Below the pieces are notes generated by a model. It did not search any database and was not told the origin of the DNA. It saw only the letters and a list, made by a program, of their open reading frames with translations. This document shows, one piece after another, positions 1 through 64,000 of a DNA stretch of 64,000 nucleotides. Numbering within the stretch: position 1 is the first letter of the stretch; every line of letters begins with the position of its first letter. This DNA is from Chlamydiota bacterium. Lineage in GTDB: Bacteria > Auribacterota > JACPWU01. Location: assembly GCA_016178055.1 (NCBI GenBank), contig JACOUC010000034.1, positions 20,621-84,620 of the forward strand, written 5' to 3'. The translations under genes and the position numbers were made by a program.

Positions 1-658
1 GTTTTTGGATCAGGATTTTTTGAGTCGAGGGATCTTTCGCAGAAGAGGGGTTGGAGAGAATTTCTTTTTCAACTATTTTTCGAAAATCTTTGGGTCGGGC
101 CTTGGTCACTGGAGTAAAATCTTTTTTGGTGAGATAAACTTTAGCTCCCAGATTCACGAGTTTTTTCTTTAAAAGAAGGGCTGTTTTGAGATTCAGTTCT
201 GCTTCCTTAATGGGAGGATGTTTTTCAACAGGGAGAACCCGCTCTTCCATCTTCGCATAATCTCCTCCAATGTGTCCCGGATCAAGTAAAATTCGAAGTT
301 CATTGAGAGGAAGAGAAGATTTTATTTTTTTTAAATGCTGAGAAACCATTTTTTTTAATGGATGTTTTTTTGCAAGAAGTAATCTAAAGAGGGCAGGCCG
401 AGTTTTTTGGGTATTACGAAAGATGTCAACATAGTAAGGAGTTATTTTTAAATAGGCATAAAGGCTTCCATCTGGAGAGTAGAGTGTTTTGAGGGCCCTT
501 CGAAATTCACTTTCCGTGAGGGTATGATTGTAAACTTTGAGTCGTTCCCAGGGGATCTTAGGTTTGATCTCTTGAGCAGCCTGGAGGGAAAAAAAGGTTG
601 ATGCAAAAAGAATAAGAGAGAGAATTTTTTTAAAGTGCTTTACGGTATTGTAAGTCAT
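1..658 (-). CDS. N-acetylmuramoyl-L-alanine amidase family protein, partial (3' end beyond window edge)
   Basis: Continuous minus-strand reading frame from ATG at 656-658 to position 1; not in supplied ORF track because it runs off the window. Signal-peptide-like N-terminus; LLDPGHIGGDYAKMEER resembles the amidase_3 DxGHGG motif. Confidence 0.45.
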   Translation of the reverse strand, partial: MTYNTVKHFKKILSLILFASTFFSLQAAQEIKPKIPWERLKVYNHTLTESEFRRALKTLYSPDGSLYAYLKITPYYVDIFRNTQKTRPALFRLLLAKKHPLKKMVSQHLKKIKSSLPLNELRILLDPGHIGGDYAKMEERVLPVEKHPPIKEAELNLKTALLLKKKLVNLGAKVYLTKKDFTPVTKARPKDFRKIVEKEILSNPSSAKDPSTQKILIQK

Positions 659-745
659 ACTCTATTTTCATCATTTCAGATTCCTTGACCCGAATCTTTT
701 AAGACTATATCATAAGAAAATTCTACATTAGAAGGAAAGGGATTT

Positions 746-1387
746 ATGTATTACCCCGTTTTTTTGAATTTGAAAGGGAAAACATCGGCCATTTTTGGTG
801 GGGGACCTATTGCTTTAAGAAAGGCAGAATCCCTTATTGATTGTGGTTCAAAGGTTTGCGTCTATGCGCCGGAGGTCATTCCTGAGATTGAGAATTTGGC
901 TAAGAAAGAGAAAATTATTTGGGAAAAAAAGGTTTATGAACCCGATGATTTAGTGGGAGTTCATTTAGTGATTGCTTCAACGAATGATCGATTGATCAAC
1001 GCGGCTATTTTTAGAGAAGCTGAGGAGCGGGGGCTTTTTGTCAATGTGGTGGACGATCCTGAATTATGTAATTTTATTGCGCCCAGTATCTTACGGCGAG
1101 GTAAATTAGTGATTGCCGTTTCCACGGAAGGGGCAAGTCCTGCGATGGCGAAAAAGATACGTCAAGATCTTGAATTAGAATTTGGTCCAGAATATGCGCT
1201 TTTCTTGAAGGCCATGGAAAGCTCACGCAAGGATATTCAAGAACGTCTCCCCAAAGAAGAGCAACGTAGAGAATTTTTTACTCAATTGGTCCATTCTAAT
1301 ATTCTCGAACAGATTCGTTTAGGTTTAAACGCAAACGAAATTCAAAAGGTGATAAATCAGAAAATAGAGAAATTTTTATGCGCTTGA
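746..1387 (+). CDS. precorrin-2 dehydrogenase / sirohydrochlorin ferrochelatase (siroheme synthase N-terminal-domain type, SirC/Met8-like)
   Basis: 213 aa; Rossmann N-terminus FGGGPIALRKAESLIDCGSKVCVYAP typical of CysG-N/SirC; first gene of heme precursor operon. Confidence 0.6.
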   Translation: MYYPVFLNLKGKTSAIFGGGPIALRKAESLIDCGSKVCVYAPEVIPEIENLAKKEKIIWEKKVYEPDDLVGVHLVIASTNDRLINAAIFREAEERGLFVNVVDDPELCNFIAPSILRRGKLVIAVSTEGASPAMAKKIRQDLELEFGPEYALFLKAMESSRKDIQERLPKEEQRREFFTQLVHSNILEQIRLGLNANEIQKVINQKIEKFLCA

Positions 1388-1932
1388 GAATTTGGGGGGG
1401 TGTTATTCTTGTCATTGTGCTTGTGGTAGGAATTTTGGCGCTTATCTTGCCTTCTTCTTTTCATAAAGGCATTCCTTCTTTCAATGCTTTTTGGTTTGGG
1501 ACACATGTTTTTCTGTCGCTTTTGGGTTATGCCGCCTTTACTATTTCCTTCATCAGCGGATTTTTTTACCTCGTTCTAGAACGGGAGCTGAAACTGAAGA
1601 CTTCAGCTCCTCTTCTGAGTCGGCTTCCTCCTCTTGAATATATTGAGCTTATAAGTTTTCGTTCTCTCTGGGCAGGAACTCTTCTTTTGGGATTGGGTTT
1701 AATCAATGGTATTTTCTGGGCCTGGTGGGGGAAGGTGTCTTTAAAATATAATGATCCCAAGGTCATGTTTTCGTTTTTAACATGGCTTATTTATGGCGTC
1801 ATTCTTTATATTCGCTCCGCTACACGTTGGCGGGGAAGAAAGGTGGCTTATCTTTCTATGATTGGTTTTGCGTTGATTCTTATTAATTTTTTTATCATGA
1901 ATTATGTATCAAAAGGACATGGCTTCTTTTAA
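1378..1932 (+). CDS. HemX/CcsA-family cytochrome c assembly-like integral membrane protein
   Basis: Polytopic membrane protein with Trp-rich segment FWAWWGKV; position immediately upstream of hemA as in hemAX operons; start overlaps previous gene stop. Confidence 0.4.
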   Translation: MRLRIWGGVILVIVLVVGILALILPSSFHKGIPSFNAFWFGTHVFLSLLGYAAFTISFISGFFYLVLERELKLKTSAPLLSRLPPLEYIELISFRSLWAGTLLLGLGLINGIFWAWWGKVSLKYNDPKVMFSFLTWLIYGVILYIRSATRWRGRKVAYLSMIGFALILINFFIMNYVSKGHGFF

Positions 1933-2066
1933 AGAAGCTAGAAGTTGAAGGCTATTAAAAACTGCTAGAGGCTGAAAGCTAAAGGCTAGAAGTAATAACG
2001 TATTTACATCTAGCTTCCAGCCTCTAGCGTCTAGCTGTTCTTCTAGCTTCCAGCTTCTAGCTCTTT
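1933..2066. repeat. Family B palindromic repeat (words GCTAGAAG / CTAGCTTCCAGCCTCTAGCGTCTAGCT) between hemX-like and hemA
   Basis: Inverted arms gctagaag..gctagaggctgaaagctaaaggctagaag versus ctagcttccagcctctagcgtctagct..cttctagcttccagcttctagc; 28-mer tctagcttccagcctctagcgtctagct identical to copy at 59745-59772. Confidence 0.7.
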
Positions 2067-2083
2067 TTTAGTCAAAGGTAAAA

Positions 2084-3133
2084 ATGAATATCCAAGTCAT
2101 TGGACTTAATCATAAAACGGCGGATGTGGCCTTGCGAGAAAAGTTGGCGTTTAGCCAGCCTCAGGCCATGGAATGTCTGAAACGTATTCGGGAGTTGGGC
2201 CTTGCCTCAGAGGCGTTGGTTCTCTCGACCTGTAACCGTGTGGAGTTTTATAAGGTCTGGGACAGGTCTGATTCTCTTGAAAGTCTAGCCAAATTTCTAG
2301 GGCAATTTCATAAAGTGAGCATTCCTGATTTTGAAAAATCCCTTTATTTTTACGAAGGGCGTGATGCTGTCCGTCATTTGTTTCGTGTGGCTTCAGGGCT
2401 TGACTCTATGGTGGTTGGAGAAACAGAAGTTTTGGGCCAAGTGAAAAAGGCTTATCAGTTGGCGAGCGAGATTCAATCAACAGGTCTTATTTTAAACACC
2501 CTTTTCCAAAAATCTTTTTATGTGGCCAAACTTTTACAGAGTACGACGAAGATTCACGAAGGGAGTCTTTCGGTAAGTTCTGTTGCTGTCCAACTTGCAG
2601 AAAAAATTTTCGGAAGTTTATTTTCAAAAACGGTTCTTCTGGTCGGAGCGGGTAAGGTCAGCGAACAAACGGTTCGTAAACTGGTCGAGAAAGGTGTGAA
2701 AGGAATTATTGCCTCCAATCGCTCTTTTGAAAAAGCGCAAAGCCTGGCTCAAAAGTTTTCAGGAAAGGCAATCCGGTTCGATGAAATTAAAACGCAAGGG
2801 ATTGAGGCTGATATCTTGATCAGTTCAACCGCAGCTCCTCATTTTATTTTGCATCGAGAGGATGTTCTTGAACTGATGGATCGGCGCCGGCAGCATTCGC
2901 TTTTTATGATTGATATTGCTGTTCCCCGCGATATTGATCCGGAGGTCAACGCCTTGGATAATGTTTATCTCTATAATATTGATGATTTAAAGGGGATTGC
3001 AGAAAAAAATTTACAAGAGCGATTGAAGGAATGTGAAAAGGCGGATGCTTTGGTCGAGGAAGAAACAGGACGATTTATGAATCGATATCAGGTAATGATC
3101 ACTCGATCGAATGGAATATCAGGAAAAAATTAA
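2084..3133 (+). CDS. hemA: glutamyl-tRNA reductase
   Basis: 349 aa; VIGLNHKTA..VLSTCNRVEFY catalytic Cys motif, NAD-binding GAGK segment. Confidence 0.9.
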   Translation: MNIQVIGLNHKTADVALREKLAFSQPQAMECLKRIRELGLASEALVLSTCNRVEFYKVWDRSDSLESLAKFLGQFHKVSIPDFEKSLYFYEGRDAVRHLFRVASGLDSMVVGETEVLGQVKKAYQLASEIQSTGLILNTLFQKSFYVAKLLQSTTKIHEGSLSVSSVAVQLAEKIFGSLFSKTVLLVGAGKVSEQTVRKLVEKGVKGIIASNRSFEKAQSLAQKFSGKAIRFDEIKTQGIEADILISSTAAPHFILHREDVLELMDRRRQHSLFMIDIAVPRDIDPEVNALDNVYLYNIDDLKGIAEKNLQERLKECEKADALVEEETGRFMNRYQVMITRSNGISGKN

Positions 3134-4069
3134 ATGAAGACCTATTGGGTGATTGCAAGTCGGGGGAGCAAGCTCGCGTTGTGGCAGGCTCGATTTGTTC
3201 AAGAGCAAATTTCGGAAATTTTTCCAGATTTTGAAATTAAGATTAAAATAATCAAAACTTTAGGAGATACCCAAAGAAGTCAAAAATTGTGGGAAATGGG
3301 TGGAAAAGGTGTTTTTACCAAAGAATTAGAAGAGGCTCTTTTATCAAAAGAAGCCGATTTTGCTGTTCATAGTTTGAAAGATCTTCCGACCCAATTACCT
3401 TTGGGTTTATGTTTAGGAGCCGTTCCCGTTCGTGAGTCACCCCAAGATGTTTTGGTGTCCAAAGATCATGTCCGTTTTGAATATCTTCCACAAGGGGCTC
3501 GTGTTGGAACCTCGAGTTTTCGCCGACGTTCTCAACTTCTTTCTACGCGGCCTGATCTTGTAGTGGAAGAGATTCGAGGAAATGTTTCGACCCGTATTAA
3601 AAAAGTTTATGAAGGTCCTCTCGATGCGGTGGTGCTTGCAAAAGCTGGAATGATACGTTTAGGGCTGGAAGAATGGATCACCCAGGAATTCGCTTTTGAA
3701 GAAATGCTTCCGGCCGTAGGTCAAGGAGCCTTAGCGGTTGAAATTCGAAAGGATGACCGTGAGGCGCAAGAACTATTGAACCCTCTTCAGGATGAGGATC
3801 TTTTTTGTGCTACGGGGGCCGAACGGGCTTTTTTAGATTGCTTAGGGGGAGGATGTCGTCTTCCGATTGCAGCCTATGGAGAGGTAGCGGGTGATGAATT
3901 ATCTCTTGAGGGACTTGTAGCCACGCCTGATGGGAAAAAAATAATTCGTAAAAAAATTTTTGGAAATAAAAGTGATTTTGAAAAATTAGGAAAACAATTG
4001 GCCCAATCGATGTTGGAAGAAGGGGCAAGTAAAATGATTCATAGGAGCCGTGATTCATCTTTTTTTTGA
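3134..4069 (+). CDS. hemC: hydroxymethylbilane synthase (porphobilinogen deaminase)
   Basis: 311 aa; GSKLALWQA N-terminus, GGGC dipyrromethane cofactor Cys region; directly abuts hemA. Confidence 0.9.
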   Translation: MKTYWVIASRGSKLALWQARFVQEQISEIFPDFEIKIKIIKTLGDTQRSQKLWEMGGKGVFTKELEEALLSKEADFAVHSLKDLPTQLPLGLCLGAVPVRESPQDVLVSKDHVRFEYLPQGARVGTSSFRRRSQLLSTRPDLVVEEIRGNVSTRIKKVYEGPLDAVVLAKAGMIRLGLEEWITQEFAFEEMLPAVGQGALAVEIRKDDREAQELLNPLQDEDLFCATGAERAFLDCLGGGCRLPIAAYGEVAGDELSLEGLVATPDGKKIIRKKIFGNKSDFEKLGKQLAQSMLEEGASKMIHRSRDSSFF

Positions 4070-4522
4070 TTTTTTAAAAACTTGAACGAGGGCTTCTAAA
4101 TCAATTTTATCATGAGGACGACCGGCTTCTTTTTTAGCTTGAATCAGATCTTTTAGGCTGATCAAATGAATTTTTTCTTTTCCATAAAAGACCTGTTTTC
4201 TCCTTTTCCAAGCCTCTTCAAATGGAAGCTTACCAATTCCCATCAAAATATCGATTCTGTTTGGCTCCATCCCAATTTGATAGACCATTTTAACATTACA
4301 AAGATCATCCAGTGATAAATTTCCAACAGGAGCACCAAATTTTTCAAGTAGTTTATAGACTTTTTCGGCGTTATCTGAGTCAGGTTTAATCCAAATATCC
4401 AAATCCTTGGTGTAGCGAGGTTCCGTATAAACAATCACGGCATAAGCCCCTACAACCAAGTATTTAGCCTTTGCGGAGTTTAAGAGATGCAACAGTTCTT
4501 CGAAGTCTCTGTTGATGGGCAT
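4055..4522 (-). CDS. minimal nucleotidyltransferase-fold protein (MNT-like, G..Y..DLD motif)
   Basis: 155 aa; LVVGAYAVIVYTEPRYTKDLDIWI matches Pol-beta-like NTase GS/x9-13/DxD core; 3' end overlaps hemC stop by 15 bp (convergent). Confidence 0.45.
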   Translation of the reverse strand: MPINRDFEELLHLLNSAKAKYLVVGAYAVIVYTEPRYTKDLDIWIKPDSDNAEKVYKLLEKFGAPVGNLSLDDLCNVKMVYQIGMEPNRIDILMGIGKLPFEEAWKRRKQVFYGKEKIHLISLKDLIQAKKEAGRPHDKIDLEALVQVFKKSKKR

Positions 4523-4701
4523 AACCTGGCTTCCAGTTGGCTAGATCGCATACCATATTCCAAGCGGCCTCAAATTTTCCCTGGGTACCGATCCTTTTCC
4601 AGAAGAGGAGATCAAAATCACGACGGGCCTCTTTTAATGGAACCAATCGGCTCATCATCATTCTTCTTTTCTTCATCTTCGGATTCATTGTAAGGATGGT
4701 A

Positions 4702-5880
4702 TCATATTTCTGGCTGAACACGTTCAGCTTTTGGGGGTAGAAATGCCAAGATCATTTCCTTGCGTGTTCGGTATCCTTCTTTTCCCTTGGCTAGCAAACC
4801 CATTAGACGCAGTTCATTGATATCCCGTGATAATGTTTTTGTAGTTTTTCTTGCATAGGATGCGGCTACCCGGGGGCTTACCTCAGTCAATCTATCAAAA
4901 GGAATAGGACCCTCTGTCAAAGATAGATCTAATATGAGATGGCGACGACGGACGTCACCCAGAGACGTTTTATCACGAAAAGATTCGTGGACGTAATTGC
5001 GCCAGACCACATCCCATTGCTGATCGCGAATACGTTCAAGCTGTGATTTTAGACCATCTACAAAACCTTGAACTGCATATTCAATGAAAGGAAGAATATC
5101 TCCTCCAGATTGGCTTGCATAGTCCAGTTGACGGTAATACTCAGTTCTTGTTTGATTGTAATGATTGCTGAAAAGATGCGCGGCAGGTGCAGGCACCCCT
5201 GAACTAATCAAAATCTGAAATTCGACAAGTCGTGCGGTTCTTCCATTACCATCGTCGAATGGATGAATCCAGGCCAGATAAAGATGTGACAAGACAGCTT
5301 TCAAAATAGCGTACACAATTTCCATATTTTGAGGTGCTTTAAAATTTTCTCCATTGAGCCAATCGCATAATCTTTGAAGTAAAAGTTCACATTCTCCAGC
5401 CGGAGCCCCTTTGTAACGGGCTACGCCAACTTGATGTTTTCTCGATTCACCAGGAATAACTTCTGCTGCGAGGTTTAGTTTGTTTAAAACAATTTTGTTC
5501 AATGCCTTGATTGTTTCAGGCCTGAGCGCCAGCTGGCGACCTTGCCGAATTTCTTCCAAGATTTGATTACATCCTTCAAGAATGTTGTCGATCTCCTGAG
5601 CTAAATATTCGCGAGATGGAGGTAGCTTTAGTTTACCTTCAAGATGCTGAAGAACTTCTTCTTCTGATAAAGTGTTGCCTTCAATCGCTGTAGTGGCCAG
5701 GGCTCCTTTGGCTAGATAGAGTTGATAAAGTTTTTCTGCTGTATTTGGGCGAAGAGGAACGCCTGCAATATGTGCGCATTTTGACTGTGCTTCTCCAAGA
5801 AGCAACCACAATTTGGGAGAGGCCGTTCTCAAATCTATGTAAAACTTTAACCAAGGATGTGTCTCTTTATATGTCTCCAT
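4702..5880 (-). CDS. Fic family protein (class II, with N-terminal inhibitory TxxxEGN motif)
   Basis: 392 aa; canonical Fic motif HPFDDGNGRTARL; upstream TTAIEGNTLS matches [ST]xxxE[GN] alpha-inh; C-terminal wHTH-like tail. Confidence 0.85.
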   Translation of the reverse strand: METYKETHPWLKFYIDLRTASPKLWLLLGEAQSKCAHIAGVPLRPNTAEKLYQLYLAKGALATTAIEGNTLSEEEVLQHLEGKLKLPPSREYLAQEIDNILEGCNQILEEIRQGRQLALRPETIKALNKIVLNKLNLAAEVIPGESRKHQVGVARYKGAPAGECELLLQRLCDWLNGENFKAPQNMEIVYAILKAVLSHLYLAWIHPFDDGNGRTARLVEFQILISSGVPAPAAHLFSNHYNQTRTEYYRQLDYASQSGGDILPFIEYAVQGFVDGLKSQLERIRDQQWDVVWRNYVHESFRDKTSLGDVRRRHLILDLSLTEGPIPFDRLTEVSPRVAASYARKTTKTLSRDINELRLMGLLAKGKEGYRTRKEMILAFLPPKAERVQPEI

Positions 5881-6119
5881 ATTTGTCCTATATTACCTAT
5901 TTATAATAGCTTTGTTATATAAAATAAGTCTATAATTTTGTCTCTAATTTTAGTCCATTTTGTATGGGTGGTCAATTTAATATCTGCATCCCTCTACTGT
6001 ATAATCTTTGTGTATTTTACATTGCCAGCAGTTGAAAAACATGTTTTGCCAAATGAAAGAATGGTAATCTTAATCTCGATTTTGTACAAAAAAATTCTAG
6101 ATTCAAGGGTGTATTTCTC

Positions 6120-7676
6120 ATGACTCAAGAAAAAAAAGGTAAAGTCTATCTTGTCGGGGCGGGGCCAGGAGATCCAGGGCTTTTGACTGTGAAGGCACTT
6201 CATCTCATCCAAGAGGCAGACGTTCTTGTCTATGATGCTCTGGTCTCTGAGAATATTATTCGTAATGCTCCTTCCAGTGTCGAACTTATTTTTGTTGGGA
6301 AAAGAGGTGGGGAAGTTTCCGTTTCTCAAAAAGAGATTGAAGCGATTTTAATTGAAAAGACTCATCAAGGGAAAACGGTCGTTCGATTGAAAGGGGGAGA
6401 TCCCTTTATTTTTGGCCGAGGAGCTGAAGAGGCTTTATTTCTAACCCATCAAGGAATTGATTGGGAGGTGGTTCCCGGCGTATCCTCTGCAGTTGCAGTT
6501 CCAGCCTATGCAGGGATTCCCTTAACGCATCGAGATTTTACTTCATCAGTAGGTTTTTTGACAGGTCATGAAAATTCAAGAGAGGAAGAGAGTCAGATCC
6601 CTTGGTCTAAAATTTCGACTGGTTTAGGTACACTGGTTTTTTTAATGGGGGTTTCTCAACTACAACATATTGTTCACGAGCTTATTCGGAATGGACGGCC
6701 CACCTCAACTCCCTGTGCCATGGTTATGTGGGGGACGCTTCCAAGGCAAAAAACAGTTGTAGGAAATTTGTCCGATGTCGTTGGAAAGGTAAAAGAGGCT
6801 GGGTTAGAGGCGCCTTCTATTTTTATTGTTGGAGAAGTGGTTAGACTTCGGGAAAAGCTTAACTGGTTTGAAAAGGGACCTCTTTTTGGGAAAAGGATTT
6901 TAGTCACCCGCTCAAGAGAACAAGCCAGTACATTGGTTAATACTCTAGAAAAATTGGGGGCAGACCCTATTGAGTTTCCCGTGCTTCAGGTGGTTCCCCC
7001 TGAAAATTGGGCTCCGATCGACCAGGCGATTTTTCATTTAGCAAAATTTAACTGGATTGTTTTTACCAGTGTCAATGCGGTCAATATTTTTTTAGAACGT
7101 TTGAAGCTTCATTTAAAAGATATTCGAGATTTAAAAGGAATCAAAATTGCGGCCATGGGTGATGTAACGCGTGAAGCGCTTGAAAAATACAGCATCAGCG
7201 TTGATTTAACCCCTCGCGAATTTGTTTCGGAGGCCTTGCTAGAAAGTTTTAAGGAGTTAGGAAATCTTAAAAGTCAAAATTTTCTTTTACCTCGAGCCGA
7301 GGGGGCGAGAATTCTTCTTTCTGAGGGATTAAAAAAAGAAGGGGCTTGGGTGACGGATATCATTCTTTATAAAACAGTCTATCCTCCGATCCATGAAGGA
7401 TCTTCGTTCCTCCATGAAATTTTTAATTCTAAAATGGACTGGGTTACTTTTACCAGTTCCTCTACAGTCAAAAATTTTGTTGAGAGTTTGGGAAATCATT
7501 TTGAATCCTTAAAAAATCATTTTAAGGTGGCCAGCATAGGTCCCATTACTTCGGCTACAGCCCGAGGATTAGGTTTAAAGGTGGATATTGAAGCAAAGGT
7601 TCATACGATTGAAGGTTTGGTAGAGGCGTTGGTGGAGTATGAAAATCCAGAAATCAAATATCAAAAATCAAAATGA
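6120..7676 (+). CDS. cobA/hemD: uroporphyrinogen-III C-methyltransferase / uroporphyrinogen-III synthase fusion (CobA-HemD); C-terminal ..IKYQKSK tail and stop supplied by Family A repeat
   Basis: 518 aa; N-terminal VYLVGAGPGDPGLLT SAM-dependent tetrapyrrole methylase; C-terminal ~250 aa HemD-like (RILVTRSREQ..); last ~8 codons plus TGA lie inside repeat arm. Confidence 0.85.
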   Translation: MTQEKKGKVYLVGAGPGDPGLLTVKALHLIQEADVLVYDALVSENIIRNAPSSVELIFVGKRGGEVSVSQKEIEAILIEKTHQGKTVVRLKGGDPFIFGRGAEEALFLTHQGIDWEVVPGVSSAVAVPAYAGIPLTHRDFTSSVGFLTGHENSREEESQIPWSKISTGLGTLVFLMGVSQLQHIVHELIRNGRPTSTPCAMVMWGTLPRQKTVVGNLSDVVGKVKEAGLEAPSIFIVGEVVRLREKLNWFEKGPLFGKRILVTRSREQASTLVNTLEKLGADPIEFPVLQVVPPENWAPIDQAIFHLAKFNWIVFTSVNAVNIFLERLKLHLKDIRDLKGIKIAAMGDVTREALEKYSISVDLTPREFVSEALLESFKELGNLKSQNFLLPRAEGARILLSEGLKKEGAWVTDIILYKTVYPPIHEGSSFLHEIFNSKMDWVTFTSSSTVKNFVESLGNHFESLKNHFKVASIGPITSATARGLGLKVDIEAKVHTIEGLVEALVEYENPEIKYQKSK

Positions 7677-7765
7677 CAAACCAAAATTTAAAATACTTCC
7701 CTTGCAAGGGTGCTAGAATATTTTTGAATTTTGATGTGTCATTTTGCATTTTGATTTTTGGATTC
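7645..7765. repeat. Family A palindromic MITE/REP-like element (copy A1)
   Basis: Left arm aaatcaaatatcaaaaatcaaaatgacaaaccaaaatttaaaat, unique centre, right arm attttgatgtgtcattttgcattttgatttttgg (inverted). Confidence 0.8.
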
Positions 7766-8609
7766 TAAATTAATTATGAAGCTAGGTAAATTTGAAATCT
7801 ATGTTATTTCTGACGGTCTCTTTCAATTGGATGGCGGGACGATGTTTGGCATTGTTCCTAAGGTGATTTGGTCTAAATTTCTTCAAGTTGATCAAAATAA
7901 CATGGCTTTATGGGGGACGCATTGCCTTTTGGTTGTTGTGAAAGGTAAAAAGATTTTAATTGAAACGGGAATTGGATCAAAGCTTGATTCCAAGAAAAAG
8001 AAAATTTATGGTCGATCAGATGATGGAGCTTTTTCACAAAATTTAAAGAAAGCAGGTTTTAGTTTTGAGGAGATTGATTTTGTCATTCCAACCCATTTAC
8101 ATATGGATCATGCAGGAGGCTTTACTTGTTTTGAAAATGGAAAATTAAAGACGCGGTTTTCAAAGGCCCGATACTTGATTCAGAAAAAAGAATGGGAGGC
8201 TGCGATTCATCCTACGCGTTTGAGTCGGGGATCGTATTGGGAGGAGAATTTTTTGCCTGTCTTGGATCATCATCAGGTAGAATGGCTTGATGGAGATATA
8301 GAGTTGTTGCAAGGTCTCGATATTATGCTGACGGGTGCCCATAGCCAAGGCCATCAGGCGATTAAAATTTTTTCAGAAGGGAAAACACTTTTTTGTGGTG
8401 GGGATCTTATCCCGAGCCGTTGGCATGTTCGCCAAACTTTTGTTTGTGCTTATGACCTTTGCCCGATGGAGGTGAGTGAATTAAAAACCAAGTGGTTAGA
8501 GAGGGCCTATCAGGAAGATTGGATTCTTCACTGGTACCATGATCCTGAAATGCCCTTTGGAAAAGTCAATAAAGAAGGGGAGAATTTTGTAGGAGACCTC
8601 CGAAAGTGA
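7758..8609 (+). CDS. MBL-fold metallo-hydrolase
   Basis: 283 aa; HLHMDHAGG (HxHxDH) zinc-binding motif. Confidence 0.7.
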   Translation: MDSKLIMKLGKFEIYVISDGLFQLDGGTMFGIVPKVIWSKFLQVDQNNMALWGTHCLLVVVKGKKILIETGIGSKLDSKKKKIYGRSDDGAFSQNLKKAGFSFEEIDFVIPTHLHMDHAGGFTCFENGKLKTRFSKARYLIQKKEWEAAIHPTRLSRGSYWEENFLPVLDHHQVEWLDGDIELLQGLDIMLTGAHSQGHQAIKIFSEGKTLFCGGDLIPSRWHVRQTFVCAYDLCPMEVSELKTKWLERAYQEDWILHWYHDPEMPFGKVNKEGENFVGDLRK

Positions 8610-8617
8610 GGAATTGT

Positions 8618-8737
8618 ATGCCCTATCCCATTCATCGATTGAGACGATTGCGTCAAAATAAAATTTTACGAAGGAATGCTCAAGGAACTGAAGCCTATGG
8701 CTCTGGTTTCCTTGCCAGAAAAGATTCATTGGATTGA
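8618..8737 (+). pseudogene. hemB: hemB (porphobilinogen synthase) 5' remnant, about 39 codons only
   Basis: MPYPIHRLRRLRQNKILRR closely matches conserved HemB N-terminus (..QRPRRLRKSPALR..); ORF stops after 39 aa, rest of gene absent before tRNA-Asp. Confidence 0.45.
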
Positions 8738-8808
8738 AATGATTCGGAAAACGATTTTCTAACTCCGAAAGAAAAAATGACAAATGTACTTAAAGCTACA
8801 GAAAAATC

Positions 8809-8882
8809 CGGGAGTGACGGGGCTCGAACCCGCGACCTCTGCCGTGACAGGGCAGCGCTCTAGCCAATTGAGCTACACCCCC
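8809..8882 (-). tRNA. tRNA-Asp (anticodon GTC)
   Basis: Minus-strand cloverleaf: GGGGGTGTAGCTCAATTGGCTAGAGCGCTGCCCTGTCACGGCAGAGGTCGCGGGTTCGAGCCCCGTCACTCCCG; 7-bp acceptor stem, anticodon loop CTGTCAC, T-loop GGTTCGAGCC; CCA not encoded. Confidence 0.8.
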
Positions 8883-8887
8883 AACAT

Positions 8888-9016
8888 TAAATCAACATTC
8901 AAAAACCAAAATGCAAAATGACAATGTAAAATTTAAAACTTCCTTTTCGCAATAGCATTAGATCATTTTTGGATTTTGATATGTCATTTTGATGTTTGAT
9001 CTTTGATTTTTGAATT
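8888..9016. repeat. Family A palindromic element (copy A2)
   Basis: aaaaccaaaatgcaaaatgacaatgtaaaatttaaaa .. ttttggattttgatatgtcattttgatgtttgatctttgatttttgaa. Confidence 0.8.
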
Positions 9017-9018
9017 TA

Positions 9019-10254
9019 CTACATATTTTCTACAATCGCCTGACCAAATTCAGAGCATTTGAGAAGCTTAGCCCCTTCCATCTGGCGTTCTAAATCGTAG
9101 GTAACCCGCTTTTGAAGAAAGGTCTTGCGAAGTCCTTTCACCACTAAATCAGCTGCCTCTTGCCATCCCAAATATTCCAACATCATAACCCCAGAAAGAA
9201 TCAAAGAGCTAGGATTAATCTTATCCTGGCCTGCGTATTTGGGAGCTGTACCATGAGTCGCCTCAAAAACAGCAACTTCTTCTCCAATATTGGCACCCGG
9301 TCCAAGGCCCAATCCACCCACTTGGGCCAATAAGGCATCGGACATATAATCTCCATTCAAATTCGGAAGAGCAAGTACACTATAGTCAGAAGGCCTCAAC
9401 AAAACCTGTTGAAACATCGCATCAGCAATCACATCATTGATTAAGATTTTATCCTTAGGTCTTTTACCGCCAAAATTTTTTTCAATATCCTCATAGGTTA
9501 CTAATTCTCCTGAAAATTCCTGCCGAGCCAATTCATAACCCCATTCTCGAAAGGCCCCTTCCGTAAACTTCATAATGTTGCCCTTATGAACCATCGTCAC
9601 CGAAGATTTGTGGTGACGAATCGCATATTGAACGGCCATGCGAATTAAACGCTTGGAGCCCATGACGCTCATGGGTTTAACGCCAATACCAGAATCAGGA
9701 CGAATTTTACAACCCATCTCTTCATTCAGAAAACGGATCACTCTCTCTACTTCTTTGGACCCTTGCTTCCATTCAATCCCGGCATAAACATCTTCCGTAT
9801 TTTCTCGAAAAATCACCATGTCAACGAGTTCAGGTCTTTTAATCGGGGAAGGGACCCCTTCAAAATATCGAACGGGCCTCACACACGCAAAAAGATCTAA
9901 TTCTTGACGAAGCGTAACATTCAGACTACGAATTCCCCCTCCGACCGGAGTTGAAAGAGGCCCTTTAATCCCTACCCGAAATTCGCGAAGCGTCTGAAGC
10001 GTTTCTTCAGGAAGCCAATGATTCATTTTGCTCTTTGCCTTTTCACCGGCAAAAACTTCTAACCATTGAATCTCCCTTTTCCCGTCATAGGCCTTCTTCA
10101 CGGCAGCATCCCACACAGGTTGAGTTGCAGCCCAAATATCGGGTCCAACGCCATCGCCCTCAATGTAAGGAATAATCGGCTTAACGGGTACTTTTAATTT
10201 TCCTCCCTCTTTCACAATGGGAGAACCTTTTTCTAACACGTCATTTCGCATCAT
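9019..10254 (-). CDS. icd: NADP-dependent isocitrate dehydrogenase
   Basis: [44 protein letters not shown] near-identical to Icd core; true start taken at MMRNDV (the 22-codon upstream extension in the ORF track is translation of repeat A3). Confidence 0.85.
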
Positions 10255-10269
10255 CGAAACCCTCCGCCA

Positions 10270-10402
10270 AAAAATCCAAAATTCGAAAATCAAAATGCAA
10301 AATGACAAATCAAAATCCAAAAATTTCTAGTGCTATTGCAAAGGTAAAATTTTAAATTTTACAATGTCATTTTAGTTTTTGATTTTTGCATTTTGGATTT
10401 AA
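10270..10402. repeat. Family A palindromic element (copy A3) filling the entire icd/aminotransferase intergenic gap
   Basis: aaatccaaaattcgaaaatcaaaatgcaaaatgacaaatcaaaatccaaaaat .. acaatgtcattttagtttttgatttttgcattttggattt. Confidence 0.8.
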
Positions 10403-11580
10403 AAAAATTTCCTAAAGAAACTTTCAATCCTGTCCACACCCTTTTTAATATTTTCCATCGAAGTCGCATAGGAAAGACGGATATAATCATCCGCCCCAAA
10501 AGGTGCTCCTGGAACAACCGCCACATGGGCTTCTTCGAGCAAACGCTGAGAAAGTTTCGCTGAACCAATCCCATAGCGAGCCACATTCGGAAAAACATAA
10601 AACGCACCTTCAGGCTTTCGAACATGTACTTTGGGTATTTGGTTCAGCCGATCCACAATAGTGTCTCTTCTTTCTTGGAAGGCCTTAGCCATTTTCTTCA
10701 CACATTCATCCGTCCCTTTTAAAGCAGCAACCGCCGCCTTCTGAGAAATGGACGTTGGATTGGATGTGCTATGACTCTGCAAACGATTCATCGCACTTAC
10801 AATTTGACTGGGCCCGGCCAAATAACCGATACGCCAACCGGTCATGGAATAGGATTTTGAAACCCCATTCACCACCAAGGTTTGGTCCTTATTAAAATTA
10901 GCCAAACTCGTATGCTTCATTTCATCGTAAAGCAGCTCTGAATAAATTTCATCGGAAATAACATAAACTCCACCTGAAAATACAATCTTCGCAATCTCCT
11001 TTAATTCATCCTGGGTATAGGCAGATCCGGTTGGATTAGATGGGCTGTTCATGATAATGACTTTTGTCTTCCGACTCACAACCTTTTTAAGATTAACTGG
11101 ATTAATCTTAAAACCCTCTTCCTCCCGAGTTCTTAAAAAAACGGGCGTCGCATTGGCCAACCGTACCAGTTCAGGATAGGTCACCCAATAGGGAACAGGA
11201 ATAATCACCTCATCATCCTTATCGCACAAAGACAAAATCGCATTAAATAAGGAATGTTTCGCCCCGCAAGAAACAATAACGTTTTCGGGAGCATAGTCTA
11301 AATTCTGATCTTTCTTAAATTTTTCGCAAATGGCCTTCTTAAGCTCGAGCGTTCCCCCTGAAGGCGTATATTTTGTAAAACCTTCATCAATGGCCTTCTT
11401 CGCAAACTCCTTAATATGATCAGGAGTATCAAAATCCGGCTCTCCAGCCGCAAAACTCACCACATCCACACCTTGAGCTTTTAATTCCCCTGACCGAGCA
11501 TTGATCGCCAAAGTTTCAGACTCACTGATCGCCATCACGCGTTTAGCCAAAACGGTATGTGTTTTAAGAAGGGTATTCAT
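10399..11580 (-). CDS. pyridoxal-phosphate-dependent aminotransferase (aspartate/aromatic aminotransferase class I)
   Basis: 393 aa; SFAAGEPDFDTP..YTPSGG, NSPSNPTG, SKSYSMTGWRIGY (PLP lysine region). Confidence 0.8.
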   Translation of the reverse strand: MNTLLKTHTVLAKRVMAISESETLAINARSGELKAQGVDVVSFAAGEPDFDTPDHIKEFAKKAIDEGFTKYTPSGGTLELKKAICEKFKKDQNLDYAPENVIVSCGAKHSLFNAILSLCDKDDEVIIPVPYWVTYPELVRLANATPVFLRTREEEGFKINPVNLKKVVSRKTKVIIMNSPSNPTGSAYTQDELKEIAKIVFSGGVYVISDEIYSELLYDEMKHTSLANFNKDQTLVVNGVSKSYSMTGWRIGYLAGPSQIVSAMNRLQSHSTSNPTSISQKAAVAALKGTDECVKKMAKAFQERRDTIVDRLNQIPKVHVRKPEGAFYVFPNVARYGIGSAKLSQRLLEEAHVAVVPGAPFGADDYIRLSYATSMENIKKGVDRIESFFRKFF

Positions 11581-12803
11581 GACCTTACTCCCTCTAACAT
11601 TTTTCCACCTAGAAAACGCTCGACCATCGGTCGAATATCGTTTTCCGCAATTTTCACAATTTTAATCTCACGCTCAGCATTTTCGACCGAATCAGAGGCA
11701 TGGGCTGCATTCACCAAAATATTCTGTCCAAATTCTCTGCGAACCGTCGCAGGTGCAGCCTTATTCGGATCGGTTAATCCTAAAACCCCCCTGATCTTTT
11801 GAACAGCATCTTTTCCTTGATAGACCAAAGCCAAACATTTTTGTAAACCCGGTTCTTTTGTCTTTTCAGAATCCGTTATTTCTGATGGATCGGAACCCGT
11901 CATAAATTTCACAATTTTATCGAATTCATGAGAACCATGAAGCGGAGCAAGCTGGTTCGTCAAATGTTCCAAAATTTCATTTGGAATTTTAAAATCAAAT
12001 TTCTCTTGAAGCCCTGCTTGAACACGTTCTGCCACGCCCCCTTTTAATTTCTCTTGAAGAATCTTTTTAACCGGCCCATAAAATTCCATGGCTTGAGCCA
12101 CACTCATTTGAATGAGACGGGCCGAAATAATATAAAGTCCCGTCTTGGAGAACATATCAATAATATTGCCGACACGACTGGTCGGCCTTTGAAAATTTTC
12201 AGGCTTAATCAAAACCAACACCTTTTCCGGTTTCGTCCCCTTAGGATATTGGATGACATCCTCTAAAAGGCCCCCATCGGTATCAGAATATTTTGCCCAA
12301 AGCGAAAGTTGTTCGCTCGCCCCTTTTGGGTTCGGAATCACGAGAACGGCCGGTTCAAAATAACGAACCTTTCCCTCCTGATCGATCAAACAATCTCCAT
12401 AGGTATCTCGAATCGTCTCTCCACTGATCGAAAGAGAAGTAATATGCCCCACCACTTCATCGCGAATCTTTTGAACCGCATTCTCTCCGTAAAAAAGAAG
12501 CATAATCACCCTGCGCCGTTGACCCGTCTCGGGATCTGGAGAAAAATTATCAAGCACATATTGAGAAATCAAATCCCGAAGAACTTCCTTATGACGACCT
12601 ACCCGAATATCCACTTCATCCTGAACATCTTGATTTCGAAGAAGCGCTGCATATTCTTCAACCAATTTCTGACTGGGTGCAAACATCCGTACCGCCACCA
12701 ATTCCTGTTCTGCCCGAGCTAAAAGACGGGCAACGATCCCACCCGTACGAGATTTCAAAATGGTATACGGGGTCACCAAAACATATGCTAATTCTTTTGC
12801 CAT
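11577..12803 (-). CDS. tandem nucleoside-diphosphate-kinase-like domain protein (N-terminal degenerate NDK-like domain; C-terminal NDK domain with catalytic His, NAAHASDSVENAEREI)
   Basis: 408 aa; two segments with NDK fold signatures (LVTPYTILKSRTGGIVARLL.. and VLVLIKPENFQRPTSRVGNIIDMF..); only second retains N-x2-H-[GA]-SD. Confidence 0.5.
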   Translation of the reverse strand: MAKELAYVLVTPYTILKSRTGGIVARLLARAEQELVAVRMFAPSQKLVEEYAALLRNQDVQDEVDIRVGRHKEVLRDLISQYVLDNFSPDPETGQRRRVIMLLFYGENAVQKIRDEVVGHITSLSISGETIRDTYGDCLIDQEGKVRYFEPAVLVIPNPKGASEQLSLWAKYSDTDGGLLEDVIQYPKGTKPEKVLVLIKPENFQRPTSRVGNIIDMFSKTGLYIISARLIQMSVAQAMEFYGPVKKILQEKLKGGVAERVQAGLQEKFDFKIPNEILEHLTNQLAPLHGSHEFDKIVKFMTGSDPSEITDSEKTKEPGLQKCLALVYQGKDAVQKIRGVLGLTDPNKAAPATVRREFGQNILVNAAHASDSVENAEREIKIVKIAENDIRPMVERFLGGKMLEGVRS

Positions 12804-12852
12804 GAGAATAAAACTCCTTCTTAAATGGAATTGTGGAGGATTATATCAGTAA

Positions 12853-12880
12853 TGAAAATCAAAAATCAAATATCAAAAAT
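12853..12880. repeat. Family A half element (left arm only)
   Basis: aaaatcaaaaatcaaatatcaaaaatcaaaat without inverted partner. Confidence 0.5.
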
Positions 12881-13039
12881 CAAAATTGTGGAGTTTAATG
12901 AGATAGGACAAAAACTGAACAGACAAGCCTAAGGAAAAGGAGCGTACAGCCGCCAACAAAAAAGATGTGTTAATAAAACCTTACCAGCGGTTTAGTGCTG
13001 ACCGCTGTACGCATTGATTGAATGTCTTCGTTTTACCTT

Positions 13040-13183
13040 TTACTTCTTCCCAAGAATCTTAAACATCCCTGTATTACACGTTGGGCATTTTCCCTGCATC
13101 GCCCTTCGACCGTTTTTCATTTCTACTTCTTTTGCTGATACCATTTCTTTTTTTGCCTTACACTTCACACAATAGCCTTCCAT
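13040..13183 (-). CDS. small zinc-ribbon protein, DUF5679-like (47 aa), absent from supplied ORF track
   Basis: Own translation of minus strand: MEGYCVKCKAKKEMVSAKEVEMKNGRRAMQGKCPTCNTGMFKILGKK; CxxC..CxxC pattern with KNGR core typical of DUF5679. Confidence 0.5.
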   Translation of the reverse strand: MEGYCVKCKAKKEMVSAKEVEMKNGRRAMQGKCPTCNTGMFKILGKK

Positions 13184-13398
13184 GCGAACCCTCCCTTTTA
13201 ATGGTCTTCCCCTACATTTATTAAAATCCCTCTTCCTAAACTCGATCTTCTTTTTCTCAATGCTAGCTCTTTCTTCCCAATCTTGTCAAATAATAAAGCC
13301 GAGCAAAAAATAAGTTGATCTATATATCCTGATTATCTAGATTATCCGTATAGATACTCCCGATTATCCATAAACGGATTTCACAAGAATTCTTCACA

Positions 13399-14484
13399 TT
13401 AATTCCCAAATGAGATTCCGAGAGATCGACCCACCTTAATAAGGGGATGATCCAGTGGGACTTTTTTCAAATCTCCAATCGCTTGTTCGATGGGAATAGA
13501 CTCAATTTCATTTCCCTGAAGAGCAACCATTTTTCCAAAATCCCCCTTCACAATTAATTGGAGTGCCTCGTAGCCAAATCGGGTTGCCAAGATTCGGTCA
13601 AAGGCGGTTGGGGATCCCCCCCTTTGCAAATGGCCCAAAACTGTAAAACGAGATTCAAATCCTGTTTTCTTTTCTATTTTCTCTGAAAGAAGAGCTGAAA
13701 TCCCTCCCAGACGAATAGGATCAGGACTTCCCTTCACTTTCTGCTTAACAATCTGATGACCCCGAAAGGGATAAGCCCCTTCGGCAACGACCACGATGCT
13801 AAAATTTTTGCCCATTTTATGCCGCTCCTTGATCTTGCTAAAAACTTTTTTAAAATCAAATGGAATTTCAGGAATCAAAATAATATCCCCTCCTCCCGCC
13901 ATCCCTCCATAAAGAGCAATCCAACCCGCATAACGACCCATTACTTCTACAATCATCACGCGATGATGACTTTCTGCTGTGGTATGGATTCGATCCATCG
14001 CTTCTGTGACAATCGCTACAGCAGAATCAAAACCAAAAGTAAAATCCGTTCCCTTCAAATCATTGTCAATGGTTTTAGGAACGCCCACCATGTTAAAACC
14101 CATTTTCATGAGATGGGATGCAATACTTAAAGTTCCATCCCCTCCAATAGCGATGATGGCCTCCAATCCCAATTTTCTGTAATGACGGAGGGCTTGATTG
14201 GAAAGATCGCGATAAGTCAATTTCTGTTTTTTGAGAATAGGATATTTAAACGGGTTGGCTCGATTGGAAGTTCCAAGAATGGTCCCTCCTAGAGTCAAAA
14301 TTCCAGAAACATCCCAGCTTGAAAGAGGACGAAACCGATTTTCAACGAGGCCTGCATAGCCATCTTCAAAGCCATAGACCTCCATTCCAAAATCCTGAAT
14401 GGCGGTCTTTGTGATCACTCGAAGAACGGCATTCAAGCCAGGACAATCGCCTCCTCCTGTTAAAACACCGATTCTTTTTTTCAA
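13399..14484 (-). CDS. pfk: 6-phosphofructokinase
   Basis: 361 aa; GVLTGGGDCPGLNAV, IGGDGTLSIA, MGRYAGWIA motifs. Confidence 0.85.
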   Translation of the reverse strand: MKKRIGVLTGGGDCPGLNAVLRVITKTAIQDFGMEVYGFEDGYAGLVENRFRPLSSWDVSGILTLGGTILGTSNRANPFKYPILKKQKLTYRDLSNQALRHYRKLGLEAIIAIGGDGTLSIASHLMKMGFNMVGVPKTIDNDLKGTDFTFGFDSAVAIVTEAMDRIHTTAESHHRVMIVEVMGRYAGWIALYGGMAGGGDIILIPEIPFDFKKVFSKIKERHKMGKNFSIVVVAEGAYPFRGHQIVKQKVKGSPDPIRLGGISALLSEKIEKKTGFESRFTVLGHLQRGGSPTAFDRILATRFGYEALQLIVKGDFGKMVALQGNEIESIPIEQAIGDLKKVPLDHPLIKVGRSLGISFGN

Positions 14485-14514
14485 TAAAAGTTTCCCTTAA
14501 CTGTAAAAAAGGGT

Positions 14515-14925
14515 CAGTTGAGTCTGGTTCAACTGCCGACTGTCGACCGTTGACTGTAGACCCATTTTCATCCCTTCTTCTTATAGAATCCTCCCTTACC
14601 TCCCTCTTTCTTGTCGCCCATCCGCTTCTTTTCTCTCATAGACTTGAGCTTGTGCTCTCGAATCTTTTCTCGTAATTCCTCTTCTTCAAGATCTTCATCC
14701 CAAAGATCGTCGTCCATTTCAAAAAAACTCTTGGGCTCATCCTCTTCTTTACCCTTTCCTTCCCCTTCGGGTTCGACCCTTTCCTTTTCTACCAATTCCA
14801 ATGCTCCCTCCTTTCTTCGTTCTTAAGTTTAATGATGAAGATCAGTCCACAGTCTACGGTCTACAGTCCATAGAAAAAAATGTTTCCTTTAAAACTGTCG
14901 ACCGTTGACCGTCGACTGTGGACCT
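14515..14925. repeat. Family D inverted repeats (CTGTCGACCGTTGACTGTAGACC words) bracketing a small acidic ORF; cassette-like
   Basis: 14536-14558 ctgtcgaccgttgactgtagacc; 14852-14882 inverse copy cagtccacagtctacggtctacagtccatag; 14893-14922 direct copy ctgtcgaccgttgaccgtcgactgtggacc; related word at 52551-52585. Confidence 0.5.
14568..14801 (-). CDS. hypothetical small highly charged (Glu/Lys-rich) protein
   Basis: 77 aa ORF, low complexity, flanked by Family D inverted repeats; coding status uncertain. Confidence 0.25.
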   Translation of the reverse strand: MELVEKERVEPEGEGKGKEEDEPKSFFEMDDDLWDEDLEEEELREKIREHKLKSMREKKRMGDKKEGGKGGFYKKKG

Positions 14926-14941
14926 TAGACTATTTTCATAC

Positions 14942-16180
14942 TTACACTGCTTTCGCTTCCCTTTTTTTATGTTCCAAATGAAATTTTTTCATCAAATTTT
15001 TAAATCCGGAATCATCTCTTAAAGGGTCTAAGAAAGAATCCCTGGCCATTAATTCAACATTTCGAAAACCTCTCTCGAAGGCCTTACCAAACCAGCTAAG
15101 GGCCTGGTCCCTTTCCTTTTTCATTGAATAGACACAACCCATCATATAGTAAATGTATGAAAATTCAGGGTGATGATCAAGCGCCTCCTCAAGCTGGTGT
15201 AGGGCCTCGTCATATTTTCCAAGAATACAATAAGCCTCGCCCAAACCAATCTGGGCCTCCATGTAATTGGGTTTCACCGCCAAAGCCTTTTGATATTCCT
15301 CAGCAGCTTTTTCATGCTCTCCCAAATTACTATAGCAATGTCCCAAAGCCTTATGCGCCTCGGGTAGACTCGGATCCATCTCCAACGCCTTTTTTATTTG
15401 TGTGGAGGCCTGGTCCAGCCAAAATCGATCTCGAGGTTCGACCCTATGATAATGATTTGCATAGGCATCTCCTAACCCTGCATAAGCGATCGCAAAATTA
15501 GGATCCAGTTCAATCGCCTTCTGAAACATTTCAATGGCCATCCAATTTCCCTCAACGGTCATTTGAAGATGATAAAATTTTCCCCTAAGATACACTTCAT
15601 AAGCCTCGGTCGAGACCGTGGGCCTCTGAGTCAAGGTCTCTTTCGCCGACTGATTCAAATTCAAATGAGCCGCTTGAGCGATTTTTGTGGCTAATTCATT
15701 CTGAAGCCCAAAAATGTCCTCCACGGCAATTTTTCTCTCGTAGCGCTCCGCCCAAATATGAAGACCGGTGGCCACATCAATCAACTGAGCCGTCACCAAA
15801 AGAGTCTCACCCACTTTGCGAACACTCCCCTCCATCACGGCATCAACATTCAAAGCCTTCCCAACCTCTTTAATCGTAATGGGTCGCCCCTTAAAACGCT
15901 GAACATCGGTAGCCGACATCACATTTAAACCATCGATTTTAGCTAATCGGGTAATAATGTCTTCAGTCAAACCATCGCTTAAATATTCATCATCCGGACT
16001 TCCACTCATATTATTAAAGAAAAGAACAGCAATGCGGTTCTTTTGCGGTTGTCCAAAATCGAAGGTAACACGAATAGGTTCTTCTTCACGATGACGTGTT
16101 TTGATCCAAAAATAGGAAAGCGTTAAAAGGATTAATCCGACGAGAACGGATACAATAAAACGAACCGTTTTTATTTTCAC
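14942..16180 (-). CDS. TPR-repeat membrane-anchored protein with TolB-N-like periplasmic domain
   Basis: 412 aa; N-terminal TM, then AVLFFNNMSGSPDDEYLSDGLTEDIITRL..LIDVATGLHIWAERYE domain, then multiple TPR repeats. Confidence 0.65.
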   Translation of the reverse strand: MKIKTVRFIVSVLVGLILLTLSYFWIKTRHREEEPIRVTFDFGQPQKNRIAVLFFNNMSGSPDDEYLSDGLTEDIITRLAKIDGLNVMSATDVQRFKGRPITIKEVGKALNVDAVMEGSVRKVGETLLVTAQLIDVATGLHIWAERYERKIAVEDIFGLQNELATKIAQAAHLNLNQSAKETLTQRPTVSTEAYEVYLRGKFYHLQMTVEGNWMAIEMFQKAIELDPNFAIAYAGLGDAYANHYHRVEPRDRFWLDQASTQIKKALEMDPSLPEAHKALGHCYSNLGEHEKAAEEYQKALAVKPNYMEAQIGLGEAYCILGKYDEALHQLEEALDHHPEFSYIYYMMGCVYSMKKERDQALSWFGKAFERGFRNVELMARDSFLDPLRDDSGFKNLMKKFHLEHKKREAKAV

Positions 16181-16291
16181 AAGAAGGAGATTTCACCTAA
16201 ATCATGATCTAAAAGAGACCCGAATTATTAAAATAAGCGTTTGCTGAATCTTCCTCATTCATTAAAACACAAAAATGATACACAATTCAAT

Positions 16292-16609
16292 TCAATAAGC
16301 GTAGGGATTCTCATAGGGATTTCTTGCCCCTGAAGTCGATCTTCGAGCAACCAGGGGCGAACCGTCAAGAGGACACTGGCCAGGACGGTCAGAAATATAA
16401 TCGCCGTTAGGACACGAATAATAGACTTCTGAAGAATATCCACGATAGGAATCTCCTCCTTCTCGGCTTGCAAAACCTCCTTGGTAAGAATGATTTCCTC
16501 GATAGCGATTTTCAGAATAATACCCATAATCGCGGTCTGCGAAGGCCTTCATCGAAAGAAGAGAAAAAAGAACCACACCCGAGATCAACGTATATTTTTT
16601 TAATATCAT
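16292..16609 (-). CDS. hypothetical small secreted Tyr/Gly/Arg-rich protein, weak heavy-metal-binding-domain-like C-terminus
   Basis: Signal peptide MILKKYTLISGVVLFSLLSMKAFA; YYSCPNGDYISDRPGQCPLDGSPLV loosely resembles YxCPMHP..PGxCPxCGMxL HMBD pattern. Confidence 0.3.
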   Translation of the reverse strand: MILKKYTLISGVVLFSLLSMKAFADRDYGYYSENRYRGNHSYQGGFASREGGDSYRGYSSEVYYSCPNGDYISDRPGQCPLDGSPLVARRSTSGARNPYENPYAY

Positions 16610-16880
16610 ATTACACCTCAACCTCGGTATTAAATTAGCAAGGACTATACCATATTGCAAATTAAAACAACAATATGTCATATTATACTTATAATAAATG
16701 AGTTAGAATAAATCTTTCTCAATTAAATTACTCACGTTAAATTTAGCAACTCATCGTTCTGTTCTATATTAACGGAATATTGCTCTAAATTGAATGATAA
16801 AATTTGAACCTTATCTTACGCCGTATTTTAAGCTCAAAATTAAAAATGAAAGAGTGTAACATTGAGATGAAGAGGTCATT

Positions 16881-17930
16881 ATGGCAGAAACTCTTGAAAA
16901 AACACTTTCAAAATACACCATCGAAGGAGAGCTTTATAGCCTCCTCCCCGATGGAAAAATTCAATGTTATGCCTGTGGTCATTTATGCAAAATCGCCCCC
17001 GACCATCGAGGGGTGTGTCTCGTCCGATCCAATCGAGATGGAAAACTTTATGTCCCTTTTGGCTACGTGGGAGCCCTTCAGCATGATCCCATCGAGAAAA
17101 AACCTTTCTTTCACGCCCTTCCAGGCTCGTCTGCCTTAAGCTTTGGAATGCTGGGATGTGATTTTCACTGTTCGTATTGTCAAAATTGGTTCACCTCTCA
17201 GGCCTTAAGAGACCCTCAAGCAGAATCCTCACCTCATCCCATCAGTCCCCAAGAACTGGTCCGTCTGACACAAAAATATCAAGCCCCTGTCATTGCCAGC
17301 ACTTACAATGAACCCTTGATTACCAGTGAATGGGCTGCCGCCATTTTCAAAGAAGCCAAACGAGCAGGCCTTAAAACAGCCTATATCTCAAATGGGAATG
17401 CGACAGAAAGGGTGCTTGATTATCTTCGTCCCTGGGTTGATCTTTATAAAGTGGATCTAAAAAGTTTTGACGAAAATCATTATCGCCAACTCGGAGGGCA
17501 GCTCCAAACAGTCCTTAAAACGATTTCTCTTCTGAAAGAAAAAGGATTTTGGGTAGAAGTTGTCACTCTGTGTATTCCTGGATTTAATGATTCCGATCAA
17601 GAGCTCAAAAAAATAGCCCAATTTCTTGTTTCTATTTCAAAAGAAATTCCCTGGCATGTCACCGCCTTTCATCAAGACTACAGAATGCAGGATCGAAACG
17701 GAACACCTGCCTCCACCCTTTTAAGGGCCGCCCACATTGGAAAAGAAGCCGGACTTGATTTTGTCTATGCTGGGAATCTTCCGGGTCAGGTTGGAGAATT
17801 TGAGAATACACATTGCCCTCATTGTCAGACAACGATTATTGAACGTTTGGGTTTTAATGTGATTAAAAATCGACTAGTCAATGGCCAATGCCCACAATGT
17901 CAAACTAAGATTCCAGGAGTGTGGGAGTAG
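16881..17930 (+). CDS. AmmeMemoRadiSam-system radical SAM enzyme (PFL-activating-enzyme-like)
   Basis: 349 aa; N-terminal CYACGHLCKIAPDHRGVCLVRSNRDGKLY signature, radical SAM cluster GCDFHCSYCQNW, C-terminal CPHC/CPQC. Confidence 0.8.
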   Translation: MAETLEKTLSKYTIEGELYSLLPDGKIQCYACGHLCKIAPDHRGVCLVRSNRDGKLYVPFGYVGALQHDPIEKKPFFHALPGSSALSFGMLGCDFHCSYCQNWFTSQALRDPQAESSPHPISPQELVRLTQKYQAPVIASTYNEPLITSEWAAAIFKEAKRAGLKTAYISNGNATERVLDYLRPWVDLYKVDLKSFDENHYRQLGGQLQTVLKTISLLKEKGFWVEVVTLCIPGFNDSDQELKKIAQFLVSISKEIPWHVTAFHQDYRMQDRNGTPASTLLRAAHIGKEAGLDFVYAGNLPGQVGEFENTHCPHCQTTIIERLGFNVIKNRLVNGQCPQCQTKIPGVWE

Positions 17931-17936
17931 GTCGTA

Positions 17937-18060
17937 ATATCAAAAATCAAAATGCAAATATCAAAATGACAAACTAAAATTTAAATAGTTAAAACCTAAG
18001 ACGTTGCAAAATTTTGGATTTCAATCTGTCATTTTGATTCTTGTCATCATGAACTTTCAG
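17937..18060. repeat. Family A palindromic element (copy A5)
   Basis: atcaaaaatcaaaatgcaaatatcaaaatgacaaactaaaatttaaat .. ttttggatttcaatctgtcattttgattcttgtca; additional arm-like fragment at 18128-18165. Confidence 0.75.
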
Positions 18061-18214
18061 TCCACCCAAGTGGATGAAAATTGAGTTCCTCCCCTTTGGG
18101 GTACAAAGGAGGGGAATAGCCAGTAACAACGTCTCATTTTCATGACTGATTTTTGATATTTGATTTAATTTCAGTCTCGCGACAAGGGTCAACTCGTTTA
18201 TGTTATGATAAACC

Positions 18215-18634
18215 ATGATTCCTAAGAACCCGTCCAAGCTTGCCCTACTCATTCAACATGCCTCTTATGAGAAATGGCATTTGGCGGCTACGCTTGCGGC
18301 AACGACAACCGCCATGGGGGGAGAAGTTCATATTTTTCTTTCTCATGAAGCTTTAATCTCTTTTGTCCAAGAAGAAATGGATTTGGCGCCTCCCCAATTT
18401 GCAAATAAAAAAATCAATGAATGCTATCAGACTTTTTTGGAAGAAGAAAAAATTTCTAAGCCCACTAACCTTTTCAAACGAGCCAAAGAGTTAGGCCCTC
18501 TCAAATTCTATGGTTGCTCAGAATCCGTCAAACTTTTTAGACTCCAGGCAGAATATACAAAAAAATTGGACGGTGTCATCGGATACATGACCTTCCTTGA
18601 TATTGCATCTGACGGAAGATTCATTGTTATTTAG
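18215..18634 (+). CDS. hypothetical protein, possibly DsrE/DsrF-like fold
   Basis: 139 aa; KLALLIQHASYEKWHLAATLAATTTAMGGEVHIFL pattern reminiscent of DsrE/TusD family; weak. Confidence 0.3.
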   Translation: MIPKNPSKLALLIQHASYEKWHLAATLAATTTAMGGEVHIFLSHEALISFVQEEMDLAPPQFANKKINECYQTFLEEEKISKPTNLFKRAKELGPLKFYGCSESVKLFRLQAEYTKKLDGVIGYMTFLDIASDGRFIVI

Positions 18635-18698
18635 TCGCCAGTCGCCTGTCACCAGTCACCAGGGGAAAAACCAATGCATTTCATTCACAAAATATGTT

Positions 18699-19292
18699 TC
18701 ACGAAAAAAAAAGTTCTATCACTTCATTGAGATTTGATAAAACAAGATCGGCTTGTGACAGATAAGAGGCTGGTAGTGAGGTTGAAAGGGCAATACAAGT
18801 AAGTCCTGCGCTCTTCGCCGCTCGGATTCCGTAGGGAGCATTTTCAATCACTATCACTTCTTCAGAACTTAAACCCAACTTCTCCAAACCCATGAGATAG
18901 GGCTCTGGATGGCGTTCACCGTGATGAACGTCACTGGCGGTAACCACCCCTCGAAAATAATTTAACACCTCTTCTTTTAAGAAAACCCTGACTTCGGAAA
19001 GAAAAGAACCCGTTACGATTCCTAAGCGATAGCCCTGCTGATGAAATTTTTCAATGCATATCCGGGCCTCTGGAAAAAGATGGGCGGCTTCCATCTCTTT
19101 CAGCCGTTTTTCTTTATCGAGAATAAGATTTTGAATGGTATCGGGATGAGGGGTCATCCCCACCTTAACCCCTACGGAGCGCAAAGCCTCTCGCCACGCC
19201 TGATCGTGAAGATGCATGCTATCGACCAAAACCCCATCGAGATCGAATAGAATACCTTTAAATTTTCTAGGCTCAAAATTTTTCCCAGACAT
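18699..19292 (-). CDS. HAD-family hydrolase (beta-phosphoglucomutase-like)
   Basis: 197 aa; ILFDLDGVLVDS motif I, GIVTGS motif II region. Confidence 0.75.
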   Translation of the reverse strand: MSGKNFEPRKFKGILFDLDGVLVDSMHLHDQAWREALRSVGVKVGMTPHPDTIQNLILDKEKRLKEMEAAHLFPEARICIEKFHQQGYRLGIVTGSFLSEVRVFLKEEVLNYFRGVVTASDVHHGERHPEPYLMGLEKLGLSSEEVIVIENAPYGIRAAKSAGLTCIALSTSLPASYLSQADLVLSNLNEVIELFFS

Positions 19293-19465
19293 CCCCTAAA
19301 CCCTTTCACTTTCACCCACTCGATTCTCAAAAATATTTTTAAACTTATCACTGATATTGGACCCCTTACAACTGATGATTAAAAATAATTGTGGTAATTA
19401 TCCCAGGACCCGTATAGAATCTCGTCGCGTTGACAATCCTAAAATTTAACCGGAGGCAAAGGATT

Positions 19466-19744
19466 ATGAATAAAGCAGAGTTGGTAGAAACAATTGTAAA
19501 AAACAAGAATTCGGGAATTCCTTCAAAGGCAGCAGCCGAGAAGGCCCTTGATTCTGTCTTGACAGCCATTCGAACCGGCCTTAAGAAGGATAAAACCGTT
19601 CAGTTGATTGGTTTTGGAAACTTTATGGTTAAAAACCGAAAAGCCCGAAAGGGAATCAATCCTAAGACTGGAGAACAAATTCAAATCAAAGCTAGCCGCT
19701 CCGTGGGTTTCAGACCAGGGAAAGCACTCAAGGCTTCGGTTTAA
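19466..19744 (+). CDS. hup: HU-family nucleoid-associated DNA-binding protein
   Basis: MNKAELVETIVKN..GFGNFMVKNRKARKGINPKTGEQIQI; RBS ggagg upstream of MNKAEL start. Confidence 0.85.
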   Translation: MNKAELVETIVKNKNSGIPSKAAAEKALDSVLTAIRTGLKKDKTVQLIGFGNFMVKNRKARKGINPKTGEQIQIKASRSVGFRPGKALKASV

Positions 19745-19760
19745 TTTTTTGACAGAAAAA

Positions 19761-19794
19761 AAGCCTCTGACATTACGTCGGAGGCTTTTTTTTT
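19761..19794 (+). terminator. rho-independent terminator after hup
   Basis: aagcctctgacattacgtcggaggc stem-loop followed by T9 run. Confidence 0.7.
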
Positions 19795-19816
19795 GTCTTT
19801 TTTATTTTCAACTCCT

Positions 19817-20848
19817 TTATTCAGGGATCAATAAAATCTTCCCGAAATTTTTTCTTTCGAGCATCCGCTCTTGCGCCCTGCGGGCTTCAGCAAGAGGAAA
19901 AATCTGATCAATTACGGCTTTAAGTTTTTTCTCCCCCATTAAACGAACCAAGGTGAGCAATTCACTCCGACATCCCATCATCGATCCCAAAATGGAAAGT
20001 TGACGTGAGAATACATAACGCAAATCGAGTTTGACCTCGTTTCCTGTTGTTGCTCCACACGTGACCAATTTTCCATTTTTACGAAGAGCAGTCACACTTT
20101 TCTCCCAAGTTTCTCTTCCCACATGCTCAAACACCACATCCACCCCTTGTCCATGGGTGAGAACACGGGCCTTTTTAGAAAAATCTTCCTTGGAATAAAG
20201 AATGATTTCATCAGCCCCCAACTTTTTAGCCCGTTCGCATTTTTCCTCTGTTCCAGCGGCCGCAATCACACGGGCGCCTGCCAATTTGGCAATCTGGATG
20301 GCCGCAGAACCAATGCCACTTCCAGCCGCAAGAACTAAAACGACTTGACCTGCTTTGAGGCAACATCGCGTCATTAACATATGCCAAGCCGTTAAAAAGG
20401 TGAGCGGAAAAGCCGCGGCCTCTTCAAAAGAAAGTGAGTCAGAAATACCGATGACATTTTGAAAAGGGGCCTTCACAAATTGAGCATAGCCTCCATCAAC
20501 TCCAGCCCCTAAAATCGTGTAAGATTGGCAAAGATTATCATTTCCAGACAAGCAATATTCACACTGAAAGCAACTTAAACCGGGAGCAACAATCACCCGT
20601 GTTCCTGTCTTTATACCCTTGACCTCATCTCCAAGGCCTGCAACCTCTCCTGAAACATCACATCCCGAAATATGAGGCAGCCTGATTTTATAAGCAGGGA
20701 TTCCTTGCCTAACCCAAATGTCGAGATGATTTAAGGAGCAAGCCTTCACTCGAATGAGGACCTCCCCTCTTTCCAGTTTTGGATCCGGAACATCCTCGAA
20801 ACTAATTTTTTCTGGACCTCCATGTTCATGAAAAATAGCGGCCTTCAT
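19817..20848 (-). CDS. zinc-binding alcohol dehydrogenase / quinone oxidoreductase (MDR family)
   Basis: MKAAIFHEHGGPEK.., GHEVSG-like ISGCDVSGEV, Rossmann LVLAAGSGIGSAAIQ. Confidence 0.75.
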   Translation of the reverse strand: MKAAIFHEHGGPEKISFEDVPDPKLERGEVLIRVKACSLNHLDIWVRQGIPAYKIRLPHISGCDVSGEVAGLGDEVKGIKTGTRVIVAPGLSCFQCEYCLSGNDNLCQSYTILGAGVDGGYAQFVKAPFQNVIGISDSLSFEEAAAFPLTFLTAWHMLMTRCCLKAGQVVLVLAAGSGIGSAAIQIAKLAGARVIAAAGTEEKCERAKKLGADEIILYSKEDFSKKARVLTHGQGVDVVFEHVGRETWEKSVTALRKNGKLVTCGATTGNEVKLDLRYVFSRQLSILGSMMGCRSELLTLVRLMGEKKLKAVIDQIFPLAEARRAQERMLERKNFGKILLIPE

Positions 20849-20938
20849 AAAATATCCTCCTAATGAGTTGATCATTTTCAAGAAGCATTGTATGATAACT
20901 TGATTTTTTTAGCATGAGAGAAAATTAAGGAGATGATT

Positions 20939-21253
20939 ATGGAAAACACCGTGCAGCATCAAAGTTTAGAATTGAATGACGATTTACTGAAAGAAATTTT
21001 TGCACTCTCTACAGCAAGTACAGACTATGAGGTCAATCTTGCGTACGATGCGAAAAACGAAGATTTTTGGCAAAAAGAAAATCTGAACGAAGTTTATAAA
21101 TTGGGCCAACAAAAAAGGGAATATGCCTTGGACTCCCTTAGGGGTGTCTTAAGCTGGCTTAACCGCCACAATTATGAAATTCATCAGGAAGGACAAAAGG
21201 TGGATCTTTCAAACATTTTGAATACACTCGTGCAGAAGGAAGAAGAGGAATAA
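20939..21253 (+). CDS. hypothetical protein
   Basis: 104 aa ORF with RBS aaggag; no recognisable motif. Confidence 0.3.
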   Translation: MENTVQHQSLELNDDLLKEIFALSTASTDYEVNLAYDAKNEDFWQKENLNEVYKLGQQKREYALDSLRGVLSWLNRHNYEIHQEGQKVDLSNILNTLVQKEEEE

Positions 21254-21262
21254 ATCAATTCC

Positions 21263-22534
21263 TTAATTTTGGATCTTGATTTTTGAATTTTGGATTTTTA
21301 AAGACACCACCACTTCGCAATGTTGGGTTTGAGGAAATAAATCAATGGGTTGAATACGGTCAAGGTGATATCTTTTTTTGACGAGGAAACTCAAATCCCG
21401 AGCCAGAGTGGTTGGATTACAAGAAACATAGACCACCTGAGGAGTCCCTAAAGTGACAAGGGATTCTAGAACACTTGGGGTACAACCGGCACGGGTTGGA
21501 TCAAGAATAATGCGATCGGGACTCTCCCCGAGATCTTTTTTTCCCTGTTTTAAAAATTTCTCTACACTTTTTTCAACAAATTTACAATTTGAAAGTCCAT
21601 TCTCTTGGGCATTGATTTTAGCAAAGGAAATTGCACTTTCGTCGGACTCCACGCCTACACATTTTCTAACCTTAGAACCTAAAAAAACACCGAAAAGTCC
21701 CACACCACAGTAAGTATCCAGCAAAAATTCATCCCCTTTAAGTTCTAAAAAATCCCGAACGCACTGAATCAGAAAAGGAATGGTCTCCAAATTCACTTGA
21801 AAAAAAGAGAGTGGAGGAACCTTGAAAGTTTTTCCATCCACCTTTAAAGAAATAAACTCAAATCCCCTTAAATCTACTTTCCCACAATGGCTTAAAAAAA
21901 ATTCCTCAACTCCATTTTCAGTCTCCCAAAATTTAATCCCTTGAGTCCATTCAGGGATATGGTCCTCTCCTTTAAGAATTTTTTGACGGAGCATTTGGTA
22001 AGCTTGATTAATTTGAGGAGAAGTGATTGGGCAATGATCCACGTCAATAACAGACTCGTTCGACCGATTCACAAAGCCGATTTTAATTTCATCTCTATCT
22101 CTCACAACATGGAAATCCACCCGACTACGATATCCATAAGCCTGAGAAGAACCAATAATAGGCTCTATTTCAAAATCTTTTAATCGTCCAATTCTTTCAA
22201 GGGCATCACGAACCTGATTCTCTTTTATTTTTAACTGGTGAGGATAATCAATATGCTGGTATTGACAGCCACCACATTCACCAAAGACAGAGCAGGAAGG
22301 TTTGATTCGATGCGAAGAAGGCTCTAAAATTTCTTTTACACGGGCCCGCAAAAATTTTTTTTTGACTTGAATCACCTCCGCTAAAACCTTCTCTCCATCA
22401 ATCCCCCCCTCCACAAAAATAACTAAACCGTCCAAACGAGCAACGGCTTCTCCGCCAAAGGCGATGGAATCCAATTGAAGTTCAATGAGATCACCGAAAC
22501 AATATTTTGATGATGGATTTTCCATAGGATTCAC
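21263..22534 (-). CDS. rlmD: 23S rRNA (uracil-5)-methyltransferase, TRAM-domain RumA/RlmD family; C-terminal [11 protein letters not shown] tail from Family A half-repeat
   Basis: 423 aa; TRAM N-terminus, 4Cys cluster, TYCGVGLFG SAM motif, DPTRAGC. Confidence 0.8.
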   Translation of the reverse strand: MNPMENPSSKYCFGDLIELQLDSIAFGGEAVARLDGLVIFVEGGIDGEKVLAEVIQVKKKFLRARVKEILEPSSHRIKPSCSVFGECGGCQYQHIDYPHQLKIKENQVRDALERIGRLKDFEIEPIIGSSQAYGYRSRVDFHVVRDRDEIKIGFVNRSNESVIDVDHCPITSPQINQAYQMLRQKILKGEDHIPEWTQGIKFWETENGVEEFFLSHCGKVDLRGFEFISLKVDGKTFKVPPLSFFQVNLETIPFLIQCVRDFLELKGDEFLLDTYCGVGLFGVFLGSKVRKCVGVESDESAISFAKINAQENGLSNCKFVEKSVEKFLKQGKKDLGESPDRIILDPTRAGCTPSVLESLVTLGTPQVVYVSCNPTTLARDLSFLVKKRYHLDRIQPIDLFPQTQHCEVVVSLKIQNSKIKIQN

Positions 22535-22544
22535 TGATGGAATT

Positions 22545-22672
22545 TTAAATCAAAAACCAAATATCAAAAATAAAAATGACAGATTAAAATCCAAAATGTA
22601 TCTACGCTTAGTTTTGTGAAAAATTTCGATCTTTGATTTGTCATTTTGATATTTGCATTTTGATTTTTGATA
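22545..22672. repeat. Family A palindromic element (copy A7)
   Basis: aaatcaaaaaccaaatatcaaaaataaaaatgacagattaaaatccaaaat .. ctttgatttgtcattttgatatttgcattttgatttttgat. Confidence 0.8.
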
Positions 22673-22679
22673 TAAGAAA

Positions 22680-23753
22680 CTACTCTCCAACCTTTGTCCG
22701 CTTTAAGAAGGCTCCTCTCAACTGCCCACAAGCAGCTTCAATGTCTCGGCCCTTACTCCGACGATAAGTAACGGCAACGCCCAGCGCTCTCAGTTCAGCC
22801 ACGAAACTTTCTCCATGGAGAGAGCGTTCTAACTGAGTCCCTTCAATCGGATTATATTCAATCACATTAATACTATGGGCAATATTTTGGACCATGCTTG
22901 CCAAGGCACGGGCATCACTCACACGATCATTTACATCTTTCAAAAGCACATATTCAAAGGTGACGCGGCGGCTCGTGCTTTCAGAATATTTTTTTAAAAC
23001 GGCCATTAGCGTAGAGAGCGAATATTGATCATTGATCTGCATAATCTGGCTTCGAATCCGATCTTGTGTGGCATGAAGAGAAATACTGAGACGTACTTGA
23101 CTTAACGCCTCTCCTGCCTCAATCCATTTTAAAATCCCTGGGACATAACCCACCGTTGAAACCGTTATTTTTCGAGCCCCGATCCCTAATCCCCAAGGGG
23201 CTTTTAAAATCTGAAGGGTCTTCACTAAATTGTCAAAATTAAGAAGCGGCTCTCCCATCCCCATAAAAACAATATGCCCAGGGCGTTCTCCTTTTTTTAA
23301 ATCCGCAACAATGGCCAGAATCTGTCCGACCATTTCATGGGTTTCAAGATGTCGCTTAAATTTCACCTGGCCACTGGCACAAAAACTGCATTTCATGGGG
23401 CAGCCTACTTGCGTCGAAACACAGATAGTTTTAAAACGGGCTTGAGGCATCCATACAGCTTCCACCATTTCATCATCTGAAAGCCGAAACAAATATTTCA
23501 CACTCTGATCCATTTTGGAATGGGCCCGTTCCACCACCGAAAGATCATGAATTTGTACTTCACTTTTTAGGATTTCCTTTAACTTCTTAGGCAAATTTGA
23601 AATTTCGCTCACATCCTTATTCCCTCTGCGATAAACCCCATCCAAAATCTGCTGAGCCCGGTAAGCTTCAAAACCCCAGGCAAGACATTGCGCCTGAAGC
23701 TCTTCCAAAAGAAGACCCGATAGAAAAATTTTTGTTTTTTTAGGATTAGTCAT
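22680..23753 (-). CDS. rlmN: 23S rRNA/tRNA (adenine2503-C2)-methyltransferase, radical SAM
   Basis: 357 aa; CVSTQVGCPMKCSFCASG cluster; GMGEPLLN. Confidence 0.9.
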   Translation of the reverse strand: MTNPKKTKIFLSGLLLEELQAQCLAWGFEAYRAQQILDGVYRRGNKDVSEISNLPKKLKEILKSEVQIHDLSVVERAHSKMDQSVKYLFRLSDDEMVEAVWMPQARFKTICVSTQVGCPMKCSFCASGQVKFKRHLETHEMVGQILAIVADLKKGERPGHIVFMGMGEPLLNFDNLVKTLQILKAPWGLGIGARKITVSTVGYVPGILKWIEAGEALSQVRLSISLHATQDRIRSQIMQINDQYSLSTLMAVLKKYSESTSRRVTFEYVLLKDVNDRVSDARALASMVQNIAHSINVIEYNPIEGTQLERSLHGESFVAELRALGVAVTYRRSKGRDIEAACGQLRGAFLKRTKVGE

Positions 23754-23879
23754 GATTCATTTTTAATGTACACCCTTTTGGAGAGACTATCAGAGATTGG
23801 TGGCCAGACAAAGTTTTTTTGCTTCTCTAAACCCTAAAACAGAAATAGGAAGCGACAGACTTTTATTAATGGGATCCTT

Positions 23880-23960
23880 TCGCTTCGCTCAGGACGACGT
23901 CTGGCTCAAGCCCTTGCTCTTGAGTTCACGCGCCAATTTCGGTTTTAGGGTTAACCCTCA
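23880..23960. repeat. Family H repeat (TCTGGCTCAAGCYCTTGCKTCT..GTTCACGCG) copy 1; second copy at 45860-45925
   Basis: About 40 nt at roughly 80% identity shared between 23898-23945 and 45873-45920. Confidence 0.5.
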
Positions 23961-24116
23961 TGAGCATCATCGCCGCTCCAAAACTCACCTGCGTATATTC
24001 CCATTGACTCCGTTTGATTGTAGATGTAGCATCCTTTTCATGAACGAGAAAAAGTCTCCAAAATCTATTCCCACTCCAGAAGAAGTCCAGCGATACAACG
24101 CCTCCTCATTGAGGAG

Positions 24117-24329
24117 ATGCGAAGCCAATTTAAGGTTTTTGGCGAAGGATTAACCGGCTTTAGAAAAGAAGCGAACGCAAGATTCGACAGACTCGAAGAA
24201 GTCGTGACAGATACGCGTGAACGTGTCTCAGCGGTAGAGAATAGGCTCACCAAAGTTGAAACCCGACTCACCAAAGTTGAAGAAAGTAACGCTCGTATTG
24301 AATCCGATATCCGCATCATTAAAAACTAA
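24117..24329 (+). CDS. hypothetical small coiled-coil protein
   Basis: 70 aa; heptad-like ENRLTKVETRLTKVEESNARIESDIRIIKN; lies in accessory patch next to IS remnant; uncertain. Confidence 0.25.
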   Translation: MRSQFKVFGEGLTGFRKEANARFDRLEEVVTDTRERVSAVENRLTKVETRLTKVEESNARIESDIRIIKN

Positions 24330-24489
24330 ATCAAAGTTAAAGTCGACCTCGAAGAATTCACACTCCTTGAAAATCGATTGGTGATTGTCGAAAAACGACT
24401 CGCCGCTCTGGCCCATTGAAAAGTTGAGACCTCCCAAAGTTGCCAGGGAAAGCAAGGTTATAGTGGACCCCATTGTCTAGACATTTTTT

Positions 24490-24979
24490 TTAGTTGCTAT
24501 CACTTGTTTTTTGGTTCTTTTTTCTTTCTTTTCTGTGAATCAACGTGGACAGATGGATACCCCTTTCCATCCTATCTTTTCCACGTAGACTCGCTCGGGG
24601 TGTTCGATACCCAAGCGACTGATGAAATCGCTCGTTGGTGTAAAACTGGAAATAACGTTTTAAGCCCTCCTCGGCCTCGGTCATCGTCTGATACCCTTTG
24701 AGATAGACGTCCTCGTATTTCACACTTCTCCAAAGCCTCTCCACAAAGATATTGTCGAAGGCCCGCCCCCGACCATCCATGCTGATTTTGATCTTCCGCT
24801 TCTGCAGATGTCTCGTAAAATCGGCGTTGGTAAACTGGCATCCCTGATCCGTAAAGACCGATGGTAATCGGGTGTACGCCAAATTGAGAGGTCAATTCAG
24901 ATAAAGTCCGATCCCCCCTCAATGCCGCCAAGACAACCTTCGCCTTAAATTCGTTCGTGTGACTCTTCTTTATCCCCAT
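24490..24979 (-). mobile_element. IS3-family insertion sequence remnant (internally deleted: OrfA HTH N-terminus fused/frameshifted to OrfB integrase C-terminus)
   Basis: 24572-24979 frame: MGIKKSHTNEFKAKVVLAALRGDRTLSELTSQFGVHPITI (IS3 OrfA HTH); 24490-24882 frame: DQGCQFTNADFTRHL..SMDGRGRAFDNIFVERLWRSVKYE (DDE integrase C-terminal SMSRKGNxxDNAxxESFF pattern); total about 0.5 kb versus about 1.2-1.5 kb for intact IS3. Confidence 0.7.
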
Positions 24980-25070
24980 TCTGGATCCCTCCTTATGCCC
25001 ACCCTAGTTGAGGGCATCATTGTTGTCCAGTTTTTGGGGCCCAATACAGTCTCCTGTCTCCAGCTATTTT

Positions 25071-26912
25071 TTACTCTACCGTCACACTTTTGGCAAGATT
25101 ACGAGGTCGATCGATGTCACAGCCTCTATAAAGAGCAAGATAATAGGCCAGGAGCTGAAGAGGAATGACGTTGACGAGGGGTGAGAGTTCTTCAAGCGTT
25201 TCAGGGACTTCAATTCTATCGTCCGCTAATTCTTCTAAAACACGATCTTTAGAATTAGCAATGATGATCAGTTTTCCACGCCGTGCTTGAATCTCTTTTA
25301 CATTTGAAATCATCTTTTCATAAACACTTCCTCGGGTACAGATGCATACGACAGGAAAAGTTTTATCAATAAGGGCAATAGGACCATGCTTCATCTCTCC
25401 AGCCGCATACGCCTCAGCATGACTGTAAGAAATTTCCTTGTTTTTAAGAGCTCCTTCTAAGGCGGTCGGATAATTAAAGCCGCGTCCTAAATAAAATGAA
25501 CTCTTGGCCCGATAATATTTTTTCGCACAAGCCTTAATCGACTCTTGATGATCTAAAACCCACTGAATTTTATCAGGAATTTTTACGAGCTCTGATAAAA
25601 GAGTCTCTGCAACATCATCCGGCATCTGATGTTTGGCCCGGCCCAGATAGACACTCAAAAGATAAAAAGCCGCAAGCTGAGTCAAATAGGCCTTGGTGGA
25701 GGCTACTCCAATTTCAGGACCTGCTTGAGTATAAATCACGGAATGGCTTTCTCGCGTAAGGGTACTTCCGACGACATTGACGATTGAAAGAACACGACAA
25801 CCGAGTTCTTTGGCCTTACGAATACTGGCCAGGGTATCTGCCGTTTCTCCAGATTGACTGACCGCAATCACGAGTGTTCCCCGACTCACTTTAATCGGCC
25901 GATATCGAAACTCGCTTCCTAAATCAACCTCGACAGGAATATTGGTGTAGTGCTCTAAAATATATTTCCCGCAAAGACCTGCATAATAGGCCGTTCCACA
26001 GGCAATAATAATCACTCGGCGAATAACCTTGATTTGGAGTGAAGTCAGAATCTCAGACTCAAACCGGACCGACCCCTTTTTTAAATCAATTCTCCCCATC
26101 CAAACATTTTTTAAAATCCCTGGCTGTTCATGAATTTCTTTCAGCATGAACTTCTCAAATCCACCCTTCTCAGCCTGGTCCAAATTCCATGAGACATGAT
26201 CAATTTTAGAACGAACAGTACGGCCTAAAAGATTTTTGACTTTGCATTCATTTCTCTTTAAGACAGCCATTTGCTCATCCTGAAGATAAATGACTTTCCG
26301 TGTCTCTGTTAATAAAGGCGAAACATCACTGGCAATAAAATTTTCGTCTTTCCCTAATCCAATCACCAAAGGACTCCCTTTACGTGCTGCAATCAAAAGA
26401 TCCGGGTAGGCTTGATGCATGACTCCCAAAGCGTATGTTCCTTTAAGCTTTTGGAGGGTCTTCCGGACGGCCTCCTCTAAGGTCACTTTATCTTTCGCCA
26501 AAGTTTCTTCAATTTCATGAGCAATCATCTCCGTATCCGTATCCGAAGAAAAACGATGTCCCTTTTTTTGCAAAGCCTCTTTCAATTCTTGAAAATTCTC
26601 AATGATCCCATTATGAATAACGGCAATTGAACCTATGCAATCGCCGTGGGGATGCGCATTATGATCTAAAGGACGGCCATGCGTTGCCCAACGGGTATGT
26701 CCCAGGCCAATGCTTGAATCAAGATGAAGGGGCTCTATTAGCTTCACTAAATTCGCAAGAGGGCCCACTTTTTTTAGAATCCGTAAATTCCCCCTCCCAT
26801 TCATCACACTGAGTCCAGAGGAGTCATATCCACGATATTCCAATCGTGCAAGCCCATCCAAAAGAATGGGCACCGCATTTTTATGACCGATATATCCAAT
26901 GATTCCACACAT
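25071..26912 (-). CDS. glmS: glutamine--fructose-6-phosphate aminotransferase (isomerizing)
   Basis: 613 aa; MCGIIGYIG Ntn-amidotransferase start, two SIS domains, C-terminal ..SVTVE. Confidence 0.9.
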   Translation of the reverse strand: MCGIIGYIGHKNAVPILLDGLARLEYRGYDSSGLSVMNGRGNLRILKKVGPLANLVKLIEPLHLDSSIGLGHTRWATHGRPLDHNAHPHGDCIGSIAVIHNGIIENFQELKEALQKKGHRFSSDTDTEMIAHEIEETLAKDKVTLEEAVRKTLQKLKGTYALGVMHQAYPDLLIAARKGSPLVIGLGKDENFIASDVSPLLTETRKVIYLQDEQMAVLKRNECKVKNLLGRTVRSKIDHVSWNLDQAEKGGFEKFMLKEIHEQPGILKNVWMGRIDLKKGSVRFESEILTSLQIKVIRRVIIIACGTAYYAGLCGKYILEHYTNIPVEVDLGSEFRYRPIKVSRGTLVIAVSQSGETADTLASIRKAKELGCRVLSIVNVVGSTLTRESHSVIYTQAGPEIGVASTKAYLTQLAAFYLLSVYLGRAKHQMPDDVAETLLSELVKIPDKIQWVLDHQESIKACAKKYYRAKSSFYLGRGFNYPTALEGALKNKEISYSHAEAYAAGEMKHGPIALIDKTFPVVCICTRGSVYEKMISNVKEIQARRGKLIIIANSKDRVLEELADDRIEVPETLEELSPLVNVIPLQLLAYYLALYRGCDIDRPRNLAKSVTVE

Positions 26913-27013
26913 AAAAACTCATAATTAATTTTTTTCAAATGCTTGACATTACATGCTACTTTGCTACAATGGCCTTGTAATCACGATGAGAGCAGGTTCA
27001 TGAGGTTTCGTCC

Positions 27014-27512
27014 TTATGCAATTGGCTCTCTTTTTTTGTGTTCTAATTTATTTCTCAGATTATTCATAAAATCTAATTTATTAGGAGCAAAAGAGTTAAG
27101 CAACTTTGAATATTTATTAACGTTTGGAACTAGTAGTTTTAGCAATTTACTTTGTTTGTTAAAGTAATCAACCAAACAATAAAAGTCTCCATCCCCCGTA
27201 ATAACCAAGGCTTTTTCATAATGACTATATTCGATCATTGCATGTAAAACGAGCTCAGCATCAACATTACCTTTAATGTGACCTTCTCCATATCTTAAAG
27301 TTGGTTTGAATATAAGAATATATCCGCTGTCTTGAAGATTTTTATATAACGACTGATTTTCAGGAAGATACCCTATAAATAAAAAAGATTTGGTTATGCT
27401 GTATTTGTCCCTTAAATATACACGCAGTCTTTGAAAATCTAATATTCATCCTTGTTCTCGAATAGCTAAGTTGAGATTTTGACTATCTATAAAAACAAAG
27501 TTATTGTGTTTC
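27014..27512 (-). pseudogene. NYN-domain (LabA-like) protein interrupted by in-frame TAG and TGA
   Basis: Own translation of minus strand: ..EKHNNFVFIDSQNLNLAIREQG*ILDFQRLRVYLRDKYSITKSFLFIGYLPENQSLYKNLQDSGYILIFKPTLRYGEGHIKGNVDAELVLHAMIEYSH..ALVITGDGDFYCLV; stop at 27447-27449. Confidence 0.5.
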
Positions 27513-27537
27513 TCGATTACGAACTAATCTCTCTTTT

Positions 27538-28653
27538 CTAGTTACTATATACTATCCTTCCCGCGACCATTGTCATTTTTACATTAAAGGCTTCGTCCAC
27601 CAAAACAATATCTGCAAATTTTCCAGGCTCAAGGCTTCCGTATTCCTGATTAATCCCGAGCACCTTTGCAGGGTTTAAACTTGCAGCGTTAATAGCACTT
27701 GCTTCACCCACATTGGCAAATTGTATCAAATTTAAAATCGCCCGGCGAAGAGAAAGAGCGCTTCCCGCTAAAGTCCCGGTTTCTAAACGCGGAGGAGGTT
27801 GATTTATGTCATTGGATAGTGGCGTAAAACAATCGGTTGCTAAAACTAATTTTTCTAATCCTTTAATCTGAAGAAGCCACTTCACCATGAGCGGATGAAC
27901 ATGAATCCCGTCCGCAATCACCTCTGCAAAAACTCTGCTATTTGAAAGGATAGCACCTACAGCCCCCAGCTCCCTGTGATGAAGTCGAGGCATTTGATTA
28001 AATACATGCGTTCCATATTGAATCCCCAACTCAATGCCACAAGAAGCCTCTTCATAAGTCGCGTTCGTATGTCCCATCGATGGAAGAATATGGTGATCTT
28101 TTAGATAAGCAATCACCTCTCCTATTCCCTTTAATTCAGGAGCAAGCGTCATCAATGAAAGATTATTTTTAAAAGCATGTATCACCTCTTTTAAGAGAGC
28201 AAGCGAGGGCTTACGAATATAAGCAATGGGTTGCGCCCCGGCTTGTTTACAATTGAGAAAAGGCCCTTCTAAATGGCATCCGAGAATCTCAGCTCCTTTT
28301 AAACGACCCTTTACAGATTTAATCAAATCGCCATAGCTCTTTAATTTTTGAAGAGGTGCCGTACAGAATGTTGCCAGGAAACGCGTGGTCCCAAAACGGG
28401 CATGACTACTTGAAATATCCTCAACATACTGGCGGGGATCTTTAGATTTTCCCGGCAGATCACAATGAAGATGTAAATCAATAAAACCCGGAATGACGCG
28501 AAGGCCCGATGCATCAACTGAAGTTGCTTTTCTTGAAGAAATTTTGGGGCTTATTTCCTCAATTTTTCCGTTTTTGACCAGGAGATCTCCGAAAACAAAC
28601 TGATCTCCTTGAAGAATTTTTCCACCGACAATGGCAACAGGTCGAGATTGCAT
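27538..28653 (-). CDS. nagA: N-acetylglucosamine-6-phosphate deacetylase
   Basis: 371 aa amidohydrolase; GFIDLHLH, HLEGPFLN, metal-binding His pattern of NagA. Confidence 0.8.
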   Translation of the reverse strand: MQSRPVAIVGGKILQGDQFVFGDLLVKNGKIEEISPKISSRKATSVDASGLRVIPGFIDLHLHCDLPGKSKDPRQYVEDISSSHARFGTTRFLATFCTAPLQKLKSYGDLIKSVKGRLKGAEILGCHLEGPFLNCKQAGAQPIAYIRKPSLALLKEVIHAFKNNLSLMTLAPELKGIGEVIAYLKDHHILPSMGHTNATYEEASCGIELGIQYGTHVFNQMPRLHHRELGAVGAILSNSRVFAEVIADGIHVHPLMVKWLLQIKGLEKLVLATDCFTPLSNDINQPPPRLETGTLAGSALSLRRAILNLIQFANVGEASAINAASLNPAKVLGINQEYGSLEPGKFADIVLVDEAFNVKMTMVAGRIVYSN

Positions 28654-28658
28654 GGACT

Positions 28659-28994
28659 TTAATCTAAGTTAAGAACAAGTTTAAGGGCTTTATCAACTTT
28701 CTCCATCTCATCGAGCGAAACCTCGGCCATCTTTTCTCCTAATCGCCTTTTGTCAAGGGTCCTCATCTGATCAAGCAAAACCTTATTTCTATTCCCCTTC
28801 AAAATGATCTCTGCTTCAAAGGGGTAAAGCTTCTTAGCCTCAGAAGTAATCGGAGCCACAATCACACGCGTAGAAACCTCATTTCCCACATCATTGGAAA
28901 CGATCAGACCTGGTCTCGTTTTTTTGATCTCGCTTCCAATAGCAGGATCAAGCCTGACCCAATAAACTTCCCCTCTTTTCGGAAATTTAATCAT
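28659..28994 (-). CDS. mazF: type II toxin-antitoxin toxin, PemK/MazF family endoribonuclease
   Basis: 111 aa; RGEVYWVRLDPAIGSEIKKTRPGLIVSND..RVIVAPITS. Confidence 0.8.
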   Translation of the reverse strand: MIKFPKRGEVYWVRLDPAIGSEIKKTRPGLIVSNDVGNEVSTRVIVAPITSEAKKLYPFEAEIILKGNRNKVLLDQMRTLDKRRLGEKMAEVSLDEMEKVDKALKLVLNLD

Positions 28995-29217
28995 GCCAAT
29001 GTTCCGCTTCTATCCTACTCCACTCAGAAATGACCTTTTTGCGAGTCTTGTCTTTCTCAGCCTTAATGTAAAACTGGCGCAATTGTTTTTGTTCCTCGGA
29101 AAGCCTCTCTAAAACAGCTTGAGAAATAAATCGTCCCATTTTTTTGGGCCCCACGAGAAGACGGAGCTGCTGATGAATGAAAGCAGGCATCAAAAACGTC
29201 ACTGTCCTCATTTTCAT
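28987..29217 (-). CDS. putative RHH/MazE-like antitoxin
   Basis: 76 aa, overlaps mazF start by 8 bp; GRFISQAVLERL ribbon-helix-helix-like. Confidence 0.5.
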   Translation of the reverse strand: MKMRTVTFLMPAFIHQQLRLLVGPKKMGRFISQAVLERLSEEQKQLRQFYIKAEKDKTRKKVISEWSRIEAEHWHD

Positions 29218-29280
29218 AACACCTTAAAACCTCCATCCTCTCAAAATAACATAAAAGTACTATTTATTAAATAGTAAATA

Positions 29281-30474
29281 TTAAATCCGGTCCTCCAACT
29301 CGCAAAGCCGCTTATGCTCGTTCAAGGCAAAACGATCCGTCATACCCGCAATATAATCGCAGACCACTTGATAAAGATGAGCCCCCTTCGTCATGCTGCC
29401 AAAGTCAGGTCCGCTGTTGGCGGATTGGCCCAAAGGGCTAACGACAGGGGGTGTGACTTTTAATTTTGCTTGAGTCGTTTCTTTCAGAAGATGAGGACTC
29501 TCCTGATAAATTTTAAAAAGATCGCAAACAACTTCATGCGCTCGGGTGTTCATCTTCTCTACCAGAACATGATTATAAAGAAATTTAAATAAAAACTCCC
29601 TTAAACTCTGCACTTGTTTTCTCATCAAAGGACTAAAGTCAATCAAGCGACGATTGACTTGGCTCAAATCATCTGGGCTTTTCAAATCAACCGATTGAAT
29701 CATCTTTTCACTGTTTTCAACCAAATCTGTCACCATGGAATTAATCATATTACGCACGGTGTAATAACAGCGAACTTCATTCTCAACATTCGGAAAATCA
29801 TTTTTCACTTTTTGAAAGGTATCAGTCCACAATTCGACTTGCTCAAGATCTTTTTCGTTCAATAATTCAGACGCCAGCCCATCATCGACGTCATGACAGA
29901 GGTAGGCCGTGTCATCAGAGCAATCAGCAATTTGAGCTTCCAGGCTTGAAAGATTTGCGACTTTACCTGGACGATGTTTTTGAATCCCTTCACGAACCTC
30001 CCAAGTCAAATTGAGTCCTTCAAACTGGGGGTAGCGCCTTTCCAGTTTCTCAACAATTCGAAGACTCTGCTGATTATGCTCAAATCCCCCAATATCTTTC
30101 ATCATGACATCCAGCGCTTTTTCCCCACTGTGACCGAAGGGAGGGTGTCCCACATCATGAGCCAGGCAAATCGCTTCAGTTAAATCTTCGTTCAAACATA
30201 AAGCCCTAGCGATGTTTCGGCCAATCTGAGCAACCTCCATCGTATGCGTTAGTCGCGTCCGATAATGATCCCCTTCATGGTTCACAAAAACTTGGGTCTT
30301 ATACTCCAAACGGCGAAAAGCCCGTGAATGAACAATGCGGTCCCGATCCCTTTGAAAAGCCGTTCGAAAAGGATGCTCCTCTTCGACATACACCCGTCCA
30401 GGCGTCTCTCCGCTTTTCCGTGCATAGGGAGCTAGAATTTTTTCTTCTATGGCTTCATACTCTTGACGAGTCAT
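29281..30474 (-). CDS. dgt: dGTP triphosphohydrolase-like HD-domain protein
   Basis: HSRAFRRLEYKTQVF..HYRTRLTHTMEVAQIGR..HDVGHPPFGH; start at MTRQEY (upstream 21 codons in ORF track are repeat A8 translation). Confidence 0.8.
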   Translation of the reverse strand: MTRQEYEAIEEKILAPYARKSGETPGRVYVEEEHPFRTAFQRDRDRIVHSRAFRRLEYKTQVFVNHEGDHYRTRLTHTMEVAQIGRNIARALCLNEDLTEAICLAHDVGHPPFGHSGEKALDVMMKDIGGFEHNQQSLRIVEKLERRYPQFEGLNLTWEVREGIQKHRPGKVANLSSLEAQIADCSDDTAYLCHDVDDGLASELLNEKDLEQVELWTDTFQKVKNDFPNVENEVRCYYTVRNMINSMVTDLVENSEKMIQSVDLKSPDDLSQVNRRLIDFSPLMRKQVQSLREFLFKFLYNHVLVEKMNTRAHEVVCDLFKIYQESPHLLKETTQAKLKVTPPVVSPLGQSANSGPDFGSMTKGAHLYQVVCDYIAGMTDRFALNEHKRLCELEDRI

Positions 30475-30488
30475 ATCATAACCTCTGA

Positions 30489-30616
30489 AAATCCAAAATC
30501 CAAAAATCAAAATGCAAAATGACGATCCAAAATTCAAATATTTTTAACGCAACGACATGGGAAACATTTTGGATTTTGATGTGTCATTTTGATTTTTGAT
30601 TTTTGATTTTTGATTT
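30489..30616. repeat. Family A palindromic element (copy A8) between dgt start and der stop
   Basis: aaatccaaaatccaaaaatcaaaatgcaaaatgacgatccaaaattcaaat .. ttttggattttgatgtgtcattttgatttttgatttttgatttttgattt. Confidence 0.8.
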
Positions 30617-31939
30617 ATAAGTAAATTGTATGGGAACCCCTTCAAAACCAAATTTTTTTCGAAACTCTCGTTCTAGAAAAAACCGGTAGGACTCTTTCAC
30701 AAAGTTTGCCTGATTGACTTGAATACTAAATTGAGGGGGGGTTACTCCATCCTGAGTCATCGAAAAAAATCGAGGGACATGTCCTTGTTCACTGGGAGGT
30801 TGACGAAACTCTATCGCCCGATGAATAAATTTGTCTAGATCGTCTTCTGAAATTCGAACCCGCGCATTGTCATAAACTTGAATAATTTTTTGAATTAAAT
30901 TTTCGATTCTAAACCCTGTTAAGGCTGAACAAAAAATCATAGGATAAATCTCCAAAAACTTCCACCGTGAGACCAGCATCTTAGAAAATTCTTTTTCAGG
31001 TGCTTCTTTAACCAGATCCCATTTATTCAAAGCCAAGACACATCCCTTCATGCCTCTACGAATCTCATCCAAAATCCTGACATCTTGAGCACTCACTCCA
31101 GAGGCACCATCTAAAACTAAAACCGAAAGATCAGCCCGGCGAATACTGTTTAAAGCCCGCATGACACTGAAAGTCTCAGGGCCCCTTCGAACCTGTTTTC
31201 TCTTACGCATCCCGGCGGTATCCACAAAAACAAAGGGTCGTCCTCCAATTTCAATCTCGACATCTACCGCATCCCGTGTGGTTCCAGGAGCATCATCTAC
31301 AATTAAACGTTTTTTTCCAAAAAGATGATTGATCAGGGTTGATTTTCCTACATTGGGTTTTCCAACCACCGACACTTTAATCGCATCAACAACAGGAATC
31401 ACTTTTTGATCTTTATTCTCATCGCTTTTTTCAGGTTTTTCTAATATTTCTTCTACAAAATCCATTAATTCTGAAATACCTCGCCCATGGGTTGCAGAAA
31501 TCATCACCACCGGTTCAAAACCTAATTGATGAAACTCTCGAGCGGCCAATTCCTCATTCAGATTATCTACTTTATTGACCACCAAAAACACCTTTTTCCC
31601 AGATTCTCTAACCCACCTGGCCACCTCTCGATCCAGTGACGTGATCCCTTCTTGGACATCGACTGTAAAAAGTAAAAGGCTGGCTTCTTTTAAAGCTTCG
31701 CGGACCTGTTCGCGAACTTGTTGATGAAGAGAATCCTTTTCTCGAAGATCCACACCTCCGGTATCCACCAAATTAAAGAGAAGTCCATTGGATTCACAAC
31801 GTGTCTGAACCCGATCACGTGTCACACCCGATTCTTCATGAACAATTGAAATCCGATGGCCTACAAGACGGTTAAAGAGCGTCGATTTTCCGACATTGGG
31901 TCGACCAATAATGGCAATGGTATTTTTTTTAAGCATCAT
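30584..31939 (-). CDS. der: ribosome-biogenesis GTPase Der (EngA), double GTPase domain; C-terminal KIKNQKSK tail and TGA from Family A repeat
   Basis: Two P-loops GRPNVGKST and GKPNVGKST, KH-like C-terminus. Confidence 0.9.
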   Translation of the reverse strand: MMLKKNTIAIIGRPNVGKSTLFNRLVGHRISIVHEESGVTRDRVQTRCESNGLLFNLVDTGGVDLREKDSLHQQVREQVREALKEASLLLFTVDVQEGITSLDREVARWVRESGKKVFLVVNKVDNLNEELAAREFHQLGFEPVVMISATHGRGISELMDFVEEILEKPEKSDENKDQKVIPVVDAIKVSVVGKPNVGKSTLINHLFGKKRLIVDDAPGTTRDAVDVEIEIGGRPFVFVDTAGMRKRKQVRRGPETFSVMRALNSIRRADLSVLVLDGASGVSAQDVRILDEIRRGMKGCVLALNKWDLVKEAPEKEFSKMLVSRWKFLEIYPMIFCSALTGFRIENLIQKIIQVYDNARVRISEDDLDKFIHRAIEFRQPPSEQGHVPRFFSMTQDGVTPPQFSIQVNQANFVKESYRFFLEREFRKKFGFEGVPIQFTYKSKIKNQKSK

Positions 31940-31990
31940 TCGTCCTCATGTAATTCGTTCTTTTACTACCGACTCATTTCTATCGACTAC

Positions 31991-32593
31991 TTATTGTATT
32001 TTAATGCTTCCATTTAATTGGCGGCTTCCAAAAATAAAATATCCAATGGCAGACGAAAAAGTCGCTAGGGCCGCCGCCCAAACCCAACACTGGGGACCCG
32101 GAAACTTCAGCAAAATCCAAGCGATGCTAATCATTTGCAAAAAAGTGGTCATTTTCCCTAAAGGGTTTGGAACAACCTTAACACTTCCATTAAGCATGTG
32201 AATAAGAATCGCTCCCAATACAATAAAAGCATCACGAGATATGGCTAAAACAGCGAACCAAAATGGAAGATGATATCCCAAGGATGAATTAGGAAGGGTC
32301 AGTAAAATAATGGACGAAATCAAAAGCAGTTTATCTGCAATAGGATCTAAGAAAGTTCCTAAAGTTGTTTTCTGGTTACGCGTACGGGCAATGAAACCAT
32401 CCACCGCATCCGTGATAATGGCTAAACCAAAAATCACCAGCGCCGTTATCCTCAACCACTCCCCTTCCAATTCTTTCGCCTCTCGATAACTTAAAATCAA
32501 AACAACAAAAATAGGAACCAAAAGAATTCTTCCCATCGTAATCCGATTGGCAAGATTGAGAGAACTTTTTTTAACGATCGACTCAACATTCAT
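31991..32593 (-). CDS. pgsA: CDP-diacylglycerol--glycerol-3-phosphate 3-phosphatidyltransferase
   Basis: 200 aa; CDP-alcohol phosphatidyltransferase motif DAVDGFIARTRNQKTTLGTFLDPIADK. Confidence 0.8.
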   Translation of the reverse strand: MNVESIVKKSSLNLANRITMGRILLVPIFVVLILSYREAKELEGEWLRITALVIFGLAIITDAVDGFIARTRNQKTTLGTFLDPIADKLLLISSIILLTLPNSSLGYHLPFWFAVLAISRDAFIVLGAILIHMLNGSVKVVPNPLGKMTTFLQMISIAWILLKFPGPQCWVWAAALATFSSAIGYFIFGSRQLNGSIKIQ

Positions 32594-32640
32594 TGAATTT
32601 TGAACCCTTAAACTTTGAACTTTGAACTTTAAACTGTCTT
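32590..32640. repeat. Family C repeat (AACTTTGAACTTTAAACTG words); supplies TAA stop of gltX
   Basis: aactttgaactttgaactttaaactg; related copies 42592-42700 and 59680-59700/59840-59868. Confidence 0.6.
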
Positions 32641-33939
32641 TATAGCTTCTTCCAGTCTCTTCAAAACTGTTTCTTTTCCCAATAAACTCATCACTTCAAA
32701 AATCCCAGGGCTCACCGATCTTCCGGTCAGGGCAACTCGAGTTGGATGAATAAGATCTCCGGCCTTCACTCCTAAAGACTTGGCTAAATCTCTCGTAACT
32801 ATTTCAAGTTGAGCAGAGGTAAATTCTGTAACTCCTTGAAGCTTTTCCTTGAATGTTTTTAGTCTCTCCTTTGCAGATGAATCTGAAAGATACTTTTGAA
32901 AAGCCTCAGAATTTAAACTCACAGAATCTTCAAAAAAATAGGACGATTCCGTGTAAAAATCTGAAAAGGTTTTAACCCTTTCTTGAAAAAGTCTAGCAAC
33001 CCCCTTCAAAATTTCTTGAGACGGCTCCTTTCCCCACTTCTGGCAAATACAAAAGAGAAGATAGTCCTGAAATGCCTGAGGCCCTAGTTTGCGAAGATAC
33101 TGTGAATTCATCCATTCTAATTTTTCTAAATTAAAAATAGAACTCTTACGATTGATACGTTCGAGAGAAAAGAGTTTCACGAGTTCATCTCGCTCCATGA
33201 GTTCCAAGTCATGACCCGGAGACCAACCCAAAAGCGCCAAAAAATTAATGAGCGTCTGAGGAAGAAAACCCGCCTCTTTATATTGCAGGACAGATGTCGC
33301 CCCATGACGCTTACTCAAGCGCTCGCCATCTCTTCCCAAAATCATAGGCACATGCGCAAATTGAGGTGGAGCAAACTCCAACGCCTCATAAAGGGCTAAT
33401 TGCTTGGGCGTATTAGAGAGGTGATCATCTCCACGGATGACATGGGTGATTTTTAAAAGCGCATCATCGATGACACAGGCAAAATGATAAGTCGGTGTTC
33501 CATCCGATTTTAAAATGACCAATTCGCTCAAGAGGCTGTTGTCAAATTCTAAATTTCCATAAACCAGATCTTTAACTTGAACTTTTTTCGGAGGCATTTT
33601 AAAAACCGTTGCACCCTCAAAAACATGTGCCGCCCCCTTCTTAACGAGTTGAGCCGCATAATCCCGATAAAGGAGAAATCGATCCGATTGATAAATAGGA
33701 CCCTCGTCCCAATTCAAACCTAACCACTGTAAGCTCTCCAAAATTTCATCCCTGAAACGGGATTCTGACCGAGTCCGATCGGTATCTTCAATTCTAAGCT
33801 GGAAAATTCCCCCTAGATGACGGGCAAAAAGCCAATTAAAAAGGGCCGTTCGTGCCCCCCCAATATGGAGAAAACCCGTAGGGCTCGGTGCAAACCGAAC
33901 ACGAATCTTTGATGGTGAAAAATTTTTTGATTCCATCAT
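32629..33939 (-). CDS. gltX: glutamate--tRNA ligase
   Basis: 436 aa; RFAPSPTGFLHIGGARTALFNWLFARH (HIGH), KLSKRHG (KMSKS). Confidence 0.9.
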   Translation of the reverse strand: MMESKNFSPSKIRVRFAPSPTGFLHIGGARTALFNWLFARHLGGIFQLRIEDTDRTRSESRFRDEILESLQWLGLNWDEGPIYQSDRFLLYRDYAAQLVKKGAAHVFEGATVFKMPPKKVQVKDLVYGNLEFDNSLLSELVILKSDGTPTYHFACVIDDALLKITHVIRGDDHLSNTPKQLALYEALEFAPPQFAHVPMILGRDGERLSKRHGATSVLQYKEAGFLPQTLINFLALLGWSPGHDLELMERDELVKLFSLERINRKSSIFNLEKLEWMNSQYLRKLGPQAFQDYLLFCICQKWGKEPSQEILKGVARLFQERVKTFSDFYTESSYFFEDSVSLNSEAFQKYLSDSSAKERLKTFKEKLQGVTEFTSAQLEIVTRDLAKSLGVKAGDLIHPTRVALTGRSVSPGIFEVMSLLGKETVLKRLEEAIKTV

Positions 33940-34102
33940 TGACCTTTAACACCTAACATCTCATTTTCCTTAAACTGTCATCATAAATGAAATAAGAACA
34001 TTTTGCATTGCAAAATATATAAAATCTAATAGAAGATATTTTCATTGTTGATCATCCTATCCCCCTATGATAGGATGTCCAGTAAACAAGGAGGAAACAA
34101 AC

Positions 34103-34699
34103 ATGAGTAAGAAGTGGGTATCGACCATTGCATTATCTTTATTTCTTTTAACTGTTTCACATGGTTTTTCTGAACAAGTATTTGGAGTAGATCTTCCACC
34201 GGGAGCAACTCCTGACGAAACTTTGACTAATCTTTCCAAAGAAAGTGCAGACAAAATGCAAGCCGGCGTTCCAGAGGCTAGCCGAATCAAATTTGAACAG
34301 AAAGTGTATACCACCAAAGATTCTTTTAATGATGTTTTAGCCTATTATGAGAAAATCTTTGGAATGAAAGCCCAGGCCTTTGATCCTAAAAATCCTTCAG
34401 GTTTAGGTCCAGAAGGCTTTGCACTCCGTCAAGAAGTAGATATGAAGGAAGTTGCCTCTTCAGCAAAGCTCTTTAATGACAAGCTGGATGCTACCAAATA
34501 TGAAGGAAAGGTTCAGCTTGCTCTTTTCAATAAGCCCAAACTTCCTATGGTTCAAATTGTGGATCAAGGACTTAATTGGCAAGATGGAAGTGTAATCAAA
34601 TCAACGATTATTGGAATCACAAAACAGCCTGAGCTTCCAGCGCTTCAAACCCAGAGTGCAGCACCATCTCCAGTAACAACCGATACGGCAGCAAAGTAG
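34103..34699 (+). CDS. hypothetical secreted protein
   Basis: RBS aaggagg; signal peptide MSKKWVSTIALSLFLLTVSHGFS. Confidence 0.4.
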   Translation: MSKKWVSTIALSLFLLTVSHGFSEQVFGVDLPPGATPDETLTNLSKESADKMQAGVPEASRIKFEQKVYTTKDSFNDVLAYYEKIFGMKAQAFDPKNPSGLGPEGFALRQEVDMKEVASSAKLFNDKLDATKYEGKVQLALFNKPKLPMVQIVDQGLNWQDGSVIKSTIIGITKQPELPALQTQSAAPSPVTTDTAAK

Positions 34700-34720
34700 G
34701 CTATTGTAGGGATCGGATTT

Positions 34721-34797
34721 ATCCCACCACCTGCTGTTGGCTCTTCTGGCCAGTCCGATAGAATCGGACCCATTGATGGTATAGCAGGTGGTGGGAT
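34721..34797. repeat. long inverted repeat / stem-loop (15-bp arms taatcccaccacctgct)
   Basis: atcccaccacctgct (34721-34735) pairs with agcaggtggtgggat (34783-34797); nested palindrome tccgatagaatcgga. Confidence 0.5.
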
Positions 34798-34820
34798 TAT
34801 CAGATCCGTTTTAAATTATT

Positions 34821-34856
34821 TAAAAAACAGCCTTCCATCATGAGAGGCTGTTTTTT
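34821..34856. terminator. bidirectional rho-independent terminator
   Basis: aaaaaacagcctt ccatcatgag aggctgtttttt, A-run and T-run on both sides, between convergent genes. Confidence 0.7.
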
Positions 34857-36690
34857 ATGCCCATTTCTCTGCTTTTATTTTTTGAATCATTTCGTGTGCA
34901 AACTCATTCTTAGGGTCTAAAAGAAGCACCCTCTTTAAAATAAGCATCCCTTTTTCTATTTGCCCTGTTCTCAGGACCACAGAGGCAAGACTACACAAAC
35001 GGCTCGGGTCATAGGGATTCATCCTGACCTGAAGCAACAAATGTTGACCCGCCTTCTCTAAATCCCCCATGCGACTATAAATCGTTCCCAAATTACCATG
35101 GACTGAAGCAAAAAACGGGGCAAATTCTATGACCTTCTCATAAGTTTTTGCTGCTTCTTCATTTCTCTCCATCAAACCATATAAAAAGGCCATCCTGTAT
35201 CTCGCCTCAATATGTTGCTGGTTTATTTGAAGCGCTTTTTGATAAAAAGAAAGCGCCTTCTCGTAAAAACCCTGTTTTCTTGCCTGAACACCCTTTTCAA
35301 AATAAACCTCCGAAAGAAAAGGGCGAAAGAATCCTTGGTAAAAAACAGTCACGGAAACGATCACACCTGAAAAACAGATAATTCTTTGAACAAATGAATT
35401 TTTTCTGAAGGACTTCTTTTCCCCTTTGTCTAGGAAACAAAGCCCATAACTGGTCCCTAAAAAAGACCAAAAGACAAACTTGGACGATAAGTATCGCAAA
35501 TTGACATCAAATAAATTCTCAAAATAAAGAAGCAGGGCTCCTAAAAGAAGAGAAAAAAGAATATTTTTTGAAAAGGGATCTAGAGACTTTGCCCTTTCAA
35601 ATGCTTTAATGCCAAGCAAAAGCAAGAAAAGGATAAAAACCAATACCCCGATAATCCCCGTCTCAGCAAAAAGTTCCAATATTTCCGAATGAGCATGATC
35701 TGTATTATCGACACTTTCTGAATTGATAAAATATTCTGGAATCCGGTATGGGGGATAAAAGACAAAATATTGACCCGGTCCACATCCCAACAAGGGATGA
35801 TCTTGAATGAGTTGAAGAGTCCCCTTCCAAATAAAGGGGCGAACATCTTGAACAATTTGTGTCACTAAAGATTCTTTAACCCAGGGAATTTGGAAAATAA
35901 AAATGACAAAAGCTCCGTAGACCCCAAGAGTCCCTAACCGCAATCGACGATTTTTAAAATGAATAAGAATTAAAAAAGGGATACTCAGCCCCAAACTCAA
36001 AACCATCGCCCAGGAGCGGATAAAAACGGCATTGATCATAAAGAGGATGAGATCAATAAGAGAGATAAATTGCAGCGCTTTCCCCCCCCTTAATTTAAGG
36101 GGGGCAAGGGGGTTTATTTCATTTCTTAACCCAAGAAGCAACACAGGCCAAAGTGCAATAAGATAAGCCCCGTAAAAATTTGGATTTCCAAAGAAGGATG
36201 TTGGCTTATTCCCCAACCAAGGACTTTGATGAAAGAGAATTTGAAATATTCCCATTCCAAGAATAAAGAGAAGAGCAAGGTTATTGATCTTGATAAAAAA
36301 ATGTGCAAAACCCTTTTCAGCTAGCCTGGCATAGGCATAAAAAAAGAATATCAGAAGGCCCAATTCTGAAAGATACGGAATAGCTGAAAGATGCGATGAA
36401 CTCATCAAAAGACTCACAGCATTCACCACCCAAAACAGAAGAAGAAGACCATCCATCCATCGATTTCTAATCTTAAAGATTCGAACCTCATCAAAATTTA
36501 AAAAAATAATTGAAAGAAGAACACACCCCCCTAGTCCAAAGACTAAGTTTTTAATCTGAGTCGGATAATAGGTGATGGAACTGTAAGCGAGGGGAATAGA
36601 AAGAACGAGGAATACTAAACAAACGATTGGGAGTCTATCAAAAAAATATTTTGGGCGATTCGTAGAGGTAGAAATTATTTTCTTAACCAA
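34855..36690 (-). CDS. O-antigen ligase/polymerase-like polytopic membrane protein with C-terminal TPR repeats
   Basis: 611 aa; about 10 TM N-terminal region, TPR repeats in last about 150 aa. Confidence 0.5.
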   Translation of the reverse strand: MVKKIISTSTNRPKYFFDRLPIVCLVFLVLSIPLAYSSITYYPTQIKNLVFGLGGCVLLSIIFLNFDEVRIFKIRNRWMDGLLLLFWVVNAVSLLMSSSHLSAIPYLSELGLLIFFFYAYARLAEKGFAHFFIKINNLALLFILGMGIFQILFHQSPWLGNKPTSFFGNPNFYGAYLIALWPVLLLGLRNEINPLAPLKLRGGKALQFISLIDLILFMINAVFIRSWAMVLSLGLSIPFLILIHFKNRRLRLGTLGVYGAFVIFIFQIPWVKESLVTQIVQDVRPFIWKGTLQLIQDHPLLGCGPGQYFVFYPPYRIPEYFINSESVDNTDHAHSEILELFAETGIIGVLVFILFLLLLGIKAFERAKSLDPFSKNILFSLLLGALLLYFENLFDVNLRYLSSKFVFWSFLGTSYGLCFLDKGEKKSFRKNSFVQRIICFSGVIVSVTVFYQGFFRPFLSEVYFEKGVQARKQGFYEKALSFYQKALQINQQHIEARYRMAFLYGLMERNEEAAKTYEKVIEFAPFFASVHGNLGTIYSRMGDLEKAGQHLLLQVRMNPYDPSRLCSLASVVLRTGQIEKGMLILKRVLLLDPKNEFAHEMIQKIKAEKWA

Positions 36691-37124
36691 TATGCCAACT
36701 CCGTCGTCGAATAAACTTTTACATCAGTCTGATTTTTCAAACCTTTATCATTCGACCATACAGAAATTTTAAGAAAGAGGGCAAGAGCCAAGTAGGGTGC
36801 ATCTTCGTCGTGAGGAGCCAAGACCAATGCTTTTGAAAAATATGACTGATAAGATTGATAAGGAACTGTTTTAATATTCTGTGTTAACAAAATTAACAAA
36901 TGATCTATTTCTTTTATCGTTAAACCAATTCTCCTTCTCAATGAAGCATCTTCTCTTAAGTGTTTTGATACTTCAAAAATTAAATACTCTGGAGCAAAAA
37001 GACTCAAGCGCGCATCCAATAAAAGCTCTCTCGTAAAAGCTTCCTTTTTAAAACACGCCAGAAGAATATTAGCATCAATAACTAATTCCAATCTAATCTT
37101 CCTTATGATGTTTCTTGAAAACAC
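36675..37124 (-). CDS. PIN-domain protein (VapC-like putative toxin)
   Basis: 149 aa; LVIDANILLACF N-terminal PIN signature with acidic residues. Confidence 0.55.
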   Translation of the reverse strand: MFSRNIIRKIRLELVIDANILLACFKKEAFTRELLLDARLSLFAPEYLIFEVSKHLREDASLRRRIGLTIKEIDHLLILLTQNIKTVPYQSYQSYFSKALVLAPHDEDAPYLALALFLKISVWSNDKGLKNQTDVKVYSTTELAYWLRK

Positions 37125-37320
37125 GTTTCCTTATCTGAACACTGTTCCTCTCTATCTCCAACGTACCGAGAGAACTTTTTGAAAGAAGTTCTTTCATTTT
37201 TTCCAAGATACGGGTCTTTTCCCAAATGGCAACTCGTGCGACCTCTGACCAGTTAATCTCTTTAAAATGACTCATACGCTGTTTTAATTCTTTTGGAATG
37301 GCTAACGTCATGTTTGGCAT
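37093..37320 (-). CDS. putative antitoxin partner of PIN protein
   Basis: 75 aa, overlaps PIN gene start by 32 bp; MTLAIPKELKQRM..WSEVARVAI. Confidence 0.4.
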   Translation of the reverse strand: MPNMTLAIPKELKQRMSHFKEINWSEVARVAIWEKTRILEKMKELLSKSSLGTLEIERNSVQIRKRVFKKHHKED

Positions 37321-37532
37321 AAATTAGGCTCTCCTTACCAGACAAATATGAGTGTAATATGTGATTACACATATTACAAGGGAATACGGACGGAAACATA
37401 GAAACATAGTAATCTGTCTCTTTTATGGGAAAGGAAGAGCAATGTCATTCATGATTTTTGTAATAAAAAAAAAGTGCCTTGACGTAACGTCGGGGCACTC
37501 TTTTAAAAACTTTCTTCCTACAAAAAAGAAAA

Positions 37533-38066
37533 TTAAGCTGTAGGTCCTGACGGATTCGTACTGGTAGAGTCTGCGTGTCCATCAACGAAAACTACGTTCG
37601 CCGGACGTGGAGCATCATGAGGACCAACAACAGTAACACCAGCAGCATTAGTAAATTCCTGGTCAATAGCAACAGGTGAATCTGAGGCAGAATTCTCATT
37701 CAAGGTATTGTCATACTGATATTGGATACTCGCTGCAATAAAGGCACTCGCTGCAATTGTTGTTCCGGTAGAAGGGCATTGAAAAACATTTACGTCTGTC
37801 ATGTATAAAGATGTCCTTAGAAGATCTAAAGAGCTCTTCCCTTGACCAGCAATCCCTGTCGTAGGAAATAACTCTCTATAATCAATCGAGTAGGTATGAA
37901 TTGATGTAATAATCTGCTTTAAATTATTCAAGCACTTGGTCTGACTTGCACGGCGACGGGCTTTGGCTAGGGCTGGGAGGAGCATGCTGGCCAAGATCGC
38001 AATGATGGCGATAACGACGAGGAGCTCAATTAATGTAAATCCTTTTTTACTTTTCCTAATCTTCAT
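37533..38066 (-). CDS. prepilin-type N-terminal cleavage/methylation domain protein with H-X9-DG (DUF1559) C-terminus, paralog 1
   Basis: [63 protein letters not shown]. Confidence 0.8.
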
Positions 38067-38369
38067 AACTTTTTCTCCTTTTTGTTCAAAATTGATTTAG
38101 TCCTTTAACCTACCCATCTAACAGCAATGCCTAAGTCAATTAGCAATTCCTATATAGTAGCAATTCCTAAGCCAAAATAATATTTAAAAAAAATATTTTA
38201 TAATTATTTTTAAGTACCTTATTTACAATTAATTATAGAAAATAAATTTTAATGTGTTTTAAAAACATTTTATTTTAAGAATTTAAGGAATGTGTGGTTT
38301 TCGCTCAAAAAGAGCTTAAAAAACGCGTTTTAGATTTTTTATTTATGAAAAAGTAAGAGCGGGAATATT

Positions 38370-38942
38370 CTATTCGCTTGTATTGGTAGGATCTTTAGAA
38401 GTTCCACTGGCATGACCATCAACGTAAACCACATTAATGGACAAGGGATCATCATGATTGCCCTTGCTCATCATTCCACCTAAATCAAGAGCCCCATCAT
38501 CATTGGCTACAGCTGAATCACTCGAACTAAATTCCGATAAAGTTCTATCATATTCATAATCAACTCCTTCAAAAGTACTCACATTCTCTTTCGCATCTCC
38601 AGCTGGGCATTTCATAACATTACTGTATTGAGGAAAATATTGTAATGTTCGAAGCAAATTCAAAGATTTTTTCCCATTGTAGGAAAGAGGGTTAATTGGG
38701 GCCGGTTGATCAATCTCTCCAGTCGTTGGAAATTTTTCACGATAATCCATGGAATACGTATGAATAGCCATGATGATCTGTCGAAGATTACTTAAACATT
38801 TTGTTTGGCTGGAACGGCGACGGGCCTTAGCTAAAGCTGGAAGTAGCATACCAGCAAGAATTGCAATAACTGCCATGACCACAAGGAGTTCAATAAGAGT
38901 GAAACCTCGATTGAGTCGCTTACCATTAATCTGCCTTAACAT
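38370..38942 (-). CDS. prepilin-type/DUF1559 protein, paralog 2
   Basis: [64 protein letters not shown]. Confidence 0.8.
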
Positions 38943-38951
38943 ATTATGCTT

Positions 38952-39521
38952 CTATTCGCCTGTGTTTCCAGGATCGGTGGTAACGCTGTCCTCATGTCCA
39001 TCTACGTAGACAACATTAAAGGCTTTGGGGGCATCGTGATTCCCTGGGTGAGTATCATCCGCCCCCTTTGGATCGTCATCGTTCGCAACAGCTGAATCAC
39101 TCGAGCTAAATTCAGATAACAGATTGTCATATTGATAATCAACTCCCCTGTAGTCACTATCATCGGTAGCATTACCCGAAGGACACCTAAGGACGGGCGA
39201 GCCATGAAAAGGGCCTGTTGGTGAACCTGCCGCAGGGATAGGCAAATACCCAGACCGTGCAAGCAAGCATAAAGATGCCTTACCTCCATGATTATCATCT
39301 TTTGTCCCTCCAGTGTTTGGAAAAAGCTCTCGATAATCCATTGAATAGGTATGAATGGCCATGATGATTTGACGGAGGTTGTTCAGGCATTTAACCTGAT
39401 TTGCCCGGCGGCGGGCTTTGGCAAGGGACGGCAAGAGCATGCTGGCCAAAATGGCAATAATGGCTATGACCACCAATAGTTCAACCAGCGTAAACCCTCG
39501 TTTTTTGGAATATTTATACAT
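38952..39521 (-). CDS. prepilin-type/DUF1559 protein, paralog 3
   Basis: [64 protein letters not shown]. Confidence 0.8.
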
Positions 39522-39599
39522 AAAACATCCCCCTTATTAAATCAGGAGTCTTATCAGACTCATAAACTAGCATTTTATATGCCAAAGATTAAAGGAATA

Positions 39600-39785
39600 A
39601 CTCCCCACACCCCTCTTTGAAAGAAAGAGGGGGTATTGAATAACTCCCCGGACTGTAACTCCCCTAACCCCTCTTAAATTAAGAGGGGAATATAAAACTC
39701 CCCTGGTTACTGTTCGATATCCTTAAATAAAGAGCGATTTACTCTCCCCTTAGTTTAAGGGGAGTTGGAGGGGTTACTTTTATCA
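39600..39785. repeat. three tandem GC-stem hairpin units (Family G: AACTCCCC..CCCCTCTT-loop-AAGAGGGG) upstream of pilin array
   Basis: ccctctttgaaagaaagaggg; cccctcttaaattaagagggg; ctccccttagtttaaggggag; each preceded by aactcccc. Confidence 0.6.
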
Positions 39786-39794
39786 TTAAAAAAC

Positions 39795-40905
39795 TCAATT
39801 TGGTCCTTTTTTCAAATACGCTTGAATAAATAAATCAATTTCTCCATCCATGACCGCATTTCCATTTGAAGTTTCGACCCCTGTCCGATGGTCTTTGACT
39901 AAGGTATAGGGCTGAAACACATAAGAACGAATTTGGCTTCCCCAGGCGATATCGGCTTTTTGACCATAAACTTTGGCCATTTTTTCTTCTTGTTCTTTTT
40001 GCTTCAGAGCATAAACTCGGGCCCTTAAAATTTTAAAGGCTGTCGCTTTATTTTTATGTTGAGAGCGTTCATTTTGGCAACTCACGACAATCCCTGTCGG
40101 AAGATGGGTGATTCTCACCGCTGAATCTGTCTTGTTCACATGTTGTCCCCCAGCCCCACTCGCACGAAAGGTGTCAATTTTGAGATCTTTTTCATCTAAA
40201 TCGACTGGAATGTCGTCAGTAATTTCAGGAATTACATCGATAGAAGCAAACGAGGTATGACGGCGTTTATTAGAATCAAAGGGCGAAATCCGGACTAAGC
40301 GATGAATGCCTTTTTCCGCCTTTAAATATCCATAGGCGTAATCGCCCTCAACAATTAAAGTCACATTCTTAACCCCTACCTCCTCTCCAGGCAAAATTTC
40401 TGTAATTTCATCTTTAAAACCGTGACGTTCAATCCAGCGCCGATACATTCTTAAAAGCATTTCAGCCCAATCGCAAGATTCGGTTCCGCCCGCACCCGAA
40501 TGAACGGTCAAAATGGCTGGATTACGATCATAAGGGCCACCTAAAATATTACGAAGCTCAAGATCAGAAAGATTTTTTTCAACTAAAATAAGACTTTTCT
40601 CAAGTTCTTCTCTTAATTCATGAGCCTCTGGAGAGTCGTCCCCCTTCACCAATTCTAAAATGGCCTGGAGATCATGTACTTCCTTCTCTAAACGACCTAC
40701 GGGCTCAAGCTTTGATTTAAGGAGTTTTAAATCCTCAATAATTTTCTTTGATTTTTCACCCTGATCCCAAAAATCCTCCAGAGCCATTTCCCCTTCAAGG
40801 GATTTTAGACGCACTATTTTATGATCGTAGTCAAAGATACCTCCTGAGCTCCCCCAAATTCTTGACCACCTTTTCTACTCTGTCTGCAATCTCACTTGGC
40901 ATCAT
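39795..40905 (-). CDS. prfB: peptide chain release factor 2 with programmed +1 ribosomal frameshift (frame 0: 40834..40905; +1 frame: 39795..40832)
   Basis: Frame-0 ORF MMPSEIADRVEKVVKNLGELRRYL then TGA within AGG AGG TAT CTT TGA CTA (canonical SD-like + CUU UGA C shift site at 40828-40848); downstream frame SGAGGQHVNKTDSAVR, GGQ motif. Confidence 0.85.
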
Positions 40906-40971
40906 ACTCTTTCTTCCCCTTTCAAGTTTTGAAATAATCTTCGTTATTTTCAATAAAATTAAATTAACAGT

Positions 40972-41100
40972 GAAAATCCAAAAATCAAACATCAAAAACC
41001 AAAATGACAAATCAAAATTAAAATATTTTTCAAGACAAAGACACAGATAAATTTTGAATTTTAGTTTGTCATTTTGATTTTTGGATTTTGATTTTTGATA
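40972..41100. repeat. Family A palindromic element (copy A9) between prfB start region and lnt stop
   Basis: aaaatccaaaaatcaaacatcaaaaaccaaaatgacaaatcaaaattaaaat .. attttgaattttagtttgtcattttgatttttggattttgatttttgat. Confidence 0.8.
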
Positions 41101-42592
41101 TTACAAGAAATAGAGCTACCATTAGACTATAGATCCATGCAAAAAAGTCACCGTATTGGGCATAGAGGGTTTTAACACGCTCCACTCTCATTTCCTGAGA
41201 TTTGAAACCCTCAATTTCTAAAGTGTCCCCTTCTTTATTTTGAACCTTTCCCAAAATTTCCCCATAAGGAGAAATGAAGGCTGAAACACCCGTATTGGTC
41301 GCCCTCACCAGGCCCACCCCATTCGCGACACTAGAAAAACGGGCAAGGTTTAAGTGTTCTTCGGCCGATCGAGAAATACCAAACCAGGCATCATTGGTTA
41401 AATTAATCATCAGCTCGGCCCCTTTTAAAATAAATTTTCGGACATGCCCAGGGAAAATATCTTCAAAACATATCACACTCGAGAAATGAATCCCATTAAT
41501 CTCAAAAACTTTAAAGTTTTGTCCCCCAGAGAAATCAATTTCTCCCAAAGTCATATTGGCAACCCACGGAATCCATTTTCGCAGTGGCACATATTCTCCA
41601 CAGGGAACCAAGTGAATTTTATCGTATTGTCCGACAATCTGGCCATCAGAATTGAGTAAAAAAGCTGTATTGGTCACCACTCTCTGGGGATATAAACGGT
41701 CATCTTCTCCCCCCACTAAAAGATAGGCCCCAACTTGATGGGCAAGTTTAGACATTTTTCTTTGAAGATGCCTCTCCGTCTTTAAATTTCCAGGAAGGGC
41801 TGTCTCAGGCCAGACAATCAAGTCCGGATGGGATCTTGCAGCTCTTAAAGTAAGATTTGTATATCGACGGAAGTTCGAACGTTCTTCTTTAATATCCCAT
41901 TTTTCACTTTGAGGAATGTTCCCCTGAACCACTGTAACTTTCAAAACAGGCCCTTTACTTTCCAAAGAATGAGCCTTGGCAAGTCGCCACATCCCATAAA
42001 AATAGTTTCCGGCAACTAAAATAATACAAATAAAACCCAAAACAATTTTTTTAGAAATGGATAAATTTTTCGGAAATAAAATTTCGTAAAGGGAGCGATT
42101 AATAAAAAAAATTAAGAATGAAAGACTGCTTTCTCCCCCCCAAGAAACCATCTGAATCAAGGGAAGATGTTGCGATTGAGAGTATCCCAAAAAGAACCAG
42201 GGAAAACCTAAAGATCCTAAGGTTCTCAAATATTCAAGAAAGGACCACAGGCTGGATAAAAATAGGATCGAGCCAAGAGGATGAGAGGGACATATTTTTT
42301 TTGAAAACCAGCCAAAAACACCAAAATAAAAGGCGAGAATCAACGAAAGGAGAAGAGTTCCTATGACGGTAACCTGGGATAGCCAGGCAGCTGATGCCAG
42401 ATAAAGCGCCAGGCCTGTGAGCGTCCACCAGAGGCACGATTTCTCTGGAGTTTTGACCCTATCGGAAAGATAAAACAAAGGCAAAAAGGCAATCCAGGCG
42501 GTGACTCCGGCGCAACTTCCACGAAGGGAAAGAAAAAGAAGAAAAAAAGATATTAAGGACAGATAAATACAGTTCAAGTAAAGACAGTTCAA
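41069..42592 (-). CDS. lnt: apolipoprotein N-acyltransferase; C-terminal SKIKIQKSK tail from Family A repeat
   Basis: 507 aa; N-terminal polytopic membrane domain, C-terminal CN-hydrolase domain (VVWPETALP, active-site Cys region VICFEDIF). Confidence 0.8.
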   Translation of the reverse strand: MNCLYLNCIYLSLISFFLLFLSLRGSCAGVTAWIAFLPLFYLSDRVKTPEKSCLWWTLTGLALYLASAAWLSQVTVIGTLLLSLILAFYFGVFGWFSKKICPSHPLGSILFLSSLWSFLEYLRTLGSLGFPWFFLGYSQSQHLPLIQMVSWGGESSLSFLIFFINRSLYEILFPKNLSISKKIVLGFICIILVAGNYFYGMWRLAKAHSLESKGPVLKVTVVQGNIPQSEKWDIKEERSNFRRYTNLTLRAARSHPDLIVWPETALPGNLKTERHLQRKMSKLAHQVGAYLLVGGEDDRLYPQRVVTNTAFLLNSDGQIVGQYDKIHLVPCGEYVPLRKWIPWVANMTLGEIDFSGGQNFKVFEINGIHFSSVICFEDIFPGHVRKFILKGAELMINLTNDAWFGISRSAEEHLNLARFSSVANGVGLVRATNTGVSAFISPYGEILGKVQNKEGDTLEIEGFKSQEMRVERVKTLYAQYGDFFAWIYSLMVALFLVISKIKIQKSK

Positions 42593-42700
42593 AGTTTAAG
42601 GTTTAAGGTTCAAAGAAAAAAAACTAAAAAACAGCCCACGGCTAAGAGTTTAGAGTTTTCAACTTTAAACTTTTAACTTTAAACTGTTTTTACGCTCCAC
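42592..42700. repeat. Family C palindromic repeat (AAGTTTAAGGTTTAAGG .. AACTTTAAACTTTTAACTTTAAACTG)
   Basis: Inverted word arrays flanking short unique centre; fills lnt-secA intergenic gap. Confidence 0.6.
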
Positions 42701-45700
42701 AACATTTCTTGTATTTTTTACCGCTTCCACAAGGGCAAAGATCATTGCGCCCCACCTTTGGGAGATCCCGTCGAATGGGGGCTGATGAGCGATTCACCAG
42801 AGGCATTCCTTCAGATGAGGGTTGATCTTGAGAAGATCCTCCATTGGCTCCTTGAGAAACTGGCGCAGATTGAAATTGCTGAGTCTCCTGATGAATCAAC
42901 TTTGTTGGAACACGCTTCATAACGCTTTCAAAGTATTGAGGACTCGCGGAAACGCGGAAAATTTCCCTTGTAATTTCAGCCTTCATATCATACATCATTT
43001 CAGAAAACATATTGAAGCCCTCAGCACGATATTCAACCAGGGGATCTTTCTGGCCGTAAGCCCTTAAGTACACCCCCTCTCTCAAAGAATCCATATTATA
43101 AAGATGCTCCCGCCACAGACGGTCAATCACCTTGAGAAGGACGACCTGTTCGAGACGGCGCATTCTTTCTTCTTCAATTTTCTCTTTAAATTCATAAAGA
43201 GACTTGAATTCATCAATGAGAGTCTGAGTTACTTCTTCCTTTGTTTTCTCCTCAAACTCGGAAATACGATCTGAAAGGTGAAGAGGAAAATTAGAATCCA
43301 CCCATTTCAGAAGTCCAGCCAAATCAATTTCGTCAGTCTTCCCGGAAAAAATTTCATCGACCTTGATGGACAAAACCTCTTCAATAATATTGAGGACATC
43401 TTCTTTTAGATTTTCGGACTGAAGAACCCGATTCCTAAAATCGTAAATGACCTGACGCTGTTTATTCATCACATCATCAAATTCAAGGGTATGCTTACGA
43501 ACTCCAAAATTTCTCTGTTCCACCCTTTTTTGAGCCGTCTCAATCGATCGGTTCAAAAGAGGATGAGTGAGGTCTTGTCCCTCTTCAATCCCCATTTTAT
43601 CCATGACCCGCGCAATCCGGTCCGAACCAAAGAGACGCATCAAATCGTCTTCCAAAGAAATATAGAATCGGGATGAACCGGGGTCTCCCTGACGGGCGCT
43701 GCGGCCCCTTAGCTGGCGGTCAATTCGGCGAGATTCATGCCGCTCGGATCCAATCACGTGAAGGCCGCAAGGAACTTTTTTATAGCAATCCAATTCATTG
43801 ATGAAAGGGCAAACCTCTCTTCCGTCACGAGCGGCAATTAAAGCACAATTTGAATGTTTGACCACCCCCGGCCCCAGTTTAATATCCGTTCCTCGTCCAG
43901 CCATGTTAGTCGCAATGGTCACAGCTCCCGGCTGTCCCGCCCTTGAAACAATTTCAGCCTCTTGCTGGTGATATCGGGCATTTAAAACCGAGTGGGGAAT
44001 GCTGCGTCTTTTGAGGAGTCTGCTTAAAACTTCAGAGGTTTCAACAGAAACCGTTCCAACCAAGACGGGGCGCTTGGCTTGATAGCATTCAGTAATTTCA
44101 TCAATGATGGCATTGAACTTTTCCCGACGGGTTTTATAAATCACATCGTTATGATCGATTCTGCGAATTTTGTCATTGGTTGGAATCACCATGACCGGCA
44201 ATTTATAAATCTGAAAAAATTCATTGGCCTCAGTCTCAGCGGTTCCTGTCATTCCAGCGAGCTTTTTATACATTCTAAAATAATTTTGAATCGTGATCGT
44301 TGCAAAGGTCTGTGTTTCCCGTTCAATACTCACCCCTTCCTTTGCCTCCAGGGCCTGATGGAGTCCATCGCTGTAACGCCGACCTGGCATTAAACGACCT
44401 GTAAACTCATCCACAATAATGACTTTATTGTCTTGAATGACATAATCAACATCCTTTTCAAAAAGAGAATAAGCCTTAAGCAGTTGACCCAAATTATGGA
44501 TTTTTTCACTTTTTTCACCATACTCAACCTGAAGCTTCTCCTTCTTTCTCTCTTTTTCTTCAGAAGTCAAAGTCTCATCAGCATCAATGTCTTGTTGGTC
44601 ATTCACTAAATCAGGCAAAACAAATTCATCAGCATCATGAGGACTAATGAGTTTTCGACCTTGATCCGTTAAATCGACATCGTGACCCTTTTCATCAATC
44701 GTAAAATATAATTCTTCCAATACTTTAAAGCGCTCTTCCTTGCGAAGATCACTCATCATCTGAAGTTCTGTTTTGTCGATCATTCGCCTTACTTCCGGAT
44801 CTTCCATCATTTTAAGAAGTTGACGATGCTCAGGAATTCCCTTCAGAACCTGAAAAAGCTTAATGGCCGCGGCATCTTCTTCTTCATCGGTGGCCCCGTC
44901 TTTATCCAAAATATCGCGAGCTTCCTTTAAGAGACGATTGCAAAGCAAACTTTGTTTTTGAAAAAGATTTTGAACAAGGGGTTTAACCTGGTCATAGCGG
45001 TGAGTGGAGACTGATGCGGGACCTGAAATAATCAAAGGAGTTCGGGCTTCGTCCACCAAAATGCTATCGACTTCATCCACAATCGCAAAAAAATGGCCGC
45101 GTTGAACCTGCTCTTCCTGGCGGCTCGCCATGCTGTTATCCCTCAAATAATCAAAGCCAAATTCGCTATTGGTGCCATAAACAATGTCACAGGCATAAAC
45201 CTTTCGACGAGCCTCAAAATCCATATCATTCTGAAGATAGGAAACCGTCAGCCCTAAAAATTCATAAATGGGCCGCATCCACTCACAGTCGCGGCGAGCC
45301 AAATAATCATTTACCGTCACCAGATGAACAGGATTGACTAACGCATTTAAATAAACGGGAAGCGTAGCCACCAGAGTTTTTCCTTCCCCTGTTGCCATTT
45401 CCGCAATTTTTCCCTGGTGAAGGACCTTCCCTCCTACAAGCTGAACATCAAAAGGAATCATTTCCCATTTGAGCTGATGACCCACAACATCCCAACTTTT
45501 CCCAACATGGCGTCGACACACGTTTTTAACAACGGCAAAAGCTTCAGTAGAAAGATCGTCCAAGGATTCCCCCCCAGACAATCTCTTTCTAAACTCAATC
45601 GTCTTGGCTTTAATCTCTTCATCTGTGAGTTTTTGATATTCTTTTTCTTTTTCATTAACGAGAAGAGCCCACTTGCAAAGTCGAGCTACCTCACGGTCAT

Positions 45701-45740
45701 TCTTTGTGCCGATGGTCTTGCCGAGAATCCACTGAAGCAT
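42690..45740 (-). CDS. secA: preprotein translocase ATPase SecA
   Basis: 1016 aa; MLQWILGK.., DEAD-like motor, C-terminal zinc finger [14 protein letters not shown]. Confidence 0.95.
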
Positions 45741-45859
45741 AAATTATTCCTCAAGTTCATTTAACCCAGAATTTGCAATAGACCGCGGAATTCGACGCAA
45801 GATCTTGGCCACCTTGGCCTTCAGAAAGCCTCGACAGACATCTGTCAATGTATGTCTAC

Positions 45860-46030
45860 GTTTTCTTCAGGCCAATCTGGCTCAAGCTCTTGCGTCTCGG
45901 TTCACGCGTCTATTGCAAAATCTGGGTTTAATTCCAGAAGGGACGAGTCTAGCAATTAGGCTCTTGATTTTCAAGAACGATTGGAGGGTCAAATTCAAAA
46001 TGCAAAATGACAGACAAAAATTCAAAATTC
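45860..46030. repeat. Family H repeat copy 2 plus Family A half element (left arm) upstream of secA
   Basis: ctggctcaagctcttgcgtctcggttcacgcgtctatt; caaattcaaaatgcaaaatgacagacaaaaattcaaaattc. Confidence 0.5.
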
Positions 46031-47508
46031 TATGGACACCCAGATTTTGCCTTCGAAGCAAACAATGCATCGAGATCCAGTATCTTGTGAAAATATCCAC
46101 TCTGCTGCAAGTCTCTGGTAATGGGTCCGGTGCAAACGAGCATTTTTTCTACGGTATAAAATTTCTTGGGTTTGAGAAAAGCAACTTTCCTTTCAACATC
46201 CTGGACAATGGAAAGACCTATAGGGGAAGTCAAAAATTTACACTCCATAACCGTCAAGACATGTCCTTGCCTATGCACAAGAATATCAATCTGCAACCCG
46301 ACATCCTTCGAACCCTTCTTTCTGGCAGGCTGCCTGAAAAAAGGGCCATAACCCAAAATTTCATTCAGCGGGATACCAGCCGCCGATAACAATCCCGGAA
46401 GGTTTTTCATGCATAATCTTTCAAATGCCAGTCCAAAGTAGGTATCAATGCTTTTCCCAGCCAATTGCTGGAATAAACCCGGCTTCGTGTTCATTTCTAT
46501 CACATGCTTATTTGGTTTAAGGTAAGAAAAATAGAACCGAAGCCATTCATCCCATAACACAATCTTTTTCGTTTTTTCGCCCCCTCCTCTGATGGATAAA
46601 GGAGAAAACACCTTCACAAAATCAGCCTGCTCAAGCGCCTGAATATATCCGGATAAGCCGCCCCCGGGTTTCATCTGGATTCGCTCTGCCAAGCCTTCTT
46701 TTGAATCGCTATGTTTTGCTAAAGCCTCTGCGATGGTTTCGTAGGTCTTAATGACTTTGAACTGTTCTTTAAACAAAGTCTCAAATTCGGTCATAAAAAA
46801 TGAGTTTTTTGTGAAACAGAGACGGTCCATGTTGGAGGTAAAAGATTGAGTCGGATCAAGTTGTTCCAAATATTTAGGGATGCCGCCAAAGACCATTAGG
46901 AATTTGGCCATCTCAAAGTTAGAACGATATTTTTTAAAAAATAAGGCTGCTTCATTGGCAGGAAGAGGTTCCAGCTTTATCTCAAAAGTCTTTCGATTAT
47001 GCAAAGCTTGAGAATGAATCAAATGCTTCAGCATAAAACTTGTCACGGAACCGCACAAAACAAGCGTAAGCTTTGGATTTTTTTTCCAAATCATATCCCA
47101 ATAAAACTTTAAAATGGAGACGAGCTCGGTACGGCCTGATGCCATCCAGGGAAATTCATCAAAAACAATGTAATGCCTTCCCCTTTGGATATGAGGGGTG
47201 AGTCCATCAAAGGCTTCTTTCCAGTTACGAGCGAGAATTTTGGGGGTGTGGGTCTCTCTTGCCAGTTGGTCTGTGAAATGATCAATCTGTTTGAGGGTAG
47301 AAACTTTTTGTAAAGCCTCAAAATATAAGTCGCTCTTATGTTTTTTAAACTGCATCAAGAGCGCACTTTTCCCGATGCGGCGCCTCCCGTACACAATACC
47401 AAACTCCGCTCGGTTTGAGGCGACTGCCTCCTGGATGATTTTGAATTCATTCTCTCGTCCAACAAACATAGATTGAGTATAGATCGGCAAATATCGCTTG
47501 TCAATCAA
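46030..47508 (-). CDS. AAA-family ATPase with DUF234 (archaeal-type ATPase_2)
   Basis: 492 aa; FVGRENEFKIIQEAV..GIVYGRRRIGKSAL Walker A, DEFPW Walker B; C-terminal DUF234-like region. Confidence 0.7.
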   Translation of the reverse strand: MIDKRYLPIYTQSMFVGRENEFKIIQEAVASNRAEFGIVYGRRRIGKSALLMQFKKHKSDLYFEALQKVSTLKQIDHFTDQLARETHTPKILARNWKEAFDGLTPHIQRGRHYIVFDEFPWMASGRTELVSILKFYWDMIWKKNPKLTLVLCGSVTSFMLKHLIHSQALHNRKTFEIKLEPLPANEAALFFKKYRSNFEMAKFLMVFGGIPKYLEQLDPTQSFTSNMDRLCFTKNSFFMTEFETLFKEQFKVIKTYETIAEALAKHSDSKEGLAERIQMKPGGGLSGYIQALEQADFVKVFSPLSIRGGGEKTKKIVLWDEWLRFYFSYLKPNKHVIEMNTKPGLFQQLAGKSIDTYFGLAFERLCMKNLPGLLSAAGIPLNEILGYGPFFRQPARKKGSKDVGLQIDILVHRQGHVLTVMECKFLTSPIGLSIVQDVERKVAFLKPKKFYTVEKMLVCTGPITRDLQQSGYFHKILDLDALFASKAKSGCP

Positions 47509-47530
47509 TTCTTGCCAATCTGTTGAATTA

Positions 47531-47585
47531 TTATATAGATCGGCAAGAATTAAAATTTAACGTTTCTTGCCGATCTATGATCCTC
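47531..47585. repeat. perfect inverted repeat/hairpin (atagatcggcaagaa .. ttcttgccgatctat), partly duplicated
   Basis: tatatagatcggcaagaattaaaatttaacgtttcttgccgatctatg. Confidence 0.5.
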
Positions 47586-47656
47586 CTACACGGATCGAAG
47601 AAATAGATTTTTTTACTGACCGATGTTCGCTCAATACTGTATGATGCTTTTTTAGA

Positions 47657-48343
47657 ATGGATTTTAAAATGGCCAAAAAATTTATTTTTATTCTTACTGC
47701 CTGCATATCGATCATATTCATTCTTTACTGGGCTAAACACAGAGGAAAAGAGCTTCAAGCGCCACCCCAATCCATTGTTCCTAAAAAATTACTTGTAACG
47801 AAACCTCCTCTGACTCTGCAGCCTTCTAAAGCCCCTCTACCCCTTTCCACTTCCAAGCCCAAAGAAATAAAAAAGATAATCCATCTTAATCACCCTGATT
47901 TAACTTCAACGGCAGGAGAACCTCCCCTTACCACACGTCCAGAATGGATTTTGGATGAAACGGGTTCCGCAATTCCAGCACCTCCTCCTACAATTCCCTT
48001 CGAGCCTTCCTCGACGGGGTTTCCTGGATATTCTGTCACAAGCACAGAAGAAACTTGGCAGGTTTATCGAGTGGTGATGATTAACTCCGATTCTTTGGCG
48101 GAGGACTGGAGCAAAGCCAAGGGGCTTGTCGAGAATATCGGTTGTAAAATTATCTTCCAGACAGAAAAGCCTATTTACCAATTGCGGTCGTATATCCCCT
48201 CCGATCGCTGGGAAGATTTTAAATCCTCTTTGGAATCGAGCGGTTTAGCATACACCCTAGAACCTTCTGCAGACGTTGGAACCCTCGCCCCTGACCAATC
48301 GATAGGAATTTCTATCACCCTTCAACAAAAAAGAAAAAATTAG
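47657..48343 (+). CDS. hypothetical membrane-anchored proline-rich protein
   Basis: N-terminal TM FIFILTACISIIFILYW, Pro-rich linker, about 90 aa C-terminal globular region. Confidence 0.4.
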   Translation: MDFKMAKKFIFILTACISIIFILYWAKHRGKELQAPPQSIVPKKLLVTKPPLTLQPSKAPLPLSTSKPKEIKKIIHLNHPDLTSTAGEPPLTTRPEWILDETGSAIPAPPPTIPFEPSSTGFPGYSVTSTEETWQVYRVVMINSDSLAEDWSKAKGLVENIGCKIIFQTEKPIYQLRSYIPSDRWEDFKSSLESSGLAYTLEPSADVGTLAPDQSIGISITLQQKRKN

Positions 48344-48421
48344 GGCGTAACATTGTTTTATTGTTATTCCTCTTACGATTCGTTAAAATGTTTAAAATTC
48401 CAAAGACAAAGACAAAAACCT

Positions 48422-49288
48422 ATGAGTTATCTTGCGGCTCTTGGCCTAAAGAAAGAACCCTTTTCAACAAGTCCTGACCCAACGTTTTTTTACCGTTCTC
48501 CGATTCATCGTACGGCACTGGCCCGTCTGGAAATTTCCATTCGATTAAAGAGAGGGCTCAACATCGTTTTAGGCGACATTGGCACTGGAAAGACCACTCT
48601 GGCTCGAACACTCTTAAGAAATTTTCATGAGGATTCTGACTTTGAGTTTTATCTGATTTTTGATCCAAGTTTTCAGACAGAATTTCAGTTTTTGAGCATG
48701 CTGGTCGATCTTTTTAAAATTCGTCCTTTAAGACAAAATACACTTCATTTTAAGAGGGCAGTAGAAAATTTTCTTTATGAAAAAAATATGATCGAAGGAA
48801 AAACGATTGTCCTCGTCATTGACGAAGGGCAAAAATTGTCGACACAACTTCTTGAAGTATTAAGAGTTTTTCTCAATTATGAAACCAACGATCGGAAGCT
48901 TCTTCAAGTGATCCTGTTTTCTCAACTTGAGATTGTCCCCAAATTAATCAGTCTTCCCAATTTTTATGATCGCATTACTTCTAAACATGTTTTAAGACCT
49001 CTGGAACTTGAAGAGGCAAAAGAAATTATTCAGTATCGTTTGATTCAAGCAGGATGGCCTGAAGGGAAGATGCTTTTTACTCCCGAGGCCATTGAAAAAA
49101 TTTGGAAATTTTCGAATGGATTTTTAAGAAAAATGACTCAACTCTGCCATCAATGCCTGTTAAAAACAGCCATGAATGAACGTTTTCAAGTGGACGAGAC
49201 TTTGGTCGAAGAGGTTGTGAACGAGGAAGGTACATTCTTAAATGTCGAGCGACATTACTCCGGAAGAGAAGTTACTCAAGCTTATTAA
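48422..49288 (+). CDS. ExeA/GspA/MshM-like AAA ATPase (secretin assembly associated)
   Basis: LARLEISIRLKRGLNIVLGDIGTGKTTLARTL Walker A, VIDEGQ Walker B; start at MSYLAALGL. Confidence 0.7.
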   Translation: MSYLAALGLKKEPFSTSPDPTFFYRSPIHRTALARLEISIRLKRGLNIVLGDIGTGKTTLARTLLRNFHEDSDFEFYLIFDPSFQTEFQFLSMLVDLFKIRPLRQNTLHFKRAVENFLYEKNMIEGKTIVLVIDEGQKLSTQLLEVLRVFLNYETNDRKLLQVILFSQLEIVPKLISLPNFYDRITSKHVLRPLELEEAKEIIQYRLIQAGWPEGKMLFTPEAIEKIWKFSNGFLRKMTQLCHQCLLKTAMNERFQVDETLVEEVVNEEGTFLNVERHYSGREVTQAY

Positions 49289-49874
49289 AGAAGGGCGAGG
49301 AGAAGCAAAACCTGAGAACCTATCAGGAAAAGAGTCTGCAGAGACTCTTCCAATCCCTCTTCCCAAAAGGGATCTGTCTCGAAAATCTTCTTCGATCAAT
49401 TCAGTCAAACCCATTAAAATCCTATCCTTTTCATGCAGTGGGCTCGTGATCTTTTTAATATCTATTTTAGGATATCAATATCTCATCGGAGAGCCCATTT
49501 TCCCACTGCCCATAAGGAAGATCCCTTCATCTGAATCATTGGAACTCCCCTCAAATTTGAATCAACAAGCAGAAAGTTTTGACACCTATTCAAAAATTTT
49601 AGAAAAAAGAGATATTTTCAAAACCATCGGCCCTCCCCCCCCCGTCATGACTCCGACAGAAAGGTCCGTAGGACTTTCAGAGCTTGTAAAAAATTTGAGC
49701 TTGTCAGGAATCATTCCAGGGGATCAACCTGAAGGGATTGTAGAAGATAAATCCAATGGACAAGTTTATTATGTGAAATCGGGAGATCGTATTGGCCAGC
49801 TCGAAGTGGTAGAGGTCACAGAAGGATCTCTCCTCTTACGATATCGAGATGAAGAAGGACAACTAACTTTATAA
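49242..49874 (+). CDS. hypothetical single-pass membrane protein, putative GspB/pilus-assembly accessory
   Basis: 210 aa, one TM (LSFSCSGLVIFLISILGYQYL), overlaps ExeA-like gene 3' end, precedes secretin. Confidence 0.35.
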   Translation: MSSDITPEEKLLKLIKEGRGEAKPENLSGKESAETLPIPLPKRDLSRKSSSINSVKPIKILSFSCSGLVIFLISILGYQYLIGEPIFPLPIRKIPSSESLELPSNLNQQAESFDTYSKILEKRDIFKTIGPPPPVMTPTERSVGLSELVKNLSLSGIIPGDQPEGIVEDKSNGQVYYVKSGDRIGQLEVVEVTEGSLLLRYRDEEGQLTL

Positions 49875-50059
49875 TAAGGAGACCTCTGAAAAAGGCCCAT
49901 CTGTTGCGTTGCCTGCTTCGTTCAGTCGTGCGGCGTACGAGAAAATGTACGCCTCCTTCTTCACTCGCAGGCGCCTTGCATCTGGGACCTTTTTGAGAGG
50001 TCTCCAAAAGTAGAAGTTTTTTTAGAAGTTCTAACAAAATAACTCATAGGAGAGTTTTT

Positions 50060-51949
50060 ATGATTTGTCGCCGCATCCTTTTCATCATTTTTCTTTTTCT
50101 TCTGGGTTCCAATCTTCAGGGGCAACAAGTAAGCCAAGAAGAAAATAAACAAGAAACTCAAGCGGAAGAGGCTCCACTCAAAGCCCCCTCTGAACCGGGA
50201 AAGATTTCATTGAAATTAAAAAACATGGACATTATTGAAGTTTTTAATGTCCTGAATCAAAAAGGAAAACTCAATATCATTGCAGGTAACGATGTGCGAG
50301 GGCGCGTCACTCTTTTTGTTGAAAATGTCGATATTTGGGCCGCTTTCAAAATGATTATTGAAACAAATAATTTAGCCTACGTCAGAGATGGCAATATTAT
50401 TCGCGTCTTCACCACACGAGAATATGAACTCCTTTTTGGACGAACCTTCAGCAATCAAACAAAAGTAAGGGTTTTTTCTCTTCTTCAAACCAAGGCGGAA
50501 CTTTTGAAACCTGTTGTTGAAGGCATGAAATCTCGTATTGGTAAAGTCTTTACAGATGAAAATGCAAACTCCATCATTGTGGTAGATACAGAAGAGAGCC
50601 TAAATCTGATTTCCCAAACCATCAAAGCCCTGGATGTCCCCCTCAAAACAGAAGTCTATACTTTGGCTCACGCAGAGCCCAAAGTCATTGAAGAAAAACT
50701 AAAACCTTTCTTAAGCAAACGAGGAAGCATTCAAATTGATCCAGCAACAAGCAAGGTCGTTGTGACGGATGTTGTGGGAGTATCTGAAATTATAGCCCGC
50801 ATCATCAAAGAATACGATACTGCTCCCTATGTTAAAACAGAAGTTTTTAACCTTAAGTACGGGAAATTTGATGAGGTTAAAGAAAAAATTGAAAAGGAAA
50901 TCACTGAAGGAATTGGGTATATCCGAGCCGATGAAAGAACCAATAAAATTGCCATTACAGACTTGCCCGAAAAAATGGAGCGCATGAGAAAAATTATCGA
51001 TGCCTTTGATGAAAAACATCGAGAAGTCCTCATTGAAGCCCAAGTGGTACAAGTGAGACTCAACAAAAACTTTAAATTTGGAATTAACTGGGAGTTTATT
51101 GCAACCACGCTTGCCGATCATGCATTTAATCTCAATCTTTCTTCTGGATTTGAAGTCCTTTCTGAAATTCCACAATTAGACACGGGTCAGGTAGAAGCCT
51201 TTGAACAAAGAGTTCCCACACGTATTCCGCCCTTTGACCAAAGAATAGCAAACCACCCAGGCGCACGGCTTTTACTTCAAGGATTGGGTAAGGGAGGGAA
51301 TGATGGTTTAGGAAATCCCTATCAAGCTGTTTTGGATCTTCTCAAAAGGACTGGGGATGTCAACATCCTATCAACCCCCAGAATTACCGTTTTAAACAAT
51401 GAAGAAGCAAAAATTCAAGTGGGAACAAACGAGGCCTATGTCACCAACACCGTGGTTCAAAACACCACCAACGCGACAACCGCAGAAAATGTAAATTTCA
51501 TTCAAGTGGGTGTTATCTTGAAAGTAAAACCTCGCATTAACGAAGATGGTTTCGTGACCATGGAGATTGAACCTGAGGTCAGTTCAGTTGCCAGTTTTCT
51601 TGTAACCTCTTCAGGGAACCGAATTCCCATTGTTAGAACTTCGAACGCCAAAACCCGTGTGATGGTCAAGGATGGTGTGACCATTGTGATTGGAGGATTG
51701 ATCGATCGTTCTGTTCATAAAGAAGTCAGTAAGATCCCTATTTTAGGGAGTATTCCTATTCTTGGTATTCCTTTTAAGAAAATTGAAAATACAGTCGACA
51801 GCTCAGAATTAGTTATTTTTCTTACACCCAAGATTATCACAGGCGATGTTCAAACGGACGAGCAAGATCGGTTTAAGAAAACATTTAAAGAGGACCCACA
51901 TGAACCTGGGTTTATTGATGATATTAAGGATTTTGTGACTGCAAAATAG
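50060..51949 (+). CDS. type II/IV secretion system secretin (GspD/PilQ/MshL family)
   Basis: 629 aa; signal peptide, N-domains, C-terminal secretin domain VGGLIDRSVHKEVSKIPILGSIPILGIPFK. Confidence 0.85.
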   Translation: MICRRILFIIFLFLLGSNLQGQQVSQEENKQETQAEEAPLKAPSEPGKISLKLKNMDIIEVFNVLNQKGKLNIIAGNDVRGRVTLFVENVDIWAAFKMIIETNNLAYVRDGNIIRVFTTREYELLFGRTFSNQTKVRVFSLLQTKAELLKPVVEGMKSRIGKVFTDENANSIIVVDTEESLNLISQTIKALDVPLKTEVYTLAHAEPKVIEEKLKPFLSKRGSIQIDPATSKVVVTDVVGVSEIIARIIKEYDTAPYVKTEVFNLKYGKFDEVKEKIEKEITEGIGYIRADERTNKIAITDLPEKMERMRKIIDAFDEKHREVLIEAQVVQVRLNKNFKFGINWEFIATTLADHAFNLNLSSGFEVLSEIPQLDTGQVEAFEQRVPTRIPPFDQRIANHPGARLLLQGLGKGGNDGLGNPYQAVLDLLKRTGDVNILSTPRITVLNNEEAKIQVGTNEAYVTNTVVQNTTNATTAENVNFIQVGVILKVKPRINEDGFVTMEIEPEVSSVASFLVTSSGNRIPIVRTSNAKTRVMVKDGVTIVIGGLIDRSVHKEVSKIPILGSIPILGIPFKKIENTVDSSELVIFLTPKIITGDVQTDEQDRFKKTFKEDPHEPGFIDDIKDFVTAK

Positions 51950-51976
51950 AGTCTCGTTCGCTTATAGAGTGGGGAT

Positions 51977-52537
51977 TTACTCAAACTTGTAAATCCCATC
52001 CAAAAATTTCAGAATCCAAAAAACCCGATGAATTTTTGTGACGTATTTGCGTGTCTCAGGATAGGCCTTTGAAAGCATATCCTCGCCCTCTTGCCATCGT
52101 AACACATTGATTCTGCCAGCGTTATAAGCCACTAAAACTTTTTCTAAATCTTTAAATTCACCCTTTAATTTTTCTAAATAAAGACATCCTAATTGAACAT
52201 TGGTCTTAGAATCCATTAAATTTTCAACTTTAAATTCTTTTAGTTTTTTTTCGTGGGCAAGATCTCGAGCGGTTTCAGGCATCAATTGCATTAAACCCAT
52301 CGCACCCGATTTTGAAACAGCATTCGCTCTAAAACCGGACTCCGCATAAATAAGAGCTGCCACCCATAAAGGATCAAGATGATATTCCCGTGCAACCTGG
52401 CAAATAAGCGATCGGTAGGAAACAGGAAAAAGGTGTTTTCTTGCTTTAATAAGCCCAAAAACTAAAGGAAAGCCCAACACATAAATAACCATCAAAATAA
52501 TCAAAAGGCGAATGTATGTTTTCATGATTGAACACAA
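51977..52537 (-). CDS. lytic transglycosylase (SLT domain)
   Basis: 186 aa; AESGFRANAVSKSGAMGLMQLMPETA catalytic Glu-Ser motif. Confidence 0.8.
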   Translation of the reverse strand: MCSIMKTYIRLLIILMVIYVLGFPLVFGLIKARKHLFPVSYRSLICQVAREYHLDPLWVAALIYAESGFRANAVSKSGAMGLMQLMPETARDLAHEKKLKEFKVENLMDSKTNVQLGCLYLEKLKGEFKDLEKVLVAYNAGRINVLRWQEGEDMLSKAYPETRKYVTKIHRVFWILKFLDGIYKFE

Positions 52538-52638
52538 AGATAGTCAACGCTCGACGGTCAATAGTCCACAGTCGATAGGAAAAAGAATCCTTTATAAGCT
52601 ATGTAACTGTTTAATAGATTACTCCAAGTTGGTAGCAT

Positions 52639-53190
52639 TCACTTAATTTTCTCTCTTGCATCACTAACGAACTTTCCTTGAGGGTATCGCAAGATATATT
52701 TTTGATATTCGCTTTCAGCTTTGCGTGCTTCCTTCAAAAACTTATCATAGATTTTGGCAATCTGGAATTGAGCCTGTTCAGCCTCTGGACTCAAAGGATA
52801 AGATACAACGATTTTCCTGTATTTCTCAATTGCCTCCTCTAACATTTCTTCTTTTTCCTTACCAAATTTCTTAAAAATAGCCGTGTGTTGCTCATCTAAC
52901 GCCTCTCTCCAGGCTCGATGAGCAGCTTCACTCTCTTCATAGGGAGTGGACGAAGATTGAACGGCTCATTGTAAACTCTTCACTTTTTCTCGATAAAAAT
53001 GGATGAGGCTTTTAAGCTTTTCAATTCTTTCATCTTTTTTATCGACCGATTTAAGAAGAACTTCATACGCTTTTTTATACTCGCCTTTTCCAGCAAACCT
53101 CTCAGCCCTTTCGACAGCCCCTCCATAAGAGCCAGTTTCAAGGCGCATGCAAGCGACCGCGGAGACGTACGTTTTATGGTACGTCGACAA
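52639..53190 (-). other. two short TPR-like ORF fragments (68 aa and 74 aa) separated by in-frame TGA; possible disrupted TPR/YbgF-like gene
   Basis: Reading frame of MLEEAIEKYRK.. continues upstream (..PYEESEAAHRAWREALDEQHTAIFKKFGKEKEE) without a start until a TGA; upstream ORF MSTYHKTY.. contains palindrome gacgtacgttttatggtacgtcgac. Confidence 0.25.
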
Positions 53191-53225
53191 GGAAGCGCAG
53201 CATGTAACGCAGAAAATGGCCTTTT

Positions 53226-53699
53226 TCAGCAGTCTATCAACATATCATAAGTATCACTTAGAGACTGAGGTAATACCTTTGTATCCGTCAACACCGGCAT
53301 AAAATTCGTGTCTCCACTCCAACGGGGAACAACATGTATGTGGACGTGATTAACAATTCCAGCGCCTCCCACTCGTCCTAAATTCATTCCAATGTTAAAT
53401 CCGTGAGGCTTCATTTTTTTGATCAGAATTTTTTTAAACTGATTAATGTATTGAAACATTTCCTGAATTTCTTCCGGAGCGAGCAAGGACACATCGCCCA
53501 AGTGCCGATAGGGCGTAACCATAAAATGCCCACTGCTATAAGGGAAAAGATTTAAGACCGCAAAACTAAATTTTCCTCTCGCAAGAATAAGATTTTTTTT
53601 ATCTTTTCTTTCTTTGGGCTTTTTACAAAAAATACACCCCTTTTCAGGAATATGCTTAATATACCTGAGACGCCAGGGTGCCCATAAATGCTTCATCAT
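53226..53699 (-). CDS. HIT-family (histidine triad) nucleotide hydrolase/transferase
   Basis: HVHIHVVPR histidine triad; start at MMKHLW (upstream codons derive from Family F repeat cactcacaactcaccacttaccactcacaac). Confidence 0.8.
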   Translation of the reverse strand: MMKHLWAPWRLRYIKHIPEKGCIFCKKPKERKDKKNLILARGKFSFAVLNLFPYSSGHFMVTPYRHLGDVSLLAPEEIQEMFQYINQFKKILIKKMKPHGFNIGMNLGRVGGAGIVNHVHIHVVPRWSGDTNFMPVLTDTKVLPQSLSDTYDMLIDC

Positions 53700-53777
53700 T
53701 AGTTGTGAGTGGTAAGTGGTGAGTTGTGAGTGAAACAGTATCCACATTTCATAATGTTCACTACGATAGCATATCCA

Positions 53778-54518
53778 TCAATCGGTTGTCACAAGTTTCA
53801 TAATCTCCTTTTCCATAAAATCTTGCACTTGGGGAATGGCCTCTGGAAGAGGAATATCTTTTGCAATCAGTGCGGTCAATGCTGCTGAAAATCGACAACC
53901 CAAACCATGAAAACCTTTCCCCAAAATTCTTTGATGAGGAAATTCAAAGCAATCTTTTCCATCGTAAAGAATATCAACCGGTTCCCCTTCTAAATGACCT
54001 CCTTTGACTAAAACATATTTTGATCCAAAACGGAATATTGCTTGAGCTGCTTTTTTCATGTGAGCAATCTGGGTGACCGCAAACCCAGCCAAAACAGAGG
54101 CTTCATGAAGGTTAGGAGTGACCAGAAAAGCTTGGGCCATCATTTTTTTGAGAGGGGAATGGGCCTTAGGTTCAAGTAAAAGTCTTCCGGTAGAAGAAAC
54201 CATCATGGGATCAATCACTAATTTTACATCAGAATATTCTGCCATTTTCTTTGAAACAAGGTCCACAACCATTTTTTTATAAAGAAGACCTGTCTTGACA
54301 ACCCTCATCGGATAAGTCTCTAAAAGAAGGGAAAGCTGATTTGAAATAATTTTTTTAGGAAGAATATAAAGATGGTTAAATTTTGAAGGAACCTGCGAAG
54401 TCACAACGGTAATGACTGAAACTCCCTCGACTCCATGGGCCCTAAAAGTCTCAAGATCTCTCTGAATCCCTGCTCCACCACTAGGATCAAACCCTGCAAT
54501 GGTCAGCACCTGCTTCAT
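53778..54518 (-). CDS. thiD: hydroxymethylpyrimidine/phosphomethylpyrimidine kinase
   Basis: 246 aa; VLTIAGFDPSGGAGIQRDLETF ribokinase-like/ThiD N-terminus. Confidence 0.7.
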   Translation of the reverse strand: MKQVLTIAGFDPSGGAGIQRDLETFRAHGVEGVSVITVVTSQVPSKFNHLYILPKKIISNQLSLLLETYPMRVVKTGLLYKKMVVDLVSKKMAEYSDVKLVIDPMMVSSTGRLLLEPKAHSPLKKMMAQAFLVTPNLHEASVLAGFAVTQIAHMKKAAQAIFRFGSKYVLVKGGHLEGEPVDILYDGKDCFEFPHQRILGKGFHGLGCRFSAALTALIAKDIPLPEAIPQVQDFMEKEIMKLVTTD

Positions 54519-54519
54519 T

Positions 54520-55182
54520 TTACCTCAATCCTGTTACCCACTGAACTAGAGCATCCAGCACAGGAGCAATAACCTTATCAAAAAATCCTGTTCCCATTAA
54601 AAGAAGTAGAATAAAAAAACCTATTTTATCAAAGGTCATCCAATGAGGAAGAGTTCTACGAGGCAAAAGTCCTGCCAAAATTCGAGAACCATCTAAAGGG
54701 GGAACAGGCACCAGATTGACAAGACCCAGCCAAAGATTAATGACACAAAAAATAAGAAGACTATGAAAGAGAGCTCCTGGTAAAACAAGATGCTGATTAA
54801 CATGAAAATGAACGAGAGTTCCTGCAACCCCTCCTAAAATAAAATTCATCAAAGGCCCTGCCAATCCTACCCATAAAATATCTCGCCTGGGATTTTTCAT
54901 GGCAGAGGGATTGATGGGAACAGGCTTTGCATAGCCAAAAAATACTCTTCCCGTCAACAGCACCTGAAGCAATGGAAGAACGACCGTTCCAAAAGGATCA
55001 ATATGCGGAAGTGGGTTCAGCGTCAAACGTCCTTCGTTCTTGGCCGTTCGATCCCCTCTCAATAAAGCAACCCATCCATGGGCACATTCATGCAATACAA
55101 TCGACAAAAAAAGAAGAAAAAGCTGCAAGATAATTTCCACTAAATCCTCCCATAACTTTTTGACTTTACCCAACCTATCCAA
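54520..55182 (-). CDS. site-2 protease-family (M50) zinc metalloprotease
   Basis: 220 aa; HECAHGW HExxH in first TM, multi-TM. Confidence 0.7.
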   Translation of the reverse strand: MDRLGKVKKLWEDLVEIILQLFLLFLSIVLHECAHGWVALLRGDRTAKNEGRLTLNPLPHIDPFGTVVLPLLQVLLTGRVFFGYAKPVPINPSAMKNPRRDILWVGLAGPLMNFILGGVAGTLVHFHVNQHLVLPGALFHSLLIFCVINLWLGLVNLVPVPPLDGSRILAGLLPRRTLPHWMTFDKIGFFILLLLMGTGFFDKVIAPVLDALVQWVTGLR

Positions 55183-55910
55183 CCATTGGGAAGTTCAATC
55201 TTTGACCATTCACCTTGTTGAGCCTCGATCATCACTTTTAATCCTTCATGAATTTTAGAACTGACCGGGAACGACTTCCCAGGACCGCTTAAAACCTGCA
55301 CCTCTTTTATCAAAATAATTCCCTTGGGGTGCATCACTTCATCCCGACGAACAATATACCAAGAAGTAAGAAATATCACTTGAAATAACGCAAGCACTCC
55401 CGCTGTCATCCAAAGTTTAGATCGGACTTTAGGGATCAAAAAAATGAATGAAAGATTCATCAAAATAAACCACCCAAAAATAACATTGATGAGCACGAGT
55501 TCCCAAAGGCTTAAACGCTTGGCAATCCACTCAAAGGGCTGAAGAAGAAACATGTGGGGAGAAGGAGCCATTTTATCCTGGAGAAGATTATGTGCAAATT
55601 CAAGATTAAGCCTTATTTCCTGATCCCTTCGACTCGATCGAAGGGCACGCTCATAAAAAAGAATCGCTCTTCCTAATTTTCCTAATTTAAAATAACAATT
55701 GCCCATATTGTAATCCATTTCGCTAGATTTAAAACCGCCCTTTTCTATTTTTTTGAAATTGCTAAGGGCCTTTTTAAAATCCCCTTCTGTGTAAGCCTTT
55801 TGGCCTTCCTTAAAAAGTGTTTCAAAAAATGAACTCGCCTGAATTGAGAAAGGCACAAATTGAAAATAAATAACGACGAGAAAGAGGAATCTCTGTATAA
55901 AATTTTTCAT
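55140..55910 (-). CDS. batE: BatE-like TPR/SH3-domain protein
   Basis: 256 aa; signal peptide, TPR repeats, TM, C-terminal SH3-like GWIGWVKSKSYGRI; terminal gene of Bat operon. Confidence 0.55.
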   Translation of the reverse strand: MKNFIQRFLFLVVIYFQFVPFSIQASSFFETLFKEGQKAYTEGDFKKALSNFKKIEKGGFKSSEMDYNMGNCYFKLGKLGRAILFYERALRSSRRDQEIRLNLEFAHNLLQDKMAPSPHMFLLQPFEWIAKRLSLWELVLINVIFGWFILMNLSFIFLIPKVRSKLWMTAGVLALFQVIFLTSWYIVRRDEVMHPKGIILIKEVQVLSGPGKSFPVSSKIHEGLKVMIEAQQGEWSKIELPNGWIGWVKSKSYGRI

Positions 55911-57754
55911 ATTTTTTTCTCTAACTGAGCCAAAATATTTTTAAGTTCTTTAAGAATCTCTTCTTGAGCTAACCCTGACTTTTCCATCGGAGTGAAACGC
56001 CCTAAATTCGATTTTTCAAACATCTCTTCCATCAATTTCAAAAGGGATTCATCAGCCTTTCGCTTTTCTAATTGAATTTTTATTTCATCCCAACGATATC
56101 CTTGAAGAGCCAAACCCAACTTCTTTGAAAGATAATCGGTCAAAACCTGTTCAATCCCTGCGTAAAATTCATTCGCATTTTTATCTCCCCTATAGCGACG
56201 AAGGGCTTTCAACTTTCTAAGCGCCGATCGATAGGACCGCTGAACCATCACCCCTTCAAAATTTCGGGCTACGAAATTACGCCTTAACCAAACCAAAAAG
56301 GAAATCATTAGAAAAAAAAGTGGAAACCCTAAACTAGCAACCATCATTTTTGAGCGAGGCACCCTCTGTCGATGGGTGAAAGCATTAAAATCAGTTTTAA
56401 TAAATTGAATATCTTTTTGAAGCATCTTAAAATCATTTTTAGTTTCTTCCTTGAGAGAAAGTTGTGGTGAAAGATCCCCTTTTCCCTTCTCTACTTGTAT
56501 AGGAATCACAGAAGTACGAAGGGTCTGATAAGATTTTTTCTCAGGACTAAAAAAAGAGAACGAAACACCTGGAATTTCATGGTGTCCTTCTCGCGTTGGA
56601 ATTACAACTTTTTTTACAACCTTTTTACCATGAATTGGGTCCTGATCTTTTTTAATATCTTCCGAATGTCCCGAATCATATATTCGAAAAGCATCTCCAA
56701 AATCAAGATGGGGTTCAGTCAATGTTCCAATATTCCCCTCCCCTTCTAAAGTAATCGAAAGGGTGATGGGCTCTCCTGCTTTCACCTTAGGTGAGTCAAC
56801 ATCTGCCTTCATGTTAAATTCCCCTACAGCCCCTGAGAAATCGGGAGGTTGTCCCTCCTTTGGAAGCTCCTTTACCTTAACCACGATAGGATCTGTTTTC
56901 AAATTTAATCGTCTTCCCTCAAACATTTGAAAGGGATCCGAATCAAAGAATTTAAAGGGGTCATCATCAAAAAATGAAGAAGCACTCCTCCTACGTCCTG
57001 ATGGAATCTGACATTTAAGTTCACTTGGGCCAATGGTTAAATCACCCGATGTGGTTGGGAAAAGGGCCGTTCTTAATTCTGAAACAAGATATTTTTCCCC
57101 ATCAACCACCTCATAATAGGTCTTTTCAGAAGGAATCGTTTCTACCCAAAATCCGGAAAAATTGGGTGGGGCATAAGCCGGTTGACCCAAAAAATTAACC
57201 TTACGATATAATTTAAAAGAGAACATAATTTGTTGACCCACATAAACTTCATTCAAATTAACTTCAGCTCTCGTAAAAATTAAATTCTGAGCCTTTTCTT
57301 CCTCTCTAGAAGCAGGAACTTCCCCCATCGGAAGAGGTCTCCTGTGAGAAGGCCCCCCTCCTTTCTCCTCTACCGCCTGAACCACTTCAATCTCTATCTG
57401 TGAAGTCTGATAAACTTTCTGATCCTGTTTAACTTGAATGGGAGGAACGGTGAATTTTCCCAGCGACTGAGGCTCTAAAATATAGGTATAGGACGCAGAT
57501 GAAGCCATTTTGCCATTGATAATGGTAATATTTTGGGACTGACCCGCTGAATGGGCAACTAAACCCTGCAAATCTGGAATAATGGGTTTTTCAATATTTG
57601 AACCTGTAACAGTAATGGTTAAAACGGTGCTTTCATTCAGAGGAATTCGATGCCGATCAACCGTTGCATCAATCACGTCTTGATCAGATGACCCGGCATA
57701 TCCTGTCCAAAAAATAAAAAAAACAATCATCCATTTTCGCATAGGTTTTACCAA
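55907..57754 (-). CDS. batD: BatD-like oxygen-tolerance protein
   Basis: 615 aa; signal peptide, large periplasmic domain, TM, C-terminal cytoplasmic helix; position after batC. Confidence 0.55.
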   Translation of the reverse strand: MVKPMRKWMIVFFIFWTGYAGSSDQDVIDATVDRHRIPLNESTVLTITVTGSNIEKPIIPDLQGLVAHSAGQSQNITIINGKMASSASYTYILEPQSLGKFTVPPIQVKQDQKVYQTSQIEIEVVQAVEEKGGGPSHRRPLPMGEVPASREEEKAQNLIFTRAEVNLNEVYVGQQIMFSFKLYRKVNFLGQPAYAPPNFSGFWVETIPSEKTYYEVVDGEKYLVSELRTALFPTTSGDLTIGPSELKCQIPSGRRRSASSFFDDDPFKFFDSDPFQMFEGRRLNLKTDPIVVKVKELPKEGQPPDFSGAVGEFNMKADVDSPKVKAGEPITLSITLEGEGNIGTLTEPHLDFGDAFRIYDSGHSEDIKKDQDPIHGKKVVKKVVIPTREGHHEIPGVSFSFFSPEKKSYQTLRTSVIPIQVEKGKGDLSPQLSLKEETKNDFKMLQKDIQFIKTDFNAFTHRQRVPRSKMMVASLGFPLFFLMISFLVWLRRNFVARNFEGVMVQRSYRSALRKLKALRRYRGDKNANEFYAGIEQVLTDYLSKKLGLALQGYRWDEIKIQLEKRKADESLLKLMEEMFEKSNLGRFTPMEKSGLAQEEILKELKNILAQLEKKI

Positions 57755-58659
57755 TCATTCCCATTGTCTGACTCGTCTGAAGATTCTGTCTTTGTTAAAT
57801 TCCAGATTAAATCCTTCTTCTCCTGATTCATCACATCCAAAATCTGAATCGCCTCTTCTTTTTTCATTCCATCTTTCTTCCCTTCCTGACTTTTTTCGGA
57901 AGAAACCGCGGAGGTATCATTTTGGCTTCCCTCTTTTTCATTAGAGAAAGACTGCTCCTTCTTTTCGTCTGACTTTTGTTCATCTTGCTTCTTTGCTTGA
58001 ACCTCTCCTTTTTTCTCCTGGGAAGATTCTTCATCCTCTTTATTTTCTACTGCATCCTTCTCCTCATTTTTTTCTCCTCCTTCCTTCCCAGCTTGAGTTT
58101 CTTTCTCTTCCCCTTTTTTTTCCTGATCTTGCTCCCCCTCTTTTTTATCACCTGATTTCTGTTGTTCTTCTTGCTCTTCTTCTTTTTGTTTCTTTTCGTC
58201 TTTCTTTTGTTTTTGCTTCTCCTCGACTTTTTTCAATGTCACTTCATAATTATATTTAGAATCTAAATCCTTTGGATCTTCTTTGATGGCTTTTTTATAC
58301 CACTCTAAAGCCTGAGCATAATCCCCCTTTTTAAAAGCACAATTTCCAAGACTATAATTGGAAATGGATTTTGTCGAAAGATATTTTGTTTGAGAAGAAA
58401 GAGACTTCTCATAATAATTTTGAGCCTCATCAAAAGCCTTCTTCGCGTAAAAGGCATTGCCCAAATTAAATAAAATACTCAGGTTATCTTCGCTCTTTTT
58501 AAGGGCATCCTGATACCTTTGAATAGCCTCATCATATTGTCCCTTTTGATAGGCCTCATTTCCTTCTCTCGCTAATTGATAACGAGAAAGACCCATTAAA
58601 AAAGGAAGCATGAAGATGAGCAACCCAATTTTTTTCACGCTACCCTCCTTTTCAACCAT
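57748..58659 (-). CDS. batC: BatC-like TPR protein with Lys/Glu-rich low-complexity tail
   Basis: 303 aa; three TPR repeats then (E/K/Q)-rich region. Confidence 0.55.
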   Translation of the reverse strand: MVEKEGSVKKIGLLIFMLPFLMGLSRYQLAREGNEAYQKGQYDEAIQRYQDALKKSEDNLSILFNLGNAFYAKKAFDEAQNYYEKSLSSQTKYLSTKSISNYSLGNCAFKKGDYAQALEWYKKAIKEDPKDLDSKYNYEVTLKKVEEKQKQKKDEKKQKEEEQEEQQKSGDKKEGEQDQEKKGEEKETQAGKEGGEKNEEKDAVENKEDEESSQEKKGEVQAKKQDEQKSDEKKEQSFSNEKEGSQNDTSAVSSEKSQEGKKDGMKKEEAIQILDVMNQEKKDLIWNLTKTESSDESDNGNDW

Positions 58660-59678
58660 TCATTTTTGACCTGTCTAAAAGATCCTTTTCGCTCTCCGAT
58701 TAAATCACATAAAATTATCAAAAAAATTGCCATCAAAAGAGGGCCCTGAAATCGTTCTTCATACTGAGTAACAACAGCCTCTCCAAGCTCACCTCTTTCT
58801 AGCCTATTCACCTCTTTAAAAATTTCTTTAATTTCCATTCCCCCTGAGGTTGCACGAAAATATTTCCCTCCTGTTTTTCCAGCAATTTCCTGGAGTATTC
58901 CTTCATTCAGTTTGGTAAGAATGACCTCTCCTTTTAAATTTCGCTTATGCCCCACCCTCTTCCCTGATTCATCAAACACCGGAATAGGCTCTGGGCTAAG
59001 CGCCCCAATTCCAATGGTGTAAATGTGAATGCCCTTGTCGTGGGCTTTTAAAGCAGCTTCTAAAGGCCCCGTTTCCTGATCCTCTCCATCTGTTAAAAGA
59101 ATGATCGCTTTTCCGCTCGATTTTCCTTGATCAAAAAGGGTTAATGCTTGTTTAATCACTTTTCCAATGGCCGTCCCTTGATGACCTATCAACTCTATAT
59201 CTAAAATTTCTAAATAAATTTTTAGAGCCGCAACGTCAAAGGTTAAAGGGCAAAGGGTCGCAACATCTCCAGAAAATGCAATTAAGCCAACACGGTTTCC
59301 CGCCATTTGCTCTAAAAGATCGACTAACTCTTGCTTCGCCTTCTGGAGACGATTCGGTAGAAAATCTTCCGCTAACATACTGGCAGATGTGTCAACTGCA
59401 ATCACTACATCCATCCCTTTTCTTTGAACACGCTCTTCTCCTTTACCTAATAAGGGTCGTGCCAAGGCGATCAAAATCAGCAAAATTGAAAACCATTCCA
59501 GCGTTTTTATCATTTTCCTCCTTTTTGAACTGACACAATCTGTAAGGAGGAGAAGCGTTCTCGATTTTGCAAAACGGCCTAAACACTTTTTCCTACAGGA
59601 TTCATCCCAAAAAAAGAGAACGGCCATGGGAATAAGAATCCACAATAAATATAAAATTTTATAATCCGCAAATTTCAT
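58635..59678 (-). CDS. batB: BatB-like von Willebrand factor A domain membrane protein
   Basis: 347 aa; two N-terminal TMs, VWA MIDAS DVVIAVDTSASM. Confidence 0.75.
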   Translation of the reverse strand: MKFADYKILYLLWILIPMAVLFFWDESCRKKCLGRFAKSRTLLLLTDCVSSKRRKMIKTLEWFSILLILIALARPLLGKGEERVQRKGMDVVIAVDTSASMLAEDFLPNRLQKAKQELVDLLEQMAGNRVGLIAFSGDVATLCPLTFDVAALKIYLEILDIELIGHQGTAIGKVIKQALTLFDQGKSSGKAIILLTDGEDQETGPLEAALKAHDKGIHIYTIGIGALSPEPIPVFDESGKRVGHKRNLKGEVILTKLNEGILQEIAGKTGGKYFRATSGGMEIKEIFKEVNRLERGELGEAVVTQYEERFQGPLLMAIFLIILCDLIGERKGSFRQVKNEWLKRRVA

Positions 59679-59689
59679 TCACATCACCC

Positions 59690-59870
59690 CTCTTTGAGCT
59701 TTGAACCTTCGACTTGATTTCCTTCTTTCTCTTCTAGCTTCCAGCCTCTAGCGTCTAGCTCGCTTTCTGTTTTTGCCTCGAGCTCCTGCCCCGTCGGATG
59801 ACTTGGGGTCGAGCTTCCAGCCTCGAGCAGTCTTTTTTTGAACTTTGAACCATCTCTAAGGCAGCACCCT
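59690..59870. repeat. composite Family C/Family B repeat block between batB and batA
   Basis: ctttgagctttgaaccttcgactt..tctagcttccagcctctagcgtctagctc (28-mer identical to 2009-2036)..cctcgagctcc..ggtcgagcttccagcctcgagc..gaactttgaacc. Confidence 0.6.
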
Positions 59871-60848
59871 CAACCAACTCCGTGCTGATAATCTATCAAC
59901 CAAAAAAATCACTAACGCAGGCCAAAGAAACAATGGAAAGAGCTCTCGATAATTTGTATAAATTTTCGTCTTGCTTTCCGTTTTTTCCATTGTGTTAATC
60001 TTCTCGTAAATCTTCTTAAGAGCCTCTTCAGAAGTGGCCCTAAAATAGAGTCCTCCCGTTCGGTCGGCAATTTTCTTGAGCACTTCCTCATCAATTTCCG
60101 TTTTCATCTGAGCATAAGTTCTTCCCAACATGGGATCATTGATGGGAACAGGAACCAACCCCTCCCTACCAATTCCAATCGTATAAATTTTCACACCCAG
60201 GGCCTTTGCCATTTCAGTTGCCGTCAGGGGATCAATCTTTCCCGCATTATTCACCCCATCGGTTAAAAGAATCATCACCTTGCTTTTTCCTGAAGACCTT
60301 CTCAAACGGTTTAATCCATTGACAATTCCCATACCCATGGCCGTCTTTTCTTCAGGAACAATCCCCACCTTGATTTCATCCACCCGCTTCAGGAGAAAAG
60401 AATCATCCGAAGTCAGCGGACAAAGTGTAAAACTATCCTCGCCAAAAACTAAAACTCCCATTCGATCTCCACGGCGACTTTTAATAAATTCCTTGGCCCT
60501 TTCCTTCGCGACTTCGACACGATTTTTGGGATGAAAATCCTCTGCCAACATACTCCCTGAAACATCAATCGCAAGCATAAGATCAATTCCTTCTGTCGAA
60601 TATTCCTCGTAAGACTCTCCTGATTGAGGTCTTGCAAGCGCCACTATAACGAGTACCACTGCCAACCCTTTCCAAATCAAAGCCCCCTTTACAAGTTTGA
60701 CTTTCCAGTGAGAAAGACCTCCTTGAATTCCTCTCACATCAGAATAGAAAAGAGCCGCCTTTAAATGTTTTCCCCATTTTTTCTGATAGAAATAAAGACA
60801 GGGCAAAATTAAAAATAAGAATAGAAACCACGGGGATTCAAGACGCAT
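59856..60848 (-). CDS. batA: BatA-like von Willebrand factor A domain membrane protein
   Basis: 330 aa; TMs, VWA MIDAS DLMLAIDVSGSM. Confidence 0.75.
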   Translation of the reverse strand: MRLESPWFLFLFLILPCLYFYQKKWGKHLKAALFYSDVRGIQGGLSHWKVKLVKGALIWKGLAVVLVIVALARPQSGESYEEYSTEGIDLMLAIDVSGSMLAEDFHPKNRVEVAKERAKEFIKSRRGDRMGVLVFGEDSFTLCPLTSDDSFLLKRVDEIKVGIVPEEKTAMGMGIVNGLNRLRRSSGKSKVMILLTDGVNNAGKIDPLTATEMAKALGVKIYTIGIGREGLVPVPINDPMLGRTYAQMKTEIDEEVLKKIADRTGGLYFRATSEEALKKIYEKINTMEKTESKTKIYTNYRELFPLFLWPALVIFLVDRLSARSWLRVLP

Positions 60849-61773
60849 GTGAAATTTCCTTTGTCACGTCTACCAGCTCAATCCCCTGCTGAAGCCGTAA
60901 AGTTAGCTCTAACCTATCCGGAATATATTTTGCAAATTTGACAAGATCAGCCTCATTCAAAAGATCTCTGATCTTATTCATGACTTCGCTAGAAAGTTTT
61001 TTAGATTTCAATTCTTTCAAACACTCGAAGGTGGTCATCTCTAAAATATTTAAGAAAAATCTACGACCCAAATAATGGCGCAAAATATCCGACAATTGTG
61101 AATAGACCTCTTTAATCCTTGCTTCTCTAAATGCATCAGAATGAGCAAGTTCCTCCAAACGCTTCAGAGCCTCTTCACTGGGACTTAAAAGGGAGATCGA
61201 TGTCGAAAGAACTTTTAAGGGATGACTTATTTTTTTTCGAATCCAAAAGAAAACACCCACTCCTAAAAACGCAACAATCACGATCGCAAGATAAAGCCAT
61301 AAAAAATGGCGTTCCAAAAGAAGTAAAGGTTTTGCCCCTCGAATGTCCGAATTCTCATCCTTGGGATTCATCAAGCTCTTGACCTCGAGCGAAAGCGCTT
61401 GAGTTTTTAGTTCCTCTTCCGGAGCGCCCTGAGGTATATATTCAATCAAAATGGGTCCCAAATTAAATTTTCCAGTTTGAAAAGGAAGGAAGGTGTAACT
61501 TAAAATTGTCCGAACTCTATCCCCTTTGAGTTTCTTTTCTGAAACATGAAAATCCTTTATTTCAAAAGGTTGCGTGTATTTCTCAATGGCAGGGGGTTTG
61601 ACTTGAGAAGAGATCGGTCGTTCCAACGCTAAGGTTAAATGAATCTCTTCTCCAATGAAAACTTTATTTTTATCCATCAGGGCATCGACATGAACAGTTT
61701 CTTCAGCCCACATGCCTCTTTCCCAACATAAACATAAAAAGAGAATCAAAAGCCATATCCTTTTCCCCCTCAT
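60838..61773 (-). CDS. hypothetical membrane protein (DUF4381-like position in Bat operon)
   Basis: 311 aa; signal peptide, one internal TM (LWLYLAIVIVAFLGVGVFFWI); between DUF58 and batA as in Bacteroides-type Bat operons. Confidence 0.4.
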   Translation of the reverse strand: MRGKRIWLLILFLCLCWERGMWAEETVHVDALMDKNKVFIGEEIHLTLALERPISSQVKPPAIEKYTQPFEIKDFHVSEKKLKGDRVRTILSYTFLPFQTGKFNLGPILIEYIPQGAPEEELKTQALSLEVKSLMNPKDENSDIRGAKPLLLLERHFLWLYLAIVIVAFLGVGVFFWIRKKISHPLKVLSTSISLLSPSEEALKRLEELAHSDAFREARIKEVYSQLSDILRHYLGRRFFLNILEMTTFECLKELKSKKLSSEVMNKIRDLLNEADLVKFAKYIPDRLELTLRLQQGIELVDVTKEISHAS

Positions 61774-61776
61774 AGA

Positions 61777-62679
61777 TCACCTGGCCCTTCTTTCTCTCAT
61801 TTTAAATAATTGATTGAGAGATTTGGCATAAGAGGTCTGCGTCTCGATTCTGGCATGATCCACTCGATTGGATTGAAAAAGTTTTTTAAGAGATTGACTC
61901 CTCTTTTTTTTCTCGTCCTCTATCAAAAGGGAAACAGCCTTTGAATCAGTATTGACAAGACACATCTGGTCTGTCTCACGATCTTCAAGCCTTAAAAGGC
62001 CTATGGATGGTATTTTCTCCTCATGTTGATCAAAAAGCTCTAAAGCAATTAAATCATGTTTTTTAGCTGTAATCCTCAAAGGCTTCTCAAAGGAGGTATC
62101 TAAATAATCCGAAATGAGAAAAACGACTGAACGTTTCGGTAAAACCTTTGCGACATACTCTAAAGCCTTCGCAATATTTGTTTTTTTCCCTTTGGGTTTA
62201 TAGAAAAGAATCTCTCGAATCATCCGCATTCCGTAACGCTTATTCCTTTTAGGCGGAAGATATTTCTCAATCTGATCGGTAAAGATCAGAAGGCCCACAC
62301 GGTCATTATTGCGAATGGCTGAAAAAGCAATGAGTGCCGCAAGCTCGGCGGCCACCTCACTTTTCAAACGATCCCCACTCCCAAAATTCTGAGAACCGCT
62401 CAAATCAACCATCAATAAAACATTCAGCTGACGCTCCTCCATAAACTTTTTAACATAAGGATGCCCCATCCTTGCCGTCACATTCCAATCAATCGATCGA
62501 ATATCGTCTCCAGGGATATATTCTCTCACCTCTGAAAATTCAATCCCCTGTCCTTTAAAAACACTATGATATTCACCCGAAAAAACCTCATTGACCAAAC
62601 GCCGCGTCTTAATTTCTAAGCGCTTAACTTTTTTAAGAATATCGATAGGTTCTGGATTCATCGTTTTCACCATAAACAT
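61777..62679 (-). CDS. DUF58 domain protein (MoxR partner)
   Basis: 300 aa; DIRSIDWNVTAR and VWA-like region. Confidence 0.8.
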   Translation of the reverse strand: MFMVKTMNPEPIDILKKVKRLEIKTRRLVNEVFSGEYHSVFKGQGIEFSEVREYIPGDDIRSIDWNVTARMGHPYVKKFMEERQLNVLLMVDLSGSQNFGSGDRLKSEVAAELAALIAFSAIRNNDRVGLLIFTDQIEKYLPPKRNKRYGMRMIREILFYKPKGKKTNIAKALEYVAKVLPKRSVVFLISDYLDTSFEKPLRITAKKHDLIALELFDQHEEKIPSIGLLRLEDRETDQMCLVNTDSKAVSLLIEDEKKKRSQSLKKLFQSNRVDHARIETQTSYAKSLNQLFKMRERRAR

Positions 62680-62700
62680 TTATTCACTCGCATGAATTAA

Positions 62701-62828
62701 TATCAAAAATCAAAAATCAAACATCAAAATGACAGATCAAAATTCAAAATGGCTCACAAGTTAGGATATAGAGATGATTTTTACATTTTGACTTGTCATT
62801 TTGATTTTTGCATTTTGAATTTTAAATT
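62701..62828. repeat. Family A palindromic element (copy A11) between moxR and DUF58 genes
   Basis: tatcaaaaatcaaaaatcaaacatcaaaatgacagatcaaaattcaaaat .. ttttgacttgtcattttgatttttgcattttgaatttt. Confidence 0.8.
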
Positions 62829-62834
62829 ATCTTT

Positions 62835-63824
62835 TCACGGCACTTCAATTTCTTCAAAAATTTTCTTAATGATACTGTCCGAGGTAATTTCTTCCGATTC
62901 GGCCTCAAAGGTTGTAATGAGCCGATGCCGCAGAACATCAGGCCCAATGGCCTTGATATCATCTGGAGTTACATAACCGCGACCCTTTAAAAAGGCATAG
63001 GCCTTCGCTGCCTGGGTCAAGTAAATGGTTGCTCGGGGCGAGGCACCATAGGCAATTAATTTTTTTAAATCGCCGAGTTTATGTTCTTCAGGTGAGCGTG
63101 TCGCATAAACGATATCCAGAATATAATTTTTAATTTTTTCATCCATATAAATCATGTAAATCACGGACCGCGCTTTCAGAATGTCCTGTGTATTGATGAT
63201 CTCTCCCACAGAAATTTTTTGCCCGGTCGTCATCCTTTCCAGAATCTCTCGCTCCTCTTTTTTACTGGGATAATTAAGCTTGAGTTTCAACATAAATCGA
63301 TCGACCTGAGCTTCAGGAAGCGGATAAGTCCCTTCTTGCTCAATGGGGTTCTGAGTCGCTAAAACGAGAAATGGTTCCTCCAAAGGAAATGTATTTTCAC
63401 CCAAAGTCACCTGCTTTTCCTGCATCGCTTCGAGTAATGCGCTTTGAACCTTGGCTGGAGCCCGATTAATTTCATCGGCCAAAATAAGTTGAGAAAAAAT
63501 GGGACCTTTTTTAGTTATAAATTGACTGTTTTTCGGATCATAAATCAGGGTTCCAAGCAAATCGGCAGGCAAAAGATCTGGCGTAAATTGAATTCTTTGA
63601 AATTTGGCTTGAATGGTTTGGGCAAGGGTCTTAACTGAAAGTGTCTTCGCAAGACCTGGAACTCCTTCAATCAAAACATGCCCATTGGCTAAAAGAGCAA
63701 TCAGAAGCCGTTCAATCAAATAATCCTGTCCCACAATCACCTTACCTACTTCAGCCACAATCTGTTTAACGATCACACCCTCTTGTTGAATCTTCTCATT
63801 GATTTCTTTGATATTAAAATTCAC
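62835..63824 (-). CDS. moxR: MoxR-family AAA+ ATPase
   Basis: 329 aa; GVPGLAKT Walker A, LADEINRA Walker B/sensor. Confidence 0.9.
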   Translation of the reverse strand: MNFNIKEINEKIQQEGVIVKQIVAEVGKVIVGQDYLIERLLIALLANGHVLIEGVPGLAKTLSVKTLAQTIQAKFQRIQFTPDLLPADLLGTLIYDPKNSQFITKKGPIFSQLILADEINRAPAKVQSALLEAMQEKQVTLGENTFPLEEPFLVLATQNPIEQEGTYPLPEAQVDRFMLKLKLNYPSKKEEREILERMTTGQKISVGEIINTQDILKARSVIYMIYMDEKIKNYILDIVYATRSPEEHKLGDLKKLIAYGASPRATIYLTQAAKAYAFLKGRGYVTPDDIKAIGPDVLRHRLITTFEAESEEITSDSIIKKIFEEIEVP

Positions 63825-64000
63825 AGACCCTCCTTCATGATTTTGATGAATAAAATAATCTAAGATTTGAGGTTCATTCTAGTATTTTGAACAAAATTGA
63901 GGGGAAAAATATTTCAACAGGATTGAAATATTGAGGGAATAAAAGGTTATTCTGGGGAAGTCATTCATTAACTGGCAGCTTGGTAATAAATAAATCGTCC

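Follow-up and report, generated by a model that had tools for sequence, protein, structure and literature searches.

Genes for an AMMECR1-type protein, a radical S-adenosylmethionine (SAM) enzyme and a dioxygenase-like protein show a persistent neighbourhood association, and an uncharacterised RNA base modification has been proposed for the trio (Balaji & Aravind 2007, PMC2034487). Our literature search found no experimental or functional study of the prokaryotic AmmeMemoRadiSam system. The radical SAM member is described by TIGR04337, a "hypothetical equivalog" model that is named after the three-gene system and was delimited by the joint occurrence of its members with the two partner families. 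Judging from radical SAM chemistry, the enzyme would reductively cleave S-adenosylmethionine to a 5'-deoxyadenosyl radical, which would abstract a hydrogen atom from the substrate, and it would presumably act in one pathway with the AMMECR1-type protein A and the Memo-type protein B. The family shows 59–75% identity across many phyla and has 11 invariant cysteines; the locus studied here gives no new handle on its biochemistry.

We analyzed a window of 64 kb from an 88.8-kb GenBank contig, in which the plus-strand ORF at 16881..17930 encodes a radical SAM protein of 349 aa (GenBank MBI1870391.1). An earlier, sequence-only reading of the window had taken this protein for an AmmeMemoRadiSam enzyme, and the HMM scan upheld the assignment: the ORF scores 287.4 bits on TIGR04337, well over the curated cut-off of 220, while the runners-up, the YjjW activase (70.1 bits) and PflA (63.6 bits), are far under their own cut-offs. 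That reading had named PflA- and AhbD-type models as possibly fitting better; the enzyme does not score better on them, and TIGR04337 is the best match. The protein further scores 75.7 bits on Pfam Radical_SAM, and on TIGR04337 it exceeds an operon-linked member of the family (287 versus 268 bits for the enzyme of locus L018). We regard the 349-aa protein as a canonical AmmeMemoRadiSam-system radical SAM orthologue, an ordinary and already annotated family member: the GenBank name of the protein is "AmmeMemoRadiSam system radical SAM enzyme."

The enzyme is built around a PFL-activase-like radical SAM core, which is preceded by an N-terminal Cys4 module specific to the family and followed by a CxxC...CxxC ribbon at the C-terminus. 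The 11 cysteines of these elements (C29/32/36/46, C93/97/100 and C312/315/337/340) are invariant in 81 of 81 sequences, the window protein included, and those of the N-terminal module are also invariant in a further alignment (A5). The radical SAM [4Fe-4S] motif CX3CX2C, read from the sequence as C93, C97 and C100 (17157..17180, plus strand), is the CxxxCxxC cluster of the earlier description, which stands; the N-terminal signature given there was close and is really C29-x2-C32-x3-C36-x9-C46 (16965..17018, plus strand), followed by R49.N51..G54.L56. In the AF2 model of the enzyme (pLDDT 87.8), the N-terminal Cys4 segment sits in a beta-rich N-terminal region; the module may bind a metal or an Fe-S cluster. 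The C-terminal pair C312xxC315...C337xxC340 (17814..17900, plus strand) is ribbon-like and forms short beta-hairpins in the same model. This pair was absent from the earlier description.

Profiles for AMMECR1 and Memo, run at E ≤ 10 with filters off, had no match when the window was translated in all six frames, and the claim that neither gene stands beside the radical SAM gene thus holds across the full 64 kb. There was likewise no match in about 5.5 kb of extra flank (about 4.2 kb to the right and 1.3 kb to the left) taken from short-read Logan contigs; window and flank together are the part of the genome covered by the search. The profiles were built from a few confirmed AMMECR1 and Memo genes, mostly of Bacteroidota, and their reach extended to a Memo labelled as Thermotogae (1e-49) and to the AMMECR1 of an unclassified bacterium (1e-79). 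The two partner genes most probably lie elsewhere in the source genome.

Within this clade, the enzyme is usually encoded apart from its partners, as it is here. We compared the 80 closest genomic loci and found AMMECR1 and Memo adjacent in nine, all from Bacteroidota or Kryptoniota, with TIGR04335 (AMMECR1-type) and TIGR04336 (Memo-type) genes directly downstream of the enzyme; in locus L018, for example, the AMMECR1-type neighbour reaches 177 bits on TIGR04335 and the Memo-type neighbour 268 bits on TIGR04336. In two further loci just one partner lies within 10 kb, with AMMECR1 8 kb off and no Memo in one (L032) and only Memo in the other (L052), showing that the trio does disperse and bringing the loci with any partner within ±10 kb to 11 of 80. 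Forty loci extend for 9 kb or more on either side of the gene; both partners were absent in 32 of these and at least one was present in eight. The eight loci labelled as PVC group (Auribacterota, Omnitrophota, Planctomycetota and relatives, and Verrucomicrobiia) have no partner in their available sequence, several of these loci being short or ending near the gene.

The premise that the isolation of the gene is unusual therefore fails for this clade. Partner adjacency is the exception, found in about one in five of the fully flanked loci, with the adjacent cases all in Bacteroidota or Kryptoniota, and in lacking adjacent partners the window gene does not really differ from about 80% of its closest relatives. 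With the unlinked state being typical, an "orphan" gene calls for a genome-wide check before it is taken to point to new biology, and the locus carries little weight as a discovery: the gene is correctly annotated and its isolation is typical. Clustering of all ORFs around the unlinked enzymes found no neighbour family common to several lineages. The synteny that emerged was lineage specific: in Blastocatellia it involved a penicillin-binding-like protein and in Ignavibacteria an endonuclease-IV-like one, both recognised by eye from their sequences.

We considered the possibility that the source genome truly lacks AMMECR1 and Memo and that the enzyme works alone or with some other, non-adjacent partner, in which case the "system" would not be obligatory. 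The empty window and extension agree with this, as do the many close relatives, the majority, without a partner within 10 kb. We nevertheless consider it unlikely, given the persistent neighbourhood association of the trio and a family model named for three genes. Furthermore, the enzymes from linked and unlinked loci are indistinguishable in sequence, the window enzyme being 62–65% identical to the nine operon-linked enzymes versus about 59–70% to the 71 unlinked ones, and every cysteine motif is invariant, pointing to one conserved function; the two loci with single partners indicate dispersal rather than loss. A broader version, in which this lineage, and perhaps most of those with unlinked copies, kept the highly conserved enzyme while lacking AMMECR1 and/or Memo, the enzyme having a self-sufficient role and the trio being a lineage-specific association, also seems unlikely to us. 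A narrower form of this reading would have the enzyme draw sulfur from the adjoining DsrE-like cysteine protein.

This neighbour, a stand-alone protein of 139 aa, is encoded on the plus strand at 18215..18634 and annotated in GenBank as a "hypothetical protein" (HYS07_04275). It had been described from the sequence as DsrE-like, and both the family alignment and the fold comparison agree, placing it among the DsrE/DsrF-like proteins of the DrsE_2 type. The protein itself scores 23.9 bits on Pfam DrsE_2 (PF13686), just under the cut-off of 25, and belongs to a small sub-clade, only 165 of 1.84 billion representatives matching at E ≤ 1e-3 and two at E ≤ 1e-30. In an alignment of 40 sequences (A2), which joins the query to two near homologues and 37 more remote ones down to 21% identity, 37 sequences match DrsE_2 and 32 match DsrE (PF02635) at E ≤ 0.01. 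The AF2 model (pLDDT 87.4) predicts the DsrE/DsrF alpha/beta fold, and the best Foldseek match is 2qs7 (TM 0.79, E 4e-9), with 3pnx and 3mc3 also found. The structure 2qs7 is that of SSO1126 from Sulfolobus solfataricus, a DsrE/DsrF-like protein of unknown function that is equal in fold and length and 26% identical (phmmer E 2e-9).

The sole invariant cysteine of the 139-aa family is Cys101, within the motif YGCSE (codon 18515..18517, plus strand), conserved in all 11 sequences of a first alignment (A1) and all 40 of A2. In characterised DsrE/TusD proteins the conserved cysteine carries a persulfide. The position of Cys101 is probably equivalent to that of the TusD/DsrE active-site cysteine, and the protein may be a persulfide or thiol carrier. 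The DsrEFH and TusBCD relays have adjacent paralogous subunits; the 139-aa gene is instead flanked by a HAD phosphatase gene and the radical SAM gene, with no DsrF/DsrH or TusC/TusB paralogues nearby and only a single gene in the window found by the 40-member profile.

The two genes are separated by 284 bp, and both elements that the sequence-only reading had placed between them, a "Family A" repeat and a GC hairpin, are located there. The repeat (17933..18068) is a copy of a palindromic, A/T-rich intergenic repeat of about 135 nt, with a degenerate right arm in this copy, and the repeat core AAAATCAAAATGACA has 24 matches in the window versus 1.0 expected by chance. The family resembles REP/MITE-like palindromic repeats in being multicopy and intergenic, about 135 nt in length and built of two conserved inverted arms around a variable centre, and differs from them in its A/T-richness and its core; it matches no Rfam family, the only hit at gathering thresholds being one tRNA. 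The GC-rich hairpin inside the repeat (18086..18116) occurs once in the window and folds into a stem of 13 bp, while a second right-arm fragment (18140..18172) pairs with the outer left arm (17934-17957). The RNA fold of 17925-18214 is strongly structured (–78.2 kcal/mol, z = –4.9), and short-read assemblies break within the spacer. The hairpin has no T-run after it on the plus strand and was not called an intrinsic terminator. As the terminator scan detected no canonical intrinsic terminator anywhere in the spacer, transcription of the radical SAM gene may continue into the 139-aa gene. Promoter-like sites in the spacer were no more frequent than in shuffled sequences.

In other genomes, we found the two genes apart. 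Run over all 80 loci of the radical SAM enzyme, a profile of 40 diverse members detected no homologue of the 139-aa protein or other DsrE-family gene, and the AmmeMemo radical SAM gene was absent from the three long loci (L086, L089 and L093) and the shorter contigs (L087-L092) that hold homologues of the 139-aa gene. The latter gene has its own conserved block, comprising genes for a HAD phosphatase, HU, Zn-ADH and RlmD-like and RlmN proteins. In the window the HAD-family phosphatase gene (18699..19292, minus strand) is convergent with the 139-aa gene, and a HAD gene recurs one to three genes downstream of its homologue in all three long loci. The radical SAM gene belongs to a different block. 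The closest genome (L003, Auribacterota), with an enzyme 71% identical, the best among species-representative genomes, has the same upstream order of PFK, TPR, small protein and radical SAM genes as the window; its genes downstream of the enzyme, for a DUF971/GBBH-like protein and a cobalamin adenosyltransferase, are unlike those of the window.

Two genes from different conserved blocks thus come together where synteny breaks and a palindromic repeat fills the gap, and their adjacency is therefore fortuitous. Taken as a whole, it is quite likely that the enzyme is an ordinary unlinked member of the AmmeMemoRadiSam family, that its partners are encoded elsewhere and that the DsrE-like gene is an unrelated, chance neighbour. 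The sequence-only reading had suggested a different substrate partnership, with the DsrE-like protein, and this found no support, the two families showing zero cross-occurrence in either direction. Such a pair could work together if, for example, the DsrE-like cysteine delivered sulfur for a radical sulfur insertion, and the same-strand orientation of the genes 284 bp apart, the spacer free of detected canonical terminators and the invariant cysteine would all fit. The idea is very improbable in the light of the comparative data: the adjacency is seen in the source genome only, the loci of the 139-aa homologues do without the enzyme, the closest genome has other genes in the downstream position, the 139-aa gene retains its own downstream block and the spacer is occupied by a repeat element.

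Under the preferred reading, as an ordinary family member, the enzyme shares the radical SAM core fold and the CX3CX2C site with PflA (PDB 3c8f, 3cb8 and 8fo0). PflA 3c8f is the best PDB fold match (Foldseek E 2e-12, TM 0.76; TM 0.76–0.78 across the PflA structures, normalised to PflA) and PflA is also found by sequence (phmmer E 7e-9), the identity to the window enzyme being just 16–18%. In phmmer, query residues 83-264 align with the PflA chain of 245 residues; the window enzyme exceeds that chain by about 100 residues and has the N-terminal Cys4 module and the C-terminal CxxC...CxxC ribbon as extra elements outside the match. The PflA model TIGR02493 (63.6 bits versus a cut-off of 231.75) and TIGR02494 (57.9 versus 174.35) are both below threshold, and the identity of the 349-aa ORF as a PflA-type activase is refuted by the HMM scores at the level of family assignment. 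That a glycyl-radical-enzyme activase has been mis-assigned to TIGR04337 is accordingly close to negligible in probability, even though PFL-AE tops the solved structures by sequence and fold and activase models are the next-best HMM matches, since those models reach 36–70 bits against cut-offs of 131–496, both Cys4 extensions fall outside the PflA match and there is no glycyl radical enzyme among the part of the window ORFs that was scanned.

Upstream of the radical SAM gene and divergently transcribed from it (16292..16609, minus strand) is a gene for a small, putatively secreted protein of 105 aa rich in Tyr, Gly, Ser and Arg. The earlier description of a small secreted Tyr/Gly-rich protein fits what we found, with a signal-peptide-like N-terminus and 13 Tyr, 11 Gly, 11 Ser and 9 Arg in the predicted mature part of 81 aa. 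Its match to the heavy-metal-binding domain HMBD stays below threshold, and it includes a degenerate, HMBD-like CP...CP segment. A homologue occupies the same position in the closest Auribacterota locus, L003.

The radical SAM enzyme is an ordinary, already annotated member of a known family, and its gene stands in the family's commonest genomic arrangement. The gene (16881–17930, +; 349 aa) is preceded by a plausible ribosome-binding site, AAGAGG, 6 nt upstream of the start, and the protein's existing GenBank name is "AmmeMemoRadiSam system radical SAM enzyme." HMM classification agreed with this identity, also proposed by the sequence-only reading: the protein scored 287.4 bits on TIGR04337 (NCBIfam), whose curated cut-off is 220. 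A PflA/AhbD-type enzyme, which should score better on models of that type, was ruled out because all other radical SAM models scored far under their own cut-offs, with 70 bits for the YjjW activase and 63.6 bits for PflA.

The N-terminal cysteine signature and the CxxxCxxC cluster noticed earlier were both found in the sequence, the former as C29-x2-C32-x3-C36-x9-C46 followed by R49.N51..G54.L56 and the latter as the CX3CX2C site C93-x3-C97-x2-C100, and they are joined by a C-terminal pair, C312xxC315...C337xxC340. All 11 motif cysteines were invariant across 81 aligned family members drawn from many phyla and again in a second set (n = 33). The AlphaFold model (pLDDT 87.8) has a core resembling PFL-activating enzyme (3c8f), its nearest solved structure (E 2e-12; TM 0.76–0.78 normalised to PflA; 16–18% identity); a search of solved structures found none for any member of the family. 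The sequence-level PflA match spans residues 83–264 only, which leaves both cysteine-rich terminal modules outside the shared part. Although uncharacterised, the enzyme shows unusually high conservation, with 59–75% identity across loci and proteins and about 100 invariant positions including the 11 cysteines, under labels that span Acidobacteriota, Bacteroidota, Ignavibacteria, Omnitrophota, Planctomycetota, Thermoflexus (Chloroflexota), Methylomirabilales, and others.

By analogy with established radical SAM chemistry, the [4Fe-4S] cluster of the CX3CX2C site would cleave SAM reductively to a 5'-deoxyadenosyl radical, and this radical would then abstract a substrate hydrogen atom. A metal or an auxiliary cluster may be bound by the two Cys4 modules, or these may serve in recognition of a partner or substrate. 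The family definition and the work of Balaji & Aravind (2007, PMC2034487) suggest a single pathway shared by the enzyme, an AMMECR1-type protein, and a Memo-type protein, and the authors' proposal for it was an uncharacterised RNA base modification; our literature search found no experimental work on the prokaryotic AmmeMemoRadiSam system.

For the partner genes, we made AMMECR1 (TIGR04335) and Memo (TIGR04336) profiles from neighbouring genes confirmed by Pfam and NCBIfam. Neither had a match even at E ≤ 10 in the window (filters off) or in about 5.5 kb of additional flank from short-read contigs, which upholds the earlier observation that the enzyme lacks these neighbours. The same observation had been taken as a noteworthy orphan context, but this arrangement is common: among the 80 closest genomic loci (59–71% identity, up to 10 kb fetched per side), 69 had neither partner within the DNA fetched, and so did 32 of the 40 (80%) with at least 9 kb of flank on both sides. 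The order rSAM–AMMECR1–Memo was found in nine loci, all Bacteroidota or Kryptoniota. Two further loci are partly dispersed systems. One (L032) has only AMMECR1 (1558–2097, –), 8 kb off on the opposite strand, with no Memo within 10 kb; the other (L052, labelled Thermotogae) has only Memo (9172–9993, +), directly upstream of the rSAM gene, with no AMMECR1 within 10 kb. Eight PVC-labelled loci (Auribacterota, Omnitrophota, Planctomycetota and relatives, Verrucomicrobiia) had no partner in the DNA covered, several of them being short or ending near the gene.

Judged by identity, the window enzyme is as similar to linked enzymes, whose genes have the partners adjacent (62–65%), as to unlinked ones (59–70%, median 61%), and its TIGR04337 score of 287 bits exceeds the 268 of a linked member. 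No sequence subfamily matches the unlinked state, and clustering all neighbouring ORFs yielded lineage-specific synteny only, with no replacement partner.

The rSAM region comprises three small transcription units. A gene for a 105-aa protein (16292–16609, –) lies divergently upstream across a 271-bp spacer of 27% GC, and the gene for a 139-aa DsrE-like protein (18215–18634, +) follows after 284 bp, convergent with a HAD-family phosphatase gene (18699–19292, –). A heptamer-like direct repeat, GTCGCCA GTCGCCT GTCACCA GTCACCA GG (18635–18665), sits just 3' of the 139-aa stop codon within the 64-bp gap to the HAD gene. In GenBank, the three proteins have identical entries from a MAG that bears the label "Chlamydiae bacterium" (locus tags HYS07_04265, HYS07_04275; contig of 88,767 bp). 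The closest available genome is a Candidatus Auribacterota MAG, with 71% identity and the upstream gene order in common with the window; Auribacterota is a phylum of the PVC group, within which the GenBank label may be imprecise.

The earlier hint of a partnership with the DsrE-like protein is not supported; the two genes have no conserved link. The 80 rSAM loci gave no match either to a profile built from 40 DsrE-like relatives or in a phmmer search using the 139-aa sequence, and no AmmeMemo rSAM gene occurred in the loci encoding 139-aa homologues (L086, L089, and L093, 8–16 kb each; L087, L088, and L090–L092, contigs of 1–3 kb). Downstream of these homologues, a HAD phosphatase (one to three genes away) and a low-molecular-weight phosphatase recur, joined in L089 by HU, Zn-ADH, an RlmD-like methyltransferase, and RlmN; HAD, HU, ADH, RlmD-like, and RlmN come in the same order in the window. 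The gene on the 5' side differs, being a BioB-like radical SAM, a thioredoxin-domain protein, or a large unannotated protein. The Auribacterota locus (L003) shares the block PFK–77aa–TPR–small protein–rSAM with the window but continues with a DUF971/GBBH-like protein and a PduO-type cobalamin adenosyltransferase, and the rSAM/139-aa junction is thus a synteny breakpoint.

The DsrE-like call itself was borne out. The 139-aa protein scored 23.9 bits on Pfam DrsE_2 (PF13686), slightly under the threshold of 25, yet the DrsE_2/DsrE-like assignment holds: phmmer matched PDB 2qs7 (SSO1126, DsrE/DsrF-like) at E 2e-9, and the confident structure model (pLDDT 87.4) superposed on 2qs7 with TM 0.79, 3pnx and 3mc3 also matching. 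Among 40 aligned sequences, made up of the query with two close homologues and 37 relatives at greater distance, DrsE_2 was matched by 37 and DsrE by 32, and Cys101 of the motif YGCSE was invariant in all, down to 21% identity. The sub-clade is small: of 1.84 billion representatives, 165 matched at E ≤ 1e-3 and just 2 at E ≤ 1e-30. The window has no paralogous DsrE-family gene, which places the protein outside any DsrEFH/TusBCD-type complex; the simplest reading makes it a thiol or persulfide carrier that stands alone.

The upstream protein fits its earlier description as small, secreted, and Tyr/Gly-rich, with a signal-peptide-like N-terminus and 13 Tyr, 11 Gly, 11 Ser, and 9 Arg in the 81-aa mature part. 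It matches the heavy-metal-binding domain HMBD below threshold and has a degenerate two-cysteine HMBD-like segment, YSCPNGDYISDRPGQCPLDG. The gene is kept divergently 5' of the rSAM gene in the Auribacterota MAG (L003, 6114–6434, –); conservation in these two genomes only may be merely inherited gene order.

The spacer between the rSAM and 139-aa genes contains, as reported from the sequence, a GC hairpin and one copy of a palindromic A/T-rich repeat (Family A) of about 135 nt. The window has eight full copies (7640–7775, 8885–9020, 10269–10404, 17933–18068, 22543–22678, 30479–30620, 40971–41106, 62696–62831) and at least two partial ones (12838–12907, 45991–46027), all between long ORFs. Conserved arms with the core AAAATCAAAATGACA (24 window matches, chance expectation 1.0) flank a central part of some 25 nt that varies between copies. 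No Rfam family matched at gathering score, and the repeat is probably REP/MITE-like. In the spacer copy, an insert of about 100 nt appears to break the right arm; it includes the single-copy hairpin (18086–18116) and is followed by a second right-arm fragment (18140–18172), which closes an outer stem. The result (18069–18172) is a nested structure, and the spacer as a whole has a predicted fold of –78 kcal/mol (z = –4.9). Assemblies from the short reads of two samples break precisely in this copy, as a repeat with many copies would lead one to expect. A scan of the spacer detected no canonical intrinsic terminator, so transcription may read through from the rSAM gene into the 139-aa gene.

The remaining scanned ORFs of the window are ordinary chromosomal genes. 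Three tandem paralogous genes (37533–39521, –) encode 177, 190, and 189 aa; the two scanned have a prepilin-type methylation motif (N_methyl) at the N-terminus, and one of them matches DUF1559 as well. A secretin gene lies at 50060–51949, and a MazF/PemK-type toxin gene (28659–28994, –) and a PIN_2-domain gene (36675–37124, –) lie among housekeeping genes (GlmS, Der, GltX). A 408-aa ORF (11577–12803, –), far longer than a typical nucleoside diphosphate kinase, matches that family in two stretches, the best-scoring covering residues 323–383 only; the extra length may be an extension at the N-terminus or the effect of an ORF called too long.

Follow-up and report, generated by a model that had tools for sequence, protein, structure and literature searches.

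The window analysed here is a 64-kb stretch (64,000 nucleotides) of a metagenome-assembled genome (MAG) labelled Chlamydiota by NCBI, and the PVC-type origin proposed by an earlier reader who had only the letters (the sequence-only reading) is essentially right. The minus strand carries prfB, a GC-hairpin array, three tandem prepilin-type genes, a VapB/PIN pair and a gene combining Wzy_C and TPR domains, laid out as follows.

39795..40814, minus strand: prfB (release factor 2), main frame; TIGR00020, 498 bits; PCRF and RF-1 domains
39655..39777, minus strand: complete composite repeat element, 123 nt; collinear alignment, nhmmer and inverted repeat
39744..39764, minus strand: hairpin A of the composite, CTCCCCTTAAACTAAGGGGAG; perfect 9-bp stem
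39668..39688, minus strand: hairpin B of the composite, CCCCTCTTAATTTAAGAGGGG; perfect 10-bp stem
39598..39650, minus strand: truncated second copy; nhmmer E 0.031 (weak), alignment and perfect 9-bp stem
39569..39584, minus strand: sigma-54-type -24/-12 promoter, TGGCATATAAAATGCT; motif match
38952..39521, minus strand: pilin-like gene A, 189 aa; PF07963 E 3e-10, PF07596 28.5 bits over the N-terminal part only
38370..38942, minus strand: pilin-like gene B, 190 aa; PF07963 E 1.2e-9, PF07596 17.7 bits (below cut-off)
38159..38174, minus strand: second sigma-54-type promoter, TGGCTTAGGAATTGCT; motif match
37533..38066, minus strand: pilin-like gene C, 177 aa; PF07963 E 2e-10, PF07596 26.0 bits
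37464..37499, minus strand: canonical intrinsic terminator past pilin C, AGTGCCCCGACGTTACGTCAAGGCACT then T9; read from the sequence
37093..37320, minus strand: VapB-like RHH antitoxin gene, 75 aa; NF050799 E 1e-5, 26 bits (below cut-off), PF26688 RHH_12 (precomputed)
36675..37124, minus strand: PIN-domain toxin gene; PF10130 PIN_2, E 4e-18, 66 bits
34855..36690, minus strand: Wzy_C (O-antigen-ligase-family) and TPR membrane protein, 611 aa; PF04932 57.8 bits plus TPR repeats
36076..36116, minus strand: half element inside the Wzy_C coding sequence, arm TAAACCCCC and hairpin CCCCCCTTAAATTAAGGGGGG; nhmmer E 9.6e-9

The N-terminal part of prfB, about 25 codons, lies upstream of a canonical +1 frameshift site, AGGAGG TAT CTT TGA C (about 40845..40830), and the repeat cluster starts 17 nt past the prfB stop codon. 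The VapBC-like pair announced by the sequence-only reading is present as an RHH-type gene and a PIN_2 gene, the latter starting either at GTG 37124 (149 aa) or at TTG 37091 (138 aa). A perfect 11-bp inverted repeat at 37353-37378, ahead of the VapB-like gene, is a candidate operator. No such pair was found between the pilin and Wzy_C genes of the relatives.

That the three pilin-like genes are tandem prepilin paralogues was confirmed: all of them encode the prepilin N-terminus G/FTL[IV]ELLVV (PF07963, E 2e-10 to 1e-9), their pairwise identity is 55-57%, and each protein ends in ..NVV[YF]VDGH followed by a Ser/Thr/Pro-rich tail. Pilin A, which also contains two conserved Cys and a 12-residue stretch ahead of its tail, is modelled by AF2 (pLDDT 85) as a long alpha-1 helix with a beta-sheet, and Foldseek returns weak matches to type IV pilins. 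Genes A and B, whose products are 57% identical, are separated by 10 nt and are probably co-transcribed. The three pilins fit the DUF1559/H-X9-DG family less tightly than the sequence-only reading had it. As in the DUF1559/H-X9-DG proteins of Planctomycetes and Verrucomicrobia, their prepilin N-terminus leads into the DUF1559 start (..KCxNNLKQI..) and their C-terminal part contains the motif His..N..[FY]xDGH, yet they are about 100 residues shorter. The PF07596/DUF1559 alignment covers model positions 2-47 of 268, i.e., about 40 N-terminal residues, and two of the three scores (28.5, 26.0 and 17.7 bits) exceed the cut-off of 23.3 bits. In a search of the three pilins, the H-X9-DG model TIGR04294 was below threshold or absent (12.1 bits for pilin C, against a cut-off of 19), and the His-to-DG spacing is H-X11-DG rather than the H-X9-DG of the family name.

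Two sigma-54-type promoters accompany these genes. One (39584..39569) stands between the repeats and pilin A, 14 nt past the last repeat arm and 47 nt short of the ATG; the other (38174..38159) is found in the 303-nt, AT-rich interval that precedes pilin C. A and B would be transcribed from the former and C from the latter. The pattern TGG-N9-TGCT has a background frequency of nine occurrences in 128 kb, both strands included (0.07 per kb per strand), and a sigma-54-type motif precedes nine of ten pilin transcription units in six genomes. In five relatives the pilin adjoins a kinase and sigma-54 activator pair; downstream of the pilin gene, all seven genomes examined have a Wzy_C or Wzy_C/TPR gene, with the domains divided among three ORFs in one of them (L151), and a terminator is similarly placed downstream of the pilin genes in L002, L005 and L008. 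The pilin genes would belong to a conserved PVC module composed of a sensor kinase, a sigma-54 activator, one or more short pilins and a Wzy_C/TPR protein, which carries no hairpins in the relatives. The module appears to have been rearranged in the source genome by triplication of the pilin and insertion of the VapB/PIN cassette ahead of the Wzy_C gene, and no kinase or sigma-54 activator gene was found within the 64-kb window.

The hairpins upstream of the pilin genes are built from a repeat unit that is a nested palindrome of about 50 nt, TAAC[C/T]CCCC - linker - CCC[C/T]CTTAnnnTAAG[A/G]GGG - linker - GGGG[A/G]GTTA, in which the outer stem (TAAC[C/T]CCCC / GGGG[A/G]GTTA) and short linkers enclose the inner hairpin CCC[C/T]CTTA-nnn-TAAG[A/G]GGG. 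A common composite form has two hairpins between two arms. The copy at 39777..39655 reads, on the minus strand, GTAACCCCTCC - aa - hairpin A - 55-nt spacer - hairpin B - tta - GGGGAGTTAC, the spacer containing an extra arm remnant GTAACCAGGGGAGTT; its halves match the family profile with nhmmer E values of 2.3e-8 and 1.2e-6, and in an alignment the whole is collinear with composites of four other genomes (two PVC MAG loci, a Desulfuromonadaceae MAG and a Thermodesulfovibrionia MAG). The truncated copy consists of a solo arm GGGGAGTTA (39649..39641), hairpin B' (39632..39610; 9-bp stem) and a terminal arm GGGGAGTTA (39606..39598). Hairpins B', B and A are the first, second and third of the three consecutive perfect hairpins noticed in the sequence-only reading, which are real (39610-39632, 39668-39688 and 39744-39764); the word AACTCCCC, said there to introduce each of them, stands directly ahead of two only. 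This word has four plus-strand copies and one reverse complement within 170 nt, and on the coding (minus) strand it corresponds to the terminal arms GGGGAGTTA(C), located after the hairpins. Hairpins of the C4..G4 type with stems of at least 6 bp give 13 overlapping matches at seven loci in the window, compared with 0.32 per shuffle, and on either strand the predicted fold of the array region is more stable than those of shuffles (z about -4). A Logan contig of the prfB-pilin locus breaks inside the array.

The same hairpin word does recur inside the neighbouring Wzy_C gene, at 36084-36104 (element 36076-36116) and not at 36055-36085 as had been given. This half element reads ..INPLAPLKLRGG.. 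in the host frame and coincides in alignment with an 11-residue insertion that three Wzy_C homologues lack; it has probably lengthened a loop of the Wzy_C/TPR protein by 11 in-frame codons. All copies in the window are partial or composite, none being a clean 50-nt unit, and they occupy two loci in 64 kb.

The suggestion to check whether the hairpin word is a mobile mini-repeat proved apt. Complete elements from other phyla, 42 in number, were used to build a profile HMM, which matches the window at the four hairpin sites only (E 9.6e-9, 2.3e-8, 1.2e-6 and 0.031) and has zero matches in 468 kb of unrelated prfB loci. The bare hairpin pattern gives at least 120 matches in 185,579 species genomes; the hairpin core is set by this search pattern, and the independent evidence consists only of arms, length and complementarity. 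Outside the pattern, the arms TAAC..CCCC / GGGG..GTTA are found, among the matches listed, in Nitrospirota, Desulfobacterota, CPR, Bacillota and PVC MAGs. Complete units number 46 (42 distinct), cluster at 48-51 nt and come almost exclusively from MAGs, and the stem positions left free by the pattern are complementary (C:G or T:A) in 42 of 42 and 40 of 42 elements. The pattern occurs in 19 viral contigs, most with full arms, including a Mu-like phage contig with six copies in 11 kb. On each strand just one frame of the palindrome is free of stops, reading ..N[PSA]P.PPL[KN]LRGG.., and 22 of 169 hairpins lie inside long open frames; all ten tested hosts of in-frame hairpins are real domain proteins. 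Housekeeping genes often carry the element in-frame (HemC, MnmA, RecG, MutL and others), with inserts of 16 aa in HemC and 14 aa in MnmA relative to solved structures. A related PVC MAG (PgsA 66% identical) carries composites in its gltX-pgsA spacer (L029) and between ABC permease genes (L002:16541-16627), whereas the window's own gltX-pgsA spacer is empty (35 nt). No Rfam family exists for the repeat, and no match by sequence was found in the literature.

Altogether, the array is probably a cluster of a dispersed, REP/MITE-like selfish repeat rather than an element devoted to controlling the pilin operon. The pilin genes are served by their own sigma-54-type promoters. The triple hairpin array would then exemplify a small selfish palindromic repeat of many bacterial phyla and phages that is also found in-frame within genes. 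Its units may propagate non-autonomously, with an enzyme encoded elsewhere mobilising them in trans, pass between lineages partly via phages, and persist where they are tolerated, i.e., just past stop codons, between operon genes or in-frame in protein surface loops. As no transposase, target-site duplication or high-nucleotide-identity empty/filled pair was found for the repeat, we infer mobility from indels between orthologues that are 40-66% identical. In the window, the effect of the cluster is most likely just passive: it would give the prfB transcript stable hairpins in its 3' UTR and put a spacer ahead of the pilin promoter.

The sequence-only reading had instead suggested that the hairpins might regulate or attenuate the pilin operon. 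This is unsupported because the hairpins lie upstream of the sigma-54-type promoter, outside the pilin leader; because none precede the pilins of six relatives (L002, L005, L008, L151, L152 and L153); and because the element also occurs in unrelated contexts (many phyla, phages and coding sequences), an outcome which that reading had itself named as counting against its proposal. Control of entry into the pilin genes by alternative RNA structures, formed either in a long pilin leader or in transcripts reading through from prfB, is very improbable. Pairings among the C4/G4 words could alternate, prfB and the pilin genes are co-directional and the fold is more stable than shuffles; however, stability on both strands is expected of any DNA palindrome, no hairpin is followed by a U-tract while the canonical terminators of this genome are of the hairpin+T9 type (37499..37464), and Rfam gives no match above noise in the array region. 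An enhancer, in which the palindromes and GGGGAGTTA words bind the sigma-54 activator that drives pilins A and B, whether these sites arose from the repeat by co-option or independently of it, is unlikely, if somewhat less so. Sigma-54 promoters require an activator bound upstream, and NtrC-family activators have dyad-symmetric binding sites, so that co-option of the abutting array as an enhancer or insulator is conceivable; one 8-mer is moreover present in five copies within 170 nt. Yet neither the second pilin promoter nor any of the seven promoters in relatives is preceded by palindromes of this kind, the same sequences lie in coding regions, phages and unrelated intergenic spacers, the proximal copy is too near the -24 element for a typical looping enhancer, and no activator gene was found in the window.

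A passive RNA role, with a selfish origin and retention for stabilising the prfB mRNA 3' end or insulating the pilin operon from read-through, is a distinctly better candidate, though still a doubtful one; it is compatible with the selfish-repeat explanation, to which it adds a selected function. It fits the position of the cluster just beyond the prfB stop codon, the very high stability of the hairpins and the predominance of REP-type repeats downstream of coding regions, where they are proposed to act as RNA elements (PMC3733652). In the relatives, however, copies lie between genes of one operon, where termination would be harmful, and those within coding sequences speak against a general terminator activity. 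Chance, composition or metagenome assembly is hardly credible as the source: short palindromes can arise by chance and complete elements are nearly confined to MAGs, but the window has 13 hairpin matches versus 0.3 in shuffles, profile E values reach 1e-8 with zero matches in the controls, and the same element, in-frame within conserved domains, comes from independent assemblers, laboratories and samples.

Regarding the pilin module, regulation of pilA by PilS/PilR and sigma-54, with an O-oligosaccharyltransferase (TfpO/PilO, PglL) encoded next to the pilin, is known from Pseudomonas, Myxococcus, Geobacter, Acinetobacter and Neisseria. The gene order of the relatives is similar (kinase, sigma-54 activator, pilin with a -24/-12 promoter and a strong terminator, Wzy_C-family membrane protein), and the pilin C-termini align here as Ser/Thr/Ala/Pro-rich tails. 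Unlike in those systems, the pilins are short (160-190 aa) and PVC-specific, start in a DUF1559-like way and contain the motif ..HDAP..NVxYVDGH; a TPR domain forms the C-terminal part of the Wzy_C protein, in which no PglL-specific domain was detected, and the window has no kinase or activator gene next to the pilins.

For the repeat, a close parallel is provided by REP/BIME elements, which are GTAG- or CGTC-tagged, RAYT-associated stem-loop repeats (Di Nocera et al. 2013, PMC3733652). The two have in common small, G+C-rich stem-loops that are single, dimeric or clustered and lie mostly just downstream of coding regions, at times also in-frame within genes; DNA-repair genes and a PVC bacterium are among the cases. 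The window cluster further resembles a BIME in its mixed orientations and solo arms. The present repeat differs in lacking the GTAG/CGTC tag, its ends being TAAC../..GTTA, and in its two-level nested palindrome of about 50 nt. Near-identical units occur in several phyla and in phages, while REP families are species- or genus-specific, and no RAYT or other tyrosine transposase was seen at any locus. The Rickettsia palindromic elements (RPE) of Ogata et al. 2000 are reportedly selfish palindromic DNA kept in-frame in functional protein genes, and similarly add a short peptide in a tolerated loop. RPEs end in CGTC (PMC3733652); by their descriptions they are longer and confined to Rickettsia, in contrast to the present G/C-run-based repeat of about 50 nt from multiple phyla. 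MITEs such as Correia/NEMIS, Nezha and Chunjie share terminal inverted repeats, non-coding dispersed copies, insertion between operon genes and strong predicted hairpins. The composite form (85-123 nt) falls within their size range and the simple form (48-51 nt) below that described (70-300 bp); a TA duplication is possible, but neither an unambiguous target-site duplication nor a parent IS with matching ends was found. Finally, the GC clusters and 'byp' elements of yeast mitochondria are G+C-rich palindromic mobile clusters of about 30-50 nt in an A+T-rich genome and, like the present repeat, are found in intergenic DNA and within coding sequences. Byps are organellar, eukaryotic and skipped by the ribosome, whereas the in-gene copies of the present repeat are open in the host frame, which suggests that they are translated.

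The locus is encoded entirely on the minus strand, and housekeeping genes (glmS, der, pgsA, gltX, lnt and secA) are found around it. Three tandem prepilin-type genes, referred to here as pilins A, B and C, follow prfB, from which they are separated by a spacer holding an array of GC hairpins that begins 17 nt past the prfB stop codon.

Features of the locus in the direction of transcription
40845..40830, minus strand: programmed +1 frameshift site of prfB, SD-like AGGAGG-TAT-CTT-TGA-C, canonical, upstream of the main frame
40814..39795, minus strand: prfB (TIGR00020, 498 bits)
between prfB and pilin A, minus-strand locus: 273-nt spacer holding the hairpins
39521..38952, minus strand: pilin A
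38942..38370, minus strand: pilin B
between pilin B and pilin C: A+T-rich spacer, 303 nt
38066..37533, minus strand: pilin C
37499..37464, minus strand: canonical hairpin+T9 terminator after pilin C
37320..37093, minus strand: VapB-like RHH gene, 75 aa
37124 or 37091..36675, minus strand: PIN_2 gene
36690..34855, minus strand: gene for a Wzy_C+TPR membrane protein, 611 aa (Wzy_C, 57.8 bits)

In the neighbouring SecA gene (42690-45740), the match to the Pfam DEAD model, 290 positions long, extends over residues 8-508, which points to roughly 200 additional residues in the motor domain.

The near-identical prepilin N-termini noticed by the sequence-only reading are present in all three pilins, with scores of 37.7-40.3 bits for PF07963 (cut-off 21.2) and of 35-37 bits for TIGR02532 (cut-off 16.3; G|F-T-L-x-E motif and hydrophobic alpha-1 helix), and within the 64-kb window the prepilin motif is restricted to these three genes. 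The proteins share 55-57% mutual identity and belong to a subfamily of about 160-190 aa characterized in the alignment by two invariant cysteines, the motif HDAP-x5-N-[VI]-x-[YF]-[VL]-DGH and a variable, Ser/Thr/Ala/Pro-rich C-terminal tail of 10-18 residues. Their nearest homologues are found in similar MAGs and in Ca. Theseobacter exili (Auribacterota, PVC group). For DUF1559 the scores are mixed: PF07596 matches pilins A (28.5 bits) and C (26.0 bits) above its cut-off of 23.3, but pilin B reaches only 17.7 bits and the aligned region is confined to positions 2-47 of the 268 in the model. The proposed membership of the H-X9-DG family fails, as TIGR04294 requires 19 bits and yields 12.1 for pilin C (E 0.14) and no match at E ≤ 10 for pilins A and B; the His-to-DG spacing is H-X11-DG, not H-X9-DG. 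An AF2 model of pilin A (pLDDT 85, pTM 0.79) displays a 50-residue N-terminal helix (12-62) and a four-stranded sheet, and its top PDB neighbours in Foldseek are type IV pilins, albeit weak ones (PilA4 6xxd, E 0.068, prob 0.96, TM 0.29-0.41). Judged by the HMM tests, in which PF07596 is partial and TIGR04294 below threshold, pilins A-C are classed as pilin-like proteins related to the DUF1559 family, not as full members.

The three perfect hairpins announced upstream of the pilins were found at 39610-39632, 39668-39688 and 39744-39764. The word AACTCCCC, said to introduce each of them, directly precedes only two of the three; it occurs four times on the plus strand and once as its complement, all within 170 nt. 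The hairpin reported inside the neighbouring Wzy_C coding sequence also exists, but at 36084-36104, about 25 nt to the right of where it had been placed. Across the window, C4..G4 hairpins give 13 overlapping matches at 7 loci, against 0.3 expected per shuffled window. The hairpins form part of a larger element, a nested palindrome of about 50 nt in which TAAC..CCCC and GGGG..GTTA arms surround an inner hairpin, and which also occurs as a composite with two hairpins between the arms. The segment 39777..39655 (minus strand) is exactly one composite, collinear in alignment with composites of two loci of the PVC MAG JACPWU01, of a Desulfuromonadaceae MAG and of a Thermodesulfovibrionia MAG, while 39650..39598 (minus strand) is a shortened second copy made up of a solo arm, a hairpin (B') and a terminal arm. 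A profile HMM built solely from 42 foreign elements (anchored alignment) was used to search the window at E ≤ 10 and recovered four sites.

Matches of the element profile in the window
36076-36116: element profile match, E 9.6e-9
39656-39691: element profile match, E 2.3e-8
39740-39776: element profile match, E 1.2e-6
39598-39635: element profile match, E 0.031

No other window match appeared at this threshold, and the negative control, 468 kb of unrelated prfB loci (80 loci), gave zero matches. The Wzy_C coding sequence holds a second, imperfect hairpin missed by the profile (CCCCTTCCAAATAAAGGGG, 6-bp stem, 35821-35839), which may be a chance occurrence or a decayed copy.

Candidate promoters were identified by a sigma-54 criterion of GG at -24 and GC at -12 in exact GG-N10-GC spacing (TGGCAC-N5-TTGCW). 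The sequence TGGCATATAAAATGCT lies at 39584..39569, downstream of the array and ahead of the pilin A start, with exactly this spacing, and TGGCTTAGGAATTGCT at 38174..38159, also with GG-N10-GC spacing, is pilin C's own sigma-54-type promoter motif; the pattern TGG-N9-TGCT has just 9 matches on both strands of the window (128 kb). Motifs of this type are present in 9/10 pilin upstream regions. In six further genomes, whose pilins are 45-57% identical to pilin A, they precede the start codon by 46-88 nt in 7/8 cases, and GC hairpins are absent from every pilin upstream region of these six genomes. Control of the pilin operon is thus predicted to depend on sigma-54-type promoters, not on the hairpins. 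A search for a common upstream activator motif among nine pilin promoters returned only a weak AAAACGC-type word (L005b and L153b from relatives, and window pilin C) and nothing hairpin-like. At 130-250 nt 5' of the sigma-54 promoters serving second or downstream pilin genes, either (T)AAAA(A)CGC or the palindromic word AAAACGCGTTTT recurs (window 38300-38335, minus strand; L005:9770-9810; L153, 5' of 6001); it is a weak candidate for an activator binding site. Elsewhere in the window, a sigma-54-type motif (TGGTATAGTCCTTGCT, 16637-16652, minus strand) stands 28 nt 5' of an ORF beginning MILKKYTLISGVV, the predicted product of which looks like a signal peptide and not a prepilin.

The array had been proposed to act as a regulatory or attenuator array for the pilins, a role that is not supported: the sigma-54-type motif lies downstream of it, the pilins of relatives have no such hairpins upstream, and U-tracts are absent. 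The array does fold as RNA, equally well on both strands, which is a property of DNA palindromes, and an attenuator is hardly credible. Co-option of the array as a sigma-54 enhancer would agree with its position upstream of the pilin A motif, but the promoters of the relatives are free of hairpins; we regard it as quite improbable. A passive RNA-level role at the 3' end of prfB would suit the short distance from the stop codon and is compatible with a repeat origin; we consider it possible, though less likely than not. An intrinsic terminator was rejected, the three perfect hairpins having no T-run on either strand, and the sole array match of a terminator scan is a weak alternative pairing at 39704..39684. 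Searched at gathering score, Rfam detected only a tRNA in the whole window; the array region yielded, at E ≤ 5, nothing beyond sub-threshold noise from miRNA-like hairpins, and 15 loci with good element copies again gave only a tRNA. The array is probably a member of a dispersed element family and not a dedicated pilin regulator: selfish palindromic mini-repeats would have inserted themselves after prfB and ahead of a sigma-54-dependent pilin operon, and a further copy is predicted to be translated within the neighbouring Wzy_C gene. Read as probable hitch-hikers and not as pilin control, the hairpins cease to be a false lead at this locus.

The comparison with relatives also places the pilins in a wider genetic context. 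A histidine kinase and a regulator with Response_reg, Sigma54_activat and HTH_8 domains are encoded directly upstream of the pilin in 5 of the six further genomes, and a Wzy_C or Wzy_C/TPR gene is located downstream of the pilin in 7/7 genomes. The window appears from its gene content to be a rearranged form of this conserved kinase / sigma-54 activator / pilin / Wzy_C-TPR module, with three departures: the pilin gene is triplicated, the kinase and activator are missing from the 64 kb, and a VapB/PIN cassette precedes the Wzy_C gene. Within the 64-kb window, the kinase and activator of relatives have no tblastn match, and six-frame translation reveals neither an RpoN box nor a GAFTGA motif. 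The VapBC-like pair described earlier was borne out by a PIN_2 domain (PF10130, 66.3 bits), by an RHH_12 match in the 75-aa upstream gene and by a gene arrangement typical of VapBC; against the VapB model NF050799, the 75-aa gene scores 26 bits, under the cut-off of 60. The TTG of the PIN gene at 37091 directly adjoins the stop of vapB at 37093, and a perfect 11-bp inverted repeat, TGTAATATGTG-taat-CACATATTACA (37353-37378), 33 nt upstream of the vapB-like gene, is likely the autoregulatory operator predicted for the toxin-antitoxin pair. The cassette (36675-37320) follows the pilin terminator and precedes Wzy_C, with an overlap of 16 nt between its stop and the start of Wzy_C. It looks like an insertion, since none of the six related genomes examined carries a VapB/PIN cassette between the pilin and Wzy_C genes. 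In most of them these genes are 60-165 nt apart, and one relative (L152) has there a 148-aa opposite-strand ORF without Pfam matches.

The order of kinase, activator, pilin (with a -24/-12 promoter and a strong terminator) and Wzy_C(+TPR) gene resembles that of pilA and its adjacent TfpO/PglL-type enzyme. The likeness to the TfpO/PilO and PglL O-oligosaccharyltransferases lies in a Wzy_C-domain membrane protein encoded beside the pilin (57.8 bits in the window; 7/7 genomes); no PglL-specific Pfam or NCBIfam domain was matched. The conserved gene order, together with the Ser/Thr/Ala/Pro-rich pilin tails, suggests pilin O-glycosylation, for which this kinase/activator/pilin/Wzy_C-TPR module of the PVC group provides a testable hypothesis.

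The distribution of the element was assessed by searching for the hairpin core YCCYCTTAAAYTAAGRGGR in 185,579 genomes, one per species, which returned at least 120 matching loci. The flanks of most of the matches listed share the words of the window, TAAC[C/T/G]CCCC on the left and GGGG[G/A/C]GTTA on the right, each at a distance of a few bases; as the arms were not part of the search pattern, this evidence is independent of it. Complete units among the matches listed number 46 (42 distinct) and cluster tightly at 48-51 nt, each with an outer 9-bp stem, linkers of 5-8 nt, an inner stem of 9 bp that closes with CTTA/TAAG, and a loop of 3 free nt. Two free positions of the inner stem are complementary (C:G or T:A) in 42/42 and 40/42 of these elements, which implies that palindromy is maintained. 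All 42 aligned elements among the matches listed end in TAAC and GTTA, which the regular expression selecting them demanded, so that the independent evidence for the ends comes from the flanks of the core-only search. At outer-stem position 5/59, TAAC-G-CCCC is mismatched with GGGG-A-GTTA in 7/42 elements and the mirror T/C mismatch occurs in 5/42 (among the matches listed), an asymmetry that may reflect some strand-specific property, for instance recognition as a single strand. The recurrent composite reads TAACCCCTCC - hairpin A (TCCCCTTAnnnTAAGGGGA) - spacer - hairpin B (CCCTCTTAnnnTAAGAGGG) - GGGGGAGTTA; composites of 85-123 nt are bounded by TAACCCCTCC .. GGGGAGTTA and have no coding capacity.

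Hosts among the matches listed, as named in the record titles, comprise Nitrospirota, Thermodesulfobacteriota/Deltaproteobacteria (Desulfuromonadaceae, Geobacteraceae, Syntrophaceae and Syntrophorhabdus), many CPR lineages (where the arms read ATCACCCC/GGGGTGAT), one Bacillota MAG and the 'Chlamydiae' MAG JACPWU01, and many of these genomes contain several matches. In IMG/VR, 19 contigs carry the hairpin pattern, most with full arms. One of them, an 11-kb Mu-like phage contig (L135), bears 6 element copies; its products include Mu GemA, gp27, terminase, Mu portal and Mu F, and such a phage could carry the element from one phylum to another. A Desulfuromonadaceae MAG presents 14 hairpins in 1.5 kb (L023:2700-4223), filling the gap between the type I restriction-modification genes hsdS and hsdR and including four tandem units of about 220 bp with one full composite in each. 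A JACPWU01 pilin locus (L002:10560-10620) contains two other small GC hairpins, GCCCCACTTATGGGGC and GCCCGATAAATCGGGC, downstream of the pilin terminator, and two Logan contigs of this locus (L003, L004) end at them; these genomes may thus harbour another repeat family.

Several comparisons bear on the dispersal of the element. In the Wzy_C/TPR protein, an 11-residue insertion, INPLAPLKLRG, coincides exactly with the hairpin and is missing in three homologues of 41-44% identity. JACPWU01 encodes a PgsA 66% identical to that of the window; its gltX-pgsA spacer holds a 95-nt composite (L029:6818-6912), and the window spacer (32600-32632) measures 35 nt and has no element, consisting of a short tandem array of (A)ACTTTGA x3-4. 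The other JACPWU01 locus, L002, adds a composite flanked by two genes for ABC permeases and, behind carB, a degenerate unit of the simple form. Among the matches listed (at least 120 loci), 22/169 hairpins fall in long stop-free spans, and about 20 of the 22 have arms and a single open frame, ..N[PSA]P.PPL[K/N]LRGG... The ten in-frame hosts tested (P-type ATPase, MnmA, YchF, RecG, MutL, LeuRS, LigA, FolD, HemC and an O-methyltransferase, whose stop-free span also extends into the adjacent aconitase) are all genuine domain proteins, and in each the element lies within a domain. The insert amounts to 16 residues in HemC relative to E. coli HemC (1AH5) and to 14 in MnmA relative to 9HLV. In-frame insertion would thereby add ..NxPxPPL[K/N]LRGG.. 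to HemC, MnmA, RecG, MutL, LigA, LeuRS, FolD and P-type ATPases. Such copies within conserved domains constitute a natural experiment on the insertion tolerance of proteins, and gene calling, alignment and MAG assembly can all go astray on them; the window locus has at least one assembly that is broken in the array, the Logan assembly ending inside its outer arm.

The mechanism of dispersal was sought at the densest loci (L135, L023 and L024), where none of 10 ORFs encodes a transposase; they code for structural proteins of phage Mu, for type I restriction-modification and for an SLH protein. Sequence flanking 46 elements lacks direct repeats beyond a possible TA within TAAC/GTTA, in-frame copies are 47-53 nt long and no one fixed duplication length fits them, and no parent IS with matching ends was seen in the loci examined. 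No empty/filled site pair of high nucleotide identity was found, and a metagenome PrfB scan for the prfB-pilin spacer of close relatives gave a best match only 60% identical, with no orthologous comparison. Since neither a transposase, nor a clear target-site duplication, nor a high-identity empty/filled pair is at hand, we infer mobility and its mechanism, the element being dispersed and probably mobile. The near-identity of 50-nt palindromes in Nitrospirota, Desulfobacterota, CPR, PVC and phages implies frequent horizontal movement or a very widely shared recognising enzyme, and the family merits a study of its own. With slightly less than even confidence, we propose that it is an undescribed pan-phylum family of nested-palindrome mobile elements, plausibly phage-borne, that colonises essential genes in frame and includes the copy in the Wzy_C/TPR gene of the window.

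The element family is absent from Rfam, and literature searches by hairpin, arm words and encoded peptides returned unrelated matches only. Searches on the concepts of MITE, REP and RPE returned reviews without this family, an absence that is not proof of its being undescribed. REP super-families are associated with RAYT, a tyrosine transposase of IS200/IS605 type, and the RPEs of Rickettsia are the classic case of in-frame palindromic repeats. Like RPEs, the element is inserted in frame in functional protein genes (Wzy_C, HemC, MnmA and eight further domain proteins); unlike them, and compared by description only, it has a far wider taxonomic range of hosts (PVC, Nitrospirota, Desulfobacterota, CPR and others). 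According to Di Nocera et al. 2013 (PMC3733652), REP-type stem-loops lie downstream of genes as single copies, dimers or clusters, and are sometimes intragenic and in frame, including in repair genes and in a PVC bacterium. The element resembles them in its short G+C-rich stem-loops, multi-copy, mostly 3' of genes, in dimers or clusters and occasionally intragenic, but it ends in TAAC/GTTA, whereas REP carry GTAG or CGTC. Insertion inside operons is seen with MITEs of the Correia or Chunjie kind (PMC3184786). The element has in common with MITEs its terminal inverted repeats and lack of coding capacity. A two-level palindrome, a very small simple unit, a stereotyped two-hairpin composite and near-identical copies in several phyla and in phages distinguish it from REP, RPE and MITE. 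The kind of repeat is already known from these three; the element family differs from them in its ends, form and range.

Follow-up and report, generated by a model that had tools for sequence, protein, structure and literature searches.

A putatively autoregulated, horizontally acquired PDC-S27 ATPase-nuclease gene with a conserved four-site array at its promoter

The gene located upstream of secA in the 64-kb window (the whole stretch of DNA analysed here) is read by us, with a probability of roughly 0.6, as a single-gene PDC-S27 cassette acquired by horizontal transfer, made up of a control region and a 479-aa ATPase-nuclease that would regulate its own expression and play a role in defence.

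The gene occupies 46030..47469 on the minus strand and encodes 479 aa followed by a TAG stop codon (46030-46032); it was delimited by PADLOC, Pfam and the starts of its homologues, and the coordinates were verified. The ORF as listed spans 46030..47508 (-) and opens at TTG 47508, which yields the 492 aa given in the earlier, sequence-only reading. In an alignment of 46 sequences nearly all homologues begin with MFxGR at ATG 47469, the true start; thus the protein is 479 aa long and the previous length was over-extended, the 13 surplus codons running through the operator described below. Several database entries of the PDC-S27 family carry 30-40 spurious N-terminal residues that also read through the operator. 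The match to the PADLOC PDC-S27 model PDLC04984 is full-length: residues 15-483 align with profile positions 4-473 of 474 (E 1.3e-91, 305.9 bits). Pfam recognised both ATPase_2 (PF01637, E 1.8e-18) and DUF234 (E 2.9e-6), confirming the ATPase_2/DUF234 ORF that had been noticed together with its Walker A motif.

Three parts can be distinguished in the protein. A P-loop NTPase with a helical lid forms the N-terminal part (residues 1-236; 46762..47469, -) and contains the Walker A GRRRIGKS (47365-47388, -) and the Walker B segment YIVFDE (47155-47172, -). It is followed by a winged-helix domain (residues ~237-310; 46540..46761, -), placed by the AF2 model and lying inside the 2QEN, Orc1 and NB-ARC matches, and by a C-terminal PD-(D/E)XK nuclease domain (DUF234; residues 320-479; 46033..46512, -), whose catalytic residues are E350 (46420-46422, -), D395 (46285-46287, -) and E409-C-K411 (46237-46245, -). 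In the same 46-sequence alignment the Walker A and B residues G28RRRxGKS35 and D104E105 are invariant, as is the E350/D395/E409xK411 set among the homologues, every catalytic residue being intact.

The AF2 models were confident; in the one with pLDDT 91.5 the winged helix is built from helices 241-252, 257-263 and 271-281 and strands 285-288 and 302-305. The N-terminal part matches 2QEN/2FNA, NB-ARC, Orc1 and MalT and the C-terminal part matches PD-(D/E)XK nucleases; at the level of fold, NTPase, helical lid and winged helix make up the tripartite module of STAND or Orc1-Cdc6-like proteins. By sequence, no relative with a solved structure was found, 2QEN reaching just E 0.1. As modelled, the protein joins a STAND/Orc1-like NTPase to a winged helix and, beyond it, to a PD-(D/E)XK nuclease that is intact; "STAND/Orc1-like" here describes the fold and does not place the protein in the STAND as against the AAA+ class. 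The winged helix is a candidate DNA-binding module, or else a regulatory winged helix of the STAND type; in STAND proteins this domain can serve regulation alone.

The gene is flanked by secA (42690-45740, -) and a plus-strand cluster comprising an AAA_22 ExeA-like ATPase, a secretin and an SLT transglycosylase; the surrounding genes (secA, lnt, prfB, secretin, AAA_22 ATPase, SLT) agree with the position given before, between secA and a pilus-assembly cluster. A PADLOC scan of the neighbours in the window returned no meaningful matches, and an Rfam scan of the whole window returned one tRNA only and nothing in the flanks of the gene. The locus is chromosomal and lies among housekeeping neighbours. 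Of the original proposal of a defence island, the defence part gained a family-level basis from the PADLOC scan, whereas the locus itself is not a defence island, the "island" amounting to one gene. GC and skew profiles showed no compositional anomaly at the gene (GC 0.39-0.45, same as the flanks), and composition was dropped as evidence of transfer.

Both repeats previously described beside the gene are real, and neither belongs to the cassette. The half copy of the dispersed palindromic repeat Family A (45991..46027; family D3, with 12 matches in the window) lies immediately 3' of the stop codon. Family A occupies at least eight other intergenic sites of the window, hence the repeat is unspecific as an island boundary; eight other sites carry the full element (~140 nt; families D1-D4). 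The repeat is absent from homologous PDC-S27 loci, and a search past the opposite end of the cassette for the other half of a split element found none. Family A is a repeat of the host genome. The two-copy similarity called Family H (45867..45914, second copy at ~23888-23938; family D20) shows ~80% identity over ~50 nt, with a local score of 47 (highest score among shuffles, 34), and sits upstream of secA near a candidate secA promoter (45946-45974, -).

The horizontal acquisition once suggested by these repeats is supported on other grounds. The PDC-S27 gene is missing from this slot in all of the three nearest SecA relatives (76-78% identity), two of which retain the secA-lnt-prfB order. In those relatives the region upstream of secA holds a V-ATPase operon or, in one of them, an AbiEi/AbiEii pair. 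The slot is thus variable and its cargo of defence type, with PDC-S27 in this genome and AbiE in that relative. The closest PDC-S27 homologues (70-87% identity) belong to other phyla, where their contexts are unrelated; the best ATPase homologues (87-83%; Omnitrophota MAGs 83% and 76%) exceed the best SecA relative (78%).

All-against-all clustering of 459 neighbouring ORFs from 68 loci revealed no conserved partner, in keeping with the stand-alone gene described at the outset; the commonest neighbour family was present at 6 of the 68 loci, with variable position and strand. The split nuclease or effector partner that the earlier reading proposed to look for is not needed, since the protein carries a PD-(D/E)XK nuclease of its own at the C-terminus. 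Among metagenomic homologues the three closest adjoin PrimPol/AEP-TOTE helicases, an adjacency confined to those three, and the neighbours of the closest homologues also include a serine recombinase and a primase; some copies elsewhere adjoin PDC-S01 genes, PDC-S27 paralogues or PrimPol-helicase genes. The profile search collected 1668 clusters at 50% identity (E <= 1e-30), and distant relatives occur in 155 plasmid records and 7 phage records, including one of Wolbachia phage WO. Comparison of these sequences supports an accessory, stand-alone and horizontally mobile gene, without fixed position or partner.

The second component of the cassette is its control region. The perfect 15-bp inverted repeat of the sequence-only reading, here IR1 (47535..47578), has arms at 47535-47549 (ATAGATCGGCAAGAA) and 47564-47578 (TTCTTGCCGATCTAT) separated by a 14-nt loop, and is the sole one of its kind in the 64-kb window (Markov controls, mean 0.03). 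It is real and unique, but it does not stand isolated: it is one of two inverted repeats, the second (IR2, a putative operator, 47479..47523) having half-sites ATAGATCGGCAAATA (47479-47493) and TTCTTGCCAATCTGT (47509-47523). When the window was searched with ATAGATCGGCAAGAA allowing up to 3 mismatches, all four matches fell in 47479-47578, as two inverted-repeat pairs. IR1 and IR2 are contained in a 110-bp control region with four copies of a shared half-site of ~10-12 bp (AGATCGGCAA). The palindrome had been regarded as an island edge; it occurs at the promoter end of the gene, as the distal half of a dual operator/promoter conserved with the gene across phyla.

A sigma70-like promoter is predicted at 47476..47504 (-), with a -35 TTGACA (47499-47504), a 17-nt spacer and a -10 TATACT (47476-47481); with 11/12 matches it outranks every other promoter-like site in 45700-47800. 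The -35 lies in the spacer of IR2 and the -10 overlaps and abuts its promoter-proximal half-site. Since the promoter ends 6 nt (CAATCT) before the ATG, the mRNA is probably leaderless. Across the family the same geometry recurs: among the 32 loci with a promoter score of at least 9/12, the gap from the -10 to the start is exactly 6 nt in 21 and 6-8 nt in 26, and no Shine-Dalgarno was detected in the window copy or in the short-gap (6-8 nt) loci.

The array itself, four half-sites in F-R-F-R orientation with a spacing of about 30/26/30, lies directly 5' of the ATG; 42 of the 67 family loci have it with a score of 26/30 or more, while the maximum reached by the controls (1340 shuffles and 313 real-DNA windows) was 24. 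The layout precedes homologues down to 31% identity. Other clades keep it with different half-sites, such as GTGCAAACAGA and AATCCGCAAA, and a prophage-like viral-contig clade resembling the WO homologue has half-site TGGAGACA at a spacing of 29/26/30. An exact-pattern scan of metagenomes recovered 12 arrays, of which 9 are followed by the gene after 10-12 nt and the other 3 are truncated remnants. Being conserved in unrelated contexts, the array belongs to the gene and not to the insertion site.

These data bear on whether the inverted repeats might be structural hairpins of DNA or RNA (cruciform, terminator or insulator), or the termini of an island or transposon, instead of protein operators. 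IR1, as a perfect 15-bp palindrome, is able to form a hairpin and is placed between divergently transcribed genes, and at its opposite end the gene is directly flanked by the half Family A repeat. However, no neighbouring gene ends at IR1, no T-run follows its stem and the loops are long (14-21 nt). Moreover, with the predicted promoter placed within IR2 and the entire array preceding the predicted transcription start, the repeats would be absent from the mRNA of the gene. The half-sites of IR1 and IR2 are alike in every locus, with an identity of 0.90 between the two repeats and 0.91 within an inverted repeat against 0.48 for the spacers, a likeness that a hairpin does not need; the dissimilar spacers also led us to reject a recent tandem duplication as the origin of IR1 and IR2. 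As for termini, in 38 loci the locus's own half-site was found at 149 sites in 5.7 kb upstream and at 3 in 18.4 kb downstream, and half-sites are ~200-fold enriched upstream relative to downstream, to the inside of the gene and to the rest of the locus. Because the half-site has no 3' copy the repeats are not terminal inverted repeats, and a transposon bounded by them was rejected, there being no further match in the window either; the conservation of the array in unrelated genomic contexts speaks against termini as well. Altogether, we regard hairpins or termini as highly improbable.

The four half-site copies vary in concert, both between clades and between paralogues of one genome; at the L048 locus, two paralogues carry unlike half-sites (TAAGTCGGCTA and ACTCAGCGGAATCT). 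Layout and co-variation taken together are probably best read as host-independent autoregulation by the PDC-S27 protein itself. Binding of the four sites by a host transcription factor or system, such as a global regulator or a factor sensitive to GATC methylation, appears quite unlikely. The commonest half-site does contain GATC, a Dam/MboI-type site, and changes in the half-sites are not obviously mirrored in the recognition helix of the winged helix. Nevertheless, the same commonest half-site is present in MAGs of Omnitrophota, Elusimicrobia, Planctomycetota, Desulfobacterota, Myxococcota, Bdellovibrionota and others, phyla which are unlikely to share a single regulator; the half-site varies with the protein clade, many variants being devoid of GATC; paralogues within one genome differ in their half-sites; and no conserved adjoining gene could encode such a factor. 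As the predicted recognition helix is fairly conserved across clades with unlike half-sites, the winged helix is only a candidate for the binding domain; a search for winged-helix residues tracking the half-site changes gave results that were suggestive at best and confounded by phylogeny, and was set aside. The centres of the half-sites are ~30 bp apart, unusually wide for a simple dimeric winged-helix repressor.

Under autoregulation, the protein would bind its own four half-sites and repress its own promoter, repression being predicted because IR2 covers both the -35 and the -10. Expression of a potentially toxic nuclease may in this way be self-limiting and independent of the host after transfer to a new genome, a control that we liken to the circuits of C proteins with restriction enzymes and to toxin-antitoxin autoregulation. 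More tentatively, the NTPase, most likely a nucleotide-dependent switch or oligomeriser, could license the nuclease against invading DNA, and the resulting role might be anti-phage or anti-plasmid defence.

The function could also lie elsewhere, in a selfish or MGE-maintenance module or in an Orc1-like site-specific loader or nuclease for which the array is a substrate or assembly platform. The fold of the N-terminal part, which resembles Orc1/Cdc6 (known to bind inverted origin boxes beside its own gene), TnsC and MuB, points in this direction, together with the PrimPol/AEP-TOTE helicases, serine recombinase and primase beside the closest homologues and the relatives on plasmids and in Wolbachia phage WO. 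In addition, the sole test of the family that we found in the literature was negative for phage defence: one PDC-S27 representative, tested in E. coli B, did not protect against T4, T5 or T7 (bioRxiv 10.1101/2024.09.26.614923). On the other hand, replication or partition genes are not conserved with the gene, the window copy is chromosomal with housekeeping neighbours, and orphan arrays are rare and resemble deletion remnants; the precise embedding of the promoter in IR2 argues that regulation is at least one of the roles. We consider such a module unlikely.

A bolder elaboration, likewise improbable, is that the four-site array may act as a resting platform, with up to four protomers of an Orc1-like complex parked on ~110 bp of their own promoter. 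Winged helix and NTPase would then read a clade-specific DNA "address" co-evolving with the protein, and a signal derived from the invader would release or remodel the complex, so that the gene is de-repressed and the PD-(D/E)XK nuclease activated simultaneously. If true, PDC-S27 would be a self-contained sensor, regulator and effector in one gene plus a cis element, portable across phyla, and the diversity of half-sites would constitute a natural, readable code of protein-DNA recognition.

PDC-S27 ranks among the most abundant candidate defence families, with 3503 archaeal and 4562 bacterial matches in a survey (PMC12988326), its anti-phage role being that of a candidate. Our search of the literature on PDC-S27, DUF234, COG1672/PF03008/PF01637 and PABY2304/SSO1545 found no functional or regulatory study, nor any description of a conserved dual-operator, leaderless promoter for PDC-S27. 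With its conserved, co-varying array embedded in the promoter, the family would for the first time offer something concrete and inexpensive to work with. The array predicts sequence-specific DNA binding by a protein that sets its own level independently of the host; it may explain how misleading results could come from heterologous tests that use foreign promoters or wrong start codons; and it would supply natural orthogonal operator/protein pairs.

With regard to known systems, PDC-S27 is listed as a single-gene phage defence candidate in PMC12988326, which refers to the preprint of Payne et al. 2024; the main text of that preprint does not mention S27 by name. The window protein shares with PDC-S27 the full-length HMM match, the ATPase plus PD-(D/E)XK architecture and the single-gene arrangement. 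The family is widespread and patchy across bacteria and archaea and was called as a candidate by genomic embedding only, while the present copy lies outside any defence locus. PDC-S01 (AAA_14 + DUF4143) has an analogous design, a P-loop ATPase fused to a domain of the PD-(D/E)XK superfamily (PMC12988326). Its genes are the most frequent PDC-S27 neighbours (9 of 68 loci), and in one neighbouring copy a -35 lies in the spacer of an inverted repeat; nevertheless, PDC-S01 belongs to other Pfam families and its models match the window protein weakly (E 3e-7).

The archaeal ATPase_2 proteins PABY2304 (2QEN) and SSO1545 (2FNA), as well as the STAND NTPases CED-4, plant NLR NB-ARC and MalT, and Orc1/Cdc6, differ from the window protein in having no C-terminal PD-(D/E)XK nuclease, and share with it a sequence identity of 10-19%. 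The nuclease effectors of the defence systems Type ISP LlaBIII, Can2/Card1, Cap4, Shedu SduA, McrC and NucS show similarity of fold only (identity 9-17%), and their activation modules are different ones, such as cyclic-nucleotide sensors and translocases.

The comparison with the C-protein circuits of type II restriction-modification concerns the control region. C proteins, which are small and of the Xre HTH type, are distinct from the nuclease and have promoters with no good -10, whereas here the presumed regulator is a large ATPase-nuclease, the promoter is near-consensus and the half-sites are ~30 bp apart; no small Xre-family HTH ORF was found upstream of the nuclease, the only conserved product being the 479-aa protein. 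The resemblance is best described as one of analogous logic, not of homology or membership, and extends to the two palindromic operators directly upstream of the regulator gene. It would also take in the leaderless mRNA of the C-protein circuits, which at our locus is a prediction, and the way in which these circuits keep a toxic nuclease under control independently of the host once it has been transferred horizontally (PMC2632904).

On the minus strand, the region beside secA contains a single long ORF (46030-47508; 492 aa when counted from a TTG codon), in which Pfam detected ATPase_2 (residues 15-217, E 1.8e-18) and DUF234 (residues 326-426, E 2.9e-6); the NCBIfam search of its product returned no family. 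PADLOC matched it over the full length (profile 4-473 of 474, E 1.3e-91) to the candidate single-gene system PDC-S27 (PDLC04984), bearing out the defence-type candidacy proposed in the sequence-only reading, and a protein identical to it has been deposited under the name 'MAG: AAA family ATPase [Chlamydiae bacterium]'. The gene is thus a further member of a known, uncharacterised candidate family. That reading was largely correct, including the ORF and its domains, although its coordinates needed correction: in an alignment of 46 family members MFxGR is the N terminus of nearly all, so the true start is the ATG at 47469, giving 479 aa, and not the TTG. In the NCBI call (486 aa), too, the start is placed upstream of the conserved ATG. 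The 515-521 aa gene calls of the metagenomic database homologues P0002, P0003, P0005, P0006 and P0007 gain 30-40 spurious residues at the N terminus, as their open frame continues through the upstream operator array.

Throughout the same 46-member alignment, Walker A (G28RRRxGKS35) and Walker B (D104E105) are invariant, as is a complete PD-(D/E)XK set (E350, D395, E409-C-K411). AlphaFold gave confident models (pLDDT 91.5 for the full length, 92.2 for the C-terminal domain), in which the part N-terminal to the nuclease is modelled as a nucleotide switch, a lid and a winged helix. Model comparison matched the C-terminal 160 residues to PD-(D/E)XK nucleases, including many defence effectors (LlaBIII nuclease domain 9.9, Can2 9.6, NucS 9.5, Shedu SduA 7.9, Cap4 7.8, McrC 7.5); DUF234 had previously been assigned to this superfamily (PMC3424549), and a sequence search detected no solved structure of any relative. 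A split nuclease partner encoded nearby had been considered earlier; given these matches, the 'partner' is part of the same polypeptide.

PDC-S27, an ATPase fused to a PD-(D/E)XK domain, was counted in 3503 archaeal and 4562 bacterial instances in a 2026 survey, which notes that most such candidates still await validation (PMC12988326); it is a 'phage defence candidate' called on genomic embedding. Of eight candidate systems that a cold-seep study expressed in E. coli B, protection against T4, T5 or T7 was seen with four (S05, S70, M05 and HEC-01), but not with the S27 representative (10.1101/2024.09.26.614923). Our profile search of 1.84 billion representatives returned 1668 clusters at E <= 1e-30 and 5165 at E <= 1e-10, and the literature searched yielded no study of the family's function, structure or regulation.

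The three nearest SecA relatives (76-78% identical), two of which keep secA-lnt-prfB, all lack an ATPase_2 gene upstream of secA, so that the gene is not universally conserved in this position; a V-ATPase operon stands there in two cases and an AbiEi/AbiEii pair in one (L091:1177-2522, directly upstream of the gene for a 77%-identical SecA, PADLOC AbiEi E 2.8e-24). The slot looks like a variable site able to hold defence-type cargo, perhaps a variable hot spot of defence genes. The ATPase itself has metagenomic homologues 87-70% identical and genome matches that include Omnitrophota MAGs (83% and 76%), the closest (up to 87%) exceeding the best SecA relative (78%) in identity. Members 50-65% identical occur in MAGs labelled Elusimicrobia, Planctomycetota, Desulfobacterales, Myxococcota, Bdellovibrionota, Verrucomicrobiales and Kiritimatiellae, among others; distant relatives (25-31%) occur in 155 plasmid and 7 phage records, including one of Wolbachia phage WO, and the plasmid, phage and viral-contig collections held no close relative.

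The closest homologues lie in unrelated neighbourhoods: one beside a PrimPol/AEP-TOTE helicase, serine recombinase and primase, others by a sigma-like and radical-SAM cluster, between HEAT-repeat and topoisomerase VI genes, or by HAD and radical-SAM genes. The three closest metagenomic homologues (79-86%) have next to them or close by an ~800-aa protein that combines PrimPol/AEP-TOTE with DEAD/ResIII helicase domains (L008:6595-8994, L009:4572-6998 and the 86-kb contig of P0005); the further presence at one of these loci of a serine recombinase, a primase and an M78/HTH pair points to an integrative element. Clustering of 459 neighbouring ORFs from 68 loci revealed no conserved partner gene, the commonest neighbour family being present in only 6 of 68. 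The commonest neighbours were PDC-S01 genes (AAA_14 + DUF4143; 9/68 loci, six with that family and three with a related one; e.g. L032:6011-7324, L036:7485-8912 and L055:9912-11183), and a second PDC-S27 paralogue was present in 3/68. As caveats, in the window the gene has the GC content of its flanks, and no defence matches were found among its housekeeping and secretion neighbours.

We conclude that this is an acquired, stand-alone gene. Horizontal acquisition had been proposed from the bordering repeats; it holds on other grounds, namely absence from the secA slot of relatives, unrelated contexts and the lack of a partner, since the repeats do not mark island boundaries. Family A (~140 nt, palindromic, intergenic, with AAAATCAAAATGCAAAATGACA-type arms) is a dispersed, REP/MITE-like host-genome repeat, present at eight other sites in the 64-kb window (7626-7771, 8871-9016, 10255-10410, 17919-18043, 22529-22684, 30465-30627, 40957-41112 and 62682-62835); its half copy at 45991-46027 abuts the stop codon of the gene. 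Being a host repeat that is absent from the homologous loci, it is uninformative about this gene specifically. Family H is a genuine two-copy similarity (~50 nt at ~80% identity; its score of 47 exceeds the shuffle maximum, 34). One copy, at 45867-45914, lies in the leader/promoter region of secA, close to a candidate promoter for that gene, and the other is at ~23888-23938. The palindrome on the opposite side is half of the gene's control region.

Three further features of the window were observed. Three copies of a 194-nt unit (69-72% identity), with a 71-nt pair at 38497 and 39076, occupy 37855-39503 and suggest a repetitive protein-coding or tandem-repeat region. A short motif, TCTAGCTTCCAGCCTCTAGC(GTCTAGCT), is repeated at 2009-2069 and 59733-59828, with a 28-nt exact copy. 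The RF2 (prfB) ORF (39795-40814, minus strand) has a GTG start and is without the usual N-terminal segment, which would fit the programmed +1 frameshift that prfB genes typically have.

The palindrome noted earlier, IR1 (47535-47549 / 47564-47578), is a perfect 15-bp inverted repeat and the sole such repeat in the window (0.03 expected by chance); it is one of a pair of inverted repeats. Searching the 64 kb with the 15-bp arm and up to 3 mismatches gave four matches, all inside 47479-47578 and ordered + - + -, that is, two inverted repeats: the distal, perfect IR1 and a proximal IR2 with 2 mismatches per arm. The IR2 spacer contains a -35-like TTGACA, followed 17 bases on by TATACT, which overlaps and abuts the promoter-proximal half-site, and six bases further by the ATG. 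This candidate promoter matches 11/12 sigma70 positions and is the best sigma70-like site in the region; no Shine-Dalgarno sequence precedes ATG 47469, hence the mRNA is probably leaderless.

Close homologues in unrelated contexts and of very different GC carry the same four half-sites directly 5' of the ATG, with start-to-start spacing of ~30/26/30. A blind search for the alternating forward/reverse (F-R-F-R) order scored >= 26/30 in 42/67 loci, whereas neither 1340 shuffles nor 313 windows of real DNA taken from these loci scored above 24. Half-sites were 0.91 identical within a repeat and 0.90 identical from IR1 to IR2, the spacers reaching only 0.48. A hairpin or terminator does not explain an array in which IR1 and IR2 have their sequence in common while the loops differ, and which lies upstream of the predicted transcription start. 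Counts of the locus-specific half-site were 149 in the 5.7 kb upstream, against 3 across 18.4 kb downstream, 6 across 52 kb of coding sequence and 35 across 354 kb of DNA around the genes. Were the repeats the termini of a mobile element, a 3' copy would be needed, and none is present.

Each main-clade locus has one half-site variant, common to all four copies (GATCAGCAA, GTTCAGCAA, GATCCGCAA, GATCGGCCA, GATCGGCAT, AGTCGGCTA and AGTTGGGCAA among them). The clade at 41-45% identity keeps the layout with tighter spacing and half-site GTGCAAACAGA, and that at 38-40% has half-site AATCCGCAAA, a 41-42-nt leader and a Shine-Dalgarno sequence. F-R-F-R was also found in IMG/VR prophage-like viral contigs (L105-L110, ~31% identity; TGGAGACA, spacing 29/26/30), so the architecture is old; this clade resembles the WO homologue, and the Wolbachia phage WO record H16 carries a homologue of similar identity. 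In the Bdellovibrionota MAG locus L048 two paralogues a few kb apart (2220-3662, minus, and 6001-7419, plus) each have their own four-site array, with ACTCAGCGGAATCT versus TAAGTCGGCTA, making the operators orthogonal. Binding by a host factor would not account for a site shared by many phyla, half-sites that are clade-specific, or orthogonal half-sites inside one genome. Among 32 loci with a promoter match >= 9/12, the -10 lies exactly 6 nt from the start codon in 21 and 6-8 nt in 26. A metagenome scan for exact matches to three consecutive half-sites found 12 loci, the gene starting 10-12 nt past the array in nine; in three the array lacks an intact gene (L098:2199-2264, L103:306-371 and L101:6-71), and at least two of these (L098 and L103), where the sequence diverges just past the -35, look like deletion remnants of the cassette.

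Two single loci may be added. L017 (JAIWHJ010000345.1, labelled Promethearchaeota archaeon) holds a 63%-identical copy with a bacterial-type AGATCGGCAA array and a sigma70-like promoter on a 3.2-kb contig of 0.26x coverage, either mis-binning in this Asgard MAG or a very recent transfer. The PDC-S01 copy of L055 has an inverted repeat, CAGTGGACTGCACAA, with the -35 in the spacer and the -10 just past the repeat, the same design principle.

As the ATPase-nuclease is the only conserved product of the cassette, the most economical reading of these sequences is that it binds its own promoter array; since IR2 covers both the -35 and the -10, protein bound there should repress the promoter. Weak points of this autoregulation are the half-site spacing of ~30 bp, long for a simple dimer, and a predicted recognition helix rather conserved between clades with different half-sites. 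The dual operator with its embedded, predicted leaderless promoter is family-wide and co-varying, a description of it was not found in the literature searched, and it makes DNA recognition and regulation by PDC-S27 directly testable.

An anti-phage or anti-plasmid role would fit an ATP-gated PD-(D/E)XK nuclease of patchy distribution, often with similar candidates or mobile-element genes as neighbours and apparently self-regulated. One experimental report is negative, and the protein may instead have a selfish or MGE-maintenance role, or act site-specifically on its own array.

The C proteins of type II restriction enzymes use two palindromic operators and a leaderless message, and thereby control a toxic nuclease independently of the host once it has been transferred (PMC2632904). 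The array, with two palindromic operators and a predicted leaderless message, would follow a similar logic, although PDC-S27 has no homology to C proteins and the promoter here is near-consensus. The proposed control also resembles toxin-antitoxin autoregulation. Orc1/Cdc6 binds inverted boxes adjoining its own gene and, together with STAND transcription factors such as MalT, provides a structural precedent for such a fold binding specific DNA.
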